DNA of 64,000 bases from Macrostomum lignano (taxonomy: Eukaryota): positions 186,001 to 250,000 of the forward strand of contig NIVC01000570.1 of assembly GCA_002269645.1 (NCBI GenBank). Direction: 5' to 3'. A model generated the notes under the pieces. That model was given only the letters and a program-made list of their open reading frames with translations. It was not told where the DNA came from and ran no database searches. The position numbers and the translations under genes were made by a program. Shown piece after piece: positions 1 through 64,000 of the stretch; the first letter of the stretch is position 1, and each line of letters starts with the position of its first letter.

Positions 1-639
1 ACAAGTGCTAACAAAGTCTATAAACAAAGTCTGTATAATGCAGCAAATTCCAGCTCTATTTCGATGCTCGTTGGCCCAGAAAAAGTTCTCAGACTATTCA
101 TTCTGGGCAGACGAGCAGACTGCTAGTGGACAGCACAAGCGGAGATTGAGTCGCGCGCGTCTACCAATTCTCTCCTAGCATTGGCCTTCACCACTTGATT
201 CAGCTTCTGCTCATCTCCCAGTTGCTTATCGAAGGATGTGGAGGATTTTCCCTCTCTTGCCTCATTCAGGGGCTTTGGCTCCATCGCCCCAGCTTTGCGC
301 TCTGATTAGCTTGTAGTCCCCCCCCCCCGATCTCTCCCGTCTGCACTGCTCCCAAGTGGGCCATTTGCTCCAACGGGGCTGCTGTCTAAATCCCGGCCTT
401 CTTTAGCATTGTTGCAAGAACTGGAAGAATATCTTGCCGGAAGTTCTCAAGTCTGCGAAACAAGCGGGCCCTCCATCCTACTGATGGAGAGTGAAGCTGA
501 GAGGATGGGGCTGGGGTGCTTGTGCAGTAAGAATGCAGGCCACTTGAGCTGGGGGCTGTACTGAACTCCACCGATATGTTCCATCCGATTGTCCTTGTCT
601 CCTCTCCCAGACCTCTCTTTGTCTACTCCCCTATATTCT

Positions 640-1345
640 TCACTCTTCCCCACTCTACTCCCCTGTCCCCCACTCTACTCCCGTCTGTCCCCCACTCTAC
701 TCCCGTCTGTCCCCCACTCTACTCCCCTCTCACCCCACTCTACTCCCCTGTCCCCCACTCTACTCCCCTCTCCCCCCACTCTACTCCCGTGTCCCTCCTC
801 TCTACTCCCGTGTCCCTCCACTCTACTCCCGTGTCCCTCCACTCTACTCCCCTCTCCCCCCAACCTACTCCCCTCTCCCCCCACTCTACTCCCGTGTCCC
901 TCCTCTCTACTCCCCTCTCACCCCACTCTACTCCCCTGTCCCCCACTCTACTCCCCTCTCCCCCCACTCTACTCCCGTGTCCCTCCTCTCTACTCCCGTG
1001 TCCCTCCACTCTACTCCCGTGTCCCTCCACTCTACTCCCCTCTCCCCCCAATCTACTCCCCTCTCCCCCCACTCTACTCCCGTGTCCCTCCTCTCTACTC
1101 TCCTGTTCCCCACTCTACTCCCCTGTTTGCCCCCCCTCTACTCCCATGTCCTCCCACTCTACTCCTTCCCCTGTCCTCCCACTCTACTCCTTCCCCTGTC
1201 CTCCCACTCTACTCCTTCCCCTGTCCTCCCACTCTACTCCTTCCCCTGTCCTCCCACTCTACTCCTTCCCCTGTCCTCCCACTCTACTCCTTCCCCTGTC
1301 CTCCCACTCTACTCCTTCCCATGTCCCCCACTTCTCCCACTCTAC
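640..1345. repeat. CT-rich minisatellite, ~21-bp unit (CCCCACTCTACTCCCCT-like)
   Basis: CACTCTACTCCC recurs throughout. The Pro/Ser/Leu-rich ORFs 576..1493 etc. are translations of the repeat. Boundaries approximate. Confidence 0.9.
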
Positions 1346-2130
1346 TGTACCCGCCCTTCTCTTTTGTCCTCCACACAATCCCACTCCACACACCATATTT
1401 TATGTTCTAAAAATCTCTTATAACATTTTACAAGCTTATCATACTACTATTGTTTCTGTGTCAGGAGAGTACAACGCATATTTTACTTTTTAAAAATCGA
1501 AACTCTATTTCCATTGAAATTCAACGACGCAATAAAGCTTTCAGCCAGAATCAATTAGCAGAATTGTGAAAGTTTTATTACAGACCCAGGGAATGCATTA
1601 GCGATTTCGGAGTTCAGGTGACCATAAATCATAATTATGATCTGCACTGGTTGAATTTCCGAGTCCATTGAGGCCAGTGCTAATTGATTTCATTATCTAA
1701 TAGCACCTTAATGCGCTCTGAGCACAGAAGGCAATTAAAACTCTCGCTTTTATCTTCTCATCGTACTTTTGATAGAAACTGATAAAAATTTCTTACAGAT
1801 TGGCGCAGAAGTTCAGGCCAATAATTAACTATTTAATTAGTGCACACATTAGGCTGACAAATATCTAACATTGAACACAAAAGATACAGAATTGAAAAAA
1901 ATGCGACTTAAGACTTAAAAGTCTTTTTCCTATAGGGTTGATTTCGAGCCAGAGGATATACAAGTTTTGGGTACAGAAGAGTCAGACACTGATCCCTTTA
2001 TCGATTCACAAGACAATTTTTGAGAAGGAAAACACTGCCTCTACATCTACGGTACGTGACTACGACTAATAACCACAAGATTCGAGCTCACGACCTTCGA
2101 GCCTCCGAGCTCCAGCTCTACCTCATTCAT

Positions 2131-2312
2131 CTGCCTTCTCTCCCTCACTCTTCTGCCCTCTCTCCCTCACTCTTCTGCCCTCTCACTCACTCTTCTGCCC
2201 TCTCTCCCTCACTCTTCTACCTTCTCTCCCTCACTCTTCTGCCCTCTCTCCCTCACTCTTCTGCCCTCTCTCCCTCACTCTTCTACCTTCTCTCCCTCAC
2301 ACTTCTGCCCTC
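2131..2312. repeat. 22-bp CT-rich minisatellite (CTCTCCCTCACTCTTCTGCCCT), same family as 10962-12150
   Basis: About 8 tandem units, with the same unit as the array in the NPY intron. Confidence 0.9.
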
Positions 2313-2395
2313 GTTTATTCTTCACGCAGATAGAACATTGTAAAACAAGTTTAAGCATCTCCTGGATCAATTTCGATTAGACTCGAACTCGCGAC

Positions 2396-2961
2396 CTTTT
2401 CAACTGACGCCACTTTGGCCAGCTTGGCCGGCTGTCCCGGCCACGTTTTCGGCCGCTTCCTGGCCACCTTGGCGAAGTCGCCGCAGGAGGCGGCGGCGCT
2501 GTCGGAGCCGAACACTCGACAGCAAGTCGGAGAAGCTGCTGCCGCGGCCGCTGCGAAGTGAAGCAGCAACGGAGGTGGTGGCAGCGGTGGCGGAGGCAGC
2601 GGCGCTGGCAGGAGGCGGGGAGGCGCCGGTGTCGGCGACAGGAGCGGCGGTGGCGGCAGCGGCGCCTGCGCTTGGTGCACTGAAGACGTCGTCCATCTGG
2701 CGGCGCCGCAGTCAACTTCAAGCGAGGCGCACAGCGGTGTCAGGAGCGAAGGTCGGAATGTCAGGGCCGAGGGCTGCTGCTGCGCTTTCGGCGGTCGCCC
2801 ACCTGCGGCTCTGGCGGCGGATGCGGAGGGCCGCGGCGAGGCGAACGGATTTCGTTGGCGCGCCAACGCCGGCGACGGAGACGCCTTGAGGCTGCGGAAG
2901 CGGAGTAGGGGATCGGTGGGATCTCAGCAGCTGGTCTGACCGGCCCGTGCATATAAGGGAA
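2396..2961 (-). other. GC/CpG-rich segment, possibly a Pro/Ala-rich exon of an unidentified gene
   Basis: On - there is a pyrimidine tract plus CAG acceptor before 2961 and a weak GT at 2395. The frame reading ...LPPPPLLLHFAAAAAAASP...KVARKRPK... is open for most of it. No single frame is open across the whole segment, and I recognise no domain. Confidence 0.25.
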
Positions 2962-2992
2962 CTGAAGGGTTGAAGTGGGAGGCAAGAGAACG

Positions 2993-5494
2993 GTGAGATG
3001 ACAGTGAGATGACAGTGAGATGACAGTGAGATGACAGTGAGATGATGACAGTGAGATGACAGTGAGATGATGACAGTGAGATGACAGTCAGATGATGACA
3101 GTGAGATGACGACAACTGAGATGACAGTGAGATGATGACAGTGAGATGACAGTCAGATGATGACAGTGAGATGACGACAAGTGAGATGACAGTGAGATGA
3201 TGACAGTGAGATGACAGTCAGATGATGACAGTGAGATGACAGTGAGATGATGACAGTGAGATGACGACAAGTGAGATGACAGTGAGATGACAGTCAGATG
3301 ATGACAGTGAGATGACAGTGAGATGATGACAGTGAGATGACGACAAGTGAGATGACAGTGAGATGATGACAGTGAGATGACGACAGTGAGATGACAGTGA
3401 GATGATGACAGTGAGATGACGACAAGTGAGATGACAGTGAGATGATGACAGTGAGATGACGACAGTGAGATGACAGTCAGATGATGACAGTGAGATGATG
3501 ACAGTGAGATAACAGTGAGATAACAGTGAGATGACAGTGAGATGACAGTGAGATGACAGTGAGATAACAGTGAGATAACAGTGAGATGACAATGAGATGA
3601 CAGTGAGATGACAGTGAGATGACAGTGAGATGACAGTGGGATGACAGTGAGATGACAGTGGGATGACAGTGAGATGACAGTGAGATGACAGTGAGATGAC
3701 ACTGAGATGACACTGAGATGACATTGAGATAACACTGAGATGACAATGAGATGACAGTGAGATAACAGTGAGATAACTGTGACATGACAGTGAGATAATG
3801 ACAGTGAGATGACAGTGAGATGACAGTGAGATGACAGTGAGATGACAGTGAGATAACAGTGGGATGACAGTGAGATGACAGTGAGATGACAGTGGGATGA
3901 CAGTGAGATGACAGTGAGATAACAGTGAGATAACAGTGAGATGACAGTGAGATGACAGTGAGATAACAGTGAGATAACAGTGAGATGACAGTGAGATAAC
4001 AGTGAGATAACAGTGAGATAATGACAGTGAGATGACAGTGAGATGACAGTGAGATGACAGTGGGATGACAGTGAGATGACAGTGGGATGACAGTGAGATG
4101 ACAGTGAGATGACAGTCAGATGATGACAGTGAGATGATGACAGTGAGATAACAGTGGGATGACAGTGAGATGACAGTGGGATGACAGTGAGATGACAGTG
4201 AGATGACAGTGAGATGACACTGAGATGACACTGAGATGACATTGAGATAACACTGAGATGACAATGAGATGACAGTGAGATAACAGTGAGATAACTGTGA
4301 CATGACAGTGAGATAATGACAGTGAGATGACAGTGAGATGACAGTGAGATGACAGTGAGATGACAGTGAGATAACAGTGGGATGACAGTGAGATGACAGT
4401 GAGATGACAGTGGGATGACAGTGAGATGACAGTGAGATAACAGTGAGATAACAGTGAGATGACAGTGAGATGACAGTGAGATAACAGTGAGATAACAGTG
4501 AGATGACAGTGAGATAACAGTGAGATAACAGTGAGATAATGACAGTGAGATGACAGTGAGATGACAGTGAGATGACAGTGGGATGACAGTGAGATGACAG
4601 TGAGATGACAGTGGGATGACAGTGAGATGACAGTGGGATGACAGTGAGATGACAGTGAGATAACAGTGAGATAACAGTGAGATGACAGTGAGATGACAGT
4701 GGGATGACAGTGAGATGACAGTGAGATAACAGTGAGATAACAGTGAGATGACAGTGAGATGACAGTGAGATAACAGTGAGATAACAGTGAGATGACAGTG
4801 AGATAACAGTGAGATAACAGTGAGATAATGACAGTGAGATGACAGTGAGATGACAGTGAGATGACAGTGGGATGACAGTGAGATGACAGTGGGATGACAG
4901 TGAGATGACAGTGAGATAACAGTGAGATAACAGTGAGATGACAGTGAGATGACAGTGGGATGACAGTGAGATGACAGTGAGATAACAGTGAGATAACAGT
5001 GAGATGACAGTGAGATGACAGTGAGATGACAGTGAGATAACAGTGAGATAACAGTGAGATGACAGTGAGATAACAGTGAGATAACAGTGAGATAATGACA
5101 GTGAGATGACAGTGAGATGACAGTGAGATGACAGTGGGATGACAGTGAGATGACAGTGAGATAACAGTGAGATAACAGTGAGATGACAGTGAGATGACAG
5201 TGGGATGACAGTGAGATGACACTGAGATGACACTGAGATGACAGTGAGATAACACTGAGATGACAATGAGATGACAGTGAGATAACAGTGAGATAACTGT
5301 GACATGACAGTGAGATAATGACAGTGAGATGACAGTGAGATGACAGTGAGATGACAGTGAGATGACAGTGAGATAACAGTGGGATGACAGTGAGATGACA
5401 GTGAGATAACAGTGAGATGACAGTGAGATGACAGTGAGATAACAGTGAGATAACAGTGAGATGACAGTGAGATAACAGTGAGATAACAGTGAGA
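2993..5494. repeat. 11-bp minisatellite (GAGATGACAGT) with variant units and higher-order blocks
   Basis: About 2.5 kb of GAGATGACAGT, GAGATAACAGT, GGGATGACAGT and GAGATGATGACAGT units. It explains the SHCHLTVISL ORFs. Confidence 0.95.
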
Positions 5495-6138
5495 TTCAGA
5501 AAATGGAACTGAATTAGAATTTGACAAATACAAGCAAGAATTAGTTACTTAAACAGATTAAAGAAAAATTTTTACCTAAGCCACGACCTGCCTCGACTGT
5601 CTCTGTATGTGCCCACGCTGAATTGGGACATTGCTGAATGGCAAGGACTGGCCGAGGTCAGTGTAATAGCAGTTGTGGGGTTAACAGTGGGGTCGCGGGT
5701 CCGCTGTACTGTCTGCCCAGCTTTTTATCTGTGCGGCAGTGCACTGTGGCGAGAGAGCGGTGGGGGAAGAGAGGGGGGCAGAGGCAGCAGAAACCGGTTC
5801 GGGCTGGTCCGCTCTGCACTTCTCTGCAGAAAAACAGTAAACTGCGCTCTAGAGCTGACAGTTAGTTTCAAATACCTTGCAGCCGGCTAAAATAGAGAGA
5901 TAAAAATTAAAAGAAAAGTATAGAAAAGAAAAGAAAACTATAACAACTTCTGTGTCTGTTGCAATGCATATTGGGCCGAAGTAGTCAGGAGAATTTATGC
6001 ATTTGGCTATTAAAGATAATATTACAATATAAAAACAGAAACTTGCAGGAAAACTGCTTTTCAAAACCGGTTAGATTTAAACCATAAAACATCTGTTTTG
6101 CAATTTCAGATTGTAGATAAGAAATAACTATTTTAAGT

Positions 6139-7268
6139 GAGAAATTCCCCTCAATCAGGTGATAAATCGCATAAGAGAGCAGGAGAAATTCCCCTCAATC
6201 AGGTGATAAATCTCACAGGAGAGAAGGAGAAATTCCCCCCAATCAGGTGACAAATCTCACAGGAGAGGAGAATTCCCCCCAATCAGGTGACAAATCTCAC
6301 AGGAGAGGAGAATTCCCCACAATCAGGTGACAAATCTCACAGGAGAGAAGGAGAAATTCCCCACAATCAGGTGACAAATCTCACAGGAGAGAAGGAGAAA
6401 TTCCCCTCAATCAGGTGACAAATCTCACAGGAGAGGAGGAGAAATTCCCCTCAATCAGGTGACAAATCTCACAGGAGAGGAGGAGAAATTCCCCTCAATC
6501 AGGTGACAAATCTCACAGGAGAGAAGGAGAAATTCCCCACGATCAGGTGATAAATCTCACAGGAGAGAAGGAGAAATTCCCCACAATCAGGTGATAAATC
6601 TCACAGGAGAGAAGGAGAAATTCCCCACAATCAGGTGATAAATCTCACAGGAGAGAAGGAGAAATTCCCCTCAATCAGGTGATAAATCTCGCAGGAGAGA
6701 AGGAGAAATTACCCACAATCAGGTGATAAATCTCACAGGAGAGAAGGAGAATTCCCCTCTGATCAGGTGATAAATCGCATAGTGGAGAAGGAGAAATTCC
6801 CCTCAATCAGGTGATAAATCTCACAGGAGAGAAGGAGAAATTCCCCTCAATCAGGTGATAAATCTCACAGGAGAGAAGGAGAAATTCCCCTCAATCAGGT
6901 GATAAATCTCACTGGAGAGAAGGAGAAATTCCCCACAATCAGGTGACAAATCTCACAGGAGAGAAGGAGAAATTCCCCTCAATCAGGTGATAAATCTCAC
7001 AGGAGAGAAGGAGAAATTCCCCTCAATCAGGTGATAAATCTCACTGGAGAGAAGGAGAAATTCCCCACAATCAGGTGACAAATCTCACAGGAGAGAAGGA
7101 GAAATTCCCCTCAATCAGGTGATAAATCTCACAGGAGAGAAGGAGAAATTCCCCTCAATCAGGTGATAAATCTCACTGGAGAGAAGGAGAATTCCCCTCT
7201 GATCAGGTGATAAATCGCATAGTGGAGAAGGAGAAATTCCCCTCAATCAGATGATAAATCGCATAGAA
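6139..7268. repeat. 44-bp minisatellite (GGAGAAATTCCCCTCAATCAGGTGATAAATCTCACAGGAGAGAA)
   Basis: Period 44 (e.g. GGAGAAA at 6790 and 6834); about 25 units. Confidence 0.95.
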
Positions 7269-7557
7269 GAGACCCAAAGATTACACAAGCCGCTTCAGTC
7301 CCAGCCAAGTTCACCGCGACTACTGCAGGCGCACATGCGGAATTTCATTGGCAGCAAAGCTTGTTTGTGAAGATTATTTTATTATTAGCAGCTCTTGAAC
7401 TCTTGTACAAGCCATAGCTGAGCTATAAACCGGCCTCTTTACCAGTTTGCAAGTGCACTGTGTGCCGCTTTGCCTGTCTACTGCAGCACAGCGAGTTTTT
7501 TTATAGCAGCAGGTGGGCGTTAAATGAAATATATGACAAAAACGGGTCTATTCTGCG

Positions 7558-9532
7558 TTTATCCAACTGCCATTGTAGCTAATGAACTGCAGTTTATCTA
7601 ACTGCCATTGTAGCTAATGAACTGCAGTTTATCCAACTGCCATTGTAGCTAATGAACTGCAGTTTATCCAACTGCCATTGTAGCTAATGAACTGCAGTTT
7701 ATCCAACTGCCATTGTAGCTAATGAACTGCAGTTTATCCAACTGCCATTGTAGCTAATGAACTGCAGTTTATCCAACTGCCATTGTAGCTAATGAACTGC
7801 AGTTTATCTAACTGCCATTGTAGCTAATGAACTGCAGTTTATCCAACTGCCATTGTAGCTAATGAACTGCAGTTTATCCAACTGCCATTGTAGCTAATGA
7901 ACTGCAGTTTATCCAACTGCCATTGTAGCTAATGAACTGCAGTTTATCCAACTGCCATTGTAGCTAATGAACTGCAGTTTATCCAACTGCCATTGTAGCT
8001 AATGAACTGCAGTTTATCCAACTGCCATTGTAGCTAATGAACTGCAGTTTATCCAACTGCCATTGTAGCTAATGAACTGCAGTTTATCCAACTGCCATTG
8101 TAGCTAATGAACTGCAGTTTATCCAACTGCCATTGTAGCTAATGAACTGCAGTTTATCCAACTGCCATTGTAGCTAATGAACTGCAGTTTATCTAACTGC
8201 CATTGTAGCTAATGAACTGCAGTTTATCCAACTGCCATTGTAGCTAATGAACTGCAGTTTATCCAACTGCCATTGTAGCTAATGAACTGCAGTTTATCCA
8301 ACTGCCATTGTAGCTAATGAACTGCAGTTTATCCAACTGCCATTGTAGCTAATGAACTGCAGTTTATCCAACTGCCATTGTAGCTAATGAACTGCAGTTT
8401 ATCCAACTGCCATTGTAGCTAATGAACTGCAGTTTATCCAACTGCCATTGTAGCTAATGAACTGCAGTTTATCTAACTGCCATTGTAGCTAATGAACTGC
8501 AGTTTATCCAACTGCCATAATTGTAGCTAATGAGCTGCAGTTTATCCAACTGCCATTGTAGCTAATGAACTGCAGTTTATCCAACTGCCATTGTAGCTAA
8601 TGAACTGCAGTTTATCCAACTGCCATTGTAGCTAATGAACTGCAGTTTATCCAACTGCCATTGTAGCTAATGAACTGCAGTTTATCCAACTGCCATTGTA
8701 GCTAATGAACTGCAGTTTATCCAACTGCCATTGTAGCTAATGAACTGCAGTTTATCCAACTGCCATTGTAGCTAATGAACTGCAGTTTATCCAACTGCCA
8801 TTGTAGCTAATGAACTGCAGTTTATCCAACTGCCATTGTAGCTAATGAACTGCAGTTTATCCAACTGCCATTGTAGCTAATGAACTGCAGTTTATCCAAC
8901 TGCCATTGTAGCTAATGAACTGCAGTTTATCCAACTGCCATTGTAGCTAATGAACTGCAGTTTATCCAACTGCCATTGTAGCTAATGAACTGCAGTTTAT
9001 CTAACTGCCATTGTAGCTAATGAACTGCAGTTTATCCAACTGCCATAATTGTAGCTAATGAACTGCAGTTTATCCAACTGCCATTGTAGCTAATGAACTG
9101 CAGTTTATCCAACTGCCATTGTAGCTAATGAACTGCAGTTTATCCAACTGCCATTGTAGCTAATGAACTGCAGTTTATCCAACTGCCATAATTGTAGCTA
9201 ATGAACTGCAGTTTATCCAACTGCCATTGTAGCTAATGAACTGCAGTTTATCCAACTGCCATTGTAGCTAATGAACTGCAGTTTATCCAACTGCCATTGT
9301 AGCTAATGAACTGCAGTTTATCTAACTGCCATTGTAGCTAATGAACTGCAGTTTATCCAACTGCCATAATTGTAGCTAATGAGCTGCAGTTTATCCAACT
9401 GCCATTGTAGCTAATGAACTGCAGTTTATCCAACTGCCATTGTAGCTAATGAACTGCAGTTTATCCAACTGCCATAATTGTAGCTAATGAGCTGCAGTTT
9501 ATCTAACTGCCATTGTAGCTAATGAACTGCAG
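7558..9532. repeat. Highly homogeneous 35-bp minisatellite (TTTATCCAACTGCCATTGTAGCTAATGAACTGCAG)
   Basis: About 56 near-identical units. Recurrent variants are C>T (ATCTAACT) and a 3-bp insertion (CCATAATTG). Confidence 0.97.
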
Positions 9533-9925
9533 TATAGGGAATTATCAGGCGAAACGAGGATTAAATAAATGCATCATTGTCAAGCAGCACTGGTTTCAAT
9601 GAGCCAAGGATACGCCCGCTTCAAGGCGTGACTCTGTCGTTGTGACATAAAATCTGCCTTTGAGTCTTGTTCTTTTAACACCCGCCGCCTCTGTAGCACC
9701 GCTGAGCGGGGCATATGGGATTCCTTTTCCATCCGCAAAAGAGATGGGATCTAAAATCCCGACAATTTTCGCAGAAAGCGGCTTAAAAATAATTATCGAT
9801 GAATAATCTCAGAGAGGCCTAATCCCCCTTCTATTCCCCAGCAGCCATTTTTTTGTTGCCTCCTAATTGGACAAAATCTGCGCGGAAATGGGAAATAAGC
9901 AGAGTGGCTGCTCCCATTAGTGGAC

Positions 9926-9999
9926 TATAAATGGTGACAGGTTGGGCGCTTTGAATGCCAGATCTGACCATCAGCTCTGCAAGACAGGCGACCCGATTA
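9926..9999 (+). promoter_or_regulatory. Candidate TATA box and non-coding first exon of the NPY/NPF gene
   Basis: TATAAA at 9926-9931, a GTAAGT donor at 10000-10005, and a TTTGCAG acceptor ending 10548 just upstream of the ATG exon. Confidence 0.45.
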
Positions 10000-10049
10000 G
10001 TAAGTTTGACTTCTCATGGTTCAGTGTGGAAAGATTCAGATCAGAAACC

Positions 10050-10425
10050 CGCCTCGTAAGATTCTTAAGCAGTCTGACAGGACTCTTGAGCAGCCTGACA
10101 AGATTCTTGATCAATCCTGACAAGATTCTTAAGCAGTCTGACAGGATTCTTGAGCAGCCTGACAAGATTCTTGATCAATCCTGACAAGATTCTTAAGCAG
10201 TCTGACAGGATTCTTGAACAATCCTGACAAGATTTTTGAGCAGTCTGACAAGATTCTTAAGCAGTCTGACAGGATTCTTGAACAATCCTGACAAGATTTT
10301 TGAGCAGTCTGACAAGATTCTTGAGCAGTCTGACAAGATTATTGAGCAGTCTGACAAGAGCAGTCTGATAGGATTCTTGTGCAGTCTGACAGGATTCAAA
10401 GACATTTGAGCAGTCTGACAAGATC
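10050..10425. repeat. ~21-bp minisatellite (GACAAGATTCTTGAGCAGTCT-like)
   Basis: Tandem CTGACAAGATTCTT/CTGACAGGATTCTT units, lying in the putative 5'-UTR intron of the NPY/NPF gene. Confidence 0.85.
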
Positions 10426-10597
10426 CCCTAGCAGTGTCACAGGCTTCCTTAATTAGTCCTAGATGACTGAGTCGGTCTATCAGGACACTGAGGCCACAGT
10501 CCAGTCCACATAAGCATTCTTATCAAACCGAAACCTCACCATTTGCAGACTAACCTTGGAAAGCCAAGCCTTCTTGATCACTCCAAACAGCCAAGCG

Positions 10598-13500
10598 ATG
10601 TACTGTAAGTGCAAACTTCTGACTCTGCTGCTTCTGTGCTTCAATGCCAGCTAATTTAACTGAACCCAACTCTAACCCGACTCAGACTACCCGCTGCTCA
10701 TCAGCCTGCTGCTCCTGGCCTCGGCAGCTGCCAGCGGGTCACCCGATCAGGAGCAGCGCAGGCCACCCCTGACGGCCTCCAGGCGCTCGCCGTACGGCCG
10801 AGACGGCCTCGATTCGCTGAAAGAGAGTCTCGTAACAATAGGAATCCTGCTGCCCGGCGCCAGCGATGACGAGATGCTCAGGCAGTTCAGGGCGTACCTG
10901 GGCATGATCGGCAAGCCCAGGTATGGGCAAACAGCTCAGTACTGCACCCCCTGTCTGCACAGCACTCTTCTGCCCTCTCTCCCTCACACTTCTGCCCTCT
11001 CCCTCACTCTTCTGCCCTCTCTCCCTCACTCTTCTGCCCTCTCTCCCTCACTCTTCTGCCCTCTCTCCCTCACTCTTCTGCCCTCTCTCCCTCACTCTTC
11101 TGCCCTCTCTCCCTCACACTTCTGCCCTCTCCCTCACTCTTCTGCCCTCTCTCCCTCACTCTTCTGCCCTCTCTCCCTCACTCTTCTGCCCTCTCTCCCT
11201 CACTCTTCTGCCCTCTCTCCCTCACTCTTCTGCCCTCTCTCCCTCACTCTTCTGCCCTCTCTCCCTCACTCTTCTGCCCTCTCTCCCTCACTCTTCTGCC
11301 CTCTCTCCCTCACTCTTCTACCTTCTCTCCCTCACTCTTCTGCCCTCTCTCCCTCACTCTTCTGCCCTCTCTCCCTCACTCTTCTGCCCTCTCTCCCTCA
11401 CTCTTCTGCCCTCTCTCCCTCACTCTTCTACCCTCTCTCCCTCACTCTTCTGCCCTCTCTCCCTCACTCTTCTACCCTCTCTCCCTCACTCTTCTACCCT
11501 CTCTCCCTCACTCTTCTGCCCTCTCTCCCTCACTCTTCTGCCCTCTCTCCCTCACTCTTCTGCCCTCTCTCCCTCAATCTTCTGCCCTCTCTCCCTCACT
11601 CTTCTGCCCTCTCTCCCTCACTCTTCTACCCTCTCTCCCTCACTCTTCTGTCCTCTCTCCCTCACTCTTCTGCCCTCTCTCCCTCACTCTTCTGCCCTCT
11701 CTCCCTCACTCTTCTGCCCTCTCTCCCTCACTCTTCTACCCTCTCTCCCTCACTCTTCTACCCTCTCTCCCTCACTCTTCTGCCCTCTCTCCCTCACTCT
11801 TCTGCCCTCTCTCCCTCACTCTTCTGCCCTCTCTCCCTCACTCTTCTGCCCTCTCTCCCTCACTCTTCTGCCCTCTCTCCCTCACTCTTCTGCCCTCTCT
11901 CCCTCACTCTTCTGCCCTCTCTCCCTCACTCTTCTACCCTCTCTCCCTCACTCTTCTACCCTCTCTCCCTCACTCTTCTGCCCTCTCTCCCTCACTCTTC
12001 TGCCCTCTCTCCCTCACTCTTCTACCCTCTCTCCCTCACTCTTCTGCCCTCTCTCCCTCACTCTTATGCCCTCTCTCCCTTACTCTTCTGCCCTCTCTCC
12101 CTCACTCTTCTACCCTCTCTCCCTCACTCTTCTGCCCTCTCTCCCTCACCCTTTCCCATCCTCTTCCTAAATTTCTTCTGCACTCTAACAGCTTTCCCTC
12201 AAAAATTCATAAATGGATGAAGCACCGTGATTAGTGAGCCTGTGAATCTTAGCCAGTTATGAATTATTTTCTACAGTGTAAGGCAACAGTTTTACTTTTC
12301 AACTTTTCAAAGCTACGAGTGTAAATCGAAGCCATTTCCAGTGCGCTAAGTGGCCCCAGGAAGCCTTAGCCGAGAATACAAATTGAACTTGGTGGGTTCG
12401 AGGCTTCCCAAAATGAAGTGGAAATCAGGCTTGCTCAGACAGGCTTCTCAATAGCTGGTCCTTGATTGGTTAATGATGCCCCTGAGAGAGCTTATCTGCT
12501 TATTACGCCAAAGAACAAAGCACCCAAACCCAATGAAATAGCACCCAAATCCAATGAAATGGCACCCAACTCCAATGAAATGGCGCTTAAACCCAATGAA
12601 ATGGCACCCTAACCCAATGAAATGGCACCCAAACCCAATGAAATGGCACCCAAACCCAATGAAATGGCACCCAAACCCAATGAAATGGCACCCAACTTCA
12701 ATGAAATGGTGCTTAAACCCAATAAAATGGCGCCCAAACCCAATGAAATGGCACCCAAACCCAATGAAATAGCACCCAAATCCAATGAAATAGCACCCAA
12801 ATCCAATGAAATGGCACCCAACTCCAATGAAATGGCGCTTAAACCCAATGAAATGACACCCAAACCCAATGAAATGGCACCCAAACCCAATGAAATGGCA
12901 CCCAAACCCAATGAAATGGCACCCAAATCCAATGAAATGGCACCCAAATCCAATGAAATGGCACCCAAATCCAATGAAATGGCACCCAACTCCAATGAAA
13001 TGGCGCTTAAACCCAATGAAATGGCACCCAAACCCAATGAAATGGCACCCAAATCCAATGAAATAGCACCCAAATCCAATGAAATGGCACCCAAATCCAA
13101 TGAAATGACACCCAAATCCAATGAAATGGCACCCTAACCCAATGAAATGGCACCCAAACCCAATGAAATGGCACCCAAACCCAATGAAATGGCACCCAAA
13201 CCCAATGAAATGGCACCCAAACCCAATGAAATGGCACCCAAACCCAATGAAATGGCGCCCAAACCCAATGAAATGGCGCTTAAACCCAATGAAATGGCAC
13301 CCAAACCCAATGAAATGGCACCCAAATCCAATGAAATAGCACCCAAATCCAATGAAATGGCACCCAACTCCAATGAAATGGCACCCAAATCCAATGAAAT
13401 GACACCCAAATCCAATGAAATGGCGCCCAAACCCAATGAACTGGCACCCAAACCCAATGAAATGGCGCCCAAACCCAATGAAATGGCACCCAAACCCAAT

Positions 13501-14795
13501 GAAATGGCACCCAAACCCAATGAAATGGCGCCCAAACCCAATGAAATGGCACCCAAAACCAATGAAATGGCACCCAACTCCAATGAAATGACACCCAAAC
13601 CCAATGAAATGGCACCCAAACCCAATGAAATGGCACCCAAACCCAATGAAATGGCACCCAAACCCAATGAAATGGCACCCAAATCCAATGAAATGGCACC
13701 CAAATCCAATGAAATGGCACCCAAATCCAATGAAATGGCACCCAACTCCAATGAAATGGCGCTTAAACCCAATGAAATGGCACCCAAACCCAATGAAATG
13801 GCACCCAAACCCAATGAAATGGCGCCCAAACCCAATGAAATGGCACCCAAACCCAATGAAATGGCACCCAACTCCAATGAAATGGCGCTTAAACCCAATG
13901 AAATGGCTCCAAACCCAATGAAATGGCACCCAAACCCAATGAAATGGCGCCCAAACCCAATGAAATGGCACCCAAACCCAATGAAATGGCACCCAACTTC
14001 AATGAAATGGTGCTTAAACCCAATAAAATGGCGCCCAAACCCAATGAAATGGCACCCAAACCCAATGAAATGGCACCCAAACCCAATGAAATGGCGCCCA
14101 AACCCAATGAAATGGCACCCAAAACCAATGAAATGGCACCCAACTCCAATGAAATGACACCCAAACCCAATGAAATGGCACCCAAACCCAATGAAATGGC
14201 ACCCAAACCCAATGAAATGGCACCCAAACCCAATGAAATGGCACCCAAACCCAATGAAATGGCGCCCAAACCCAATGAAATGGCACCCAAACCCAATGAA
14301 ATGGCACCCAACTTCAATGAAATGGCGCTTAAACCCAATGAAATGGCTCCAAACCCAATGAAATGGCACCCAAACCCAATGAAATGGCGCCCAAACCCAA
14401 TGAAATGGCACCCAAACCCAATGAAATGGCACCCAACTTCAATGAAATGGTGCTTAAACCCAATAAAATGGCGCCCAAACCCAATGAAATGGCACCCAAA
14501 CCCAATGAAATGGCACCCAAACCCAATGATAAAGCACCTAAATCCAATGAAATGGCACCCAAACCCAATGAAATGGCACCCAAACCCAATGAAAAAGCAC
14601 CTAAATCCAATAAAATGGCACCCAAACCCAATGAAATGGCACCCAAACCCAATGAAATTGCACCCAAACCCAATGAAGGCTCTAATGAGATGATTGTGCA
14701 GAGTATGTACCAAAGTAACTAACATGTAAGTCTGTAAACCGCAAATGAATTTCAGATACGGACGCAGCATTCGCTTCAAGCCGCGGGCCAACTGA
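10598..14795 (+). CDS. npy: Neuropeptide Y/F family prepropeptide (93 aa; predicted mature peptide ends ...AYLGMIGKPRY-amide)
   Basis: Exons 10598-10604 (ATG TAC T|GTAAGT), 10686-10920 and 14756-14795 splice in frame to MYYYPLLISLLLLASAAASGSPDQEQRRPPLTASRRSPYGRDGLDSLKESLVTIGILLPGASDDEMLRQFRAYLGMIGKPRYGRSIRFKPRAN*. It has a signal peptide, Tyr 10 residues from the C-end, and a G-R amidation/cleavage site. The phase-2 intron splits the Arg codon of the PR-Y motif, the conserved NPY/NPF intron position. ATTAAA at 14858-14863. Confidence 0.88.
10962..12150. repeat. 22-bp CT-rich minisatellite in the large NPY intron
   Basis: About 54 units of CTCTCCCTCACTCTTCT(G/A)CCCT; explains ORFs 10874..12220 and 10923..12170. 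Confidence 0.95.
12520..14680. repeat. 21-bp minisatellite (CCCAATGAAATGGCACCCAAA) in the large NPY intron
   Basis: About 100 units. The MAPKPNE, MKWHPNP and GCHFIGF ORFs are its reading frames. Confidence 0.95.
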
Positions 14796-15164
14796 CAGCA
14801 CAGCCTCAAGTCGCTTTGACTTTGCTGGTCCCCAGTTTAAAAATCGATGGATACAAAATTAAACGCTAGATTAACACGATTGCCGCGCTGTCTCGTGCCC
14901 CGGCATGCAGAGAGTACTTCTCTGCGAGCAAAAGAGTCGTTTTTCATTTTCATAACCATTTTTGGAATATTCCTGCTGGCTGCTGATATTGGCACGAATA
15001 ATTGAAAAGCATCGGATCGTTTCGTGCGAGTTTCCTTTTACATTCGTGTGAATCAGTGAGGAGCAAAAATGGCAATTCTCGCCCATAAGAACCGGCCCTC
15101 CAAGGCACAGGCAGTGTACATGCCTGGCGATTAGAAATTCAGGGTCGCTGTCACCCTGAGAGTA

Positions 15165-16790
15165 GTCATAATGTGACTAATGAGAGTAGAATGTGACTAA
15201 TGAGTGTAAAATTTCACTAATGAGAGTAGAATGTAACCAATGAGAGTAGAATGTGACCAATGAGTGTAGAATGTGACCAATGAGTGTAGACTGTGACTAA
15301 TGAGAGTAGAATGTGACTAATGAGAGTAGAATGTGACTAATGAGAGTAGAATGTGACTAATGAGAGTAGAATGTGACTAATGAGATTAGAATGTGACTAA
15401 TGAGAGTAGAATGTGACTAATGAGAGTAGTCATAATGTGACCAATAAGTGTAGAATGTGACCAATGAGAGTAGAATGTGACTAATGAGTGTAGAATGTGA
15501 CTAATGAGAGTAGAATGTGACTAATGAGAGTAGAATGTGACTAATGAGAGTAGAATGTGACTAATGAGAGTAGAATGTGACTAATGAGATTAGAATGTGA
15601 CTAATGAGAGTAGAATGTGACTAATGAGAGTAGTCATAATGTGACCAATAAGTGTAGAATGTGACCAATGAGAGTAGAATGTGACTAATGAGTGTAGAAT
15701 GTGACCAATGAGTGTAGAATGTGACTAATAAGAGTAGAATGTGACTAATGAGAGTAGTCATAATGTGACCAATGAGTGTAGAATGTGACCAATAAGTGTA
15801 GAATGTGACTAATGAGATTAGAATGTGACTAATGAGTGTAAAATTTCACTAATGAGAGTAGAATGTAACCAATGAGAGTAGAATGTGACCAATGAGTGTA
15901 GAATGTGACCAATGAGTGTAGACTGTGACTAATGAGAGTAGAATGTGACTAATGAGAGTAGAATGTGACTAATGAGAGTAGAATGTGACTAATGAGATTA
16001 GAATGTGATTAATGAAAGTAGAATGTGACTAATGAGATTAGAATGTGACTAATGAGAGTAGAATGTGACTAATGAGAGTAGAATGTGACTAATGAGAGTA
16101 GAATGTGACTAATGAGAGTAGAATGTGACTAATGAGTGTAAAATTTCACTAATGAGAGTAGAATGTGACCAATGAGTGTAGAATGTGACCAATGAGAGTA
16201 GAATGTGACCAATGAGAGTACAATGTGACAAATGAATGTAGAATGTGACCAATGAGTGTAGAATGTGACCAATGAGTGTAGACTGTGACTAATGAGAGTA
16301 GAATGTGACTAATGAGAGTAGAATGTGACTAATGAGTGTAAAATTTCACTAATGAGAGTAGAATGTAACCAATGAGAGTAGAATGTGACCAATGAGAGTA
16401 CAATGTGACCAATGAGAGTAGAATGTGACCAATGAGAGTAGAATGTGACCAATGAGAGTACAATGTGACCAATGAATGTAGAATGTGACCAATGAGTGTA
16501 GAATGTGACCAATGAGAGTAGAATGTGACAAATGAGAGTAGAATGTGACTAATGAGAGTAGAATGTGACCAATGAGAGTAGAATGTGACAAATGAGAGTA
16601 GACTGTGACTAATGAGAGTAGAATGTGACCAATGAGTGTAGAATGTGACCAATGAGAGTAGACTGTGACTAATGAGAGTAGAATGTCACTGATGAGAGTA
16701 GAATGCGGCTAATGAGAGAATAATGCGACCAATGAGAGCTGGTAGAATGTGACTAACGAGAGTAGAATGTGACAAATAAATATGACTAAT
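15165..16790. repeat. 20-bp minisatellite (GAATGTGACTAATGAGAGTA)
   Basis: About 80 units between the convergent NPY and ASNSD1 3' ends. The variant block GTGTAAAATTTCACTAATG recurs four times. Confidence 0.95.
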
Positions 16791-17019
16791 GAGATCATAA
16801 ATTATTTGTAAAAAAGAAATTGGAGCCATAAAAAACTTGAGAAAAGGAATTCATTCAAAGTTAAACAGTTATATTTTTCGCCAGAGCTTAAAGCTATGTA
16901 GAAATGCTGCAGCAAAGTTGCATTATACTTTGCATAAGAATTTTACCAGCTGTTTACGAACAATAAGCAAGAAAGTTCATGGTCACAGAATCGACTAACA
17001 ATCCCTACTTCGACACTGG

Positions 17020-17355
17020 ACTCAAAAATCCCAATTCGATGACACTTGGACTCGAAAATCTCAATTTTATGACACTGGACTCCAAAATCCCAATTTGATG
17101 ACACTGGACTCAAAAATCCCAATTTGATGACACTGGACTCCAAAATCCCAATTTGATGACACTGGACTCAAAAATCCCAATTTGATGACACTGGACTCCA
17201 AAATCCCAATTTGATGACACTGGACTCAAAAATCCCAATTTGATGACACTGGACTCAAAAATCCCAATTTGATGACACTGGACTCCAAAATCCCAATTTG
17301 ATGACACTGGACTCAAAAATCCCAATTTGATGACACTGGACTCAAAAATTCCCAT
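17020..17355. repeat. 30/31-bp minisatellite (GATGACACTGGACTC(C)AAAA(A)TCCCAATTT)
   Basis: About 11 units immediately 3' of the ASNSD1 stop, so probably in its 3' UTR. Confidence 0.9.
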
Positions 17356-17372
17356 TTTGAGCCGAAAGTCCC

Positions 17373-20300
17373 TCAGCCGGCCGCCTCCTTGTGACCCCCG
17401 GCCGGCCGCAGGCGGTCGCAGGCCTGGTCGCCGCGTTCTCGCCGATTTTCGCACTTGGCGATGCGCGAGCCGAACTGCATGGCCCGCTTGGGCCGGACGG
17501 CCGCCAAGGCGAGGCCAAGCCGGGCGGCGCAGCAGCGGAGCAGCAGCTTCTCGCCCTGGCCGCGGTCTCGGCTGAGGTCCGCCTGCGCGGTGGATTGGGT
17601 CAGGGGTTGAGTCAGTGATTGTGTCAGGAGTTGGGTCAGGGATTGGGTCAGGGATTGTGTCAGGGATTGGGTCAGGGATTGGGTCAGAGATTGTGTCAGG
17701 GATTGTGTCAGGGATTGGGTCAGGGATTGTGTCAGGGATTAGGTCAGGGATTGTGTCAGGGATTGGGTCAGGGATTGTGTCAGGGATTGGGTCAGGGATT
17801 GTGTCAGGGATTAGGTCAGGGATTGTGTCAGGGATTGGGTCAGGGATTGTGTCAGGGATTGGGTCAGGGATTGGGTCAGGGATCGGGTCAGGGATTGGGT
17901 CAGGGATTGGGTCAGGGATTGTGTCAGGGATTGGGTCAAGGATTGTTTCAGGGATTGGGTCAGGATTGGGTCAGGGATCGGGTCAGGTATTGGGTCAGGG
18001 ATCGGGTCAGGGATCGGGTCAGGGATTGGGTCAGGGATTGGGTCAGAGATTGTGTCAGGGATCGGGTCAGGGATTAGTTAATAGGGAATGGGTCAGGGAT
18101 CGGGTCAGGGATTAGTTAATAGGGAATGGGTCAGGGATCGGGTCAGGGATTAGTTAATAGGGAATGGGTCAGGGATCGGGTCAGGGATTAGTTAATAGGG
18201 AATGGCTCAGGGATCGGGTCAGGTATTGGGTCAGGGATCGGGTCAGGGATTAGTTAATAGGGAATGGGTCAGGGATCGGGTCAGGTATTGGGTCAGGGAT
18301 CGGGTCAGGGATTAGTTAATAGGGAATGGGTCAGGGATCGGGTCAGGTATTGGGTCAGGGATCGGGTCAGGGATTAGTTAATAGGGAATGGGTCAGACAG
18401 GGAGAATGGTTTGGATAATGGTAAAAAATATGAGCGTATATGGATCAGGAATAAGGATCACGGACTTTTGCCAAGTACAAGCGAGTGGTATCAGTGAAAA
18501 CTGCCAGGGATAAGGGAGAGTACAAGCTCCAGAGCAAAGCAACCAGAGTCATGCAGACTGTGTAACGCACCTTTTTCCATGGCGGCAGATTGGCCAAATA
18601 GGCAACCAGCCGCTCGTCCAAATAAGGAAATCTGGCCTCCCTGCCGTGGTCGGCGACCATTCTGCGAGGGTAGGAGGAAGTTCGTAGTAGCCTACTCATG
18701 CTCAGTAAGGTTAGTAAAGTTTTCAGCGCATGGTATTCAGATTCTACCGGTAATGCTAAATAAAGATGTGTCAAGATCCCAATTCCCAAGAAAGAAATCA
18801 AGTTAAAAAATACCGACTGAAACCTACAGGATGACATGAAACCTACAGGATGACATGAAACCTACAGGATGACATGAAACCTACAGGATGACATGAAACC
18901 TACAGGATGAACATGAAACCTACAGGATGAACATGAAACCTACAGGATGACATGAAACCTACAGGATGACATGAAACCTAAAAGAGTACGTGAAACCAAC
19001 AGGAGCGTAAAATGACGTAAGACACATTCTAGATGACATAAACACATTCATGACATGAAACACATTCTAGATGACGTGAAACACATTCTAGATTACATAA
19101 AACACATTCTAGATGACATATGAAAAACATACTCTAGATGACATGAAACACATTCTAGATGACATATGAAACACATTCTAGATGACATAAACACATTCTA
19201 GATGACATATGAAAAACACATTCTAGATGACATAAAACACATTCTAGATGACATATGAAGCACATTCTAGATGACATATGAAAAACATATTCTAGATGAC
19301 ATGAAACACATTCTAGATGACATAAACACATTCTAGATGACATATGAAACACATTCTAGATGACATGAAACACATTCTAGATGACATGAAACACATTCTA
19401 GATGACGTGAAACATATTCTAGATGACATATGAAACACATTCTAGATGACATGAAACACATTCTAGATGACATATGAAACACATTCTAGATGACATGAAA
19501 CACATTCTAGATGACGTGAAACATATTCTAGATGACATGAAACACATTCTAGATGACGTGAAACACATTCTAGATGACATATGAAACACATTCTAGATGA
19601 CATGAAACACATTCTAGATGACGTGAAACATATTCTAGATGACATATGAAACACATTCTAGATGACATGAAACACATTCTAGATGACATATGAAACACAT
19701 TCTAGATGACATGAAACACATTCTAGATGACGTGAAACATATTCTAGATGACATAAAACAAATTCTAGATGACATATGAAACACATTCTAGATGACGTGA
19801 AACAAATTCTAGATGACATATGAAACACATTCTAGATGACGTGAAACACATTCTAGATGACATATGAAACACATTCTAGATGACATGAAACACATTCTAG
19901 ATGACGTGAAACATATTCTAGATGACATAAAACAAATTCTAGATGACATATGAAACACATTCTAGATGACGTGAAACAAATTCTAGATGACATATGAAAC
20001 ACATTCTAGATGACGTGAAACACATTCTAGATGACATATGAAACACATTCTAGATGACATGAAACACATTCTAGATGACGTGAAACATATTCTAGATGAC
20101 ATGAAACACATTCTAGATGACATAAAACACATTCTAGATGACATATGAAACATATTCTAGATGACATGAAACACATTTTAGATGACATGAAACACATTCT
20201 AGATGACATGAAACACATTCTAGATGACATGAAACACATTCTAGATGACATGAAACACATTCTAGGCATGGCTGATTGCTTTGGGTCTAATGTCGCTTTG

Positions 20301-20876
20301 AGTTGCGGTAGCTCCCAGAACCGCTGCTTCCAAAAAAGTTGTTGACAATCGTAGACTGATCTCGGCGCAATCGCGAGCGCTCGACAAGTGCAGAAGCAGA
20401 GCAGAGTTGAGGAAAATTATCCCCCCCAACAAGAAAAATGGGGCCACACCAAGCGGCAAGAGAAACACCAAAGAAACGCAGCAGCTTTCCGTAGCTCCGC
20501 GTTTCTGACATTCCACCCCGATGCGGGGACAGATGCGCCAGTCCCGATAAAGGGCGGCTCTGTGGGCAGCGGCAGCTGAGGCCCATCATCAATAACATTC
20601 GGTTTGGCAACAAGATTAAGATAGGCTAGTTGGGACTGGCGGACACAAATTCCCATAGGATTGATCATATTATTAATTGCAGGTCAGAAACGGACAAGGA
20701 CAAGCTGTCATCGTTGGCGCGTTTCCGCACTTTTATAAACACGCGGACAGACACAAGTGGCGCCCGGAAACTCACCGATCGTCTCTGCCGAGATTGCGCT
20801 GAGCGATGCGCTTGATCTCCATGGAGACCTCGGCTGCGACTGCCGGGTAGCCGTGCTGGCTGGAATTGGCGAGCGG
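17373..20876 (-). CDS. ASNSD1: Asparagine synthetase domain-containing protein 1, 3' three exons only (partial)
   Basis: Exons ~20876-20776 (...[27 protein letters not shown]), 18661-18571 ([31 protein letters not shown]) and 17582-17373 ([43 protein letters not shown]...*). Introns are GT-AG with matching phases. RNLGRDDR, EARFPxLDE, GEKLLLR and [12 protein letters not shown] are ASNSD1 C-terminal motifs. I found no upstream exons in the window. Confidence 0.88.
17594..18395. repeat. 12-bp minisatellite (GGGTCAGGGATT/GTGTCAGGGATT) grading into longer composite units, in the last ASNSD1 intron
   Basis: G-rich tandem units starting just inside the intron acceptor region; explains the GLGQ/SGIG ORFs. 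Confidence 0.92.
18818..20266. repeat. Adjacent 19-bp (ACCTACAGGATGACATGAA) and 21/23-bp (GAAACACATTCTAGATGACAT) minisatellites in an ASNSD1 intron
   Basis: The 19-bp units span ~18818-18980 and the 21/23-bp units ~19015-20266. Both share the GATGACATGAAAC core. Confidence 0.92.
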
Positions 20877-21052
20877 CTACTGCGGTTACACAAAGTTACT
20901 CAAATGTACTGTCAAAGAGGTGTGTATAGTAGAGGTAAAGAGAGAAATCAAAGGTCCTGAATTGCCCCAGCGCTGGTTGTATGAAACAATGTCATCGAAG
21001 GTATTGCGCCAGCCACAGCCCTTATGGGAATATTGTTACTATTATTAAAATC

Positions 21053-22590
21053 GATTTGGCTTGTCATCCAATTCACCAACTCCCAAGGCACAGAGAGTGC
21101 ACATGCCTGGCGATTTGGCTTGTCATCCAATTCACCAACTCCCAAGGCACAGAGAGTGCACATGCCTGGCGATTTGGCTTGTCATCCAATTCACCAACTC
21201 CCAAGGCACAGAGAGTGCACATGCCTGGCGATTTGGCTTGTCATCCAATTCACCAACTCCCAAGGCACAGAGAGTGCACATGCCTGGCGATTTGGCTTGT
21301 CATCCAATTCACCAACTCCCAAGGCACAGAGAGTGCACATGCCTGGCGATTTGGCTTGTCATCCAATTCACCAACTCCCAAGGCACAGAGAGTGCACATG
21401 CCTGGCGATTTGGCTTGTCATCCAATTCACCAACTCCCAAGGCACAGAGAGTGCACATGCCTGGCGATTTGGCTTGTCATCCAATTCACCAACTCCCAAG
21501 GCACAGAGAGTGCACATGCCTGGCGATTTGGCTTGTCATCCAATTCACCAACTCCCAAGGCACAGAGAGTGCACATGCCTGGCGATTTGGCTTGTCATCC
21601 AATTCACCAACTCCCAAGGCACAGAGAGTGCACATGCCTGGCGATTTGGCTTGTCATCCAATTCACCAACTCCCAAGGCACAGAGAGTGCACATGCCTGG
21701 CGATTTGGCTTGTCATCCAATTCACCAACTCCCAAGGCACAGAGAGTGCACATGCCTGGCGATTTGGCTTGTCATCCAATTCACCAACTCCCAAGGCACA
21801 GAGAGTGCACATGCCTGGCGATTTGGCTTGTCATCCAATTCACCAACTCCCAAGGCACAGAGAGTGCACATGCCTGGCGATTTGGCTTGTCATCCAATTC
21901 ACCAACTCCCAAGGCACAGAGAGTGCACATGCCTGGCGATTTGGCTTGTCATCCAATTCACCAACTCCCAAGGCACAGAGAGTGCACATGCCTGGCGATT
22001 TGGCTTGTCATCCAATTCACCAACTCCCAAGGCACAGAGAGTGCACATGCCTGGCGATTTGGCTTGTCATCCAATTCACCAACTCCCAAGGCACAGAGAG
22101 TGCACATGCCTGGCGATTTGGCTTGTCATCCAATTCACCAACTCCCAAGGCACAGAGAGTGCACATGCCTGGCGATTTGGCTTGTCATCCAATTCACCAT
22201 CTCCCAAGGCACAGAGAGTGCACATGCCTGGCGATTTGGCTTGTCATCCAATTCACCAACTCCAAAGGCACAGAGAGTGCACATGCCTGGCGATTTAGCT
22301 TGTCATCCAATTCGCCAACTCCCAAGGCACAGAGAGTGCACATGCCTGGCGATTTGGCTTGTCATCCAATTCACCAACTCCCAAGGCACAGAGAGTGCAT
22401 ATGCCTGGCGATTTGGCTTGTCATCCAATTCACCAACTCCCAAGGCACAGAGAGTGCACATGCCTGGCGATTTGGCTTGTCATCCAATTCACCAACTCCC
22501 AAGGCACAGAGAGTGCACATGCCTGGCGATTTGGCTTGTCATCCAATTCACCAACTCCCAAGGCACAGAGAGTGCACATGCCTAGCGATT
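21053..22590. repeat. 59-bp minisatellite (GATTTGGCTTGTCATCCAATTCACCAACTCCCAAGGCACAGAGAGTGCACATGCCTGGC)
   Basis: About 26 near-identical head-to-tail units with no spacers. The unit has no stop in any + frame, which produces the three 424-536 aa ORFs. Confidence 0.97.
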
Positions 22591-24139
22591 GGAAAGTCAG
22601 GACCCCTGTGCACCCTGTGTGCCTATATCTGTGTGCGTGCTCAGGGGCCAGAGGAGTGGGCATCGCGATGAAAACGGTACCTAGGACAAGAAGTGTCTCC
22701 GAGTCACCTGCGTCGCCCCAGAGTCGTTGCAGGTAACACAGATAAAATAGGAAAGAGGTGACTCTAAACGACTCTAAAACGACGAGATGTCACGGTACAA
22801 GTCGCCAAAAAGTCGTCAAAGAGTCGCTCAAGACTTTGAAGCGTTTTACTTTGAAACAACTCTGGGGCCGTAAAGAGTCGTATTTGAGGCGTGCCAGAGT
22901 CGCTTTAGAGTCACTGAGTTGTGGTTGAAGCACATTTGCGTCGCTGTCGCTTGATGATTTTGAGTCATCTCTAGCGAAAGTTAAGCGCCAACGCAACCAT
23001 TCTTGGATGACTCTTTCGCGACTATTTTACGATTCAACACCTGATGTGACGCGCTTGTGACGCAACAGTCGCTTCTCCATCGCATAGACGCGTTTGAGTC
23101 GTTAAAAAGTCGCAAGAGTTTCCCCACAGTCACTAGAGAGTTTTTTGTAATGACTCTTTAGCGATTCTTGTCACGATAACGTTTTCAACGGGCATGACTG
23201 CTTGTCTCTGCTGGCTCACTGTTACTTTGAACTGAGGCAGCAATTTACAAACTGACCAAAAAAGTATATTTTACCTCTATGATCGTAACTAGGTAAATAT
23301 TGTTAAGCAAAAAATTACCACGTGTAGTTAACCCCTTAAATGGTAAAGTGGAAAACAACCAGTGAAAAAAGCTATCAATGTTTATCGATATAACTAAATA
23401 ATAGCTACAGTTATAACATATCCAAATTCTATTGACCTATGACAGCTGATTGGTAGTAGTCAGCAGGCACTAAGCGAGATCAATTAGCAAGTCTTTGAAA
23501 AACGATTTCTTTTTAATAGATCGGCAACCGGCGGGCGCGTACAAGAAAATTCAAATTGGCGCCGAGAGATTAGATAAATATTTTCTACTTTGTTTTATTT
23601 TTTCATTTCAACGCAACTCACGCTGGCTCATTGCACCGTGAATAAAATTGGAATTTAGTCTAATCAAAAAGCGTTCTTCCCCAATGTCTTCTCAAAACGG
23701 GATGATAGTGGAGAGAGAGAGAGAGAGAGAGAATCTATTAACAGCTCCAACCAACATCGCATACCAAGTTGGATCGGTAAAAACCGGAAAAGTGCCCGGG
23801 GTGGATAAAAAGGAAACCCCACGGGATCGCCAACGCTGGAGTAGAGGGGATTCGAAGGGAATGAAATTGGCGAGGAGCGAAACATCAAGAGGAAGATATG
23901 GTTGTAGCGAAGTTCTTAAATGTCCTTTGGCATTTACCGAACGTGCTTTCTAAAAGAGAATGTTTGAGTACTTTAAAACTAAAGTGTGCAATACGTTGAA
24001 AGATATTATTATTGAGTTACATCAGCTCATAGAGAAATTATACAGCATGTGTTGCTGGAAGTATCTGAAGTCTGTCAGTAAGAGAAATTCGGTTGCTGGT
24101 ATGAAAAGAACCCGGAAATCTTGAAGTCTGTTGCCGAAA

Positions 24140-24702
24140 GGTACTGTGGAAAACCGGAAGTACGAGCGTATTGAAGTCTGTTGCCAAAAGGGACACTGGA
24201 AAACCGGACGTATTGAAGTCTGTTGCCAAAAGGGAATGTGGAAAACCGGACGTATTGAAGTCTGTTGCCGAAAGGTACTGTGGAAAACCTGAAGTACGAG
24301 CGTATTGAAGTCTGTTGCCAAAAGGGACTCTGGAAAACCGGACGTATTAAGTCTGTTGCCGCAATGAATTTTAGAAGAAACGAAAGTCCTGAAGTCTGTT
24401 GCCGCAATGAATTTTAGAAGAGACGAAAGTCCTGAAGTCTGTTGCCGCAATGAATTTTAGAAGAACGAAAGTCCTGAAGTCTGTTGCCGCAATGAATTTT
24501 AGAAGAAACGAAAGTCCTGAAGTCTGTTGCCGCAATGAATTTTAGAAGAGACGAAAGTCCTGAAGTCTGTTGCCGCAATGAATTTTAGAAGAAACGAAAG
24601 TCCTGAAGCCTGTTGCCGCAATGAATTTTAGAAGAAACGAAACTCCTGAAGCCTGTTGCCGCAATGAATTTTAGAAGAGACGAAAGTCCTGAAGTCTGTT
24701 GC
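24140..24702. repeat. Tandem repeats built on GAAGTCTGTTGCC, ending in a 43-bp unit array next to the gap
   Basis: Period 43 (GCAATG at 24361 and 24404), preceded by related, more variable units. Confidence 0.85.
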
Positions 24703-24746
24703 CAGAAGGGATGGTGGAAAACCGTTCTAGCAATGAGCGTGGCGGT

Positions 24747-25578
24747 NNNNNNNNNNNNNNNNNNNNNNNNNNNNNNNNNNNNNNNNNNNNNNNNNNNNNN
24801 NNNNNNNNNNNNNNNNNNNNNNNNNNNNNNNNNNNNNNNNNNNNNNNNNNNNNNNNNNNNNNNNNNNNNNNNNNNNNNNNNNNNNNNNNNNNNNNNNNNN
24901 NNNNNNNNNNNNNNNNNNNNNNNNNNNNNNNNNNNNNNNNNNNNNNNNNNNNNNNNNNNNNNNNNNNNNNNNNNNNNNNNNNNNNNNNNNNNNNNNNNNN
25001 NNNNNNNNNNNNNNNNNNNNNNNNNNNNNNNNNNNNNNNNNNNNNNNNNNNNNNNNNNNNNNNNNNNNNNNNNNNNNNNNNNNNNNNNNNNNNNNNNNNN
25101 NNNNNNNNNNNNNNNNNNNNNNNNNNNNNNNNNNNNNNNNNNNNNNNNNNNNNNNNNNNNNNNNNNNNNNNNNNNNNNNNNNNNNNNNNNNNNNNNNNNN
25201 NNNNNNNNNNNNNNNNNNNNNNNNNNNNNNNNNNNNNNNNNNNNNNNNNNNNNNNNNNNNNNNNNNNNNNNNNNNNNNNNNNNNNNNNNNNNNNNNNNNN
25301 NNNNNNNNNNNNNNNNNNNNNNNNNNNNNNNNNNNNNNNNNNNNNNNNNNNNNNNNNNNNNNNNNNNNNNNNNNNNNNNNNNNNNNNNNNNNNNNNNNNN
25401 NNNNNNNNNNNNNNNNNNNNNNNNNNNNNNNNNNNNNNNNNNNNNNNNNNNNNNNNNNNNNNNNNNNNNNNNNNNNNNNNNNNNNNNNNNNNNNNNNNNN
25501 NNNNNNNNNNNNNNNNNNNNNNNNNNNNNNNNNNNNNNNNNNNNNNNNNNNNNNNNNNNNNNNNNNNNNNNNNNNNNN
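24747..25578. other. Assembly gap (832 N)
   Basis: Run of N; ORFs crossing it are artefacts. Confidence 0.99.
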
Positions 25579-26505
25579 AAAGTATAGCTTATTCATTAAA
25601 TAGGCGAGTGACCCATCTAGTGTTTTTATTATCTATGTTAATATCTAAATTATCGAATTTCAGTGGGACCATAGACAAACAATGCATGGAATGAAGAGAG
25701 AGGATACAGAGAAGAGAAACATAAAGCTGGACGTGAAAAGACTTACGTGGTTTACTGGATTTTGGGCCATAGACAAAAAGTTGCAAACAGGGGATTAAGA
25801 GGGTTGGAAAAGAATGAGATGCGGAGATTAAGAGAGAATAAAATGTGAATTGCTACATTCGTTTGACCATGGAGAACCAGCCACTTACCGTCCACTACAC
25901 AAAAAAATAGTTTGTCCGTACTTTGTTTTAACGTTTACTATAAATAGTCATCTATTATCCCGAGTTTGAATTCTTTATTCTATAGTCATTCCAATCTATG
26001 CATTATCCAGTGAAGTTTATGTGAAGCAATAAATTGAATGTGCTTAAGGTTTAACCATAGACAATGCGAATGATCTTCCATTGTGGGAACTATTTCTAGA
26101 AACAAAGACAGGGGTAAAGAGTAAAGGACTAAAGGCCAATCAACAACATTTTCAATCCATTTTGTTTTTCTCCGGCTTTGTAAGCTGGTGTGACTGGCAG
26201 CTACTGTTAACTTCCAATGCCAAGGTCCGTCGACGTGAATTCGACCAAAAAATCTCTAAAATTGATTCACTTTGCTAAAAATTAGTTGATTTTGGCATCT
26301 TACACAGCTAGGAGTCAAATTGCAGCGAGTTTGATAAACGAGTACATGTACTGTGAAATATTTCTAGCGGTACTCGTTTGATTGGCAGCTGTCGTCAAAC
26401 AAAGAAAGGCTGCATAGTACTCTCGCAGACAAGCAAACCGTGTAGCTATGCTCATGCTCACGTAAAAGCAAAAAAGTCAAACAACGATGCTCTTTGGACC
26501 GGAAA

Positions 26506-26542
26506 CACGTGCCAATCCGTTGCGCATAAATTGGGAACTCCC
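26506..26542 (+). promoter_or_regulatory. Candidate core promoter of the 66-aa secreted peptide gene
   Basis: CACGTG at 26506-26511, CCAAT at 26512-26516, TATA-like CATAAA at 26525-26530 and palindrome-like GGGAACTCCC at 26533-26542, about 90 bp upstream of the ATG. Confidence 0.35.
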
Positions 26543-26622
26543 AACTGCTCAAGAACTCAACTTTAAACTCGACTCAATCTACACACAGCTCGAAGACTCG
26601 ACTCGACTCGACTCAAGCAATC

Positions 26623-26823
26623 ATGAAGTGGCAAATCGCTCTCGGACTTTTGCTGTGCGCAGCCCTGGCCGTCGCCGTGCCCAGCCAGGAGGAGAAGGCC
26701 ATGGCCGAACGTGTGCTGGAGGAGACTCTGTCCAACCTGGACGAGTCCAGCGTGTCGGAGGAGAAGGCCGTCGACAACGCTAAGAAGTGGCTCAGGGTTA
26801 GGGCTAGGGTTAGGATCGGTTAA
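26623..26823 (+). CDS. Small secreted prepropeptide (66 aa): signal peptide, acidic spacer, KK, WLRVRARVRI-G; unknown family
   Basis: MKWQIALGLLLCAALAVA is a textbook signal peptide. The ORF has GC3-rich codons like the verified genes here and an AATCATG start context. The spacer has 10 D/E, then dibasic KK and a terminal Gly before TAA. A splice at GT 26797/26809 cannot be excluded. Confidence 0.72.
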   Translation: MKWQIALGLLLCAALAVAVPSQEEKAMAERVLEETLSNLDESSVSEEKAVDNAKKWLRVRARVRIG

Positions 26824-27917
26824 ATCTGTCTGTCGCACAAAATCTGAGATCGAACTCGAAGTGTTTCGAACTCGCTTCATCGAAAGGCCAAGACTCGTGG
26901 GCACTAAGAGCTCACTGCTGACCGTACTCTGAACTCTGACCTGTGACCGCTTTATTGACTGATCAGAATTACCAACAAATATAACAGCAATGACAGTCTG
27001 TCTAAGCTAACAGCACCTTTTGGAAGTTATGTTAAGTTTTATTTGCAAGTTATACGACATTAAACGGATTGGTAGTGGAGTTTCTTTGCAGGAAGTGATT
27101 ATTAAAATGATTTTTACTGACTTTTCTAGGCAGCAATTTTTTTTACTCATGATAGGGCTAGAAAGAAATACTAATCGTACGAACTTCACAACTCTTAACT
27201 TAATTCGAGATCTTAGCACCTCGTTGGTGGTTTCTTCTCCTCGTGATTGTTCCCAGTGGAGTATTGATTCAAATATCGTCATTGTGGGAACTGATTTCTA
27301 GAAGCAAACAAGGACGGGATTGCGGGAACGCCGGTCTAAAAGCGAATTTGCTACATTTTCAATCCAATTTGTTTGTTTCGAAGAACTCCTTTGTGAGCTG
27401 ATGGGACTGGTAGCTACTAAGATCGTACTAACTTCCAATGCCAAGTTCCTTCGACGTGAATTCAACCAAAAAATTGATTCACTTTGAAAATAATGTTTTG
27501 TTTCTAGGTGTCCCATACAACTAAGAGTAAAAAATGCAGAGTTTTATACACCTGCAATCTGAAATATCCCAAGCTGTACTTGTTTGATCGATAGTCGTAA
27601 AAATTATTCTGACAACATGCTTCAGACTATGCGTCTTTTAGGATGTTTTTGAGCATTTTCACTTGTATGCGTATCTGTTCTCACAGTACTCACAATTGGT
27701 GACGAACATGTTTAGAAACAAAAATGTTTCCCCGAAGAGATCCACACTCTGGACACTTTTGCAATAAGACACTTCTGTGGGAAGAGATTCACATAAGGAT
27801 CACTAGGAACACTTTGTTATAGACTCTAGTCTAGTAGTCCTTGGATTCAAAATGGCACATCCCACAAGACATCTTATCTTTTAGTAAGAGACACACTCAA
27901 TAGGATGTATTCTAAGA

Positions 27918-28306
27918 CAGGTGTCGCAAACCCGGCCCGCGAAGCCTGATCTTTATCCGACCCTTGGGTTCTTTGAAATTTCACAATAGCAATCCGGCCC
28001 GCTCAGGCCTGTCTCTTCTTAGCTCCCCCTCTCTCTTCTCTCCTCTCTCCCCTCTCTCCTCTCTTCTTCTCTCCTCTCTCCTCTCTTCTCTTATCTCCGC
28101 CTTTCTCCTTCTCCTCTCACCCTCTTCTGCTCTTCTCTCCCCTCTATCCCCTCTTCCCTAATCCCTCGTGTTATTATCCTCTCTTATCTTCTCTCTCATC
28201 CCATCTCTCGCTTCTCCTCTCCCATCTTCTATTCCCTCTCTTCTTCTCTTTCATGAGCTGGATTCTTTATCAGGACCTTGAGGTAAAAAGTTTGCCGACA
28301 CCCCTG
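27918..28306. mobile_element. hAT/Charlie-like MITE with CT-rich low-complexity core
   Basis: Termini are CAGGTGTCGCAAAC and GTTTGCCGACACCCCTG. The flanking 8-mers TTCTAAGA and TTCTAGGA match 7/8 and fit the NTCTAGAN target typical of Charlie-type hATs. Confidence 0.75.
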
Positions 28307-29464
28307 TTCTAGGAAATTATCTTAGAGATGCATTCTTAGAAACACATCCCTGGAACATTGCAATTAAGAGACACGACAAAAATACTTTCTCTATAGCTTA
28401 GTAATAGTCCATCAAGTTCACTAATCAATAACTCAAGTTAAATACCTTAGCGTTTTGACAAGAAAATCAGGGAATGAATTAAGAAACAAATATCCTGTCA
28501 GTCATTCCTACATTATGACCATGTTCTCCATCCCAACCGTAGCTATCAAGCATGCTAATACGACAGAAACTAAAGACGTAGGCCAACTCAGGATTGAGAA
28601 TTGATTGGGGATGGCGCCATGTATACCATTCAATTTTCTCTTCCCCACGTTGATTCTTTTTGATCGACTGTTACTCAGTCTACAATGTGGCTCCGCTCCT
28701 ACCCCAGATCCCTTGGGAATCATTTAATTAGCCAAAAGGATACACTCACGCACAGACACTCCCCATCTGCCGGCAGACTAAGCAACAGTTCAGTCAAGTG
28801 TAATTACTAGAGCGAGACGGAACTTTCTCCAGCTTCCACATGAAAAATATTGCTGGCTACTTCTGTCGCTCTCGTCTCCTTGGCGACCAGAAAGCTGCTT
28901 TGTGTTTTTGCAATTAAATACAGGGGGGAGGCTGTGGGCACCGGAAACTGGGCTGGTCCTCATCACGCATAATTTTGTACAGTGATGTCGGAGATGGCTA
29001 CAGAGTCACCCGGTTATATTCTATTGGAAGAGTCCTGGGTAATTTGATTCGATTTCGTTCAGTTTGGGGCTTGAACAAGCGCCGCGTACACAAAGATTTG
29101 ACTTTTTGTGTACCCCCAAGGAAGGAACAGAGTACGTTCTTGCCTGACGCTGAGAAAGTCAGGGCCGCTTTACAATCTGAGTGAATGCATGCCGGAGTGT
29201 GTGTGCTCAGGCGTCGGTGAAATGTGCGTAACTGTTTGCCTCCTCGCTGTCGCCTTGTCTTGCTGCAGCAAAAATCCTAAAAGCCCAGAAACTGGCTAAC
29301 ATAATTTGTGGCATTAGGAAACAAGGCGATACGGCTAACGACAAGCACTCTACAAATCCTATTATATTTTTCTGGGCGACGATGTCACAATCCAAACTTT
29401 TTTCAACGGATCTAAATCCTGCCAAATCCCTTGCAGATCCCCATAAACAGCGATTTCCGCTCAC

Positions 29465-31168
29465 CTTGGCGGCAGCGGCCTGCAGCCGTCTGCTTTGCAC
29501 AGCCGGAGCCGCCTCCCGCCGCCGCCTCCAGCCGCATCTTTCGTCGTCGCTCTGCAGCTGCGCTTCATCGCTGAACGCCGCCGCCAGTGGTAACTGGGGC
29601 GATGCGGCCTCGGACGTAGCCGCAGAGGAATCCTCGCCGCCTTTGGTTGCCACGCGGAGGCGGCATGCCGTTGCCGTGACTGCAGCCGCCGCCGGCCAAG
29701 TCCGCTGCCGCTGTCCCTCTAGCTGTTTGCCACTGAAGTCCTGGTGCCGAAGCAGCGTCTGGATGGATCGCCTGGACAGCTGAGAGAGCCGGCCGTCGTC
29801 ATTCTCGAAGGTCGCCGCCGTTGTCGACACCGCTGACTCCTCGTCCGCCGAGGCCATCGAGCCGACTGCCGTCGACCAGCGTCTGCGCGAGGCAACGCAG
29901 CCGCCGCCGCCTCCGTCGCTGGTTTCGCCGCTTTTGAAGCCGCCGGCCTCGCCGATCGTCTGCGATCGCGGAAGTCGCCGCCGCGGTGCTGGCAGCTCTC
30001 CGCGGCTGTTGTCGACTTGACTGACCTTCCCAGCTTCAGCAGCCGACACAGGGCTGATGTCTGTTGAGCAGAATTTTAGAGTCGAGATAAGAATCGGAGA
30101 AACTTTGGGCAAATTCTGCGGGTGCCTTGAGAAATGAACAGAGCGTGGAGAGCCACTCGTACTCCGGCTCAATTCCGCTCTCGCCGCTGCTGCGTAGCAA
30201 AGCAAAGACTAGGGAGAGTGGGAGAAGTGTTGTGAGTAGCTTTGGCTTGGCTTTCATTGGGTATTCACCTTCCTCGTGTCTCCGCTCTCCTCTCAGTCTC
30301 GTTTACTTAGTTCTGCCCCAGAGGCTTCTCAGGGCCGCACTCAAATTGACAAATGGGAGTCAATTCCCTCTCCCCGCCTGTCTCCCTTTACTCGCTCCGA
30401 CTATTTTTTTGCCCATCGCTTTTTCAGCGAGGCTGAGCAGACTGGGCCCCAGGTATCCCAACACTAGTCTGACATCCTAGTGCCAACAATCCGGCTTTAT
30501 TTATGCTATCTCCAGCACTTGTTCGCCATTTTTATTCCCATCAGTGAATATTCCCAGACAGAGAGCTGAAGCCGCCGGTTTCTCCATTATTTTTTTTTCC
30601 TCCCTTAACCATTTGAGCCTCGGGGAGGGATCAATCCCTTCCCACGCAAGCGACCGATTTCTGGGTCGAATTCCCTATGAAAATCCCTGAGTAGAGACGG
30701 AGCTGCTGCGGAGATGGGAGAGCCAGCGGGAGTCAAAAGTACCTTCAGCAACAGGCCGCCAGATCGCATTTAGCAGAGGGCTGCGGACGACTCTCGGAGG
30801 GATAAAATGGGTGCAATCCAATCCAGTATATTCATTTATGCATTCGGGCTGTCTCAGCAATCTATAATATTTACTATAAATTACCAATTGCTTTTTAAAC
30901 AAGTTAATTATCACGCATTAACAGGCTCATCAGCAGTTCAGATACCTCCCAGTCTCCTGGCCAACCGATCCATCGAAGCCTTCAGCTCTGATAGAGCCTC
31001 ATCACCTTGGGATGATTCAGCCTCGGACACGGTAGTCAGCGAGCTGGAACAAAGGCTGGAAGAAAGGACACCTGAGCAGTCCTGATCGAGATCAACCAGT
31101 TCGAGCTGTTGGTCTTTGTCTCCGAGCCAGGTGGAGACGCGGTCAATCCGCTGCTGCCGCTGCGTCAT
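29465..31168 (-). CDS. Unidentified protein, first two exons (Ser/Ala/Arg-rich, probably disordered); 3' end not resolved
   Basis: Exon 31168-30946 (ATG; MTQRQQRIDRVSTWLG...ELKASMDRLARRLG, G|GTATC donor, phase 1) joins in frame to exon 30060-29465 (CAG acceptor; DISPVSAAE...RRLQAAAAK|GTGAGC). GC-rich codons; no recognisable domain. Confidence 0.55.
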
Positions 31169-32977
31169 TTTTGACTCGCGCTGGGTTTTTATCAATCAAT
31201 CAAAATTCCCGTTTGAACCTACATGCCCGGATGCCTCTAGTCTCAGTGCTCTCGGGTAACAGGAACTTCGCGCCTGCACCAGCCGCTTCAATCCTTCCGC
31301 CTTTCTATGCGCACTGCAGCAGAACGGGGCAGACTGCCTAGGCTGCGGGATGTGTTCCTCTCTGCCCTTGAAGAAAAACTTCAAGCCTGTGTCTCTCTCC
31401 CTATCTCTCTGTATTTTTACTTGCTTCAGTAAAAATTGCATTCTTCTTATTAACCTGCAGCCCTCTGATACCAATTGCTTTTAATTGGTCCCACTAACGC
31501 CATAGAAGGGGTAATATAGTATGCACTGCATAGGCTGGTTGAAGCAAAGCTTTAGCAATGGACTCGGGAAATCCGGAAAGCTTCTGGTAGCTGAACTGAG
31601 GGACGGGAGCGAACTGAGGTCTGCATGATAAACAAATTTCACTGTACGACTTGCTTCCCAACTAGATCGACTTGGTTGGAAGCAACAAGGCAGGTGGAAG
31701 ATCCGTGCGTGTGCGTGCGTTTTGCTACACCGATAGCACCCTGTACTGATTCAAAGTTCTGTTTTGAAATTTAGTCATTCAATCATGCTGGATTGCATGC
31801 ATGCATGCTGGACATGACATTGCATTACATACTGGACATAACTGGTACATCAACAGATAATCGCCCCCATCAAATGATGCTCATTAGTGACACGCACCAC
31901 AAGCTATTTGCATAAATAATGATGATGAAGCATGGACTTATCCCAGGCTCCAAATAACAGATGCAGTACAGATTTTTTTCTGTTTTTTTCAATAAATTAC
32001 AAGCCTTAAAACATACTCGTACCTTCCCACTTCTCTACTTCTAGTAGGCATCTTAGCTTGCTAATCAGACCAGGCCGATGAAATATTTATGCTACAAGGA
32101 CTGAACTATGCAAGTTGTGTCACAAGTTGTGGATGAGAAGGTACGCCCCCGACAATAAATTGGGTGCGCCCGAAGAGAACAGCCTCATAAACATTCATTT
32201 AATGAAATGTCGAATTGAGGTTGAGTTGTCATTGTGCACCTATGATAAAACTGTCTTCATCATTTCGAAGTTCCCAAAGGCCCGTCAGGCTGTTAATGAT
32301 GATGATGATGATGAACTCAAAGTTTTCGTACCACCTCGTAAAGGCTGATCTTACCCATCGAATGCATCAAAATCTTCTGAATTGACAGTCGTTTAACTTA
32401 CGAGCTAGACGTAAAATTATAACAAAAGGCCTGCAACTTGGATCTCGCAAATGCAGCTGCTCCACGCCCCAATAGGCTGGCAAAAATGTTGGCAGCCCAT
32501 TCACAACGGCGGTGGCACCCTCCCTCTCACAGCAGGCTTGGCCCCTCTGTTTCCAATTGAAGCAGTTTCCTATGCAACAACTAACTGTGGTGCTGGCGCC
32601 TCACAATGCCACACCCATCATTACGCCACACGATTGAGCCCTCACGATGGCGCTCCCAAAGACGCGCCCCCAGCAAAAATACTTGGCTACAAAGATCAAA
32701 CGCTTACCATTGCAGCTTGGTTTGCAAAGTCGCACTGCACAGTAGCCGCTCCAATTGGACATGATGCGGAGAACTGCACCGACTTCACAGTCTGCTTTCA
32801 CAGCTTCACAGTTGATAAATTTCACAGTCTAGACTTGAATCAAGATCTGTCCAGCTTAAGACCGACTTGTTATGTTAGGTACGGTCTCAGAAAGTAAGAA
32901 TAGGTCGATTTGCGGTTGGATGGATGAATACAGCACATAAGATGGAGTTGGACTAAACCAATCAGCGTGAGCTTCAG

Positions 32978-33968
32978 CTTGTCGCTCAGTTTATCTCAGT
33001 GCCTGTCTCAGCTTGTCAGTCGAGTTGTATCCTGTGTGTGTCTCAGTGCCTGCAACAGCTTGTCAGTCGAGTTGTATCCTGTGTGTGTCTCAGTGCCTGC
33101 AACAGCTTGTCAGTCGAGTTGTATCCTGTGTGTGTCTCAGTGCCTGCAACAGCTTGTCAGTCGAGTTGTATCCTGTGTGTCTCAGTGCCTGCAACAGCTT
33201 GTCAGTCGAGTTGTATCCTGTGTGTGTCTCAGTGCCTGCAACAGCTTGTCAGTCGAGTTGTATCTTGTGTGTCTCAGTGCCTGCAACAGCTTGTCAGTCG
33301 AGTTGTATCTTGTGTGTGTCTCAGTGCCTGCAACAGCTTGTCAGTCGAGTTGTATCCTGTGCGTCTCAGTGCCTGCAACAGCTTGTCAGTCGAGTTGTAT
33401 CCTGTGTGTGTCTCAGTGCCTACAACAGCTTGTCAGTCGAGTTGTATCCTGTGTGTCTCAGTGCCTGCAACAGCTTGTCAGTCGAGTTGTATCTTGTGTG
33501 TCTCATTGCCTGCAACAGCTTGTCAGTCGAGTTGTATCTTGTGTGTCTCAGTGCCTGCAACAGCTTGTCAGTCGAGTTGTATCTTGTGTGTCTCAGTGCC
33601 TGCAACAGCTTGTCAGTCGAGTTGTATCCTGTGTGTGTCTCAGTGTCTGCAACAGCTTGTCAGTCGAGTTGTATCCTGTGTGTGTCTCAGTGCCTGCAAC
33701 AGCTTGTCAGTCGAGTTGTATCCTGTGTGTGTCTCAGTGCCTGCAACAGCTTGTCAGTCGAGTTGTATCCTGTGTGTGTCTCAGTGCCTGCAACAGCTTG
33801 TCAGCTGAGTTGTATCCTGTGTGTGTCTCAGTGCCTGCAACAGCTTGTCAGTTGAGTTGTATCCTGTGTGTGTCTCAGTGCCTGCAACAGCTTGTCAGTC
33901 GAGTTGTATCCTGTGTGTGTCTCAGTGCCTGCAACAGCTTGTCAGCTGAGTTGTATCCTGTGTGTGTC
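32978..33968. repeat. 45/47-bp minisatellite (CAGCTTGTCAGTCGAGTTGTATCCTGTGTGT(GT)CTCAGTGCCTGCAA)
   Basis: About 21 units differing by one GT dinucleotide; explains the Cys-rich ORFs 32967..33977. Confidence 0.95.
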
Positions 33969-34502
33969 ACAACTTGACGAAAGCTCGTCTCAGCTATCGT
34001 ATTAGTCGAATGGTGCAACATCATTGGCCTCGGGTTCGAATCTAGTCGCATTCAATTCGTAAATCGTTTCCAAAGCCTTACTTGCCCGCTCTCAAGTGGC
34101 TGCGTACACAGCCTGGCATTGAAACAGGCTCGTCTGTACGGAATTGTTAACAAAACAAATAGACAGCAAAGAAGTCAGTTCCAAGTAGAAATATCGCACC
34201 TACGAAGTATTTCTTAGACTAGTCATGACCATTTCCATAAACAGTGACACACTCGACAGAAATGTCCCGGTTTTGATAAAATCTCCGCGACAGACCGGCA
34301 GGGATATGCGGAACAGCTTCTCCAGCCCTGAGCGGTGCCGAGGGAATCGCGTCGGCTCATAATTATGCAGACTCAATAAGCTGGATGCAGACTGTCCCTG
34401 GCCTAGCAATGCTGCAAGCTGAATAATTCAATCACCACCGCACAGCGGTGTGTGCGCTACTGTTGAAGGCTAATCCTGTGTGCGACAAATCCCTGCATGT
34501 CT

Positions 34503-35361
<859 letters not shown>

Positions 35362-37138
35362 AAGTTGGCTAGAAGACTATATTGGTAATTAAAGAACACA
35401 ATAATTTAAAGTCGGATAGAAATGCAAGACCGACAAGAGATTAAGCTTAAATCCCCAACTTGCACAGCACGGATATTAGGATGGGTAGTCCGACTCAAAT
35501 AGCTGCATTTGCACCGAGCTGCCATTTTGTTGAAGCGGATTTGTGCCTAGCAACCGTCAAGATTTTGAGGCAGAATTTTTGGCTAATGAGTTACTACTCG
35601 TGTCGTATAACTTTTACAAAACTTTCATAAATATAAAACAGATCGATAGTACTATGTCCATAACATTTCAACCCTAAACTTTGGTAAGCAAATTTTGCTA
35701 ACAAGCCCTCACATGTATGAACAGCTAGTGGAATAAGTCTTGCAAACATTTTGCTGCTAATAAATTCTAGCCTTGACTTTATAGCGGCTGATCGATCAAG
35801 TGAAGAGCAGCAGGAATATAAATTGGCGATTGAATTTTCAAGTAAGCCTTTTATACATGTACACGGCATGCGGTACGGGCCATGCAGGGACAGGAATTGC
35901 ACAGATTCCATACTGGGTTTTCATGTACTTTATAAAGCTCGTAATAAAGTAGTGGTTAAAGTCTGGCTTGAATCGCTTTCGCGGCAATAAAAGTGGCCAA
36001 TTTGCCAATCTATCTGCATATCGTGGCTTAACGCCTGAGAGCGCCTACAGATGTGACTGTTGTTTTGTGGCAAACCGCACCAACTTGTGCTTTTTATAGC
36101 TTTCGACTGAATGTACTTGTCACGAAATCATCCTTCTGCAGCATAACAAGTACATGTTCTATGCAGTTTACATTAAAAAGCTTACACCTTGTTTTTAATG
36201 CTTTCGTTTGTAAGTCGAATTCTACCGATTCGGAATCTATAGCCATGGTTCAGAAGTCCATGCAAATGTCTAGCCATACTGTCCATACATCCGTTAATCT
36301 TCTCCACGGTTTTCTAATTCGCTCAGCAAACTATTTGGGACTCTTGCAAATGGTGATTAAGGCGACCAAGTATCTCATTTCGCAGACGAAGAAGTAGCTC
36401 GTACTTGGCCGATTTAAACAAACGCGTTATTGGGTTGGGGGATGTGTCTGCCAGCTAGGTGTCCCAAGCCTCTGTGCCGGCATACAGCAGCTAGCTTTGG
36501 TCTCCTTGCCAGTGGTTCGACTTTGTATGGGCCAAGGAGTCCTTTTCCGAGATAGGGCTCAAGCTGAGGCAATAGGAGGCAATTTGCTCTCTAGATTACT
36601 ATGAGCAGTAGGCTGCCACCACCGATTAAAAGAGGACATGCAGCCACCTGATGTAGCTTGATTGCACTGTAGCACTAGCCTCCTCTTTAGGTACGAGAGA
36701 AATAATGAAATTCTCTGGATAGACTTCTCCCAGATTTCCCTGGGGACAACCCCAATTTTTATCAATGCAGAAGTCAAAAGATCCTCCAGAGGTCAAAGAC
36801 CAAGTTTTTAGGCTATAACACATGGTTGTATGTAAATAAACTTTTGCGAACGGAACGGCAATTGTTTAAGCTCATAATTGTGCCTTAATTAAAAAATATT
36901 TCAAATTCATTCGGAAATTCAATATCTCCACCACCAGCCTCCGCTCCAGTCTCTCTGCTCCAGTAGTGTCAGGTTGTTAATGTAGGTTAATTGTTAATTA
37001 GGTTGTTACCTAGTGTAGGTTGATGCATGGTCTAGGAATAGAATTCAAAATAGATGGAAGCAAATTTATGTAGCATTTCCAGTATAAGAAAGGGTGTATT
37101 GACACCATATACATGTATATTGATATACATCTGCACAG

Positions 37139-37630
37139 CAGGGGCGTCGCGATTGGATTTTATGGTGGGGGACAAAAGCTAAGAATTCTACATGTACATG
37201 ATATGTACTTGACTATTCCTACATGTACATTATTTTCGGAATTGGTGTTGTCAGCGCTTATTTCATGGCGCCGCATGTGCTATGTTTTGTCGCCTGGAAA
37301 CAAAATTATTGATTGATCCATACCGGGTCCATGCGTTACTTTAGTCGTCCTTGGTCTTAATAAGGTGGGGGGAAACAAAGCATTGGCATTTCCCCATAAC
37401 TTTTACTGGGGGGGGGGCATATCCCTCCTGCCCCCCCCCCCGGTGGCGACGCCCCTGTGTGTGCGATTTAACTATAGCTAGGCGCGTAGCTAGGATTCAC
37501 GTCAGGGGGACAGAGACATATGAATCCATCTCCGATGGAAGCAATGGAAGCAAGATACAAAGGCAGTAAGAAAATCCCCCCTTCAGGGAGGACATGTCCC
37601 CAGTGTCACCACTTTGGCTACGCCCCTGTG
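37139..37630. mobile_element. Two adjacent short inverted-repeat elements (Harbinger-like MITEs; family assignment tentative)
   Basis: CAGGGGCGTCGC...GCGACGCCCCTG at 37139-37457, and AGGCGCGTAGC...GGCTACGCCCCTG at ~37488-37628. No clear TSD. Confidence 0.5.
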
Positions 37631-38850
37631 CAGTTGTTGTAGTAAATTAATGCAATTAAGGCAAATTTACTTAAAATTACATTTTCAAGTTACATTTTTA
37701 CTTTTTGTCGAGTCCATCCTCGTAATAAATTACATGTAGCCAAATTTATTTTTTCATAGCTTCTGTAACTATTTAGAGCAAATAGGCAAAAGTCTAACAT
37801 TTTTTGTTTGGTATATTTCAGGTAAACCTTTCTCCGAAAAGAGAACAAAAAAGCTTTCGCCGAAATGACTCACCTTCGCTAAATGTTGCTTTTGCTTATT
37901 TTAGGACCGTAAATTTTGTTCTGGATGATGTGACAAGACCTAGCTAGCCAATAAATTTATACGATTCCTTTTCTGGTTTATTTGTAAGCCTATTCTATTG
38001 TTTCCTCAATATAAGGCTTATATTAAGTTACCTAAGTCCTATGTTCCTCCTATTCATAGTTATACACGTATGCGTTACGTATCGGGCCTATTTATTATTT
38101 TCTGGGCCTACCGCCTATGTAGTTATTTAAATTCCTAGTTTTCAAATAAACATAGTTGCAACGCCGCGCTAAAAATCATATGTAGTTGTTTTTTATGCCA
38201 GCAATTCATGCGGTGTAAGACTAGGCCTAAGATGGCCATATACACACAGTCACACACACCAAGATAGCCACAATATTGAATCTTTATTATTATGTCTAGG
38301 CCTGCCTACTCAGAATATTAGTAGTACTCTCTCTTCACTGTTAATTTACAAACGAAAAACTAATAGCTATTGTTTTATTTAATATTTATTATGTTTAATC
38401 AATCATATTGTATTCATAAATGATTAATATTGATACAATTATTATAATAACAGATTTGAAACTAATTAGGACTACCTAGCCTAGGGCCTCTATAATACAA
38501 AAACTTTCATCTTTTTCTATGTTTATGCCAATTTATTCCCTTTCATTATATGTACTATCAAGTCTATTATTATCAGCTTATTAAGAATATCATTGCCAGT
38601 GCTAGTGATAAATGCTATGCAAAAAGTATAATTAATATGCAATAGCAATAGTATATTTGTTTTCTATGCCTACTAGACTAGGCCTACTTGTATTAGTAGG
38701 CCTAGATAAAAAATTATAGGTTAGGCCCTACCTAGGCTAAAATCTATATATTAAAAATGGTATATTGATAAATAATTAGGTATATGGGTTATGTGAGTAC
38801 CATGCTCTGCATCATGTAGTATATGCCCAAAAATTTGGGCATGCATTGGC

Positions 38851-39536
38851 CAGATCCAGGTAAATTTCTCAAATTTCTATTTGTCAACTGAGTTGACAAG
38901 TTTACTAATTAGGTGCGTAATTTCTGGGTAAACTCATCAACTCAGTAAAACAAAGCATATAAAAGCAATTTGTGGTAATGAAATACAATTAAAAAAGAGT
39001 TATATCAATAAAAATATCAATAAAAATGCCAATAAAAATCAATTTATTTTTAATTGATTTTTATCAAAAAGCATATATATTACATATATATATTATAACA
39101 GTGTTTATAATATATATATGTAAACAATATACAAATATTTATTTACTTATATTAAATGCATATAATGTTTCTCGCTCTATAGAATTATATATTCTGTAGT
39201 TATATTCTGTAGTTCACTCTATATAATTCTGTAGAGCAAGAAAGATTATATGCATTTAATATAAGTAAATAAATATTTTTATATTGTTTTATATATATAT
39301 TATAAACACTGTTGCTGAAGTCTCATCCTTTACATTATTATAGCTTGACTTTGCCAGTGTTTAGATATCATCAAACATCAATATAATTTTATTAGTTTGA
39401 CTTTTATTGCATTTTACTACACAACCTTTGTTGTCCAATTTGTTCCACATTTACATACACATTGTACTAGTTGACAAATTTACCATAGCTAATAGCGGTT
39501 GACAAATAAAAAGTTGACAAGTTTACCAGCACCCTG
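38851..39536. mobile_element. Degenerate inverted-repeat element containing a nested ~215-bp AT-rich foldback (39097-39313)
   Basis: The outer imperfect ~40-bp TIRs share GGTAAA...TATTTGTCAAC, with TTGGC on both flanks. The inner long palindrome has AACAGTGTTTATAATATATAT... / ...ATATATATTATAAACACTGTT arms. Confidence 0.55.
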
Positions 39537-41099
39537 TTGGCCTTGCATGCTAAAAGTAGGCATGCACAGTTGGCATGCATCACTCTTAATAAAATAATGT
39601 ATGTGTATACCTAGCATGCACTTCATAGAATCATGTGGAAGAGTTATTTTGAAGTAGAAGAAAGATAAAAAAGGTTCATTCTAAGTGCAATTTTAAGCTT
39701 TCTGGGTTTTTAAGCTTGTTAAAAAGCATTTAAACAAATATTTGCATGTACATATCAATTTTCTACTATCAATAATATTATCAAAAAAGCAGAAAAATTA
39801 ACTAAATGATTTGTTAAAAAGGGTTCCTTATGCAATTCAAAAAGGTCATTTATTGTCGCAACATCGGCATAGTTTTGAGAATGGGCATACACTCAATTTT
39901 TTTAGCAAGCATTTGTAATTATTTGATTTTTGTTTGGGCGTGCACCCAGCATGATCTTGACTATGGTATGAATACGTGGGCTAAAGCCACAGGGAATATT
40001 TATCATATAATATAATTCCAATATAGCATCTATCTTCCTAAGACTTGAAGATCTATACCTAATACAAATTGCTACCAATAAAAAATAAATGAAATATATA
40101 GACCTAGGCTTATTAATAGGCCTTATCTATTTAAACATTTAGAGCTATGGCTATCTTGGTCATATACCATTTATAGCCTAGGGCCTATTAATCCATTTTT
40201 ATTAATTTTATACTAGGCTTAGGCATTTATGCCAATGCTAATTTTTTATAAATTTTTAGCATAACTAGGCCTATAACTAAATGGACTAGGCTTATAGGTA
40301 CAAGATCATACTATTAGTAAGAAAAACAAATTTATCATTATATGCTTTATCTAATGAGATATTTTTTGTTTAGTGACATGTTTTACAATATAAGTGGCAT
40401 CATCAGGCAATGAATATTGATAGATTAAACAAAATTGTGCAAAAATATAAATAAGTGATACCAGATAAAGGTAATAAGCAGCAGGAGCTTGTGGCACTAG
40501 GGGTATTGTGCCCTTAAAAATGAGTCCATTTGGCACAATGAATTATGCCCCTTGAATTTTCAAGTTTTAGATATTTTAGTGCTTAGTAATAGCTAATATC
40601 TAAAAACTTTTAGTGCTTTTATGATTTTAGACCATAATTTAGTATGTGATTACTAGTATAAAATAATATCCATTGTTCCTATGCTCCATGCCATGCCTAA
40701 TGCCCTCCTTAAAATATTAGGCTCCATTGCCCTTAGTAAAGGCTAACAAAAGTGGTAATAGGTGATTGCACAGAATAAGAAAATACTGGTCAGAAAATCT
40801 TTAAGTGTACAATAATGCCTCTGTTAAATAGCTGGCTATTGAGAGTAGGTTTAAGCTATTTTTTATATAATGCTTCTAAAGCTGGTGGTTTTTCACTGTA
40901 TTTACCATTGTCTTTGTTTTTGTTTAAATTTAATTGTGGCTTTGCCAATGAATGATAAAGTATTATTGATCATATTTTATTTAGCATTTAATGAATCATG
41001 GTGTTCTTTTGTTTTGAGCTACACTTTTAGTTGATAAAGTAGTAAACAAAGGTAAAATTAGCCTATTATATTATTCTTTTTGCATATTATTACTTAAAG

Positions 41100-41696
41100 T
41101 AGGGGTAGGCAACCTCTAGCAAGAGCAAGAGCCAAATAACCAAATTTTTAAAGGGCTCAGGGGCCAATAACAATCCATATAAAGAAGTGAAATACCATAA
41201 TTGCATCATGTCAGTTTGAAAAAGAAAACATTTTTTTTCTGGGCTTTTAACCTAGGATAGGGATAATAAAGAGAGAATGTAGAGTGAAAGCCCAGGGGGC
41301 AGATGCAGTCATACATGCGCAACAGTTGGCCGAGTCGGCCAATCCGGCCGACCAATTTGGCGGCCAACCAAGGAAGTCGCAAAAATGCCCACCTAAAATA
41401 CCGAAGTAGTAGTACTAATTAGCTGACGAGGCATTTTGACTAAATAAGACAGTCATAGTTACTCTTGCCGTTTACCCAAAGTTGCGTTAATTTTGCTTAA
41501 TGGTTTTCTTACATGTAAGTCGCATTTTTGGCCAAAAACTACGTCGCATTTTGTTAAAACTAAGTCGCATGGCCAACCGAATTTTGGAGGTTGCGCATGT
41601 ATGGATGCAATACTAGTTCATCAAGGACCTTGGGAGCTGGATTAGAAAGCTTTAAAGGCTGGATCTGGCCTTGGGACTAGAGGTTGCTGATGCCTG
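41100..41696. mobile_element. hAT-type MITE with perfect 8-bp TSD, carrying a nested second element (41310-41603)
   Basis: Outer TIRs TAGGGGTAGGCAACCTCTAG / CTAGAGGTTGCTGATGCCTG with TSD ACTTAAAG at 41092-41099 and 41697-41704. Inner TIRs CATACATGCGCAAC / GTTGCGCATGTATG with flanks GATGCAGT / GATGCAAT. Confidence 0.85.
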
Positions 41697-42099
41697 ACTT
41701 AAAGCAATATAAAACACTTGATGATTTACTAAAGCCTATTTAAAAGACTGTTATAAATAAATTCACTATCTTTGTAGATTTCATCAAATATCTTTTTCTT
41801 TTTGAATTTTCCTATTAATTTATTTGAATATTTTTTAGTTTTGTCATAATTAACTATCTTAACCTCCCAATGTATATATTAAAAACTAAAAGTCTGTCTT
41901 TTTTTATAAGCATTACCACAATATTGAATAAAATGAATGTCCCTATATTTAAATGAATTAAAATAAAGACTAAAACATTATTGCTGGGGCATGGGTCAGG
42001 TATAACAATGATTGAGTATTGCAGACAATAACCTAGGCCTAATCTTTCCCTCATGCCAATCGCTGCATTCCAATTGCATTGGCCAGCGCACCAGAGACA

Positions 42100-44944
42100 A
42101 TGGACTCAGACTGCACCAGCAACAATCTGGACAAACAGATTGAAAAGCTACGCCGATGCGAGCTGATTACGGAGGCCGAGGTCAAGGCTCTGTGCGGCAA
42201 AGCTAGAGAAATCCTCATTGAAGAGTCCAATGTGCAGTGCGTTGACGCCCCAGTCACAGTCTGCGGCGACATCCACGGCCAGTACTACGACCTCAAGGAG
42301 CTCTTCAGCCACGGCGGGGATGTGCCCGACACGAACTACCTGTTCCTTGGCGACTTTGTCGATCGCGGCTTCTACTCGGTTGAGACGTTCCTGCTGCTGC
42401 TGGCGCTGAAGGTGCGGTATCCCGACCGCATCACCCTGATCCGGGGCAACCACGAGAGTCGCCAGATAACTCAGGTTTGGAGGGCAATAATTTCAACTCG
42501 AAATTGATTTTCTCCGGTCAGAAAAGTTTCTAGGTATTCTCGAAAAGCAAGAAAATTAAATCTTAACCAATGTTCATCTTTTGATATGTCTTGCCTCTCC
42601 TTTAGCTCCATTGATATTCATAGAGCTATTTGTTCAGAATTAAACGCTTAAATTAAATTAGGCCAATACAGGCCATATTAATGAGAAAGTGGAGCCTAGT
42701 CAATATTGTCCCATTTTTCTGAATGCTTGTACTCTTATTATTCTAGTTAAAATTCAACTTTTTTTACACATTCAATAAGCTGAGCATCACGAAATAGATT
42801 CATAAATCAAGCTGTCATTTTTTATTTTAGACACAGGGCATGTACGTAGGATATAAAATTAACATGGAATCCTTAATTTTCTATAAGAAAGGCAAGATGT
42901 ATCAGAAGATGAACATAGGGTTTGCCTCTTATCAAAAGCACCTACAAATTTTGTGCTGGAAAACAAAGACCTCCATCCTCCGTAATGTAATGGTAAAACC
43001 ACAGATACTAAAATAACTAGATGGGCCACTCAGGCATATATACTTAGTAAAACAGCTTTCTACTTTCAGTTCAGTAGCAAAGAAGAATACATAAGCTATT
43101 TTATACAAATAAAGGCTGCTGAAATGACTTTGATAAGTTTAGAAGCCCAAGCTTGCAGGCGTAAACAACTTGCTAATTGGTTCAGCAATAATGTACATTG
43201 GCCAGTCCACTGAAATGTACATGGCAGCTTTAGGCTGGAAATCCGAGAAGGGCAATAAAAATTGGGGTGGGGCGGGAGTAGTGTGGAAAGGCGCGGTCAG
43301 GGGGGGTTTAAGCTGGGGGTAAGAGCCAATAAATTGAGCCTTGGCTTTAAAGATACATTAAAATTCTTCTGTTTAACTTACTACTGAACTGAAAGTAGTT
43401 AACACGCAAATGTGCTGAGTGGCCCAACTAGTTATTCTAGTATCTGTGGGTAAAACCAGCCTCCCAAAGTAGTTGCTACTGCAGCTAAGCTGACCTCGAA
43501 CCCCTTGTCAAGGTGTACGGTTTCTACGAAGAGTGCAACCGCAAGTACGGCTCCTCCACAGTGTGGCGCTACTGCACCGAAATATTCGACTACCTCAGCC
43601 TCTCCGCCATCATTGACGGCAAAATTTTCTGCGTCCACGGCGGCCTCAGCCCGTCAATCAGCACCCTGGACCAGATTCGGGCCATCGATCGCAAACAGGA
43701 GGTGCCGCACGACGGCGCCATGTGCGACCTGCTCTGGTCGGACCCTGAGGACACCCTCGGCTGGGGCGTGTCGCCTCGCGGCGCCGGCTTCCTGTTTGGC
43801 TCGGATGTGGTGGCGCAGTTCAACCAGGTGAGGCATTGAGCGCGATTTTATACTACTGTCTATTCAGTAGATAGTTGTAGATGAATTTAGTTGCACCCTG
43901 ACCTCTATTGCTCCTGTGTACTTTGCATTGAACACATGAGCGCTTTTGGGAAAAATTAGGACTTTCTGGCAGAATCGTTGAATATCTCGACGGTCCGAAG
44001 GATTGCTGACTTGATTCTTGCTTGAGAAGGTGCGCAACCAAGCTTAGGCAATTTTCTTTAATTGGCCTACCGCAAGTTGGCCTACCACCTGCTTCTTGTT
44101 CTTGCGCGCCTTGGGTCGAATTGTCGCTGGCGTTTGTGTGCCTGCGCTGCTCCGTTACGCCGGTTATGCTGCAGCAAAACATCGTAATGGCTTGGTATTA
44201 TATACACAGATTCTAGAATAACTGGATGGGCCACTCAGCACATTTGCGTGTAAGCTACTTTCAGTTCAGTAGTAAGTTAAACAGAAGCATTTTAATGTAT
44301 TTTTTAAAGCCAAGGCTCATTTATTAGCCCTTTCCACACTACCCCCGCCCGCCCCAATTTTTATTGCCTTTCTCGGACTTCCAGCCTAAAGCTGCCATGT
44401 ACATTTCAGTGGACTGGCTAATGTACATTATTGCTGAACCAATTAGCAAGCTGTTTACGCCTGCAAGCTTGGGCTTCTAAACTTATCAAAGTCATTTTAG
44501 CTGCCTTTATTTTTATAAAAAAGCTTATGTATTCTTCTGTGCTACTGAACTGAAAGTAGAAAGCTGATTTACTAAGTATATATTCCTGAGTGGCCCATCT
44601 AGTTATATTAGTATCCGTAGTATTATACAGCTGTATCCTGCGCTCAGAGTCTCATCGTCGAAATTTCCGTCGAAGTCTACTTATCCGTACCCTTACAGTC
44701 GAACAACATCGAGCTGATTTGCCGAGCGCACCAGCTGGTCATGGAAGGCTATAAATGGCATTTCGCCAGCCAGTCAGTGCTCACTGTTTGGTCTGCGCCC
44801 AACTATTGCTACCGATGCGGCAATGTGGCCGCCATACTCAAACTCGACGACTGTCTTGAGAAAGAGTTCACCATATTCGAGGCGGCGCCGCAAGAGACCA
44901 GAGGCGTACCAGCTAAGAAACCTGTGGCTGAGTACTTCCTTTAG
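42100..44944 (+). CDS. PPP4C: Serine/threonine-protein phosphatase 4 catalytic subunit (311 aa)
   Basis: Exons 42100-42474, 43513-43827 and 44699-44944, all phase 0, GT-AG. PPP motifs GDIHG, GDFVDRG, GNHE and SAPNY are present, with PP4-type [19 protein letters not shown] and C-terminal VAEYFL. The ORF track's start at 42079 is a TTG; the first ATG is 42100. Confidence 0.96.
43000..43448 (+). mobile_element. MITE, copy 1, in PP4c intron 1 (CACAG termini and 8-bp TSD; P-element-like)
   Basis: TIRs CACAGATACTAAAATAACTAGATGGGCCACTCAG / CTGAGTGGCCCAACTAGTTATTCTAGTATCTGTG. Perfect TSD GGTAAAAC at 42992-42999 and 43449-43456. Confidence 0.85.
44203..44619 (-). mobile_element. MITE, copy 2 of the same family, inverted, in PP4c intron 2
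   Basis: Its reverse complement aligns along the length of copy 1 (e.g. GGCGTAAACA, CAGTCCACTGAAATGTACATGGCAGCTTTAGGCTGGAA). Candidate TSD GTATTATA at 44195-44202 and 44620-44627. Confidence 0.82.
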
Positions 44945-46800
44945 AGACCTGTTGAATCTTGTACTTGTATTGTCATGCTTTTGGTGTGAAAACGCATTGC
45001 TTTTTACTTGTGAATTGATCAGAATATTGAATTCTCCTCCTCTCTACCGTTCTCTCCATCCTACCGTCCTCTCCATCCTACCATCCTCTCCACCCCATCA
45101 TCCTCTCCACCCTACCGTTCTCCATCTCCCCTTTCTACCGTCTTCACACCTCCATATTTCTCAACTAAGAAATTTTTAAATTCAAATTGAATCGGACGAA
45201 GTAAAGTTAAAATAAATTATACTCTGTATATCTTGGCCTGTTTTTTTGTTTTTTTACTGATTATTCGCCTGTGCAATTACTGTTGTAATGTGTAATGTAT
45301 TTGTATTTCGGTATTGCAAAAAAGGATAAACAGCTAAATGAAAAATATCGGTGCGAGCTGTAATCTTTCCATTGTTAGCGATCGCATCGCTTGCTTGCTT
45401 TGGATGTTATTCTGCTACTGTTTATCACTTTATGAATTGAATTGAATCGCTGACGCGCCGCTGATTGCCTCTTTGAGTGGCAAAAAATGCAATACTTGCT
45501 GGTGCGCACTTGTCTTTTGTTTATCTATTCGATATCGCTGTGTAATTTAATAATAAACCAACCGCGTTAATAATATTAGTACAGCTAATTTTTATGTAAT
45601 CAATTGAAAGAGACGGCTCAAGGCTAAGTTTGTTTTTGTCGAAGTACACGGTGCACCGTGTGTTACATTAACAAGATAAAATATTTAATTTTTGCCATGA
45701 CATGTCAATAAATATTAGCTAAATGTTACTTTAGGCGATATAAGGTTTCGATGTCGTGTCGTTGCTCTCTTTTATGGGAATGCGAACAGAATCAAGCAGC
45801 ATGGCATGATTGGCGCTGAACGGTACAGTAGTTTGGAATTCAGAATAACACAATCCAGAATAAATTAAATTAAATGAACCCGTGGAAACTTTTAGCTAAC
45901 TAGAGTTGAATCAAAGCAGAGCACACGGAACAGACACGAAAAGCTTGGTTAGCTTGGGGAAAAGCCATTGCACTCGTGCAATAAAAATAACATTTTGGTT
46001 CACCAAGCAGTTATTCTAATTCCCGCTTGAAAACTCTATAATATATCAACAGTAGCGCGTACAATTACAGACTGTCAGAAGTGTATTTAAAAAATCTAAT
46101 GACAACCATTGGTATGAAAGAGACCTGTCAGTCGAAGTAAATCTTGATTTTGTTTTTGAGTAATCGAAAATTTAAACTCGTGCTTAAAAACGATATATAT
46201 TTTAGATAAAAAGTTTTGAACAATCAGGCTATATTTCCGGGTTTTGGCACGAATTTAAATTTTCTATTATTCAACAACGAAATAATCGTCTGCTAGACGA
46301 ATATCGATAACTTTAATGAAGTAACTAAAGTACAGAAAATAATTTGGCTACAAATGAAAACACGATGGTCATTGTTAAATAACGCACGCATACTGTAAGA
46401 TGAGTTTTTTGAAAGCCAATTGACTTGACAAGTACAACAACACGGAAAAAAGTTATAACGCATTCGACCGCCGAACGTAGCTGTCAGCGAGGAGGAAACT
46501 ATGAGGAAGTGCAAGCAACAAAGAAAATCGCTGGATGATGATCATAAGTAGCATAGCATGATTTTCCTTATTATTTGTGTAGCAAAGAATAAAAACTCGT
46601 AATAACTATATATATTTCACTACATATCGGCTCAACTCAAAATAACTATTGATTAGAAATACTTAGTTAGATGCAAACGTTAAGCAACAAGAATAGTACC
46701 ATTAGCAACAAAATAATCCCAGTCTGCTTCCCAAAATGATACTTCAACAAAGGTGATATGCACCGCTGCATAATCGCGCGATTAGAGCAAATCCACCCGT

Positions 46801-49195
46801 TCAGCCGGCGCCACTGCCCTCCATCTGGTCCGTCACGCTCAGTCCATAGATTCGCTTCCGGAATGCCTCCCTGTGCTGCTCTTGTAAACTGCTCTTCGGC
46901 TTGCTCCGCTTCAGATTGCCGTCCCACTGCAGGTCAACCAGACCGCCGCGGCCGGCAATTTGACGCTTCACCCGATTGGCGAAGGCAACCTTAGTGGAAT
47001 TTCATTTCGATACATATCGTCTGAACTTTTGTCAATTATGCTACTGTAGCATCACTGTGCAAAGACTAAATTATGAGGCGAAATGGGGATATTTTGTTAT
47101 GGGGAGGCTCTAGAGAGATTCTAAGGGATACCTGTGGGCGATTCACATGGTTACCTGTGGGAAGTTCTCAGGGATACCTGTGGGCGATTCTCAGGGATAC
47201 CTGTGGGCAATTCTCAAGGATACCTGTGGGCAATTCTCAGGGATACCTGTGGGCAATTCTCATGGATACCTGTGGGCAATTCTCAGGGATACCTGTGGGA
47301 AATTCTCATGGATACCTGTGGGCGATTCTCAGGGAGCCTGTAGGAAATTCTCAAAGAAATTTAAGAGCGAATTCCCAGGGACAATTAAGGGGCGATTGTC
47401 AGAAATTGTCAGACGATTCTAAAGAAGCTCGTGGGCGATTCTCGGCAATACAGTATTGAGAGAGCGACCAAACTCACGGAACTCTCGCCCTCCTGCTGAA
47501 TCTGCGGCGGCAGATACCAGACGTCAGCAACAATGGCCCAGCTGGTCATCATCATGAACAGGTAGGTGACCATGCCGCAGGCGGAGCTATTCCAGAAGCA
47601 GTCGGCAAATCTCGGATCGTATTTGATGGCCACCGGGTAGACAACGCCGCCAGCTTCGAAGCCGCCTTTACGGAACATCATCACGGAGGTGTTGTTGATG
47701 CAGGTGCCCTCGGGGAAGATCAGCACAGGCGGCAGGCCTGGTGTGGACACGTGCTCCTCAAGTTTGCGTTTGACAACGCTGGCATCGCTGGATTCCGAGC
47801 GTTCGAACCAGATGTGCGGCGAGGTCCGGTGCAGGGTCTTCTGCATGAAGCCGGTGAAGCCGCCATGGCTCTGGCCCACTATAGAGAACACCTGGACGGG
47901 TGGGGCGCGAGCGGGCATCGATTTCAGGGCGATTCGAAATGCAGGTTGATCTACGATAACTACGTAGAACATGTGTAGGCAAACTACGGCCCGCTCAATG
48001 TTTGTCTCCTCTCAGCGTTATCATTCTCTCTAATCTCCTTTCTTCTCTTCTCCTCTCCTCTCGATCCTCTACTCTCTCCTCTCCTCTTCTCTTTTTCTCT
48101 TCTCTCTCCTCAGGCTGGCAAACTCCGGCCCCGCAAAGCCTCTCTATCCGGCCCTCGGGGTCGTTTACCTCACAATCCGGCCCGCTCAATGTTTGTCCCC
48201 TGGCAGCGCTATTCTCTCTAATCTCCTCTCCTCTCTCTTTTCTTCTCTCCTTTCCTCTCTTCTCTACCCTCTCCTCTCCCTTGATCCTCTACTTTCTTCT
48301 TTCCTTCTTCCTCTCTCCCTCTCTCCTCTCCTTTCCTCTTATCTCGCCCCTCCTTTCTTCAATATTCCCTTCTATACTACAGGCGTGAGCAAAGCACAAC
48401 AACAGCAATTGGCACCTGTCTGCAGCCCAGCACAACAACATCAATCGGTGAGGTGTGATTGGCCACGCAGATGCCGTTATTCTGCGGCATGTTCTCAACG
48501 TCGTGAAAGCGCAGCACGGCCGAGAACGCCCTGGCAAAGAGTCGGAAAGCTGTCGGGGTCAGGATTGAGTTGAGGTAGCGGCGCAGGCCGGGCCAGGGCA
48601 GCAGCGCAATGATCAGCGACCCAATGACCAGGTACAGCACGGCGGTGAGGGCCAGAAGCATCCGGAATGGGAACAGGATGCAGTAGCGCAGAAAGCAGCC
48701 CAGCACCCAATAGCAGGTGAGGCGGCTGCTAATGAACTGATACTTATTAGTTCGGGTCAGCAGATTCCACGAGGCCAGGTCTTCCGCAGCGAACCGTTTC
48801 GTCACCTCATCCTCGATGATGGACTCGATGCCGCTCTGCACAAACACGCACAGGTCGGACAGGTGGAATGGCCGCTTCTGACTCGATGTTGAAGCCTTCG
48901 ATGGGTCGTCGCTGCTGGCGCAGTCGGCGTGCAGCAACTCGATGCCCTCGGTGGTGAGCTTGGCGTGCCGTTGAATTAGTCGATTGTCTCGGCTGAGATT
49001 GTCACTGCTCTCCTTCCTAGACGGCGGCCTGCGCTTCTCAACGGCCTGCTCAAACAGGTGCAGCAGTATCCTGATGTACAGCCGGCGGATGCCGAAGGAG
49101 AAGTTGAATACGGCAAGCAGGGTGGCCACTAGCAGGACCAGACCGACTAAGCGGCCGATCAGCTGCACCGCCCAGTAGAATGCTTCCAGCGGCAT
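46801..49195 (-). CDS. GPAT4: Glycerol-3-phosphate acyltransferase, GPAT3/GPAT4 (AGPAT9/AGPAT6) type (460 aa)
   Basis: Exons 49195-48416, 47891-47478 and 46989-46801, all phase 0. It has acyltransferase motif I NHTSPID, plus WFERSE, PVLIFPEGTCINNTSVMMF, MTSWAIV and GGLVDLQWDG. GPAT3 and GPAT4 cannot be told apart from this sequence. Confidence 0.93.
47123..47335. repeat. 23-bp minisatellite (GGGATACCTGTGGGCAATTCTCA) in GPAT intron 2
   Basis: Period 23 (GGGATACC at 47171 and 47194); about 9 units. Confidence 0.9.
47985..48365. mobile_element. Fragments of the Charlie-like MITE family with CT-rich core, in GPAT intron 1
   Basis: CAGGCTGGCAAACTCCGGCCCCGCAAAGCC...CACAATCCGGCCCGCTCA resembles the left arm at 27918 onward. 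The segment CCCGCTCAATGTTTGTC occurs twice. Confidence 0.55.
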
Positions 49196-49789
49196 GCAAC
49201 GAAGCGAGTAGATTAGCAATCCGTTTTGTAGTGTTAGAATCGAGCTTTTTATTGTATATGGCCCATATTAGAGAATTTGGGCTTTTTATCGTTTTCGTGA
49301 AATTCGAAGGAATATCATTTCAGTAAAGAAGTTTTTGTCTCAAAAAGCAAATGTATGCATTCGATAGTCTATGGTACATAGGGATGTTGGATCGTATCGT
49401 ACGCAGTCCAAAATGATTTAGAGTTCCCTCGCGTCGCGTTCAAGCAAAAACTAATAAAGTTGAAGTTGATCGCAGATGAGCAAAGAGCAATACATGATAT
49501 TCCTTCATCCATGTTTCACAGGGATGCAAGCCTTGACCATAGAAAAACAAGAAATTTCAACAGACAAAGATGGATATGGCAGGTGAAGTATTAATTTAGC
49601 AAGCAGAGCTTCACCCCGAACAGCTTAAACGGCGAAGATATTATCAGAATATATATATCGGTTTCGATTTCAACATGTACAGCCCCAATTTCCTAATCGG
49701 TTTCTCTATAGAACTATAGACCCCATTTTCAGCCTATAGACCCCAGGACCAGATAAACAACCTATAGAACACGACTGTGAGCCGGAGGA

Positions 49790-50591
49790 AAGAAGAGATG
49801 AGAGAAGAGATGAATTAGGAGAGGGAGAGGAAGGAGAGGAGGAGAGGGGAGGAGAGAGTAGAGAATCGAGGAGAGAGGAGAGGAGAGAGATGAGAGAGTA
49901 GAGGATCGAGAGAAGAGAGGAGAGGAGAAGAGAGGGGAGGAGAGAGAAGAGGGAAGGAGAGAGGAGAGGAGAGAGTAGAGGAGAAGAGAGGAGAAGAGAG
50001 AGTAGAGGAGAAGAGAGGAGAAGAGGGAAGGAGAGAGGAGAGGAGAGAGTAGAGGAGAAGAGAGGAGAGGAGAAGAGAGGGGAGGAGAGAGAAGAGGGAA
50101 GGAGAGAGGAGAAGAGAGGAGAAGAGAAGAGAGGAGAGGAGAGAGTAGAGGAGAAGAGAGGAGAAGAGAGGAGAAGAGGGAAGGAGAGAGGAGAGGAGAG
50201 AGTAGAGGAGAAGAGAGGAGAAGAGAGGAGAAGAGAGGAGAAGAGGGAAGGAGAGAGTAGAGGAGAAGAGAGGAGAAGAGAGAAGAGAGGAGAAGAGAGG
50301 AGAGGAGAAGAGAGGAGAGGAGAAGAGAGGAGAGGAGAGAGGAGAGGAGAGAGTAGAGGAGAAGAGAGGAGAAGAGAGGAGAAGAGGGAAGGAGACAGGA
50401 GAGGAGAGAGTAGAGGAGAAGAGAGGAGAAGAGAGGAGAAGAGGGAAGGAGAGAGTAGAGGAGATGAGAGGAGAAAGGAGAGGGAAGTGAGAAAAGAGAA
50501 TAGGGCCGGATTGCTATTGTGAGGCTTCAAAGGATCCCCAAAGACCGGACAGAGAGGATTTGAGGCCTGCGGTCCAGAGTTTTCCGACCCC
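49790..50591 (-). mobile_element. Charlie-like MITE arm (50500-50591, inverted) attached to a ~700-bp GA-rich polypurine tract
   Basis: The reverse complement of 50503-50591 begins CAGGGGTCGGAAAAC and contains TCACAATAGCAATCCGGCCC, shared with the 27918 element. 49790-50500 is almost purely A/G. Confidence 0.65.
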
Positions 50592-53382
50592 TGCCATACG
50601 CAATAAAAAGTTAGTCTTCAAGAGTTCGCTCCTCTCACTAAGGATTGCTTGCTCTTAGGCTCAGTTGGCTTGGAAAACCGCACAGCAAAAAGCACAGCAG
50701 ACGCTTCACACAAACGCTGACAGGGCGCTGCAGTAGCTGCCCTAATAGATTACATTCACAAGACACTCGAGGCCAAAGGCCAAAATCACGGGGCAAAAGA
50801 CGTGCGTGCCTAAAACCAGGCTGAGTAAACAGATAAGAGCCAAAGCTGATTTGTTGGTCCTAAGAGCCTCAACAAAGTAAAGCGTGACTGAGCAATTTAA
50901 ATACAATTTTAACGCTTGTCCTATTGACTAGGGTCAGTTTCCTCTAGGCTCAACGAAATGCTACACAGTGTAAGAATTAAAAGTACAAGTTAAGAATTAG
51001 GTACAATGATAAAGTTTTGGCTTAGCTGACTTTCATAAGTTACCTGTAATGAAAACTTAATAATGAATTTACATTTCGCAAATAAATCACTCTAGTTTCT
51101 TTATGAAACATTTTCAATACCAACATTGAGGGGTCTGTAGCATCAAGAATTTACTGTGTCAAAAAGTGAAACCCCTTATGAAGACAGTGTTAACCACCTT
51201 GGATACAAAGTCGAGTTGAAAAGGGAACTTGAGCCGATTTTGACACGACAATAAGATAGACAAAATTAGAGACAGAAATACAGTCAAGTCTTACAACTGA
51301 CATTTTAAGTTTGAAAATGACACAATTTTCATCATAAACAGACCAGAGAGCAGACTTGGATGCAGCTGCATCAATGGCAAACAGAGCTTTTAACTTGGCG
51401 ACATCCAGATTCAAGTTCCATGTCTCTGCGAAGAGAAAAAATCCATCTTGCTGTATGTGTAAGTCAAGAGGACTCTTCTTAAACAATGGTGACAATATTG
51501 CTAGCGCAAAGATCTCTCTACTCTTCAGTCTTCATTCACCCACTGGCCAGCTATGAAAATTAAGTGGCATTGCATTGATACTGCACAAGTGTTATTGTCA
51601 ATAAAAAGTCACGACAAAAGAAAGGCAGTAAATGTGCAATGCTGTCAACTGAGGATATTCTAGATACTGCCAGTAAAATCCCATCCACTGCCCAAAGGAA
51701 AGAACTAGGCCTATAGATGGGAAAAAATAATTTTTTTTTATTTTGGAGTCTATGTTTGGCTAAAGGTTTTTGGAAATATTACCTAAAAACCTAAATCACC
51801 TAAATTGAAATATTACCTAAATATTATTGTTAATGCTATTTTTGATAGTGAAATGTACATAGCTATATAGCTTTATATGAAATTCTTGCTTTTCAAAGCT
51901 GCCAAACCACAAGCTATGAGCTTATATTTTGATCAACTACTTTATAAAGACTATGAATCAATAGTTAAAATGACTGCAATTTTATTCATCTTTAATGCAA
52001 TGAAACATTGCATATAAGCATAACTTTATTATATACTTACAATTCCTATATAAAAATATAGGGTCAAACTTTGCATTATCTAAAAGATAACAAAATTTTA
52101 TACAACCTAACAAAAATTATCATTTTAAGTGCAACTAATTCAAAGTTATGCCTTCAAATAATTTTACAATATTTATGAGTGTTATATCCTGATATAATAT
52201 ATTCAGATACATCAGATACCTTATATAATATATAATATAATACTTTTAATGGTTTTTGGAAATAATATTATATAAAAGTTCTTTCTATCATTTTGATATA
52301 TTTTACAATTGATTCTTATATCTAAAGCTAAGTGAACCAACCAGCCAGGTTTAACATATATCTCTTACTGGATGGCTAGCAACTCAAATTTAAGACTTAT
52401 GCATTTTAATGCAGAACTTTTTTATGCAACAAATAGGCTATTTTTATATTAAAAATTTCCTAATTTACTTTGTAAAAAAGCAAATAATATATTTTTTAAG
52501 CTTCTTTGGCCACTCCACCTTTCTAGTAGAGATGTGGTGACATGTTTTTTTAAAGGATAGAAAATAGATGGCTATCAATTTTTAACTGCTACTATGTATT
52601 AGAGAAAGGTTGGTACATTCAATGCAAATAAAACCCCATATGTTGTAGATACCATTACATTTTACTTATTGTTTGTTAGAAAGAGGTTGAATGGCTATTT
52701 GAATATTTTAATTCAATTTTGTGCATTTGTTGGATAGTGGGCATATCAGCCATGTTGGTATCTTGGCAGTGGAAAAGCTAGCAAATTGTGTGACCATTTT
52801 TAAATATGTGCTACTGAATTAAGATTCATTTTGTTTTATTATCAATAGGTATATATATTAGCTAGGCATTGAAATTTAATGAATAAACTTATGTGCCTTA
52901 TTGTAGCAAGCAGTGAATATATACTTAATAGTCCAATGCTTTAAATCAAGAAATCAAATGCTATTTATCAAGTTTTTTACTTTGAGAAGAGGGACTTATA
53001 TTCAGTGTTGCTACAGGTTGCATTTTTAATGCAGCTGCGTTTTTTCTTTGAAAAATCTGCATTTGTGCGTTTTTTTCTGCGTTTTTACTTGCTAGCTGTT
53101 TTGTTGGTGACTTAAGTGGTCCTTTTGCTGTTGTATTATCTAAAATCCCACGTTTTATGTTTGTTGCATCAGCTTTGTTTATCTTAAAATCCATTGTTTG
53201 AAAAATACAAAGAAAACTACTTCTTGCATTTGGGGTCGCTTCACAAGCTCGAAATTTCACAACCTCGAAAAGCACATCCTTTCATAAATCCGAAACTTCA
53301 TAGACTCGAAAATTCACAACCTCGAAGACCATTTTAGCAGCCAACTTCATAAGCTCAATTAAATTAATTTGGTAACGCAACA

Positions 53383-55851
53383 ATGTCCATTTCAGCGAGC
53401 TTCAACTGCCCTTCATCATTCATGTCGCTATCGAAAGTTCGAGCCACAAAGTTTGTGGACTCCTGGTGCAACCGAACGGCCCATAACCAGCAGTGCAGCC
53501 TCTGGCTCCAGCCTGACCCAAAAGACGCTTGTCGGGCCTACTGCTCAATTTGTGCCAAAGATTTCCAAATCGGCTCAGCTGGCTTTGGAGCAGTAGAAAA
53601 TCATGCGAAGAGCAAGAAGCATTCTGATCGCTATATGCTCAAGCTCCAAAAGGAAAGCTCGGCGATGTCCATCAATTTTTATTTCAAGCCCCAGAGGTCG
53701 TCAACCTCCAATCCTAGTGCTGATGGCACAAATGGCGATACCACAACTGAAAAGCCAAGCACTTTAGATGCCAAAGTCATGAAGGCCAAGCTGAGGCACG
53801 CTCTGAATATTGTGGAGCACCATTGGTCATTCGCCTCTGCTGACCACGGAATATACAAAACCATGTTTCCGGACAGCCAAATTGCCCAAAAATTCAAATG
53901 CCAGCGGCAGAAGACCACCTACTTGGTAACAGAGGCAATTGCTCCAACCATTCGGAATGAAATTATACAAGACATTAACTCTGGAAGCGGCTATTTTAGC
54001 CTAGCCATAGACGAATCTAACCAGGTGATGGGCTCGCAGAAGTTTCTAAGTATTGTAGTGTCATTCATTTCCATCACGAAGAAGAAACTTCTCATACTGC
54101 CTCTCAAGACTGTGAGCATTCCTGATGGGCGAGCCGCAACTCTGGAAGCTGCCGTCGCGAACACCTGTAACGAATTAGGCCTTTGGTTCAAATCGTGCGC
54201 CTGTGTTATGTCTGATGGCCCATCAGTGATGACAGGGCGGCATGGTGGGTTCCACACCCTCATGGACAAACATGCACCCCATCTACTCAAAATGGCCACG
54301 TGCTCACTCCACCATGTTTCGAATGCCGCGCAGGCTGCATGTGACAAGCTCGGGAAAAAAGCCGAAAACCTGGCTGATCTTGTTCACTCGTACTTTCTGT
54401 ACACATCTCGCTGGACTAGGTATGAGCATGTGTAAGACATGCTTGAATTGCAGTCGCACAGGTTTTTGCGACGTGTTGAAACTAGGTGGATACAGCTTTT
54501 GCCGGTGGTTAACAGGCTTGTTGAGCAGTTGGAAGGACTCCGTGAGTTTTTTCTAAAGAGGCTGCGCCTGGAAAATCCTAATGATTTGAAAAAAGAATCG
54601 GTCCAGTCTATCCAGTCACTCCTAGCTGATGATGAAGTTGAATTCGATCTTCTTTTCCTCCAGGCTGTGCTGCCAATGTTGGACAAGTTTGAGAAAGCAT
54701 TCCAAGGTAACAACGTCAAGATCCATTTGATGTACATTGAGCTCCGTATGTTGTTCAAGGAACTACTGGCCTGCTTCTTAACAAAGGATCACGTGGCTTC
54801 TAATGCCAAGCATTTATCTAGAATGAAGTTCCCATTTGAAGCATGCTTACCAGACAATCAAGTCTTCATTGGCGAGAAGGCGCGCAACTTTCTTTCGACT
54901 TGTGAGAGTGCTGATGTCAAGAAGGTCTGTATCGTGCGCGCGAGACAGTTCTACAACGAGCTGACACAATACCTCCAATCCCATCTCCCACTGGCAGATG
55001 CTGCTTTGAGGTGCGCACAATTTCTTGACCCATCGAAGGTTTCGTTGGTTGACAGCTCGTACCCAGTTGGATTGGCTAAAGAAATGCATTTCTTGGAGCA
55101 AGACATTTTGACCATTGACACTGACTTTCGGCGACTTTCATTGGCACTGTGTTCGAAAGACTGTGATAAGCTGCAAGACGTTGAGGTACTTGATTTCTGG
55201 CTTCCAGTCGTAGACGTAAATGCTACACTGAGCGGTGTTGGTACTGCGGAGGAAGGTAGTGTATACGAATACCCTGCACTGCGCAAATTGGTGCTTGCCG
55301 CTCTTTCTATCCTGCATGGCAATGCGGCAGTGGAGCGTGTGTTTGCCGATCTTACAGACCTTTTTTCAAAGAAAAGAAGCAATCTGGACATCCGCACCAT
55401 AGATGGCTGTCTGCTTACCCGAGGTTTCCTGAAGTTGACCGGTTTGACTTGTGAAACATTTCACTTCAATGACGCGTACATCAACGCAGGCTTTCATACT
55501 CAGCACAGCTAGAAGCAGCACCTGGAGCGGCAGCGGGAGGAGAATGAGGAGAAGCAGAAGAAGTTGGCAAAGGAAAGAGAGTTGGCAGTAGAAATTGCAC
55601 AGGAAATTAAGAAGGCAACACACTCTGCACAGTTGCAGGCAAAGGAGGAGAGCATACGGAAGAGGAGACTGGAGGTAGATGCGCAAGCGGACAGAGCTGC
55701 CGCAATGCTTGACGAATATCAGCGACAGGTAGCTGCCCTAGCGATTGAGCGCAAGACACTGGAGAAGGAGACTGAGGGCCTCAAAGAGAAAAAGAGAAAG
55801 TTGGAGGAGAAGGCGACAAAGTCTACCATCGCCAGTTATTTCAAAAAGTGA
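53383..55851 (+). pseudogene. hAT transposase, one 823-codon frame interrupted by two in-frame stops (TAA 54433-54435, TAG 55510-55512)
   Basis: The three track ORFs share one frame. Motifs: N-terminal C-x2-C...H-x5-H zinc finger (CSIC...HAKSKKH), catalytic D in FSLAIDES and MSDGPS, CxxH (CSLH), ETRW, catalytic E in GNAAVERVF, and a charged coiled-coil-like tail. Confidence 0.9.
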
Positions 55852-55908
55852 CGCCTGTAACTTTTGGTAACAATGATTTTTGGGCTTACATAGACATAAA
55901 TAGATAGG

Positions 55909-56117
55909 CAGTGTTGGGCAAGTTCACGAAGAAGGAACTTTCGTACAACGAACTTTTGAACTTTATGCAAGGGCATTTCCTACTTGGTCAGTCATGCTCG
56001 AGTAACAACCATTTCTTTACCTCATTCTACTGCCAAACAGTTAAAATTCTGCTATTCTTTCAATATCATTTTAAAAATGAATTGAACTTTTTCAAAAATG
56101 AACTTTGCCAAACACTG
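55909..56117. mobile_element. ~209-bp MITE with CAGTGTT termini nested in the hAT 3' region
   Basis: CAGTGTTGGGCAAGTTCA / TGAACTTTGCCAAACACTG. The flanks TAGATAGG and CATATGGG match only 5/8, so the TSD is unconfirmed. Confidence 0.65.
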
Positions 56118-57384
56118 CATATGGGGATACAGGGTTTGCAACAAAGATGCATCCAGGTATGATCTAGGCATCAGTTTTATTTTACATGCATTTTATTACG
56201 AACAGCTATGCTCGCAATCTTGCTTTTTGAGTGATTGAGAGGGTAGGTAGAGACAGTGAGAACTGAAAGAGTTGCGTATCCTAGTTTGTCTGTTAGCCAA
56301 TATCCATTGGCCAATTTTTGTGCACTCGCTGGCCACTGCTGATTAAAGAGGAAATACATAAATTTTTGCATGTGACCATTTATGACATCTGCTGGTTGGC
56401 TGGTAGCCGTGTTGATTTTGGAATAAAATGTACTGATGTACTCTCAGCCTTTTTACTATCGTATTGCTCAGCATCGTCGTGATTTTCTATTATGCATTAG
56501 ATATAAGAACATGTTTCGTTGCTAATGTATCTTGTTGTTAATCATCCTAGGGCTGCTAGTCACTTGTGTGCATTTATACAGTATAGTTGTATGTCCAGGG
56601 CACAGTGCTAGGATGTTTCAGGGCCTAGATCATTTCTCTGTATTCTACTAATAGTGCAATGTAAATTTGTTCCTCGAACTCCTTGATGTCGTTTATCATT
56701 ATTTGCTCAACAGACAAGGGTACAGCCTGCAGTTGTGCAACTCGAGAACAGCTTCTTAATACTTGTATTAGCTACTGACTGGCATCTAACATGTAATGTA
56801 CTAGCAGTTCGCATCTAAAAATTAAGGACAGCAGGCTTCGGATTTGTTAAGAAAATTGTTGCTTTACACGGTGCCGTGTACATATGCAAAAACACAGAGC
56901 ACACCCACGTAGGCAGGGCAGAGGCATGAATGTACAATAGAGTAGTTCTGAGCTTCATTATAATTTTTAGTACTGCCTGCATTTTTTTTATTGGCTGCAT
57001 CTATTTTTTTTCAAATGCCTATAGCAACACTGCTTATATTGCTAAAAAGATCTTGCAATGCTAAGTTTAGGGATATAAGTTGTTCCCTTTTGGAAAATTA
57101 AATGCAAAGATTAGAGAAAATAAAAAAAGAGATAAGAGAAAAGACTGGGGAGTTGAGAAGAAAAAGGAAAGAGAAGAAGATAAAAGGAAAGGAAAGGAAA
57201 AATAAAAGAGGAGACAAGAGATGGTAAAGAGAAGATAGGAAAGATAAGAGATGATAAAGAAAAGAGTAAAAAATATAACAAATGAGATTAGAGAGAAGAG
57301 AAAAGAAAAGAGAGAAAGGACAAGGTAAAAAAGAGACATAGATAAGACCAAGAGAATATAGATGAGAGATGTGAGCATATGTTT

Positions 57385-57544
57385 GCAACCTTAGGAATCA
57401 CCCAGCCGTTTCTATTGGCAACACAGACATGTAAGTCGCTATTGGCTGAGAGAAGTCACGTGACTACTATTCCATCCAATAGCAACTTACATGTGTGTGT
57501 GTGTGTGTTGCCAATAGAAACGGCCAGGTGATTCCCAAGGTTGC
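57385..57544. mobile_element. 160-bp foldback (hairpin) element within purine-rich sequence
   Basis: GCAACCTTAGGAATCACCCAGCCGTTTCTATTGGCAACACAGACATGTAAGTCGCTATTGG is mirrored on the right arm, which has a small (GT)n expansion. Confidence 0.7.
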
Positions 57545-60500
57545 GCCCAAGCATGGATGTGAGAGATGAAAAGAGAAAAAAGAGAAGACAGTAGAGGGAG
57601 AGAAGCAAGAGGAAAAGGGAGAAAAGAGAGATAAGAGAGTAAAGAGGAGAAATTAGAAAGCAAAAAAGAAGAGTAGAGAGGAGAACATAGAGAAAAAAGA
57701 TGAAAGATAAGAGATAATAATAGTTAAGAAAGTAAATATAAGAAGAGATAAAAGTAGAAAGGAAAGCTTAGAGATAAAAAGAGCAAAGAAGAGATAAGAG
57801 ACAGGAGAAAGTCTTAGTCTGGAAGATAACAACCAATTTTTGCAAACAGGGAAAACCCCTATTGGATTAAATGTTGAAAACTCATAGATATACACTTTAG
57901 AATAAAGTCAAATTATTTTATTGCACTTTATTTCTACTATTATTTTTTAAATATATTTATCCTGATTGTACTTGTGTCTTTGGCCAGTCTATGCCTGCAT
58001 CTACTTAGCTACCCATGTATATGTATTTACTAGAAAATTAGCTAGTAGGAAAGGCAACATACATACTACATTTAAAAAAACAAAGTATACCAGATGCGAT
58101 CTACATTCTACAGTTTTATAACTTTTTCTTATAAGAGAGAAACAAGATATGATAGGGCCTATTTAAGAAGTTTATAGAGGATTTGGAAATTAAATAAGAT
58201 TTGGGTCATTGGATCATAGGCTCATTGTTATAAATATAACAAACCATCATTTTTAAAAATTCTTGCTATTTTTTCAATATTTGTTTAAGCCTTATAATTC
58301 TTAAAAACCATTACATGACCTTAAATAAAATAGAACCATTCTAGGCCTATCAAACTATTTATTTTATCTATACATAAAATAGTTCTATATCTATGAGCAC
58401 AGGCTTATAGTAGAATAAGATAAACCAGGGACCTGCCCTGGCTTACTGGCTATAGACACAAGTTCTTAGTTCTACTAGTCCAAATTGAAATATTTTTTGT
58501 AACTTTTTTATACTTCTAGCAGTCCTATTCTAGGTTTAGTTCAAAGTACTAGCTATAGTGATGTCGTTACTGCAATGCTGATTTACTGAAGTTTTGCCAG
58601 AAAAAAAATTAACACAAATGCTGTAAAGCAAAATACAATTGCCAAGAAAGAATAAGAAGTGAAAAAAACAGTGACTTGCTTTTGCTATAATATTTTGTGC
58701 GTGACTAGAGTCGAGAAAGAAAGCTAATAGCTTGCGGGAGCGGCTGAGACATCCAGGCCAAGCGCTCTATAGTCACAGGGCTCGTACCTCGTGGAGTCGT
58801 GATCAGCCTATAAAAATGATCTTATTTCTTATTATCGTTTATCGTCTCAAAGTTAAATTTACTCTCCATTTTACTCAATGTCTTGTACATAGATAAACAA
58901 ATAGGAAGGTAGATGAAACCATTTTTTTTCTCTATCCTTGGGCCTGTTGCGACAAAAGCTAACTGCTTCTATTATTTTTCATTCCCAAGTCGTCTGACTC
59001 GAACTGTTGCTACAAAAGCCGATCTGTCTTATTCAGCAACCGAGAATGTCAAATGTAATGTGAATTATGGGCGCAAATGGCCATCGGGTTAATCGCCTGA
59101 AAAATCAGCGCACTGCGACAGCTCGGGGTGACTTTCGATCCTTGACTTTAATCTCTAGGCCGCTTCTACATGTACCGATGATCAGATCGAGGGGTTTTGT
59201 ACATGTAGGCCTACGTACAGCGTCTTGACCAGGCCCGAAGAGCACCTCGCAGTCAATTAGATTGTGATCACACCTGATGCAGGCTACTCTTAGTAGCCTG
59301 AGCTTCCAGCTACTCAGACTCGCACCTCTGCGAGGCCTAAAAAATGCGACTCACTGGATAAAGAGCAACAAAGAGCGTAATAAGCTGCGAGCTGTCCAGG
59401 CCTACAGCTTTATTGAAAGTTAGAAAAGAAGGTAACAAAAGAGTAAGCTACGCCAAACCGCGCACTCACACGCACACTACTGCGCTAACTGCTACACCAC
59501 AGGATATACTGTGGCGCTACACTGTTTCGCACAGGCGCGCCTTTCCCGCTACTTTGCTAGCTCCGTCCTTGCGAGACCACCAGGCTCCTGAGTGACCAAC
59601 TGCAGCAACTTTGGAGAATTACATCTAAACGGCTTAGACAACTATAATTATGCCAATGTGGCAATGACAGAAAGGTGCAGGAAAAAACTAAGTACAAAAA
59701 GACCAAACTCGAAAGGGAAGGACAGAGAAAATGGGAGAAAAACTAAAAGAAAAAGATTGAATCCATAAATCTTGACATCGTATAGGACAAAGCCAAATTA
59801 ACCTTAAACGTTTGCTGAGGAGAGAAAAATTCACACGGCCGAGCGAGCCTGTTGAGCCCGGAGTACGCGCCAACTTGGACCAAAAATAGCTAAAAAGAGC
59901 AACAAAATTGAAATTTTGCAATTAAGGGATGGGGAACAGGCCGATGAGATTAAGCTGAGTTGGTTTAAGATTTGAAAGGACAAATTTCTGAAGCGCCGAA
60001 ATAAAAAAAAATCAAATTTTCAAAACTCCACACGTTCTACTGTACATCTTGTTGAATGGTTCAGCGTACCGATGATGTGCATATACGACTCTATAATAAC
60101 AAATTTGCGAATGTGCAGCGTGCGTATAGTAAATTCATTCTATATAGTTACGGTTACGGTGGTCAGGTGCTCATTTAAATCAGTTCTGATCAGTTTAATT
60201 CGATCGCAATCGAAAAGAGCTCTAAAATAGATAAATAAATGAGAGCCAAAATCAGCATTCGAAGGGTAAAATAAATATTTAAAACTTTTCTTCCGGTGCA
60301 TTTCTTCCAGTCTGGCAACTGTCTGAGGGCTTAATTTATAATGGGACAGATCAACTAGCTACTTACGGCTTGCACCCTCCACGGCCCCAATGCTGGGAAT
60401 AAATTTGTCCTCACACGGATGTTCAAGGCTGGAAAAACTAAATGAACCAGTAAATAAAATAGAAATTTTAACCTTCCGGGTGTTGATTTTGACATTTGAC

Positions 60501-60702
60501 ATTTATTTGACATTTCTATTTACTGCTATTCATCCAGCGAGCTGGATACGTACTTGAATTCTTTTTTGGTACAATAGTTCGATAAAATTGATAGGCTAAG
60601 ATAAAATCAAAGCTCAGAAAAAATATATAATATGGTGCATATTTAACGTGGCGAACGTATCCTATACGCCAACAACTAGTTTTTATCGATTGCAGAAAAC
60701 AT

Positions 60703-63700
60703 TCACCAGGCATTTCTGCCACCTCCAGGCTTCTTGGCGGTAGAGGTAGCCGCTGGTTTCGTCATTTTCATCTTCTTCTGCCACACTGAACCCACAGCGC
60801 CAGGCAAGGTGTTCGAGGATTCCGTGTCCGCGCTAATGCTGCTGCTCTCCACCGGACCCGAAGGCTGCTTCTGCTGCGACTCCGGCTGCTCCTTGCTCGC
60901 CGTTCCCGGGGCCAATTTGCTCACAACCGCCTTTAGTACAGTGTCTCGGCGTTTAATAAATCGCATCTTCCATTCCAGCCTCTCCACGTAGCCCTGTCGA
61001 GCCGAGCGAAGCTCCGAGAACAGGACGAATACGAGCTCGAACAGTTCGCAAACGGTGAGTAGTGACATTCCTAGGTAGAGGCCCAGAATGCCGCCAATGT
61101 CGGAGAACAGATCAAAGAAACGATAGGATTCGAACTCCTCAACAACAGTGCTGAAGGCCTTGTTAGCGCCAAGAGTTACTTGGGCGAAGTTGCTAGCAAA
61201 TTCGCGCTGCACTTTTTCTTCTGTAGTTAAATTGCGCAGGAAGTAGTAGAAGGTGTCTGGCACACTGAGATTTGCCTTCTCCAGCTGGCTGATATGGTAT
61301 CCAAGGATTGTGTCCTTACAGTACACAGCCAGGCTATTCAGTGGCCACGAAGCCATGGACACGATTGGTGTGTAGATTTGTTCGCGACAGTTAGGCAGGC
61401 ACTGCTGCATGCTGTTGAAAAGTGTACTCTCGCGCAGGATGAAATCGTGCTCGCACTGCGTCCTACGCAAAAACTCGGTGGCGTTGGTTGCCGGGGTGAT
61501 GTGGTGGCACCGTGTAGCGTTGATGGACTCCGTGATGTTGTTGTATGGGGGCACAATGCGGCTGCAGAGGCAACCGCAGTTCTTCAAGATGGTGTCCAGA
61601 AGAGCTCGATACTGGCAGTCCTCCTTGTTCTTGCTGAACGCGATGCGATTCTGATCGGCGTCCTCATAAAAAACAGATCGGTTCGCGGAAACGCACTGCT
61701 TCGCATTGCGGCTCACGTACCTGAAGTTGAGTAAAATGAGCGTTTTTCTTAGGCTAGTCAATTTACTCTCATGCAAGCTTCGGTCTGCTTTGAACCGGAT
61801 GGAGCCTATAGCTTCATCCTGCATCCTTCATTTTATCGTCAGAAGCTTCCGATCAATCAGTCTAAGTTGTCGAGTTCAATCGCAAGAAAAGCTTTTTATT
61901 ACTATTATAGTACTTTCAATAGTGATTGGAATATTCCTGGAGTCTTCTTGGCGCACTAGATTGAAGGCTAGATTAAGTTTAATGACATTTGCTGGTAAAA
62001 AAATTGTTAAATTGTGCACTATTTTAAGCAGGCCAATTGTCTCCACGCGACTTAAAAGTTCTTTTTGGACACACCCACCTTAGTCAGACAGCCAGTTGAC
62101 GCCGGGTTGAACTGGAGATGTGTCAGATTGTGTATCCAATAGCAACAGGATTTGTTAAACTAAGTCAAACAATGATTTTCGATAAGAAACCTGACCCAAA
62201 GTTTCTTCATTTTACTCCTTTGGTTGAGGCAAAGTGCAGCTGAATTGCATATGGACATATGACTTGATCGAAGCTAGTGACTTGCCAACTATATTGCTGA
62301 TTAATATTACTGGATACTCAATTATTTACAACAATGAAGCCAATTTGCATTCAAAAGTTAAGAGATGATGCACGAAAGCAGTCCATGCAGTCCCCATCGA
62401 TTTTCACTCTCGCCGCTTTCGTTCGGCTAATTCAGAAAATGCAATTAAAACTTTTTAGCGACTGTCATCTAACAATAGTTAGATGCTGCGGTAGAAAGCG
62501 TCTTGATGTGACTAATGGCAACCATCACTCCAAAGTTATAATTAAATGGCCACTGTAGGTGTCAGAGCGCCAATTTTTTATTGAGGGACGCCAAAACTGC
62601 GCCCGTGGCGCCAAAACGAGTGTTGAAAGCGCCAATTAAAAATTTCACCACCAATCGGCTGTTATACGTACCTTTGCGCTTTGAAGATCACCATATTGAG
62701 CCCTTATACCGAGCCCTCAGTATATAAAGTTAGTTTAGAATCAAGTCATGCATACATTTTTACTATCCTTGTTTCTATTGACTGAGATCAATAGCTTTGG
62801 TTTTATGTTCAACGCCAAGACTTGATTGATCGACGAATTAGCTGTCGTCTGGATCATTTTCATCCGAAATGCGTTATTTTGTTTTCGATTCTCAGAAAAG
62901 AAGGCTTTTTAGTAGCTTTTTCAATTAGCTACAGTTTGAAAATTCAAATTGCAGCTGATCGCTTACCTGTACTCCACCATTTCAAAATTAACGTAAGAAT
63001 GCACCCCCGGCGAGAGGTTGATGAAGTCCCTGGGGTAATGGTTCTTAGGGCCGTAGAATAGAATGGCGCCGCCAGATTTTGACACGTCATAGTCGCCCTC
63101 GTAGGTGATCCCGGCCGTCAGTCTTTCAAATATCACCATGCTTTTCGGGTTGGTCACTACTGGGTTGTTGTCCGTGAACAGTACCTGGCATGTGATATAA
63201 AATAAGGTTTGGATGCTGTTTTTAGAATCGTTTTTTACTTATAATTCTAAGCAAGTATACATGCGCGACGAACCAGTTCGAGCAGGAATTTCTCTATGAG
63301 CACAGTCTGCTGGAGAACACTGTCTCTAGGCATAAACCGGAAACAGTTGCCGTACTTGCTGTCCCAGTAGTTCTGAAAGTCCAGATAAGAGCAATTGAAC
63401 CCTTTGTACAGGCACCTGACTATGAAGACCTCGCGTCGCTGACCCAGATGCTGCAGCAGCATGGTGGGGCCGACCATGTCCTTGGCGATTTGCACAATCA
63501 GCTGATAGTCAGTGCCGAGACCTTTCAAGTAGGCCAGACCAGCCACAAATCGGGACTCCGTGTACAACTGGGTGTACAGGCTGGGATTCTTCGTGACCAT
63601 TTCGTAGTAGTTGGTTGAGGATATCGGGCTCACCGAGCACACCGTGATGTCAGGCGTCTCGAACTGGATCGCTCCCGGACTGATGCTTGTTGATATCGGG

Positions 63701-63879
63701 GTTGACAAGAAGTTGATGATTAGCTGCGCGATGTGATAGCTGAAGCCGGCCATGGCAGCCGCTAGGAACAGCATCCACAGCAGCTTCAGGGGCAGCGAGC
63801 GCCTGGCGTGGATTCGGCCGAATCCGTGAGCGGTGGTTGTTGAGATAAAGTCCGAAATGGTGGGCACGCTTAGCTCCAT
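60703..63879 (-). CDS. DEG/ENaC (amiloride-sensitive sodium channel family) subunit (613 aa)
   Basis: Exons 63879-63274, 63184-62967 and 61720-60703 with compatible phases (0, then 2). It has the N-terminal TTAHG gating motif, TM1 LWMLFLAAAM, PDITVC, YGNCFRF, a Cys-rich thumb (CLPNC) and TM2 FSDIGGILGLYLGMSLLTVCEL. Confidence 0.92.
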
Positions 63880-64000
63880 GCTGCACAATCTGACAATTCA
63901 CCCTTCAAGGATCAAACCTTATTAAGGATCAAAAGTTAACTTTTCTTGAAGATTCAGCCCTGCTATGGTTGCGTGGGTTTAATAAAAAATTAAGCCGATA

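Follow-up and report, generated by a model that had tools for sequence, protein, structure and literature searches.

Antimicrobial peptide (AMP) precursors of amphibians form multigene families in which a conserved prepro region is joined to a hypervariable cargo that is often Gly-amidated, a combination shared with the Macrostomum lignano family described here. Alternating beta-sheet antimicrobials have also been obtained by design, with 8-mers of the (IRIK)2-NH2 type as a further example. The designed amidated Arg/Val alternating peptides PEP8R and related ones are contact-bactericidal and assemble once salt screens their charge (PMC12940918). For free-living flatworms, next to nothing has been described of antimicrobial effectors encoded by genes; where antimicrobial peptides come up in a review from 2021 on the innate immunity of planarians, they are those of other phyla only (PMC7958881). 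Flatworms possess PC2, PHM and PAL (PMC9042389). We analyzed here an open reading frame (ORF) in a 64-kb stretch of M. lignano DNA, hereafter the window, for which the original prediction had proposed a precursor releasing the amidated peptide WLRVRARVRI-NH2.

Layout of the predicted precursor

The ORF lies at 26623-26823 on the + strand, starts with the ATG at 26623 and closes with the TAA at 26821-26823, and its translation gives a 66-aa product composed of MKWQIALGLLLCAALAVA, VPSQEEKAMAERVLEETLSNLDESSVSEEKAVDNA, KK, WLRVRARVRI and G, in that order. When these parts were re-derived from the sequence, the composition that had been described proved right in all its counts: an intronless ORF of 66 aa, with a signal of 18 aa, a spacer of 35 aa (8 Glu, 2 Asp and 3 basic residues, with EEKA occurring twice), KK, WLRVRARVRI, Gly and stop. 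Assignment of the signal peptide relied on the hydrophobic core and on the AXA (-3/-1) rule, which also served to place the putative cleavage site. The features of the gene and of its surroundings are the following:

26079..26320, +, left copy of a direct repeat of ~250 nt bracketing the gene, 71% identical to 27280-27532
26372..26415, +, distal upstream conserved block with CAGCTG at 26386-26391, 5' edge of the duplicated unit (alignment of 10 RV-type copies)
26499..26531, +, putative proximal promoter core, 97-124 nt before the ATG, near-invariant across RV-type copies
26595..26614, +, (GACTC)4 microsatellite in the 5' UTR, detected by TRF, its unit number varying among copies
26623..26676, +, predicted signal peptide MKWQIALGLLLCAALAVA, 18 aa, with A-V-A preceding the predicted cut
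26677..26781, +, acidic pro-region (spacer), 35 aa, net charge -7
26782..26787, +, dibasic KK (AAG AAG), predicted convertase cleavage site, same codons in 17/17 unique CDS
26788..26817, +, cargo WLRVRARVRI, hydrophobic/Arg alternating core, its DNA a degenerate TTAGGG-like run at 26792-26814
26818..26823, +, GGT TAA, C-terminal Gly (putative amide donor) followed by the stop
26824..26990, +, 3' UTR, 3' edge of the duplicated unit (alignment of 10 copies)
27280..27532, +, right copy of the bracketing direct repeat, pairing with 26079..26320

The hydrophobic moment (muH) of WLRVRARVRI is 1.45 at 180 degrees versus 0.18 at 100 degrees, a value attained by 1.7% of shuffled sequences, which agrees with the amphipathic beta-strand that had been suggested for the 10-mer. 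Beta-strand moments of 1.0-1.45 were obtained for RV-type cores of 8 and 10 residues and for an 18-residue insertion variant, and the His-only core FIHIHF gave 0.59. The computed monoisotopic mass of WLRVRARVRI-NH2 is 1322.852 Da (2+ ion at 662.434), and the siblings IFRVRVRI-NH2 and FIHIHF-NH2 have computed masses of 1056.703 and 811.449. An AlphaFold2 model of the precursor with the family alignment was all-helical (pLDDT 66, pTM 0.25) and does not inform on the processed peptide. By itself the length of the ORF is within chance, since 31 ORFs of at least 30 aa are found within 2.5 kb around it; it is the comparative evidence from paralogues that raises it above that level. No further copies of the gene were found in the 64-kb window.

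Annotated genes, paralogues and flanks

The ORF product is 100% identical to BOX15_Mlig004045g1/g2, annotated as "hypothetical protein" of Macrostomum lignano, and the stretch around the gene matches NIVC01000181.1 across 7.6 kb with 98.8% identity; the ORF is an allele or homeolog of BOX15_Mlig004045g1/g2. It is thus a gene already annotated, and a member of a large family instead of a singleton, with 14 close paralogues besides the two 100%-identical proteins. The 66-aa protein is absent from the records as an exact entry because the deposited models carry 5' extensions. Expression finds support in the origin of the identical BOX15_Mlig004045g1/g2 models, which belong to an annotation built on a genome-guided, RNA-seq-based transcriptome (PMC5730564), and these models run collinear with the genomic sequence as far as the end of the protein, as an unspliced reading of the ORF would have it. 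When expression entries were sought for the family gene IDs, no family member was found in the supplements of several M. lignano papers; the one ID match, Mlig024774.g6, is an unrelated gene with a PRPF19-cluster name. No description of the family was found in the literature searched.

The RV-type gene is represented by 20 intact intronless copies (17 unique CDS) distributed over 8 loci and arranged as tandem or inverted clusters, with 4 copies plus a fragment within 10 kb in one case and 5 within 20 kb in another. Across the 20 copies the ATG, the AAG AAG and the GGT-TA[AG] are invariant and indels are all in frame, GGT-TA[AG] being kept even in two copies that carry a 24-nt in-frame insertion, and the signal peptide and acidic spacer are present in every intact copy. 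The KK site and the Gly-stop, the landmarks of the proposed precursor, are therefore kept in all 17 unique RV-type CDS. The paralogue cores, such as WLRVRARVRI, IFRVRVRI, FVRVHVRF and FIHIHF, differ by 2-aa (6-nt) steps and retain the hydrophobic/basic alternation throughout. According to pN/pS the signal peptide is the most constrained part (0.30), with values of 0.91 for the spacer and 0.78 for the cargo, and the cargo is the most variable region (pN 0.33, pS 0.43); these figures, like the charge correlation given below, were calculated on non-independent paralogues with few sites.

A different C-terminus, and no Gly-amide peptide, would result if the transcript were spliced from a GT in the RV core (e.g. 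at 26809) to the AG at 26847-26848 in the 3' UTR. One paralogue does have such a model, UniRef A0A1I8G6Q8 (P0012), the sole spliced one, in which a 62-nt GT..AG intron with its AG in the 3' UTR leads to ...WLRVRAR followed by TDVIWLALTTQLI, and its donor, AGG/GTTAGG, looks like a splice donor. However, the RNA-seq-guided models of at least 12 paralogues end unspliced at the Gly-stop, and both the invariance of GGT-TAR and the in-frame cargo indels (6, 12 or 24 nt) would be unexpected for an intron. Moreover, the added tails are unrelated (IELEVFRT... in the window, TDVIWLAL... in the paralogue), and as the indels between the 3' flanks have lengths not divisible by 3, a tail added by splicing is not conserved among copies. 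We consider this kind of splicing highly improbable.

Regarding the flanks, blastn similarity to the paralogues begins at 26376. The motifs just upstream of the ORF that had been called promoter-like are real as conserved motifs in the paralogue alignment and would plausibly function as a promoter; they consist of CCGGAAA (26499-26505), the E-box CACGTG (26506-26511), CCAAT (26512-26516) and a TATA-like ATAAAT (26526-26531). This core (GGAAAcACGTGCC...cATAAAT) is common to all subfamilies, and in the form GGAAA[AC]ACG..TG[CG]C..[CT]ATAAAT it is also found between -86 and -123 in the subfamilies named helical, WFSRW, GFHVHFH and other-species. The transcript models of some paralogues, however, begin upstream of the TATA-like box, which blurs its assignment as a promoter. 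The annotated transcript model has 2 GACTC units, a 10-nt difference seen when the model protein P0001 is compared with the DNA of L001, the counterpart of this locus. Downstream, the 3' UTR contains conserved blocks at about 26917-26941 (gctgaccgtactctgaactctgacc) and about 26957-26986 (tgactgatcagaattaccaacaaatataac). The bracketing repeat of ~250 nt was seen only at the locus of the gene and at L001, and being private to these two it was ruled out as a family-wide mobile element.

These comparisons bear on whether the ORF is instead a chance one, or a non-coding transcript, lying over an interstitial (TTAGGG)n remnant, or whether an overlapping antisense ORF of 113 aa is the real product. 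The DNA of the RV core, AGG GTT AGG GCT AGG GTT AGG, is indeed a degenerate TTAGGG run, without a second example in the window; the antisense ORF exceeds the sense one in length and its frame is open in paralogues too; several frames of the region contain few stops, and the third-position excess is weak, with codon-position variability alone not favouring the sense frame. Nevertheless, the run amounts to about 3.5 degenerate units only, and paralogues encode the alternation with non-TTAGGG codons, CGT, CGC and AGA for Arg and CAT/CAC for His. Arg is preserved despite switches between AGG and CGT/CGC/AGA, and an alternation that is kept through differing Arg and His codons is selected at the protein level. 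The telomere relic was therefore rejected: the TTAGGG-like coding of the RV core reflects AGG/GTT codon use plus 6-nt slippage, and such (Arg-Val) slippage in a TTAGGG-like tract offers a simple route to peptide length diversity. The antisense ORF was rejected as a gene by the orientation of the promoter core upstream and the conserved 3' UTR downstream, both on the + strand, by the invariant ATG, KK and Gly-stop, and by a layout that is kept at the superfamily level, in ~40%-identity relatives with entirely different DNA. Against a non-coding transcript, the Rfam 15 covariance models gave no match at E ≤ 1 over 25600-28000. Taken together, a chance, non-coding or antisense origin is scarcely credible, and the ORF is very probably a real secreted-prepropeptide gene of this Macrostomum family.

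The superfamily and the possible roles of its cargos

A family HMM was run against 1.84 billion representative proteins and a profile search covered 5.8 billion proteins; relatives were found in M. lignano only, plus one diverged genomic (Logan) contig, and none among the 1.84 billion representatives came from another flatworm or spiralian. The product had originally been assigned to no known family, and this assessment holds: there was no Pfam match above threshold, no relative in a PDB sequence search (the best match was an engineered protein, E = 0.09) and none outside Macrostomum in the 1.84 billion representatives. The Pfam match to PF22991 (Lock_Gag1-like), which reached 21.5 bits, below the 27-bit gathering threshold, over 22 residues of the low-complexity acidic spacer, was discarded, together with Apo-CIII and other sub-threshold matches within the same spacer.

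The superfamily comprises ~40 annotated, unnamed M. lignano genes and is lineage-restricted and tandemly amplified. One prepro region is combined with at least 24 unrelated and mostly cationic cargos, 6-37 aa long and with charges up to +14, which include helix-like (WRRRRRFRWRKAIRVAGKVAKAVL), Pro/Arg-repeat, two-Cys and Arg/Tyr/His-rich types. The signal peptide is conserved throughout, KK, RKK or KKK is found in most members, 19 of the 24 cargos end in G or GK, and the layout is retained by relatives at only about 40-50% identity. Spacer acidity tracks cargo charge with the spacer length near-constant (rho = -0.84 across the superfamily, on non-independent paralogues), a correlation that backs the idea, put forward at the outset, that the acidic spacer masks the cationic part.

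The family therefore displays the pattern of host-defence genes, that is, a conserved prepro region, a hypervariable cationic cargo and tandem multigene clusters. Since a signal peptide and acidic spacer shared by very different short cationic tails are a hallmark of such families, we lean towards host defence as the most likely role of the peptide, which would be secreted and act on membranes (as an antimicrobial or, in a wider sense, as a lytic or deterrent agent) as one of a diversified arsenal. Its presumed processing and activity would proceed as follows. The precursor would be imported into the ER and lose its signal peptide after AVA; along the regulated secretory pathway the acidic pro-region would neutralise the cationic tail; a convertase would cut after KK, and a carboxypeptidase would trim the basic residues of those cargos ending in GK. 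PHM/PAL would then turn the terminal Gly into an amide to give WLRVRARVRI-NH2, with a net charge of about +5, which would form a perfectly alternating amphipathic beta-strand and might be released from gland, epidermal or gut cells.

Several properties of the cargos run counter to a defence role. With 6-10 residues, some are no longer than the smallest natural linear AMPs, or even shorter; FIHIHF, GFHVHFH and FHLHLP, the His-only cousins, are uncharged at neutral pH, and AVYKPNYYKD, the cargo of another subfamily, is not cationic-amphipathic. In addition, the C-terminal [R/H]-[F/I/L]-amide is like RFamide-type neuropeptide ends.

As a neuropeptide or peptide-hormone precursor, the gene would provide an amidated peptide acting on a GPCR or a peptide-gated channel, and its paralogues would be receptor-ligand variants. 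The predicted signal peptide, dibasic site and C-terminal Gly are laid out as in amidated flatworm neuropeptides (PMC9042389), 6-10 aa is a neuropeptide size, and the paralogues FVRVHVRF and IFRVHVRF finish with ...VRF-G, from which an RFamide end would result. Only these two paralogue types do so; the window peptide would end in Arg-Ile-amide, and not in the Arg-Phe-amide of FMRFamide-like peptides (FLPs). However, neuropeptide families conserve the mature peptide while the spacer drifts, and here the cargo varies most and is swapped, in sister subfamilies, for unrelated sequences of widely different length and charge. Dozens of one-peptide tandem copies are also unusual among prohormones, and the failure of the search described above to recover any flatworm or spiralian relative argues in the same direction. 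A neuropeptide role is thus unlikely.

The strict hydrophobic/polar alternation, with its maximal beta-strand moment, could also point to a self-assembling secreted material, in which cationic or metal-bridged amyloid-like fibrils would be part of mucus, adhesive, rhabdite or eggshell and any antimicrobial effect would be secondary. Designed VR/VK amidated peptides form beta-sheet fibril gels under salt screening, and their His versions gel with Zn (PMC12940918); the designed IHIHIQI and LHLHLRL, which FIHIHF, FHLHLP and GFHVHFH resemble, are Zn-dependent catalytic amyloids (PMC10008563, PMC12995857). The acidic pro-region would hold the peptides soluble until release, and the seawater habitat screens charge. 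On the other hand, the helix-like, Pro/Arg-repeat and two-Cys cargos are not beta-strand alternators, so that the family as a whole cannot have self-assembly for its function; isolated strands 6-10 residues long are also poorer at assembling than designed 20-residue hairpins, and no link to known M. lignano adhesive proteins was found. We judge a structural role of this type improbable. To the same small extent, one could envisage a genetically encoded library of ultra-short amidated beta-strand peptides, with an Arg/Val series (WLRVRARVRI, IFRVRVRI and others) and a His/hydrophobic one (FIHIHF, GFHVHFH, FHLHLP), kept soluble by the pro-region and assembling in seawater into an antimicrobial, adhesive or even catalytic matrix; such a library would be, with no better odds, a natural counterpart of the MAX/PEP8R gels and of the Zn-dependent catalytic-amyloid heptapeptides.

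Lineage restriction, tandem amplification and fast evolution are, in turn, typical of reproductive proteins, and many uncharacterised secreted transcripts limited to the prostate are reported for M. lignano (PMC5977470); the cargos could then be seminal-fluid or otherwise sexually selected peptides, diversified by sexual conflict and not by pathogens. But the supplements on Macrostomum genes related to reproduction (PMC7336406), 3 Mb in size, contain no family ID, and extreme cationicity with a charge-matched acidic propiece is a signature of cytotoxic cargos, unlike known seminal peptides, which makes a reproductive role quite unlikely.

A host-defence-type peptide family would be a class not yet described in free-living flatworms, in a host that is a transgenic, RNAi-tractable model. 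If the cargos are defence peptides, they would provide the effector arm still missing from flatworm immunity and would represent another independent origin of the conserved-prepro/hypervariable-cargo strategy of frogs; as natural amidated beta-strand peptides of unusually small size (6-10 residues), they could also be templates for peptide antibiotics or materials, and the shared promoter would be a ready reporter for the producing cell type.

Comparison with known systems

Frog-skin AMP precursors (preprodermaseptin/ranid) have signal, acidic spacer, convertase site and cargo in the same order (PMC13444074). There is no sequence homology of signal or propiece between both groups (profile searches return only Macrostomum and one Logan contig, with no Pfam above cut-off); the Macrostomum site is KK and not KR, its genes are intronless, its cargos are much shorter, and those of RV type are beta-strand alternators instead of amphipathic helices. 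The Macrostomum family thus appears analogous, not homologous, to the frog-skin precursors.

Myticalins carry their anionic propeptide C-terminal to the cargo, whereas that of the Macrostomum family is N-terminal. They are also lineage-restricted multigene linear cationic peptides of a marine spiralian, with an anionic pro-region and dibasic processing, and were likewise obtained from sequence mining (PMC5577615); there is no sequence similarity between the two, and activity was shown for myticalins and is predicted for the Macrostomum family.

The designed MAX1, MARG1 and PEP6R/PEP8R share with the RV-type cargos the strict Val/Arg (or Ile/Arg) alternation, the C-terminal amide and a high positive charge. 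They are, however, synthetic 20-residue hairpins or 8-12-mers, while the predicted flatworm peptides are gene-encoded single strands of 6-10 residues with an aromatic or aliphatic N-terminal dipeptide, WL, IF or FV. The predicted FIHIHF-NH2, FHLHLP-NH2 and GFHVHFH-NH2 match the catalytic-amyloid peptides IHIHIQI and LHLHLRL in hydrophobic/His alternation, length and amide end, a likeness that concerns the His-type sister subfamilies and not the Arg-type peptide of the window.

Finally, the amidated neuropeptide prohormones of flatworms (FLPs/NPF; planarian set in PMC2953531) are similar in predicted signal, dibasic cleavage, Gly-amidation and a dependence on PC2/PHM/PAL. The Macrostomum family differs from them in its unconserved cargo, in having no orthologues found outside Macrostomum, in its extreme cationicity and in its very small genes, each of which encodes a single peptide and which form large tandem arrays.

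The peptide gene, its copies and its annotation

As the original prediction had it, the ORF begins with the ATG at 26623 and ends with the TAA at 26821-26823 in the window sequence (66 codons); its product reads MKWQIALGLLLCAALAVA / VPSQEEKAMAERVLEETLSNLDESSVSEEKAVDNA / KK / WLRVRARVRI / G, with 10 acidic and 3 basic residues in the spacer. Length alone is unremarkable there: ORFs of 30 aa or more number 31 in the surrounding 2.5 kb, and a longer one, of 113 aa, lies on the opposite strand. The DNA of the Arg/Val core (AGG GTT AGG GCT AGG GTT AGG) is a degenerate TTAGGG run, a resemblance originally overlooked, which is due to Arg being encoded by AGG and Val by GTT; no other telomere-like run occurs in the 64-kb window, and a TRF repeat of period 12 (26789-26814) covers this one. 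Nevertheless, a chance ORF, or a repeat read in a lucky frame, is largely excluded by 20 intact copies with invariant landmarks, by Arg/His codon switches and by a superfamily-wide layout.

The protein search returned 100% matches to the Macrostomum lignano 'hypothetical protein BOX15_Mlig004045g1/g2', and twelve paralogues were also matched; the gene is known already in GenBank as a hypothetical protein, the annotation carried by all superfamily members. Gene models of this species come from a genome-guided transcriptome annotation using StringTie/TACO, a de novo transcriptome, and trans-splicing and poly(A) data (PMC5730564), hence the Mlig004045 models are taken to represent transcribed units, contrary to the lack of expression that the original prediction had considered. 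Transcript coverage at Mlig004045 should derive from its own copies, the cargo sequence being unique there. Since the window is 98.8% identical across 7.6 kb to contig NIVC01000181.1, which carries g1, its copy is allelic or homeologous.

The 20 intact copies (17 unique CDS) come from seven fetched paralogue loci plus the window; every one is intronless, as claimed for the window gene, and no pseudogenes were found among the copies at the seven loci. They lie in tandem and inverted clusters, with no further family copies in the 64-kb window beyond ORF 26623-26823:

L001 (NIVC01000181.1, counterpart of the window): four copies and a 3' fragment within 10 kb
L002: five copies within 20 kb
Other paralogue loci: copies in pairs
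L003 10001-12935, along with proteins P0008, P0034 and P0030: chimeric deposited gene models, fusions of adjacent copies

P0008 and P0034 are chimeras, each fusing two tandem copies to give a duplicated spacer or a second signal peptide, and the spacer duplication accounts for a borderline Pfam Lock_Gag1-like match of P0008. The P0030 model runs antisense through an inverted neighbour before entering the real ORF. Directly downstream of the FVRVRVRL gene pairs, at the homeologous loci L003 (15837-22935) and L007 (13421-20240), lies a gene for a 917-aa EF-hand protein, a useful synteny anchor to trace the family in other Macrostomum genomes. An assembly gap (N run) occupies about 24715-25585 of the window, and upstream of it the match with L001 ends; at the equivalent position L001 has a further three genes of the family plus a 3' fragment of the window gene (4407-4466, QKAVDNAKKWLRVRARVRIG), which reflects a difference between haplotypes or subgenomes, or else a scaffolding join.

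Conservation, coding strand and splicing

Among the 17 unique CDS of the RV-type (close paralogues with basic/hydrophobic alternating cargo), the ATG, the AAG AAG of the KK site and the GGT-TA[AG] of the Gly-stop are invariant (17/17), so that KK and the terminal Gly are indeed conserved in these homologues, and their lengths differ in frame throughout (in the spacer, by 3-nt gaps at two separate places; in the cargo, by 6, 12 and 24 nt). The cores of this set are WLRVRARVRI, IFRVRARIHI, IFRVRVRI, IFRVRVHI, FVRLRVRI, FVRVRVRL, FVRVHVRF and FIHIHF; FVRVRARIRL and IFRVHVRF were found by protein search alone. Each has two hydrophobic residues, then strict basic/hydrophobic alternation, with a hydrophobic residue before the Gly. 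As the basic positions survive codon-family switches (AGG, AGA, CGT and CGC for Arg; CAT and CAC for His), the alternation is maintained at the protein level and not as a frozen repeat. The length variants differ in 2-residue steps, which, with the AGG codon run, suggests that they arise by 6-nt slippage. In two copies, L002 19985-20203 (-) and L006 8695-8913 (-), 24 nt are inserted in frame ahead of the Gly-stop, so that they read WLRVRARVRVG-SRRRSRS-G; because the internal Gly is followed by a basic cluster, they could yield two alternative amidated products or an 18-mer.

Pooled Nei-Gojobori pN/pS values, crude because of few sites and non-independent pairs, were 0.30 (signal peptide), 0.91 (spacer) and 0.78 (cargo); the cargo diverges most (pS 0.43, pN 0.33). 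The antisense frame is open in most copies and substitutions show no clear third-position excess; coding on the sense strand is supported by the invariant landmarks, in-frame indels, codon switches, promoter/UTR orientation and superfamily evidence.

Splicing to a different C-terminus had been raised as a danger to the original prediction, and one public paralogue model, P0012 (UniRef A0A1I8G6Q8), does splice AGG|GTTAGG to an AG in the 3' UTR (62-nt intron), giving the tail TDVIWLALTTQLI. The equivalent splice in the window (GT 26809 to AG 26847-26848) would add IELEVFRT..., unrelated to that tail. The 3' flanks of the copies have non-3n indels, the putative 'intronic' segment has indels in frame only and an invariant Gly-stop, and the RNA-seq-guided models are unspliced; we therefore regard the spliced form as an artefact of annotation or, at best, an isoform of minor importance, and this alternative as largely excluded.

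Upstream elements and other features of the window

The gene lies in a duplicated unit whose near-invariant upstream block sits 97-124 nt before the ATG:

about 26372-26990 (+): duplicated unit
26499-26505: CCGGAAA, upstream block
26506-26511: CACGTG, upstream block
26512-26516: CCAAT, upstream block
26526-26531: ATAAAT (TATA-like), upstream block

The motifs originally described as promoter-like are conserved across RV-type copies, in keeping with a predicted promoter role; a GGAAA[AC]ACG..TG[CG]C..[CT]ATAAAT core at -86 to -123 is found also in the most distant subfamilies and in the other-species contig L008, which suggests that the family may be co-regulated from a common upstream core. 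Some paralogue transcript models start upstream of the TATA-like box, their 5' ends mapping to 26484-26577; this could stem from transcriptional read-through where clusters are dense, or from imprecise boundaries. The 3' UTR has two conserved blocks. In the 5' UTR, a (GACTC)4 microsatellite (26595-26614) varies in unit number between paralogues, and the Mlig004045g1 protein model has 2 units against 4 in its own contig, a 10-nt discrepancy behind its 5'-extended 'partial' CDS. A direct repeat of about 250 nt (71% identity; 26079-26320 and 27280-27532, spaced about 1.2 kb) flanks the gene; only the window locus and the corresponding one in L001 have it, the other paralogues lacking it nearby, and it may be left over from an old duplication at this site.

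Long minisatellite arrays are extraordinarily abundant in the window (648-22590, 32994-35361, 47118-50499 and others) and make up most of its large 'ORFs':

2993-5495: minisatellite, period 11 x 219 copies
7553-9533: minisatellite, period 35 x 56
12520-14677: minisatellite, period 21 x 103
21052-22590: minisatellite, period 59 x 26
34500-35361: (TCTA)216

Two ORFs at 47409-49219 (-) match Pfam Acyltransferase (PF01553); they probably belong to a glycerolipid acyltransferase gene that has one intron or more. At 60703-63888 (-), two ORFs match separate halves of Pfam ASC (amiloride-sensitive/DEG-ENaC channel; E = 4e-24 and 3e-23), pointing to a multi-exon DEG/ENaC gene. Some channels of this family are gated by peptides (RFamide) in other invertebrates; the gene lies 34 kb from the peptide gene and no link is implied.

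The superfamily, its predicted processing and its probable role

Exhaustive HMM searching of 1.84 billion representatives, and a profile search across 5.8 billion proteins, yielded no relatives outside M. lignano except one 929-nt genomic contig from SRA run SRR31628392 (L008, 1-929, Logan SRR31628392_42504). This contig is diverged, with signal peptide and pro-region about half identical to those of the window (54%); it has a Pro/Arg-repeat cargo (RVRLP x4-5) without terminal Gly, and the promoter core is kept. Its 3' flank is a 'ccgaccttgacc...ctgcccac' repeat. The relatives have in common a signal peptide MKWQ[LIF][AV]LGLLLC..., a 31-39-aa acidic pro-region and a basic site, and they carry mutually unrelated cargos.

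Cargos of the wider superfamily
GFHVHFH-G
FHLHLP-GK
WRRRRRFRWRKAIRVAGKVAKAVL
FRIRIRWGRVARNVLRLL-GK
WLLRRIRIRWRRVLRVASRVYRIYRYLPI-GK
WRIKSACKIFRRLLHLARKCYAKK-G (two Cys)
LFFRRRRRRHYFVYHSRRRYYRRRYHRRHHVHIVAYH-G
WFSRWFRITYRRRGGERRYLRSYFRL-G
FLRVRLPRVRMPRVRLPRVRLPRLRVRFRWSKK (other species, L008)
AVYKPNYYKD (not cationic-amphipathic)

A G or GK end is present in 19/24 distinct cargos. Pro-region and cargo net charges compensate each other (Spearman rho -0.84 for distinct cargos, -0.65 for 31 sequences, paralogues not being independent). The amphipathic beta-strand proposed for WLRVRARVRI is supported by a very high computed hydrophobic moment (1.45 at 180 degrees vs 0.18 at 100 degrees; 1.7% of shuffles reach 1.45).

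The signal peptide would be removed after AVA, a convertase would cut after KK, and PHM/PAL, documented in flatworms (PMC9042389), would amidate the residue before Gly, the acidic pro-region masking the cationic tail until release. A neuropeptide precursor would have the same processing signals, and some paralogues would end in -RFamide; we consider it unlikely, as the cargo is not conserved, the genes lie in large arrays and neither search found orthologues elsewhere. Fast evolution would also fit reproductive peptides, an improbable reading, for which family gene IDs gave no supporting match in supplements on reproduction-related Macrostomum genes (PMC7336406).

A conserved prepro-region joined to a hypervariable, highly cationic cargo, in genes that are tandemly amplified and restricted to one lineage, is the pattern that marks a host-defence family; it favours, with a little better than even probability, a secreted defence effector acting on membranes. 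Contact killing of bacteria by designed amidated peptides with Arg/Val alternation (PEP8R and related; PMC12940918) shows the chemistry to be adequate; against this role, the cargos are very short and the His-type cousins are uncharged at neutral pH. The basic/hydrophobic alternation would suit a self-assembling secreted material as well, since designed VR/VK peptides form gels (PMC12940918) and IHIHIQI/LHLHLRL form Zn-dependent catalytic amyloids (PMC10008563, PMC12995857), an improbable role overall that leaves the non-alternating superfamily cargos unexplained. The original interpretation is supported as far as sequence evidence goes, the defence function being predicted.

A planarian innate-immunity review lists no flatworm AMP effectors (PMC7958881), and no publication describing the family was found in the literature searched. 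Its claimed lack of a known family held in Pfam, HMM/profile and PDB searches, which detected no sequence homology to frog-skin AMP precursors or mussel myticalins. In the RV and His subfamilies the beta-strand alternators are unusually short for natural ones. Frog-skin precursors, a host-defence family of this kind, pair a conserved prepro-region with a hypervariable cationic cargo (PMC13444074); the flatworm family is alike in working without being a member, and is less closely alike to the myticalins, to which it does not belong either. We rate it as an independent, flatworm-specific prepropeptide superfamily.
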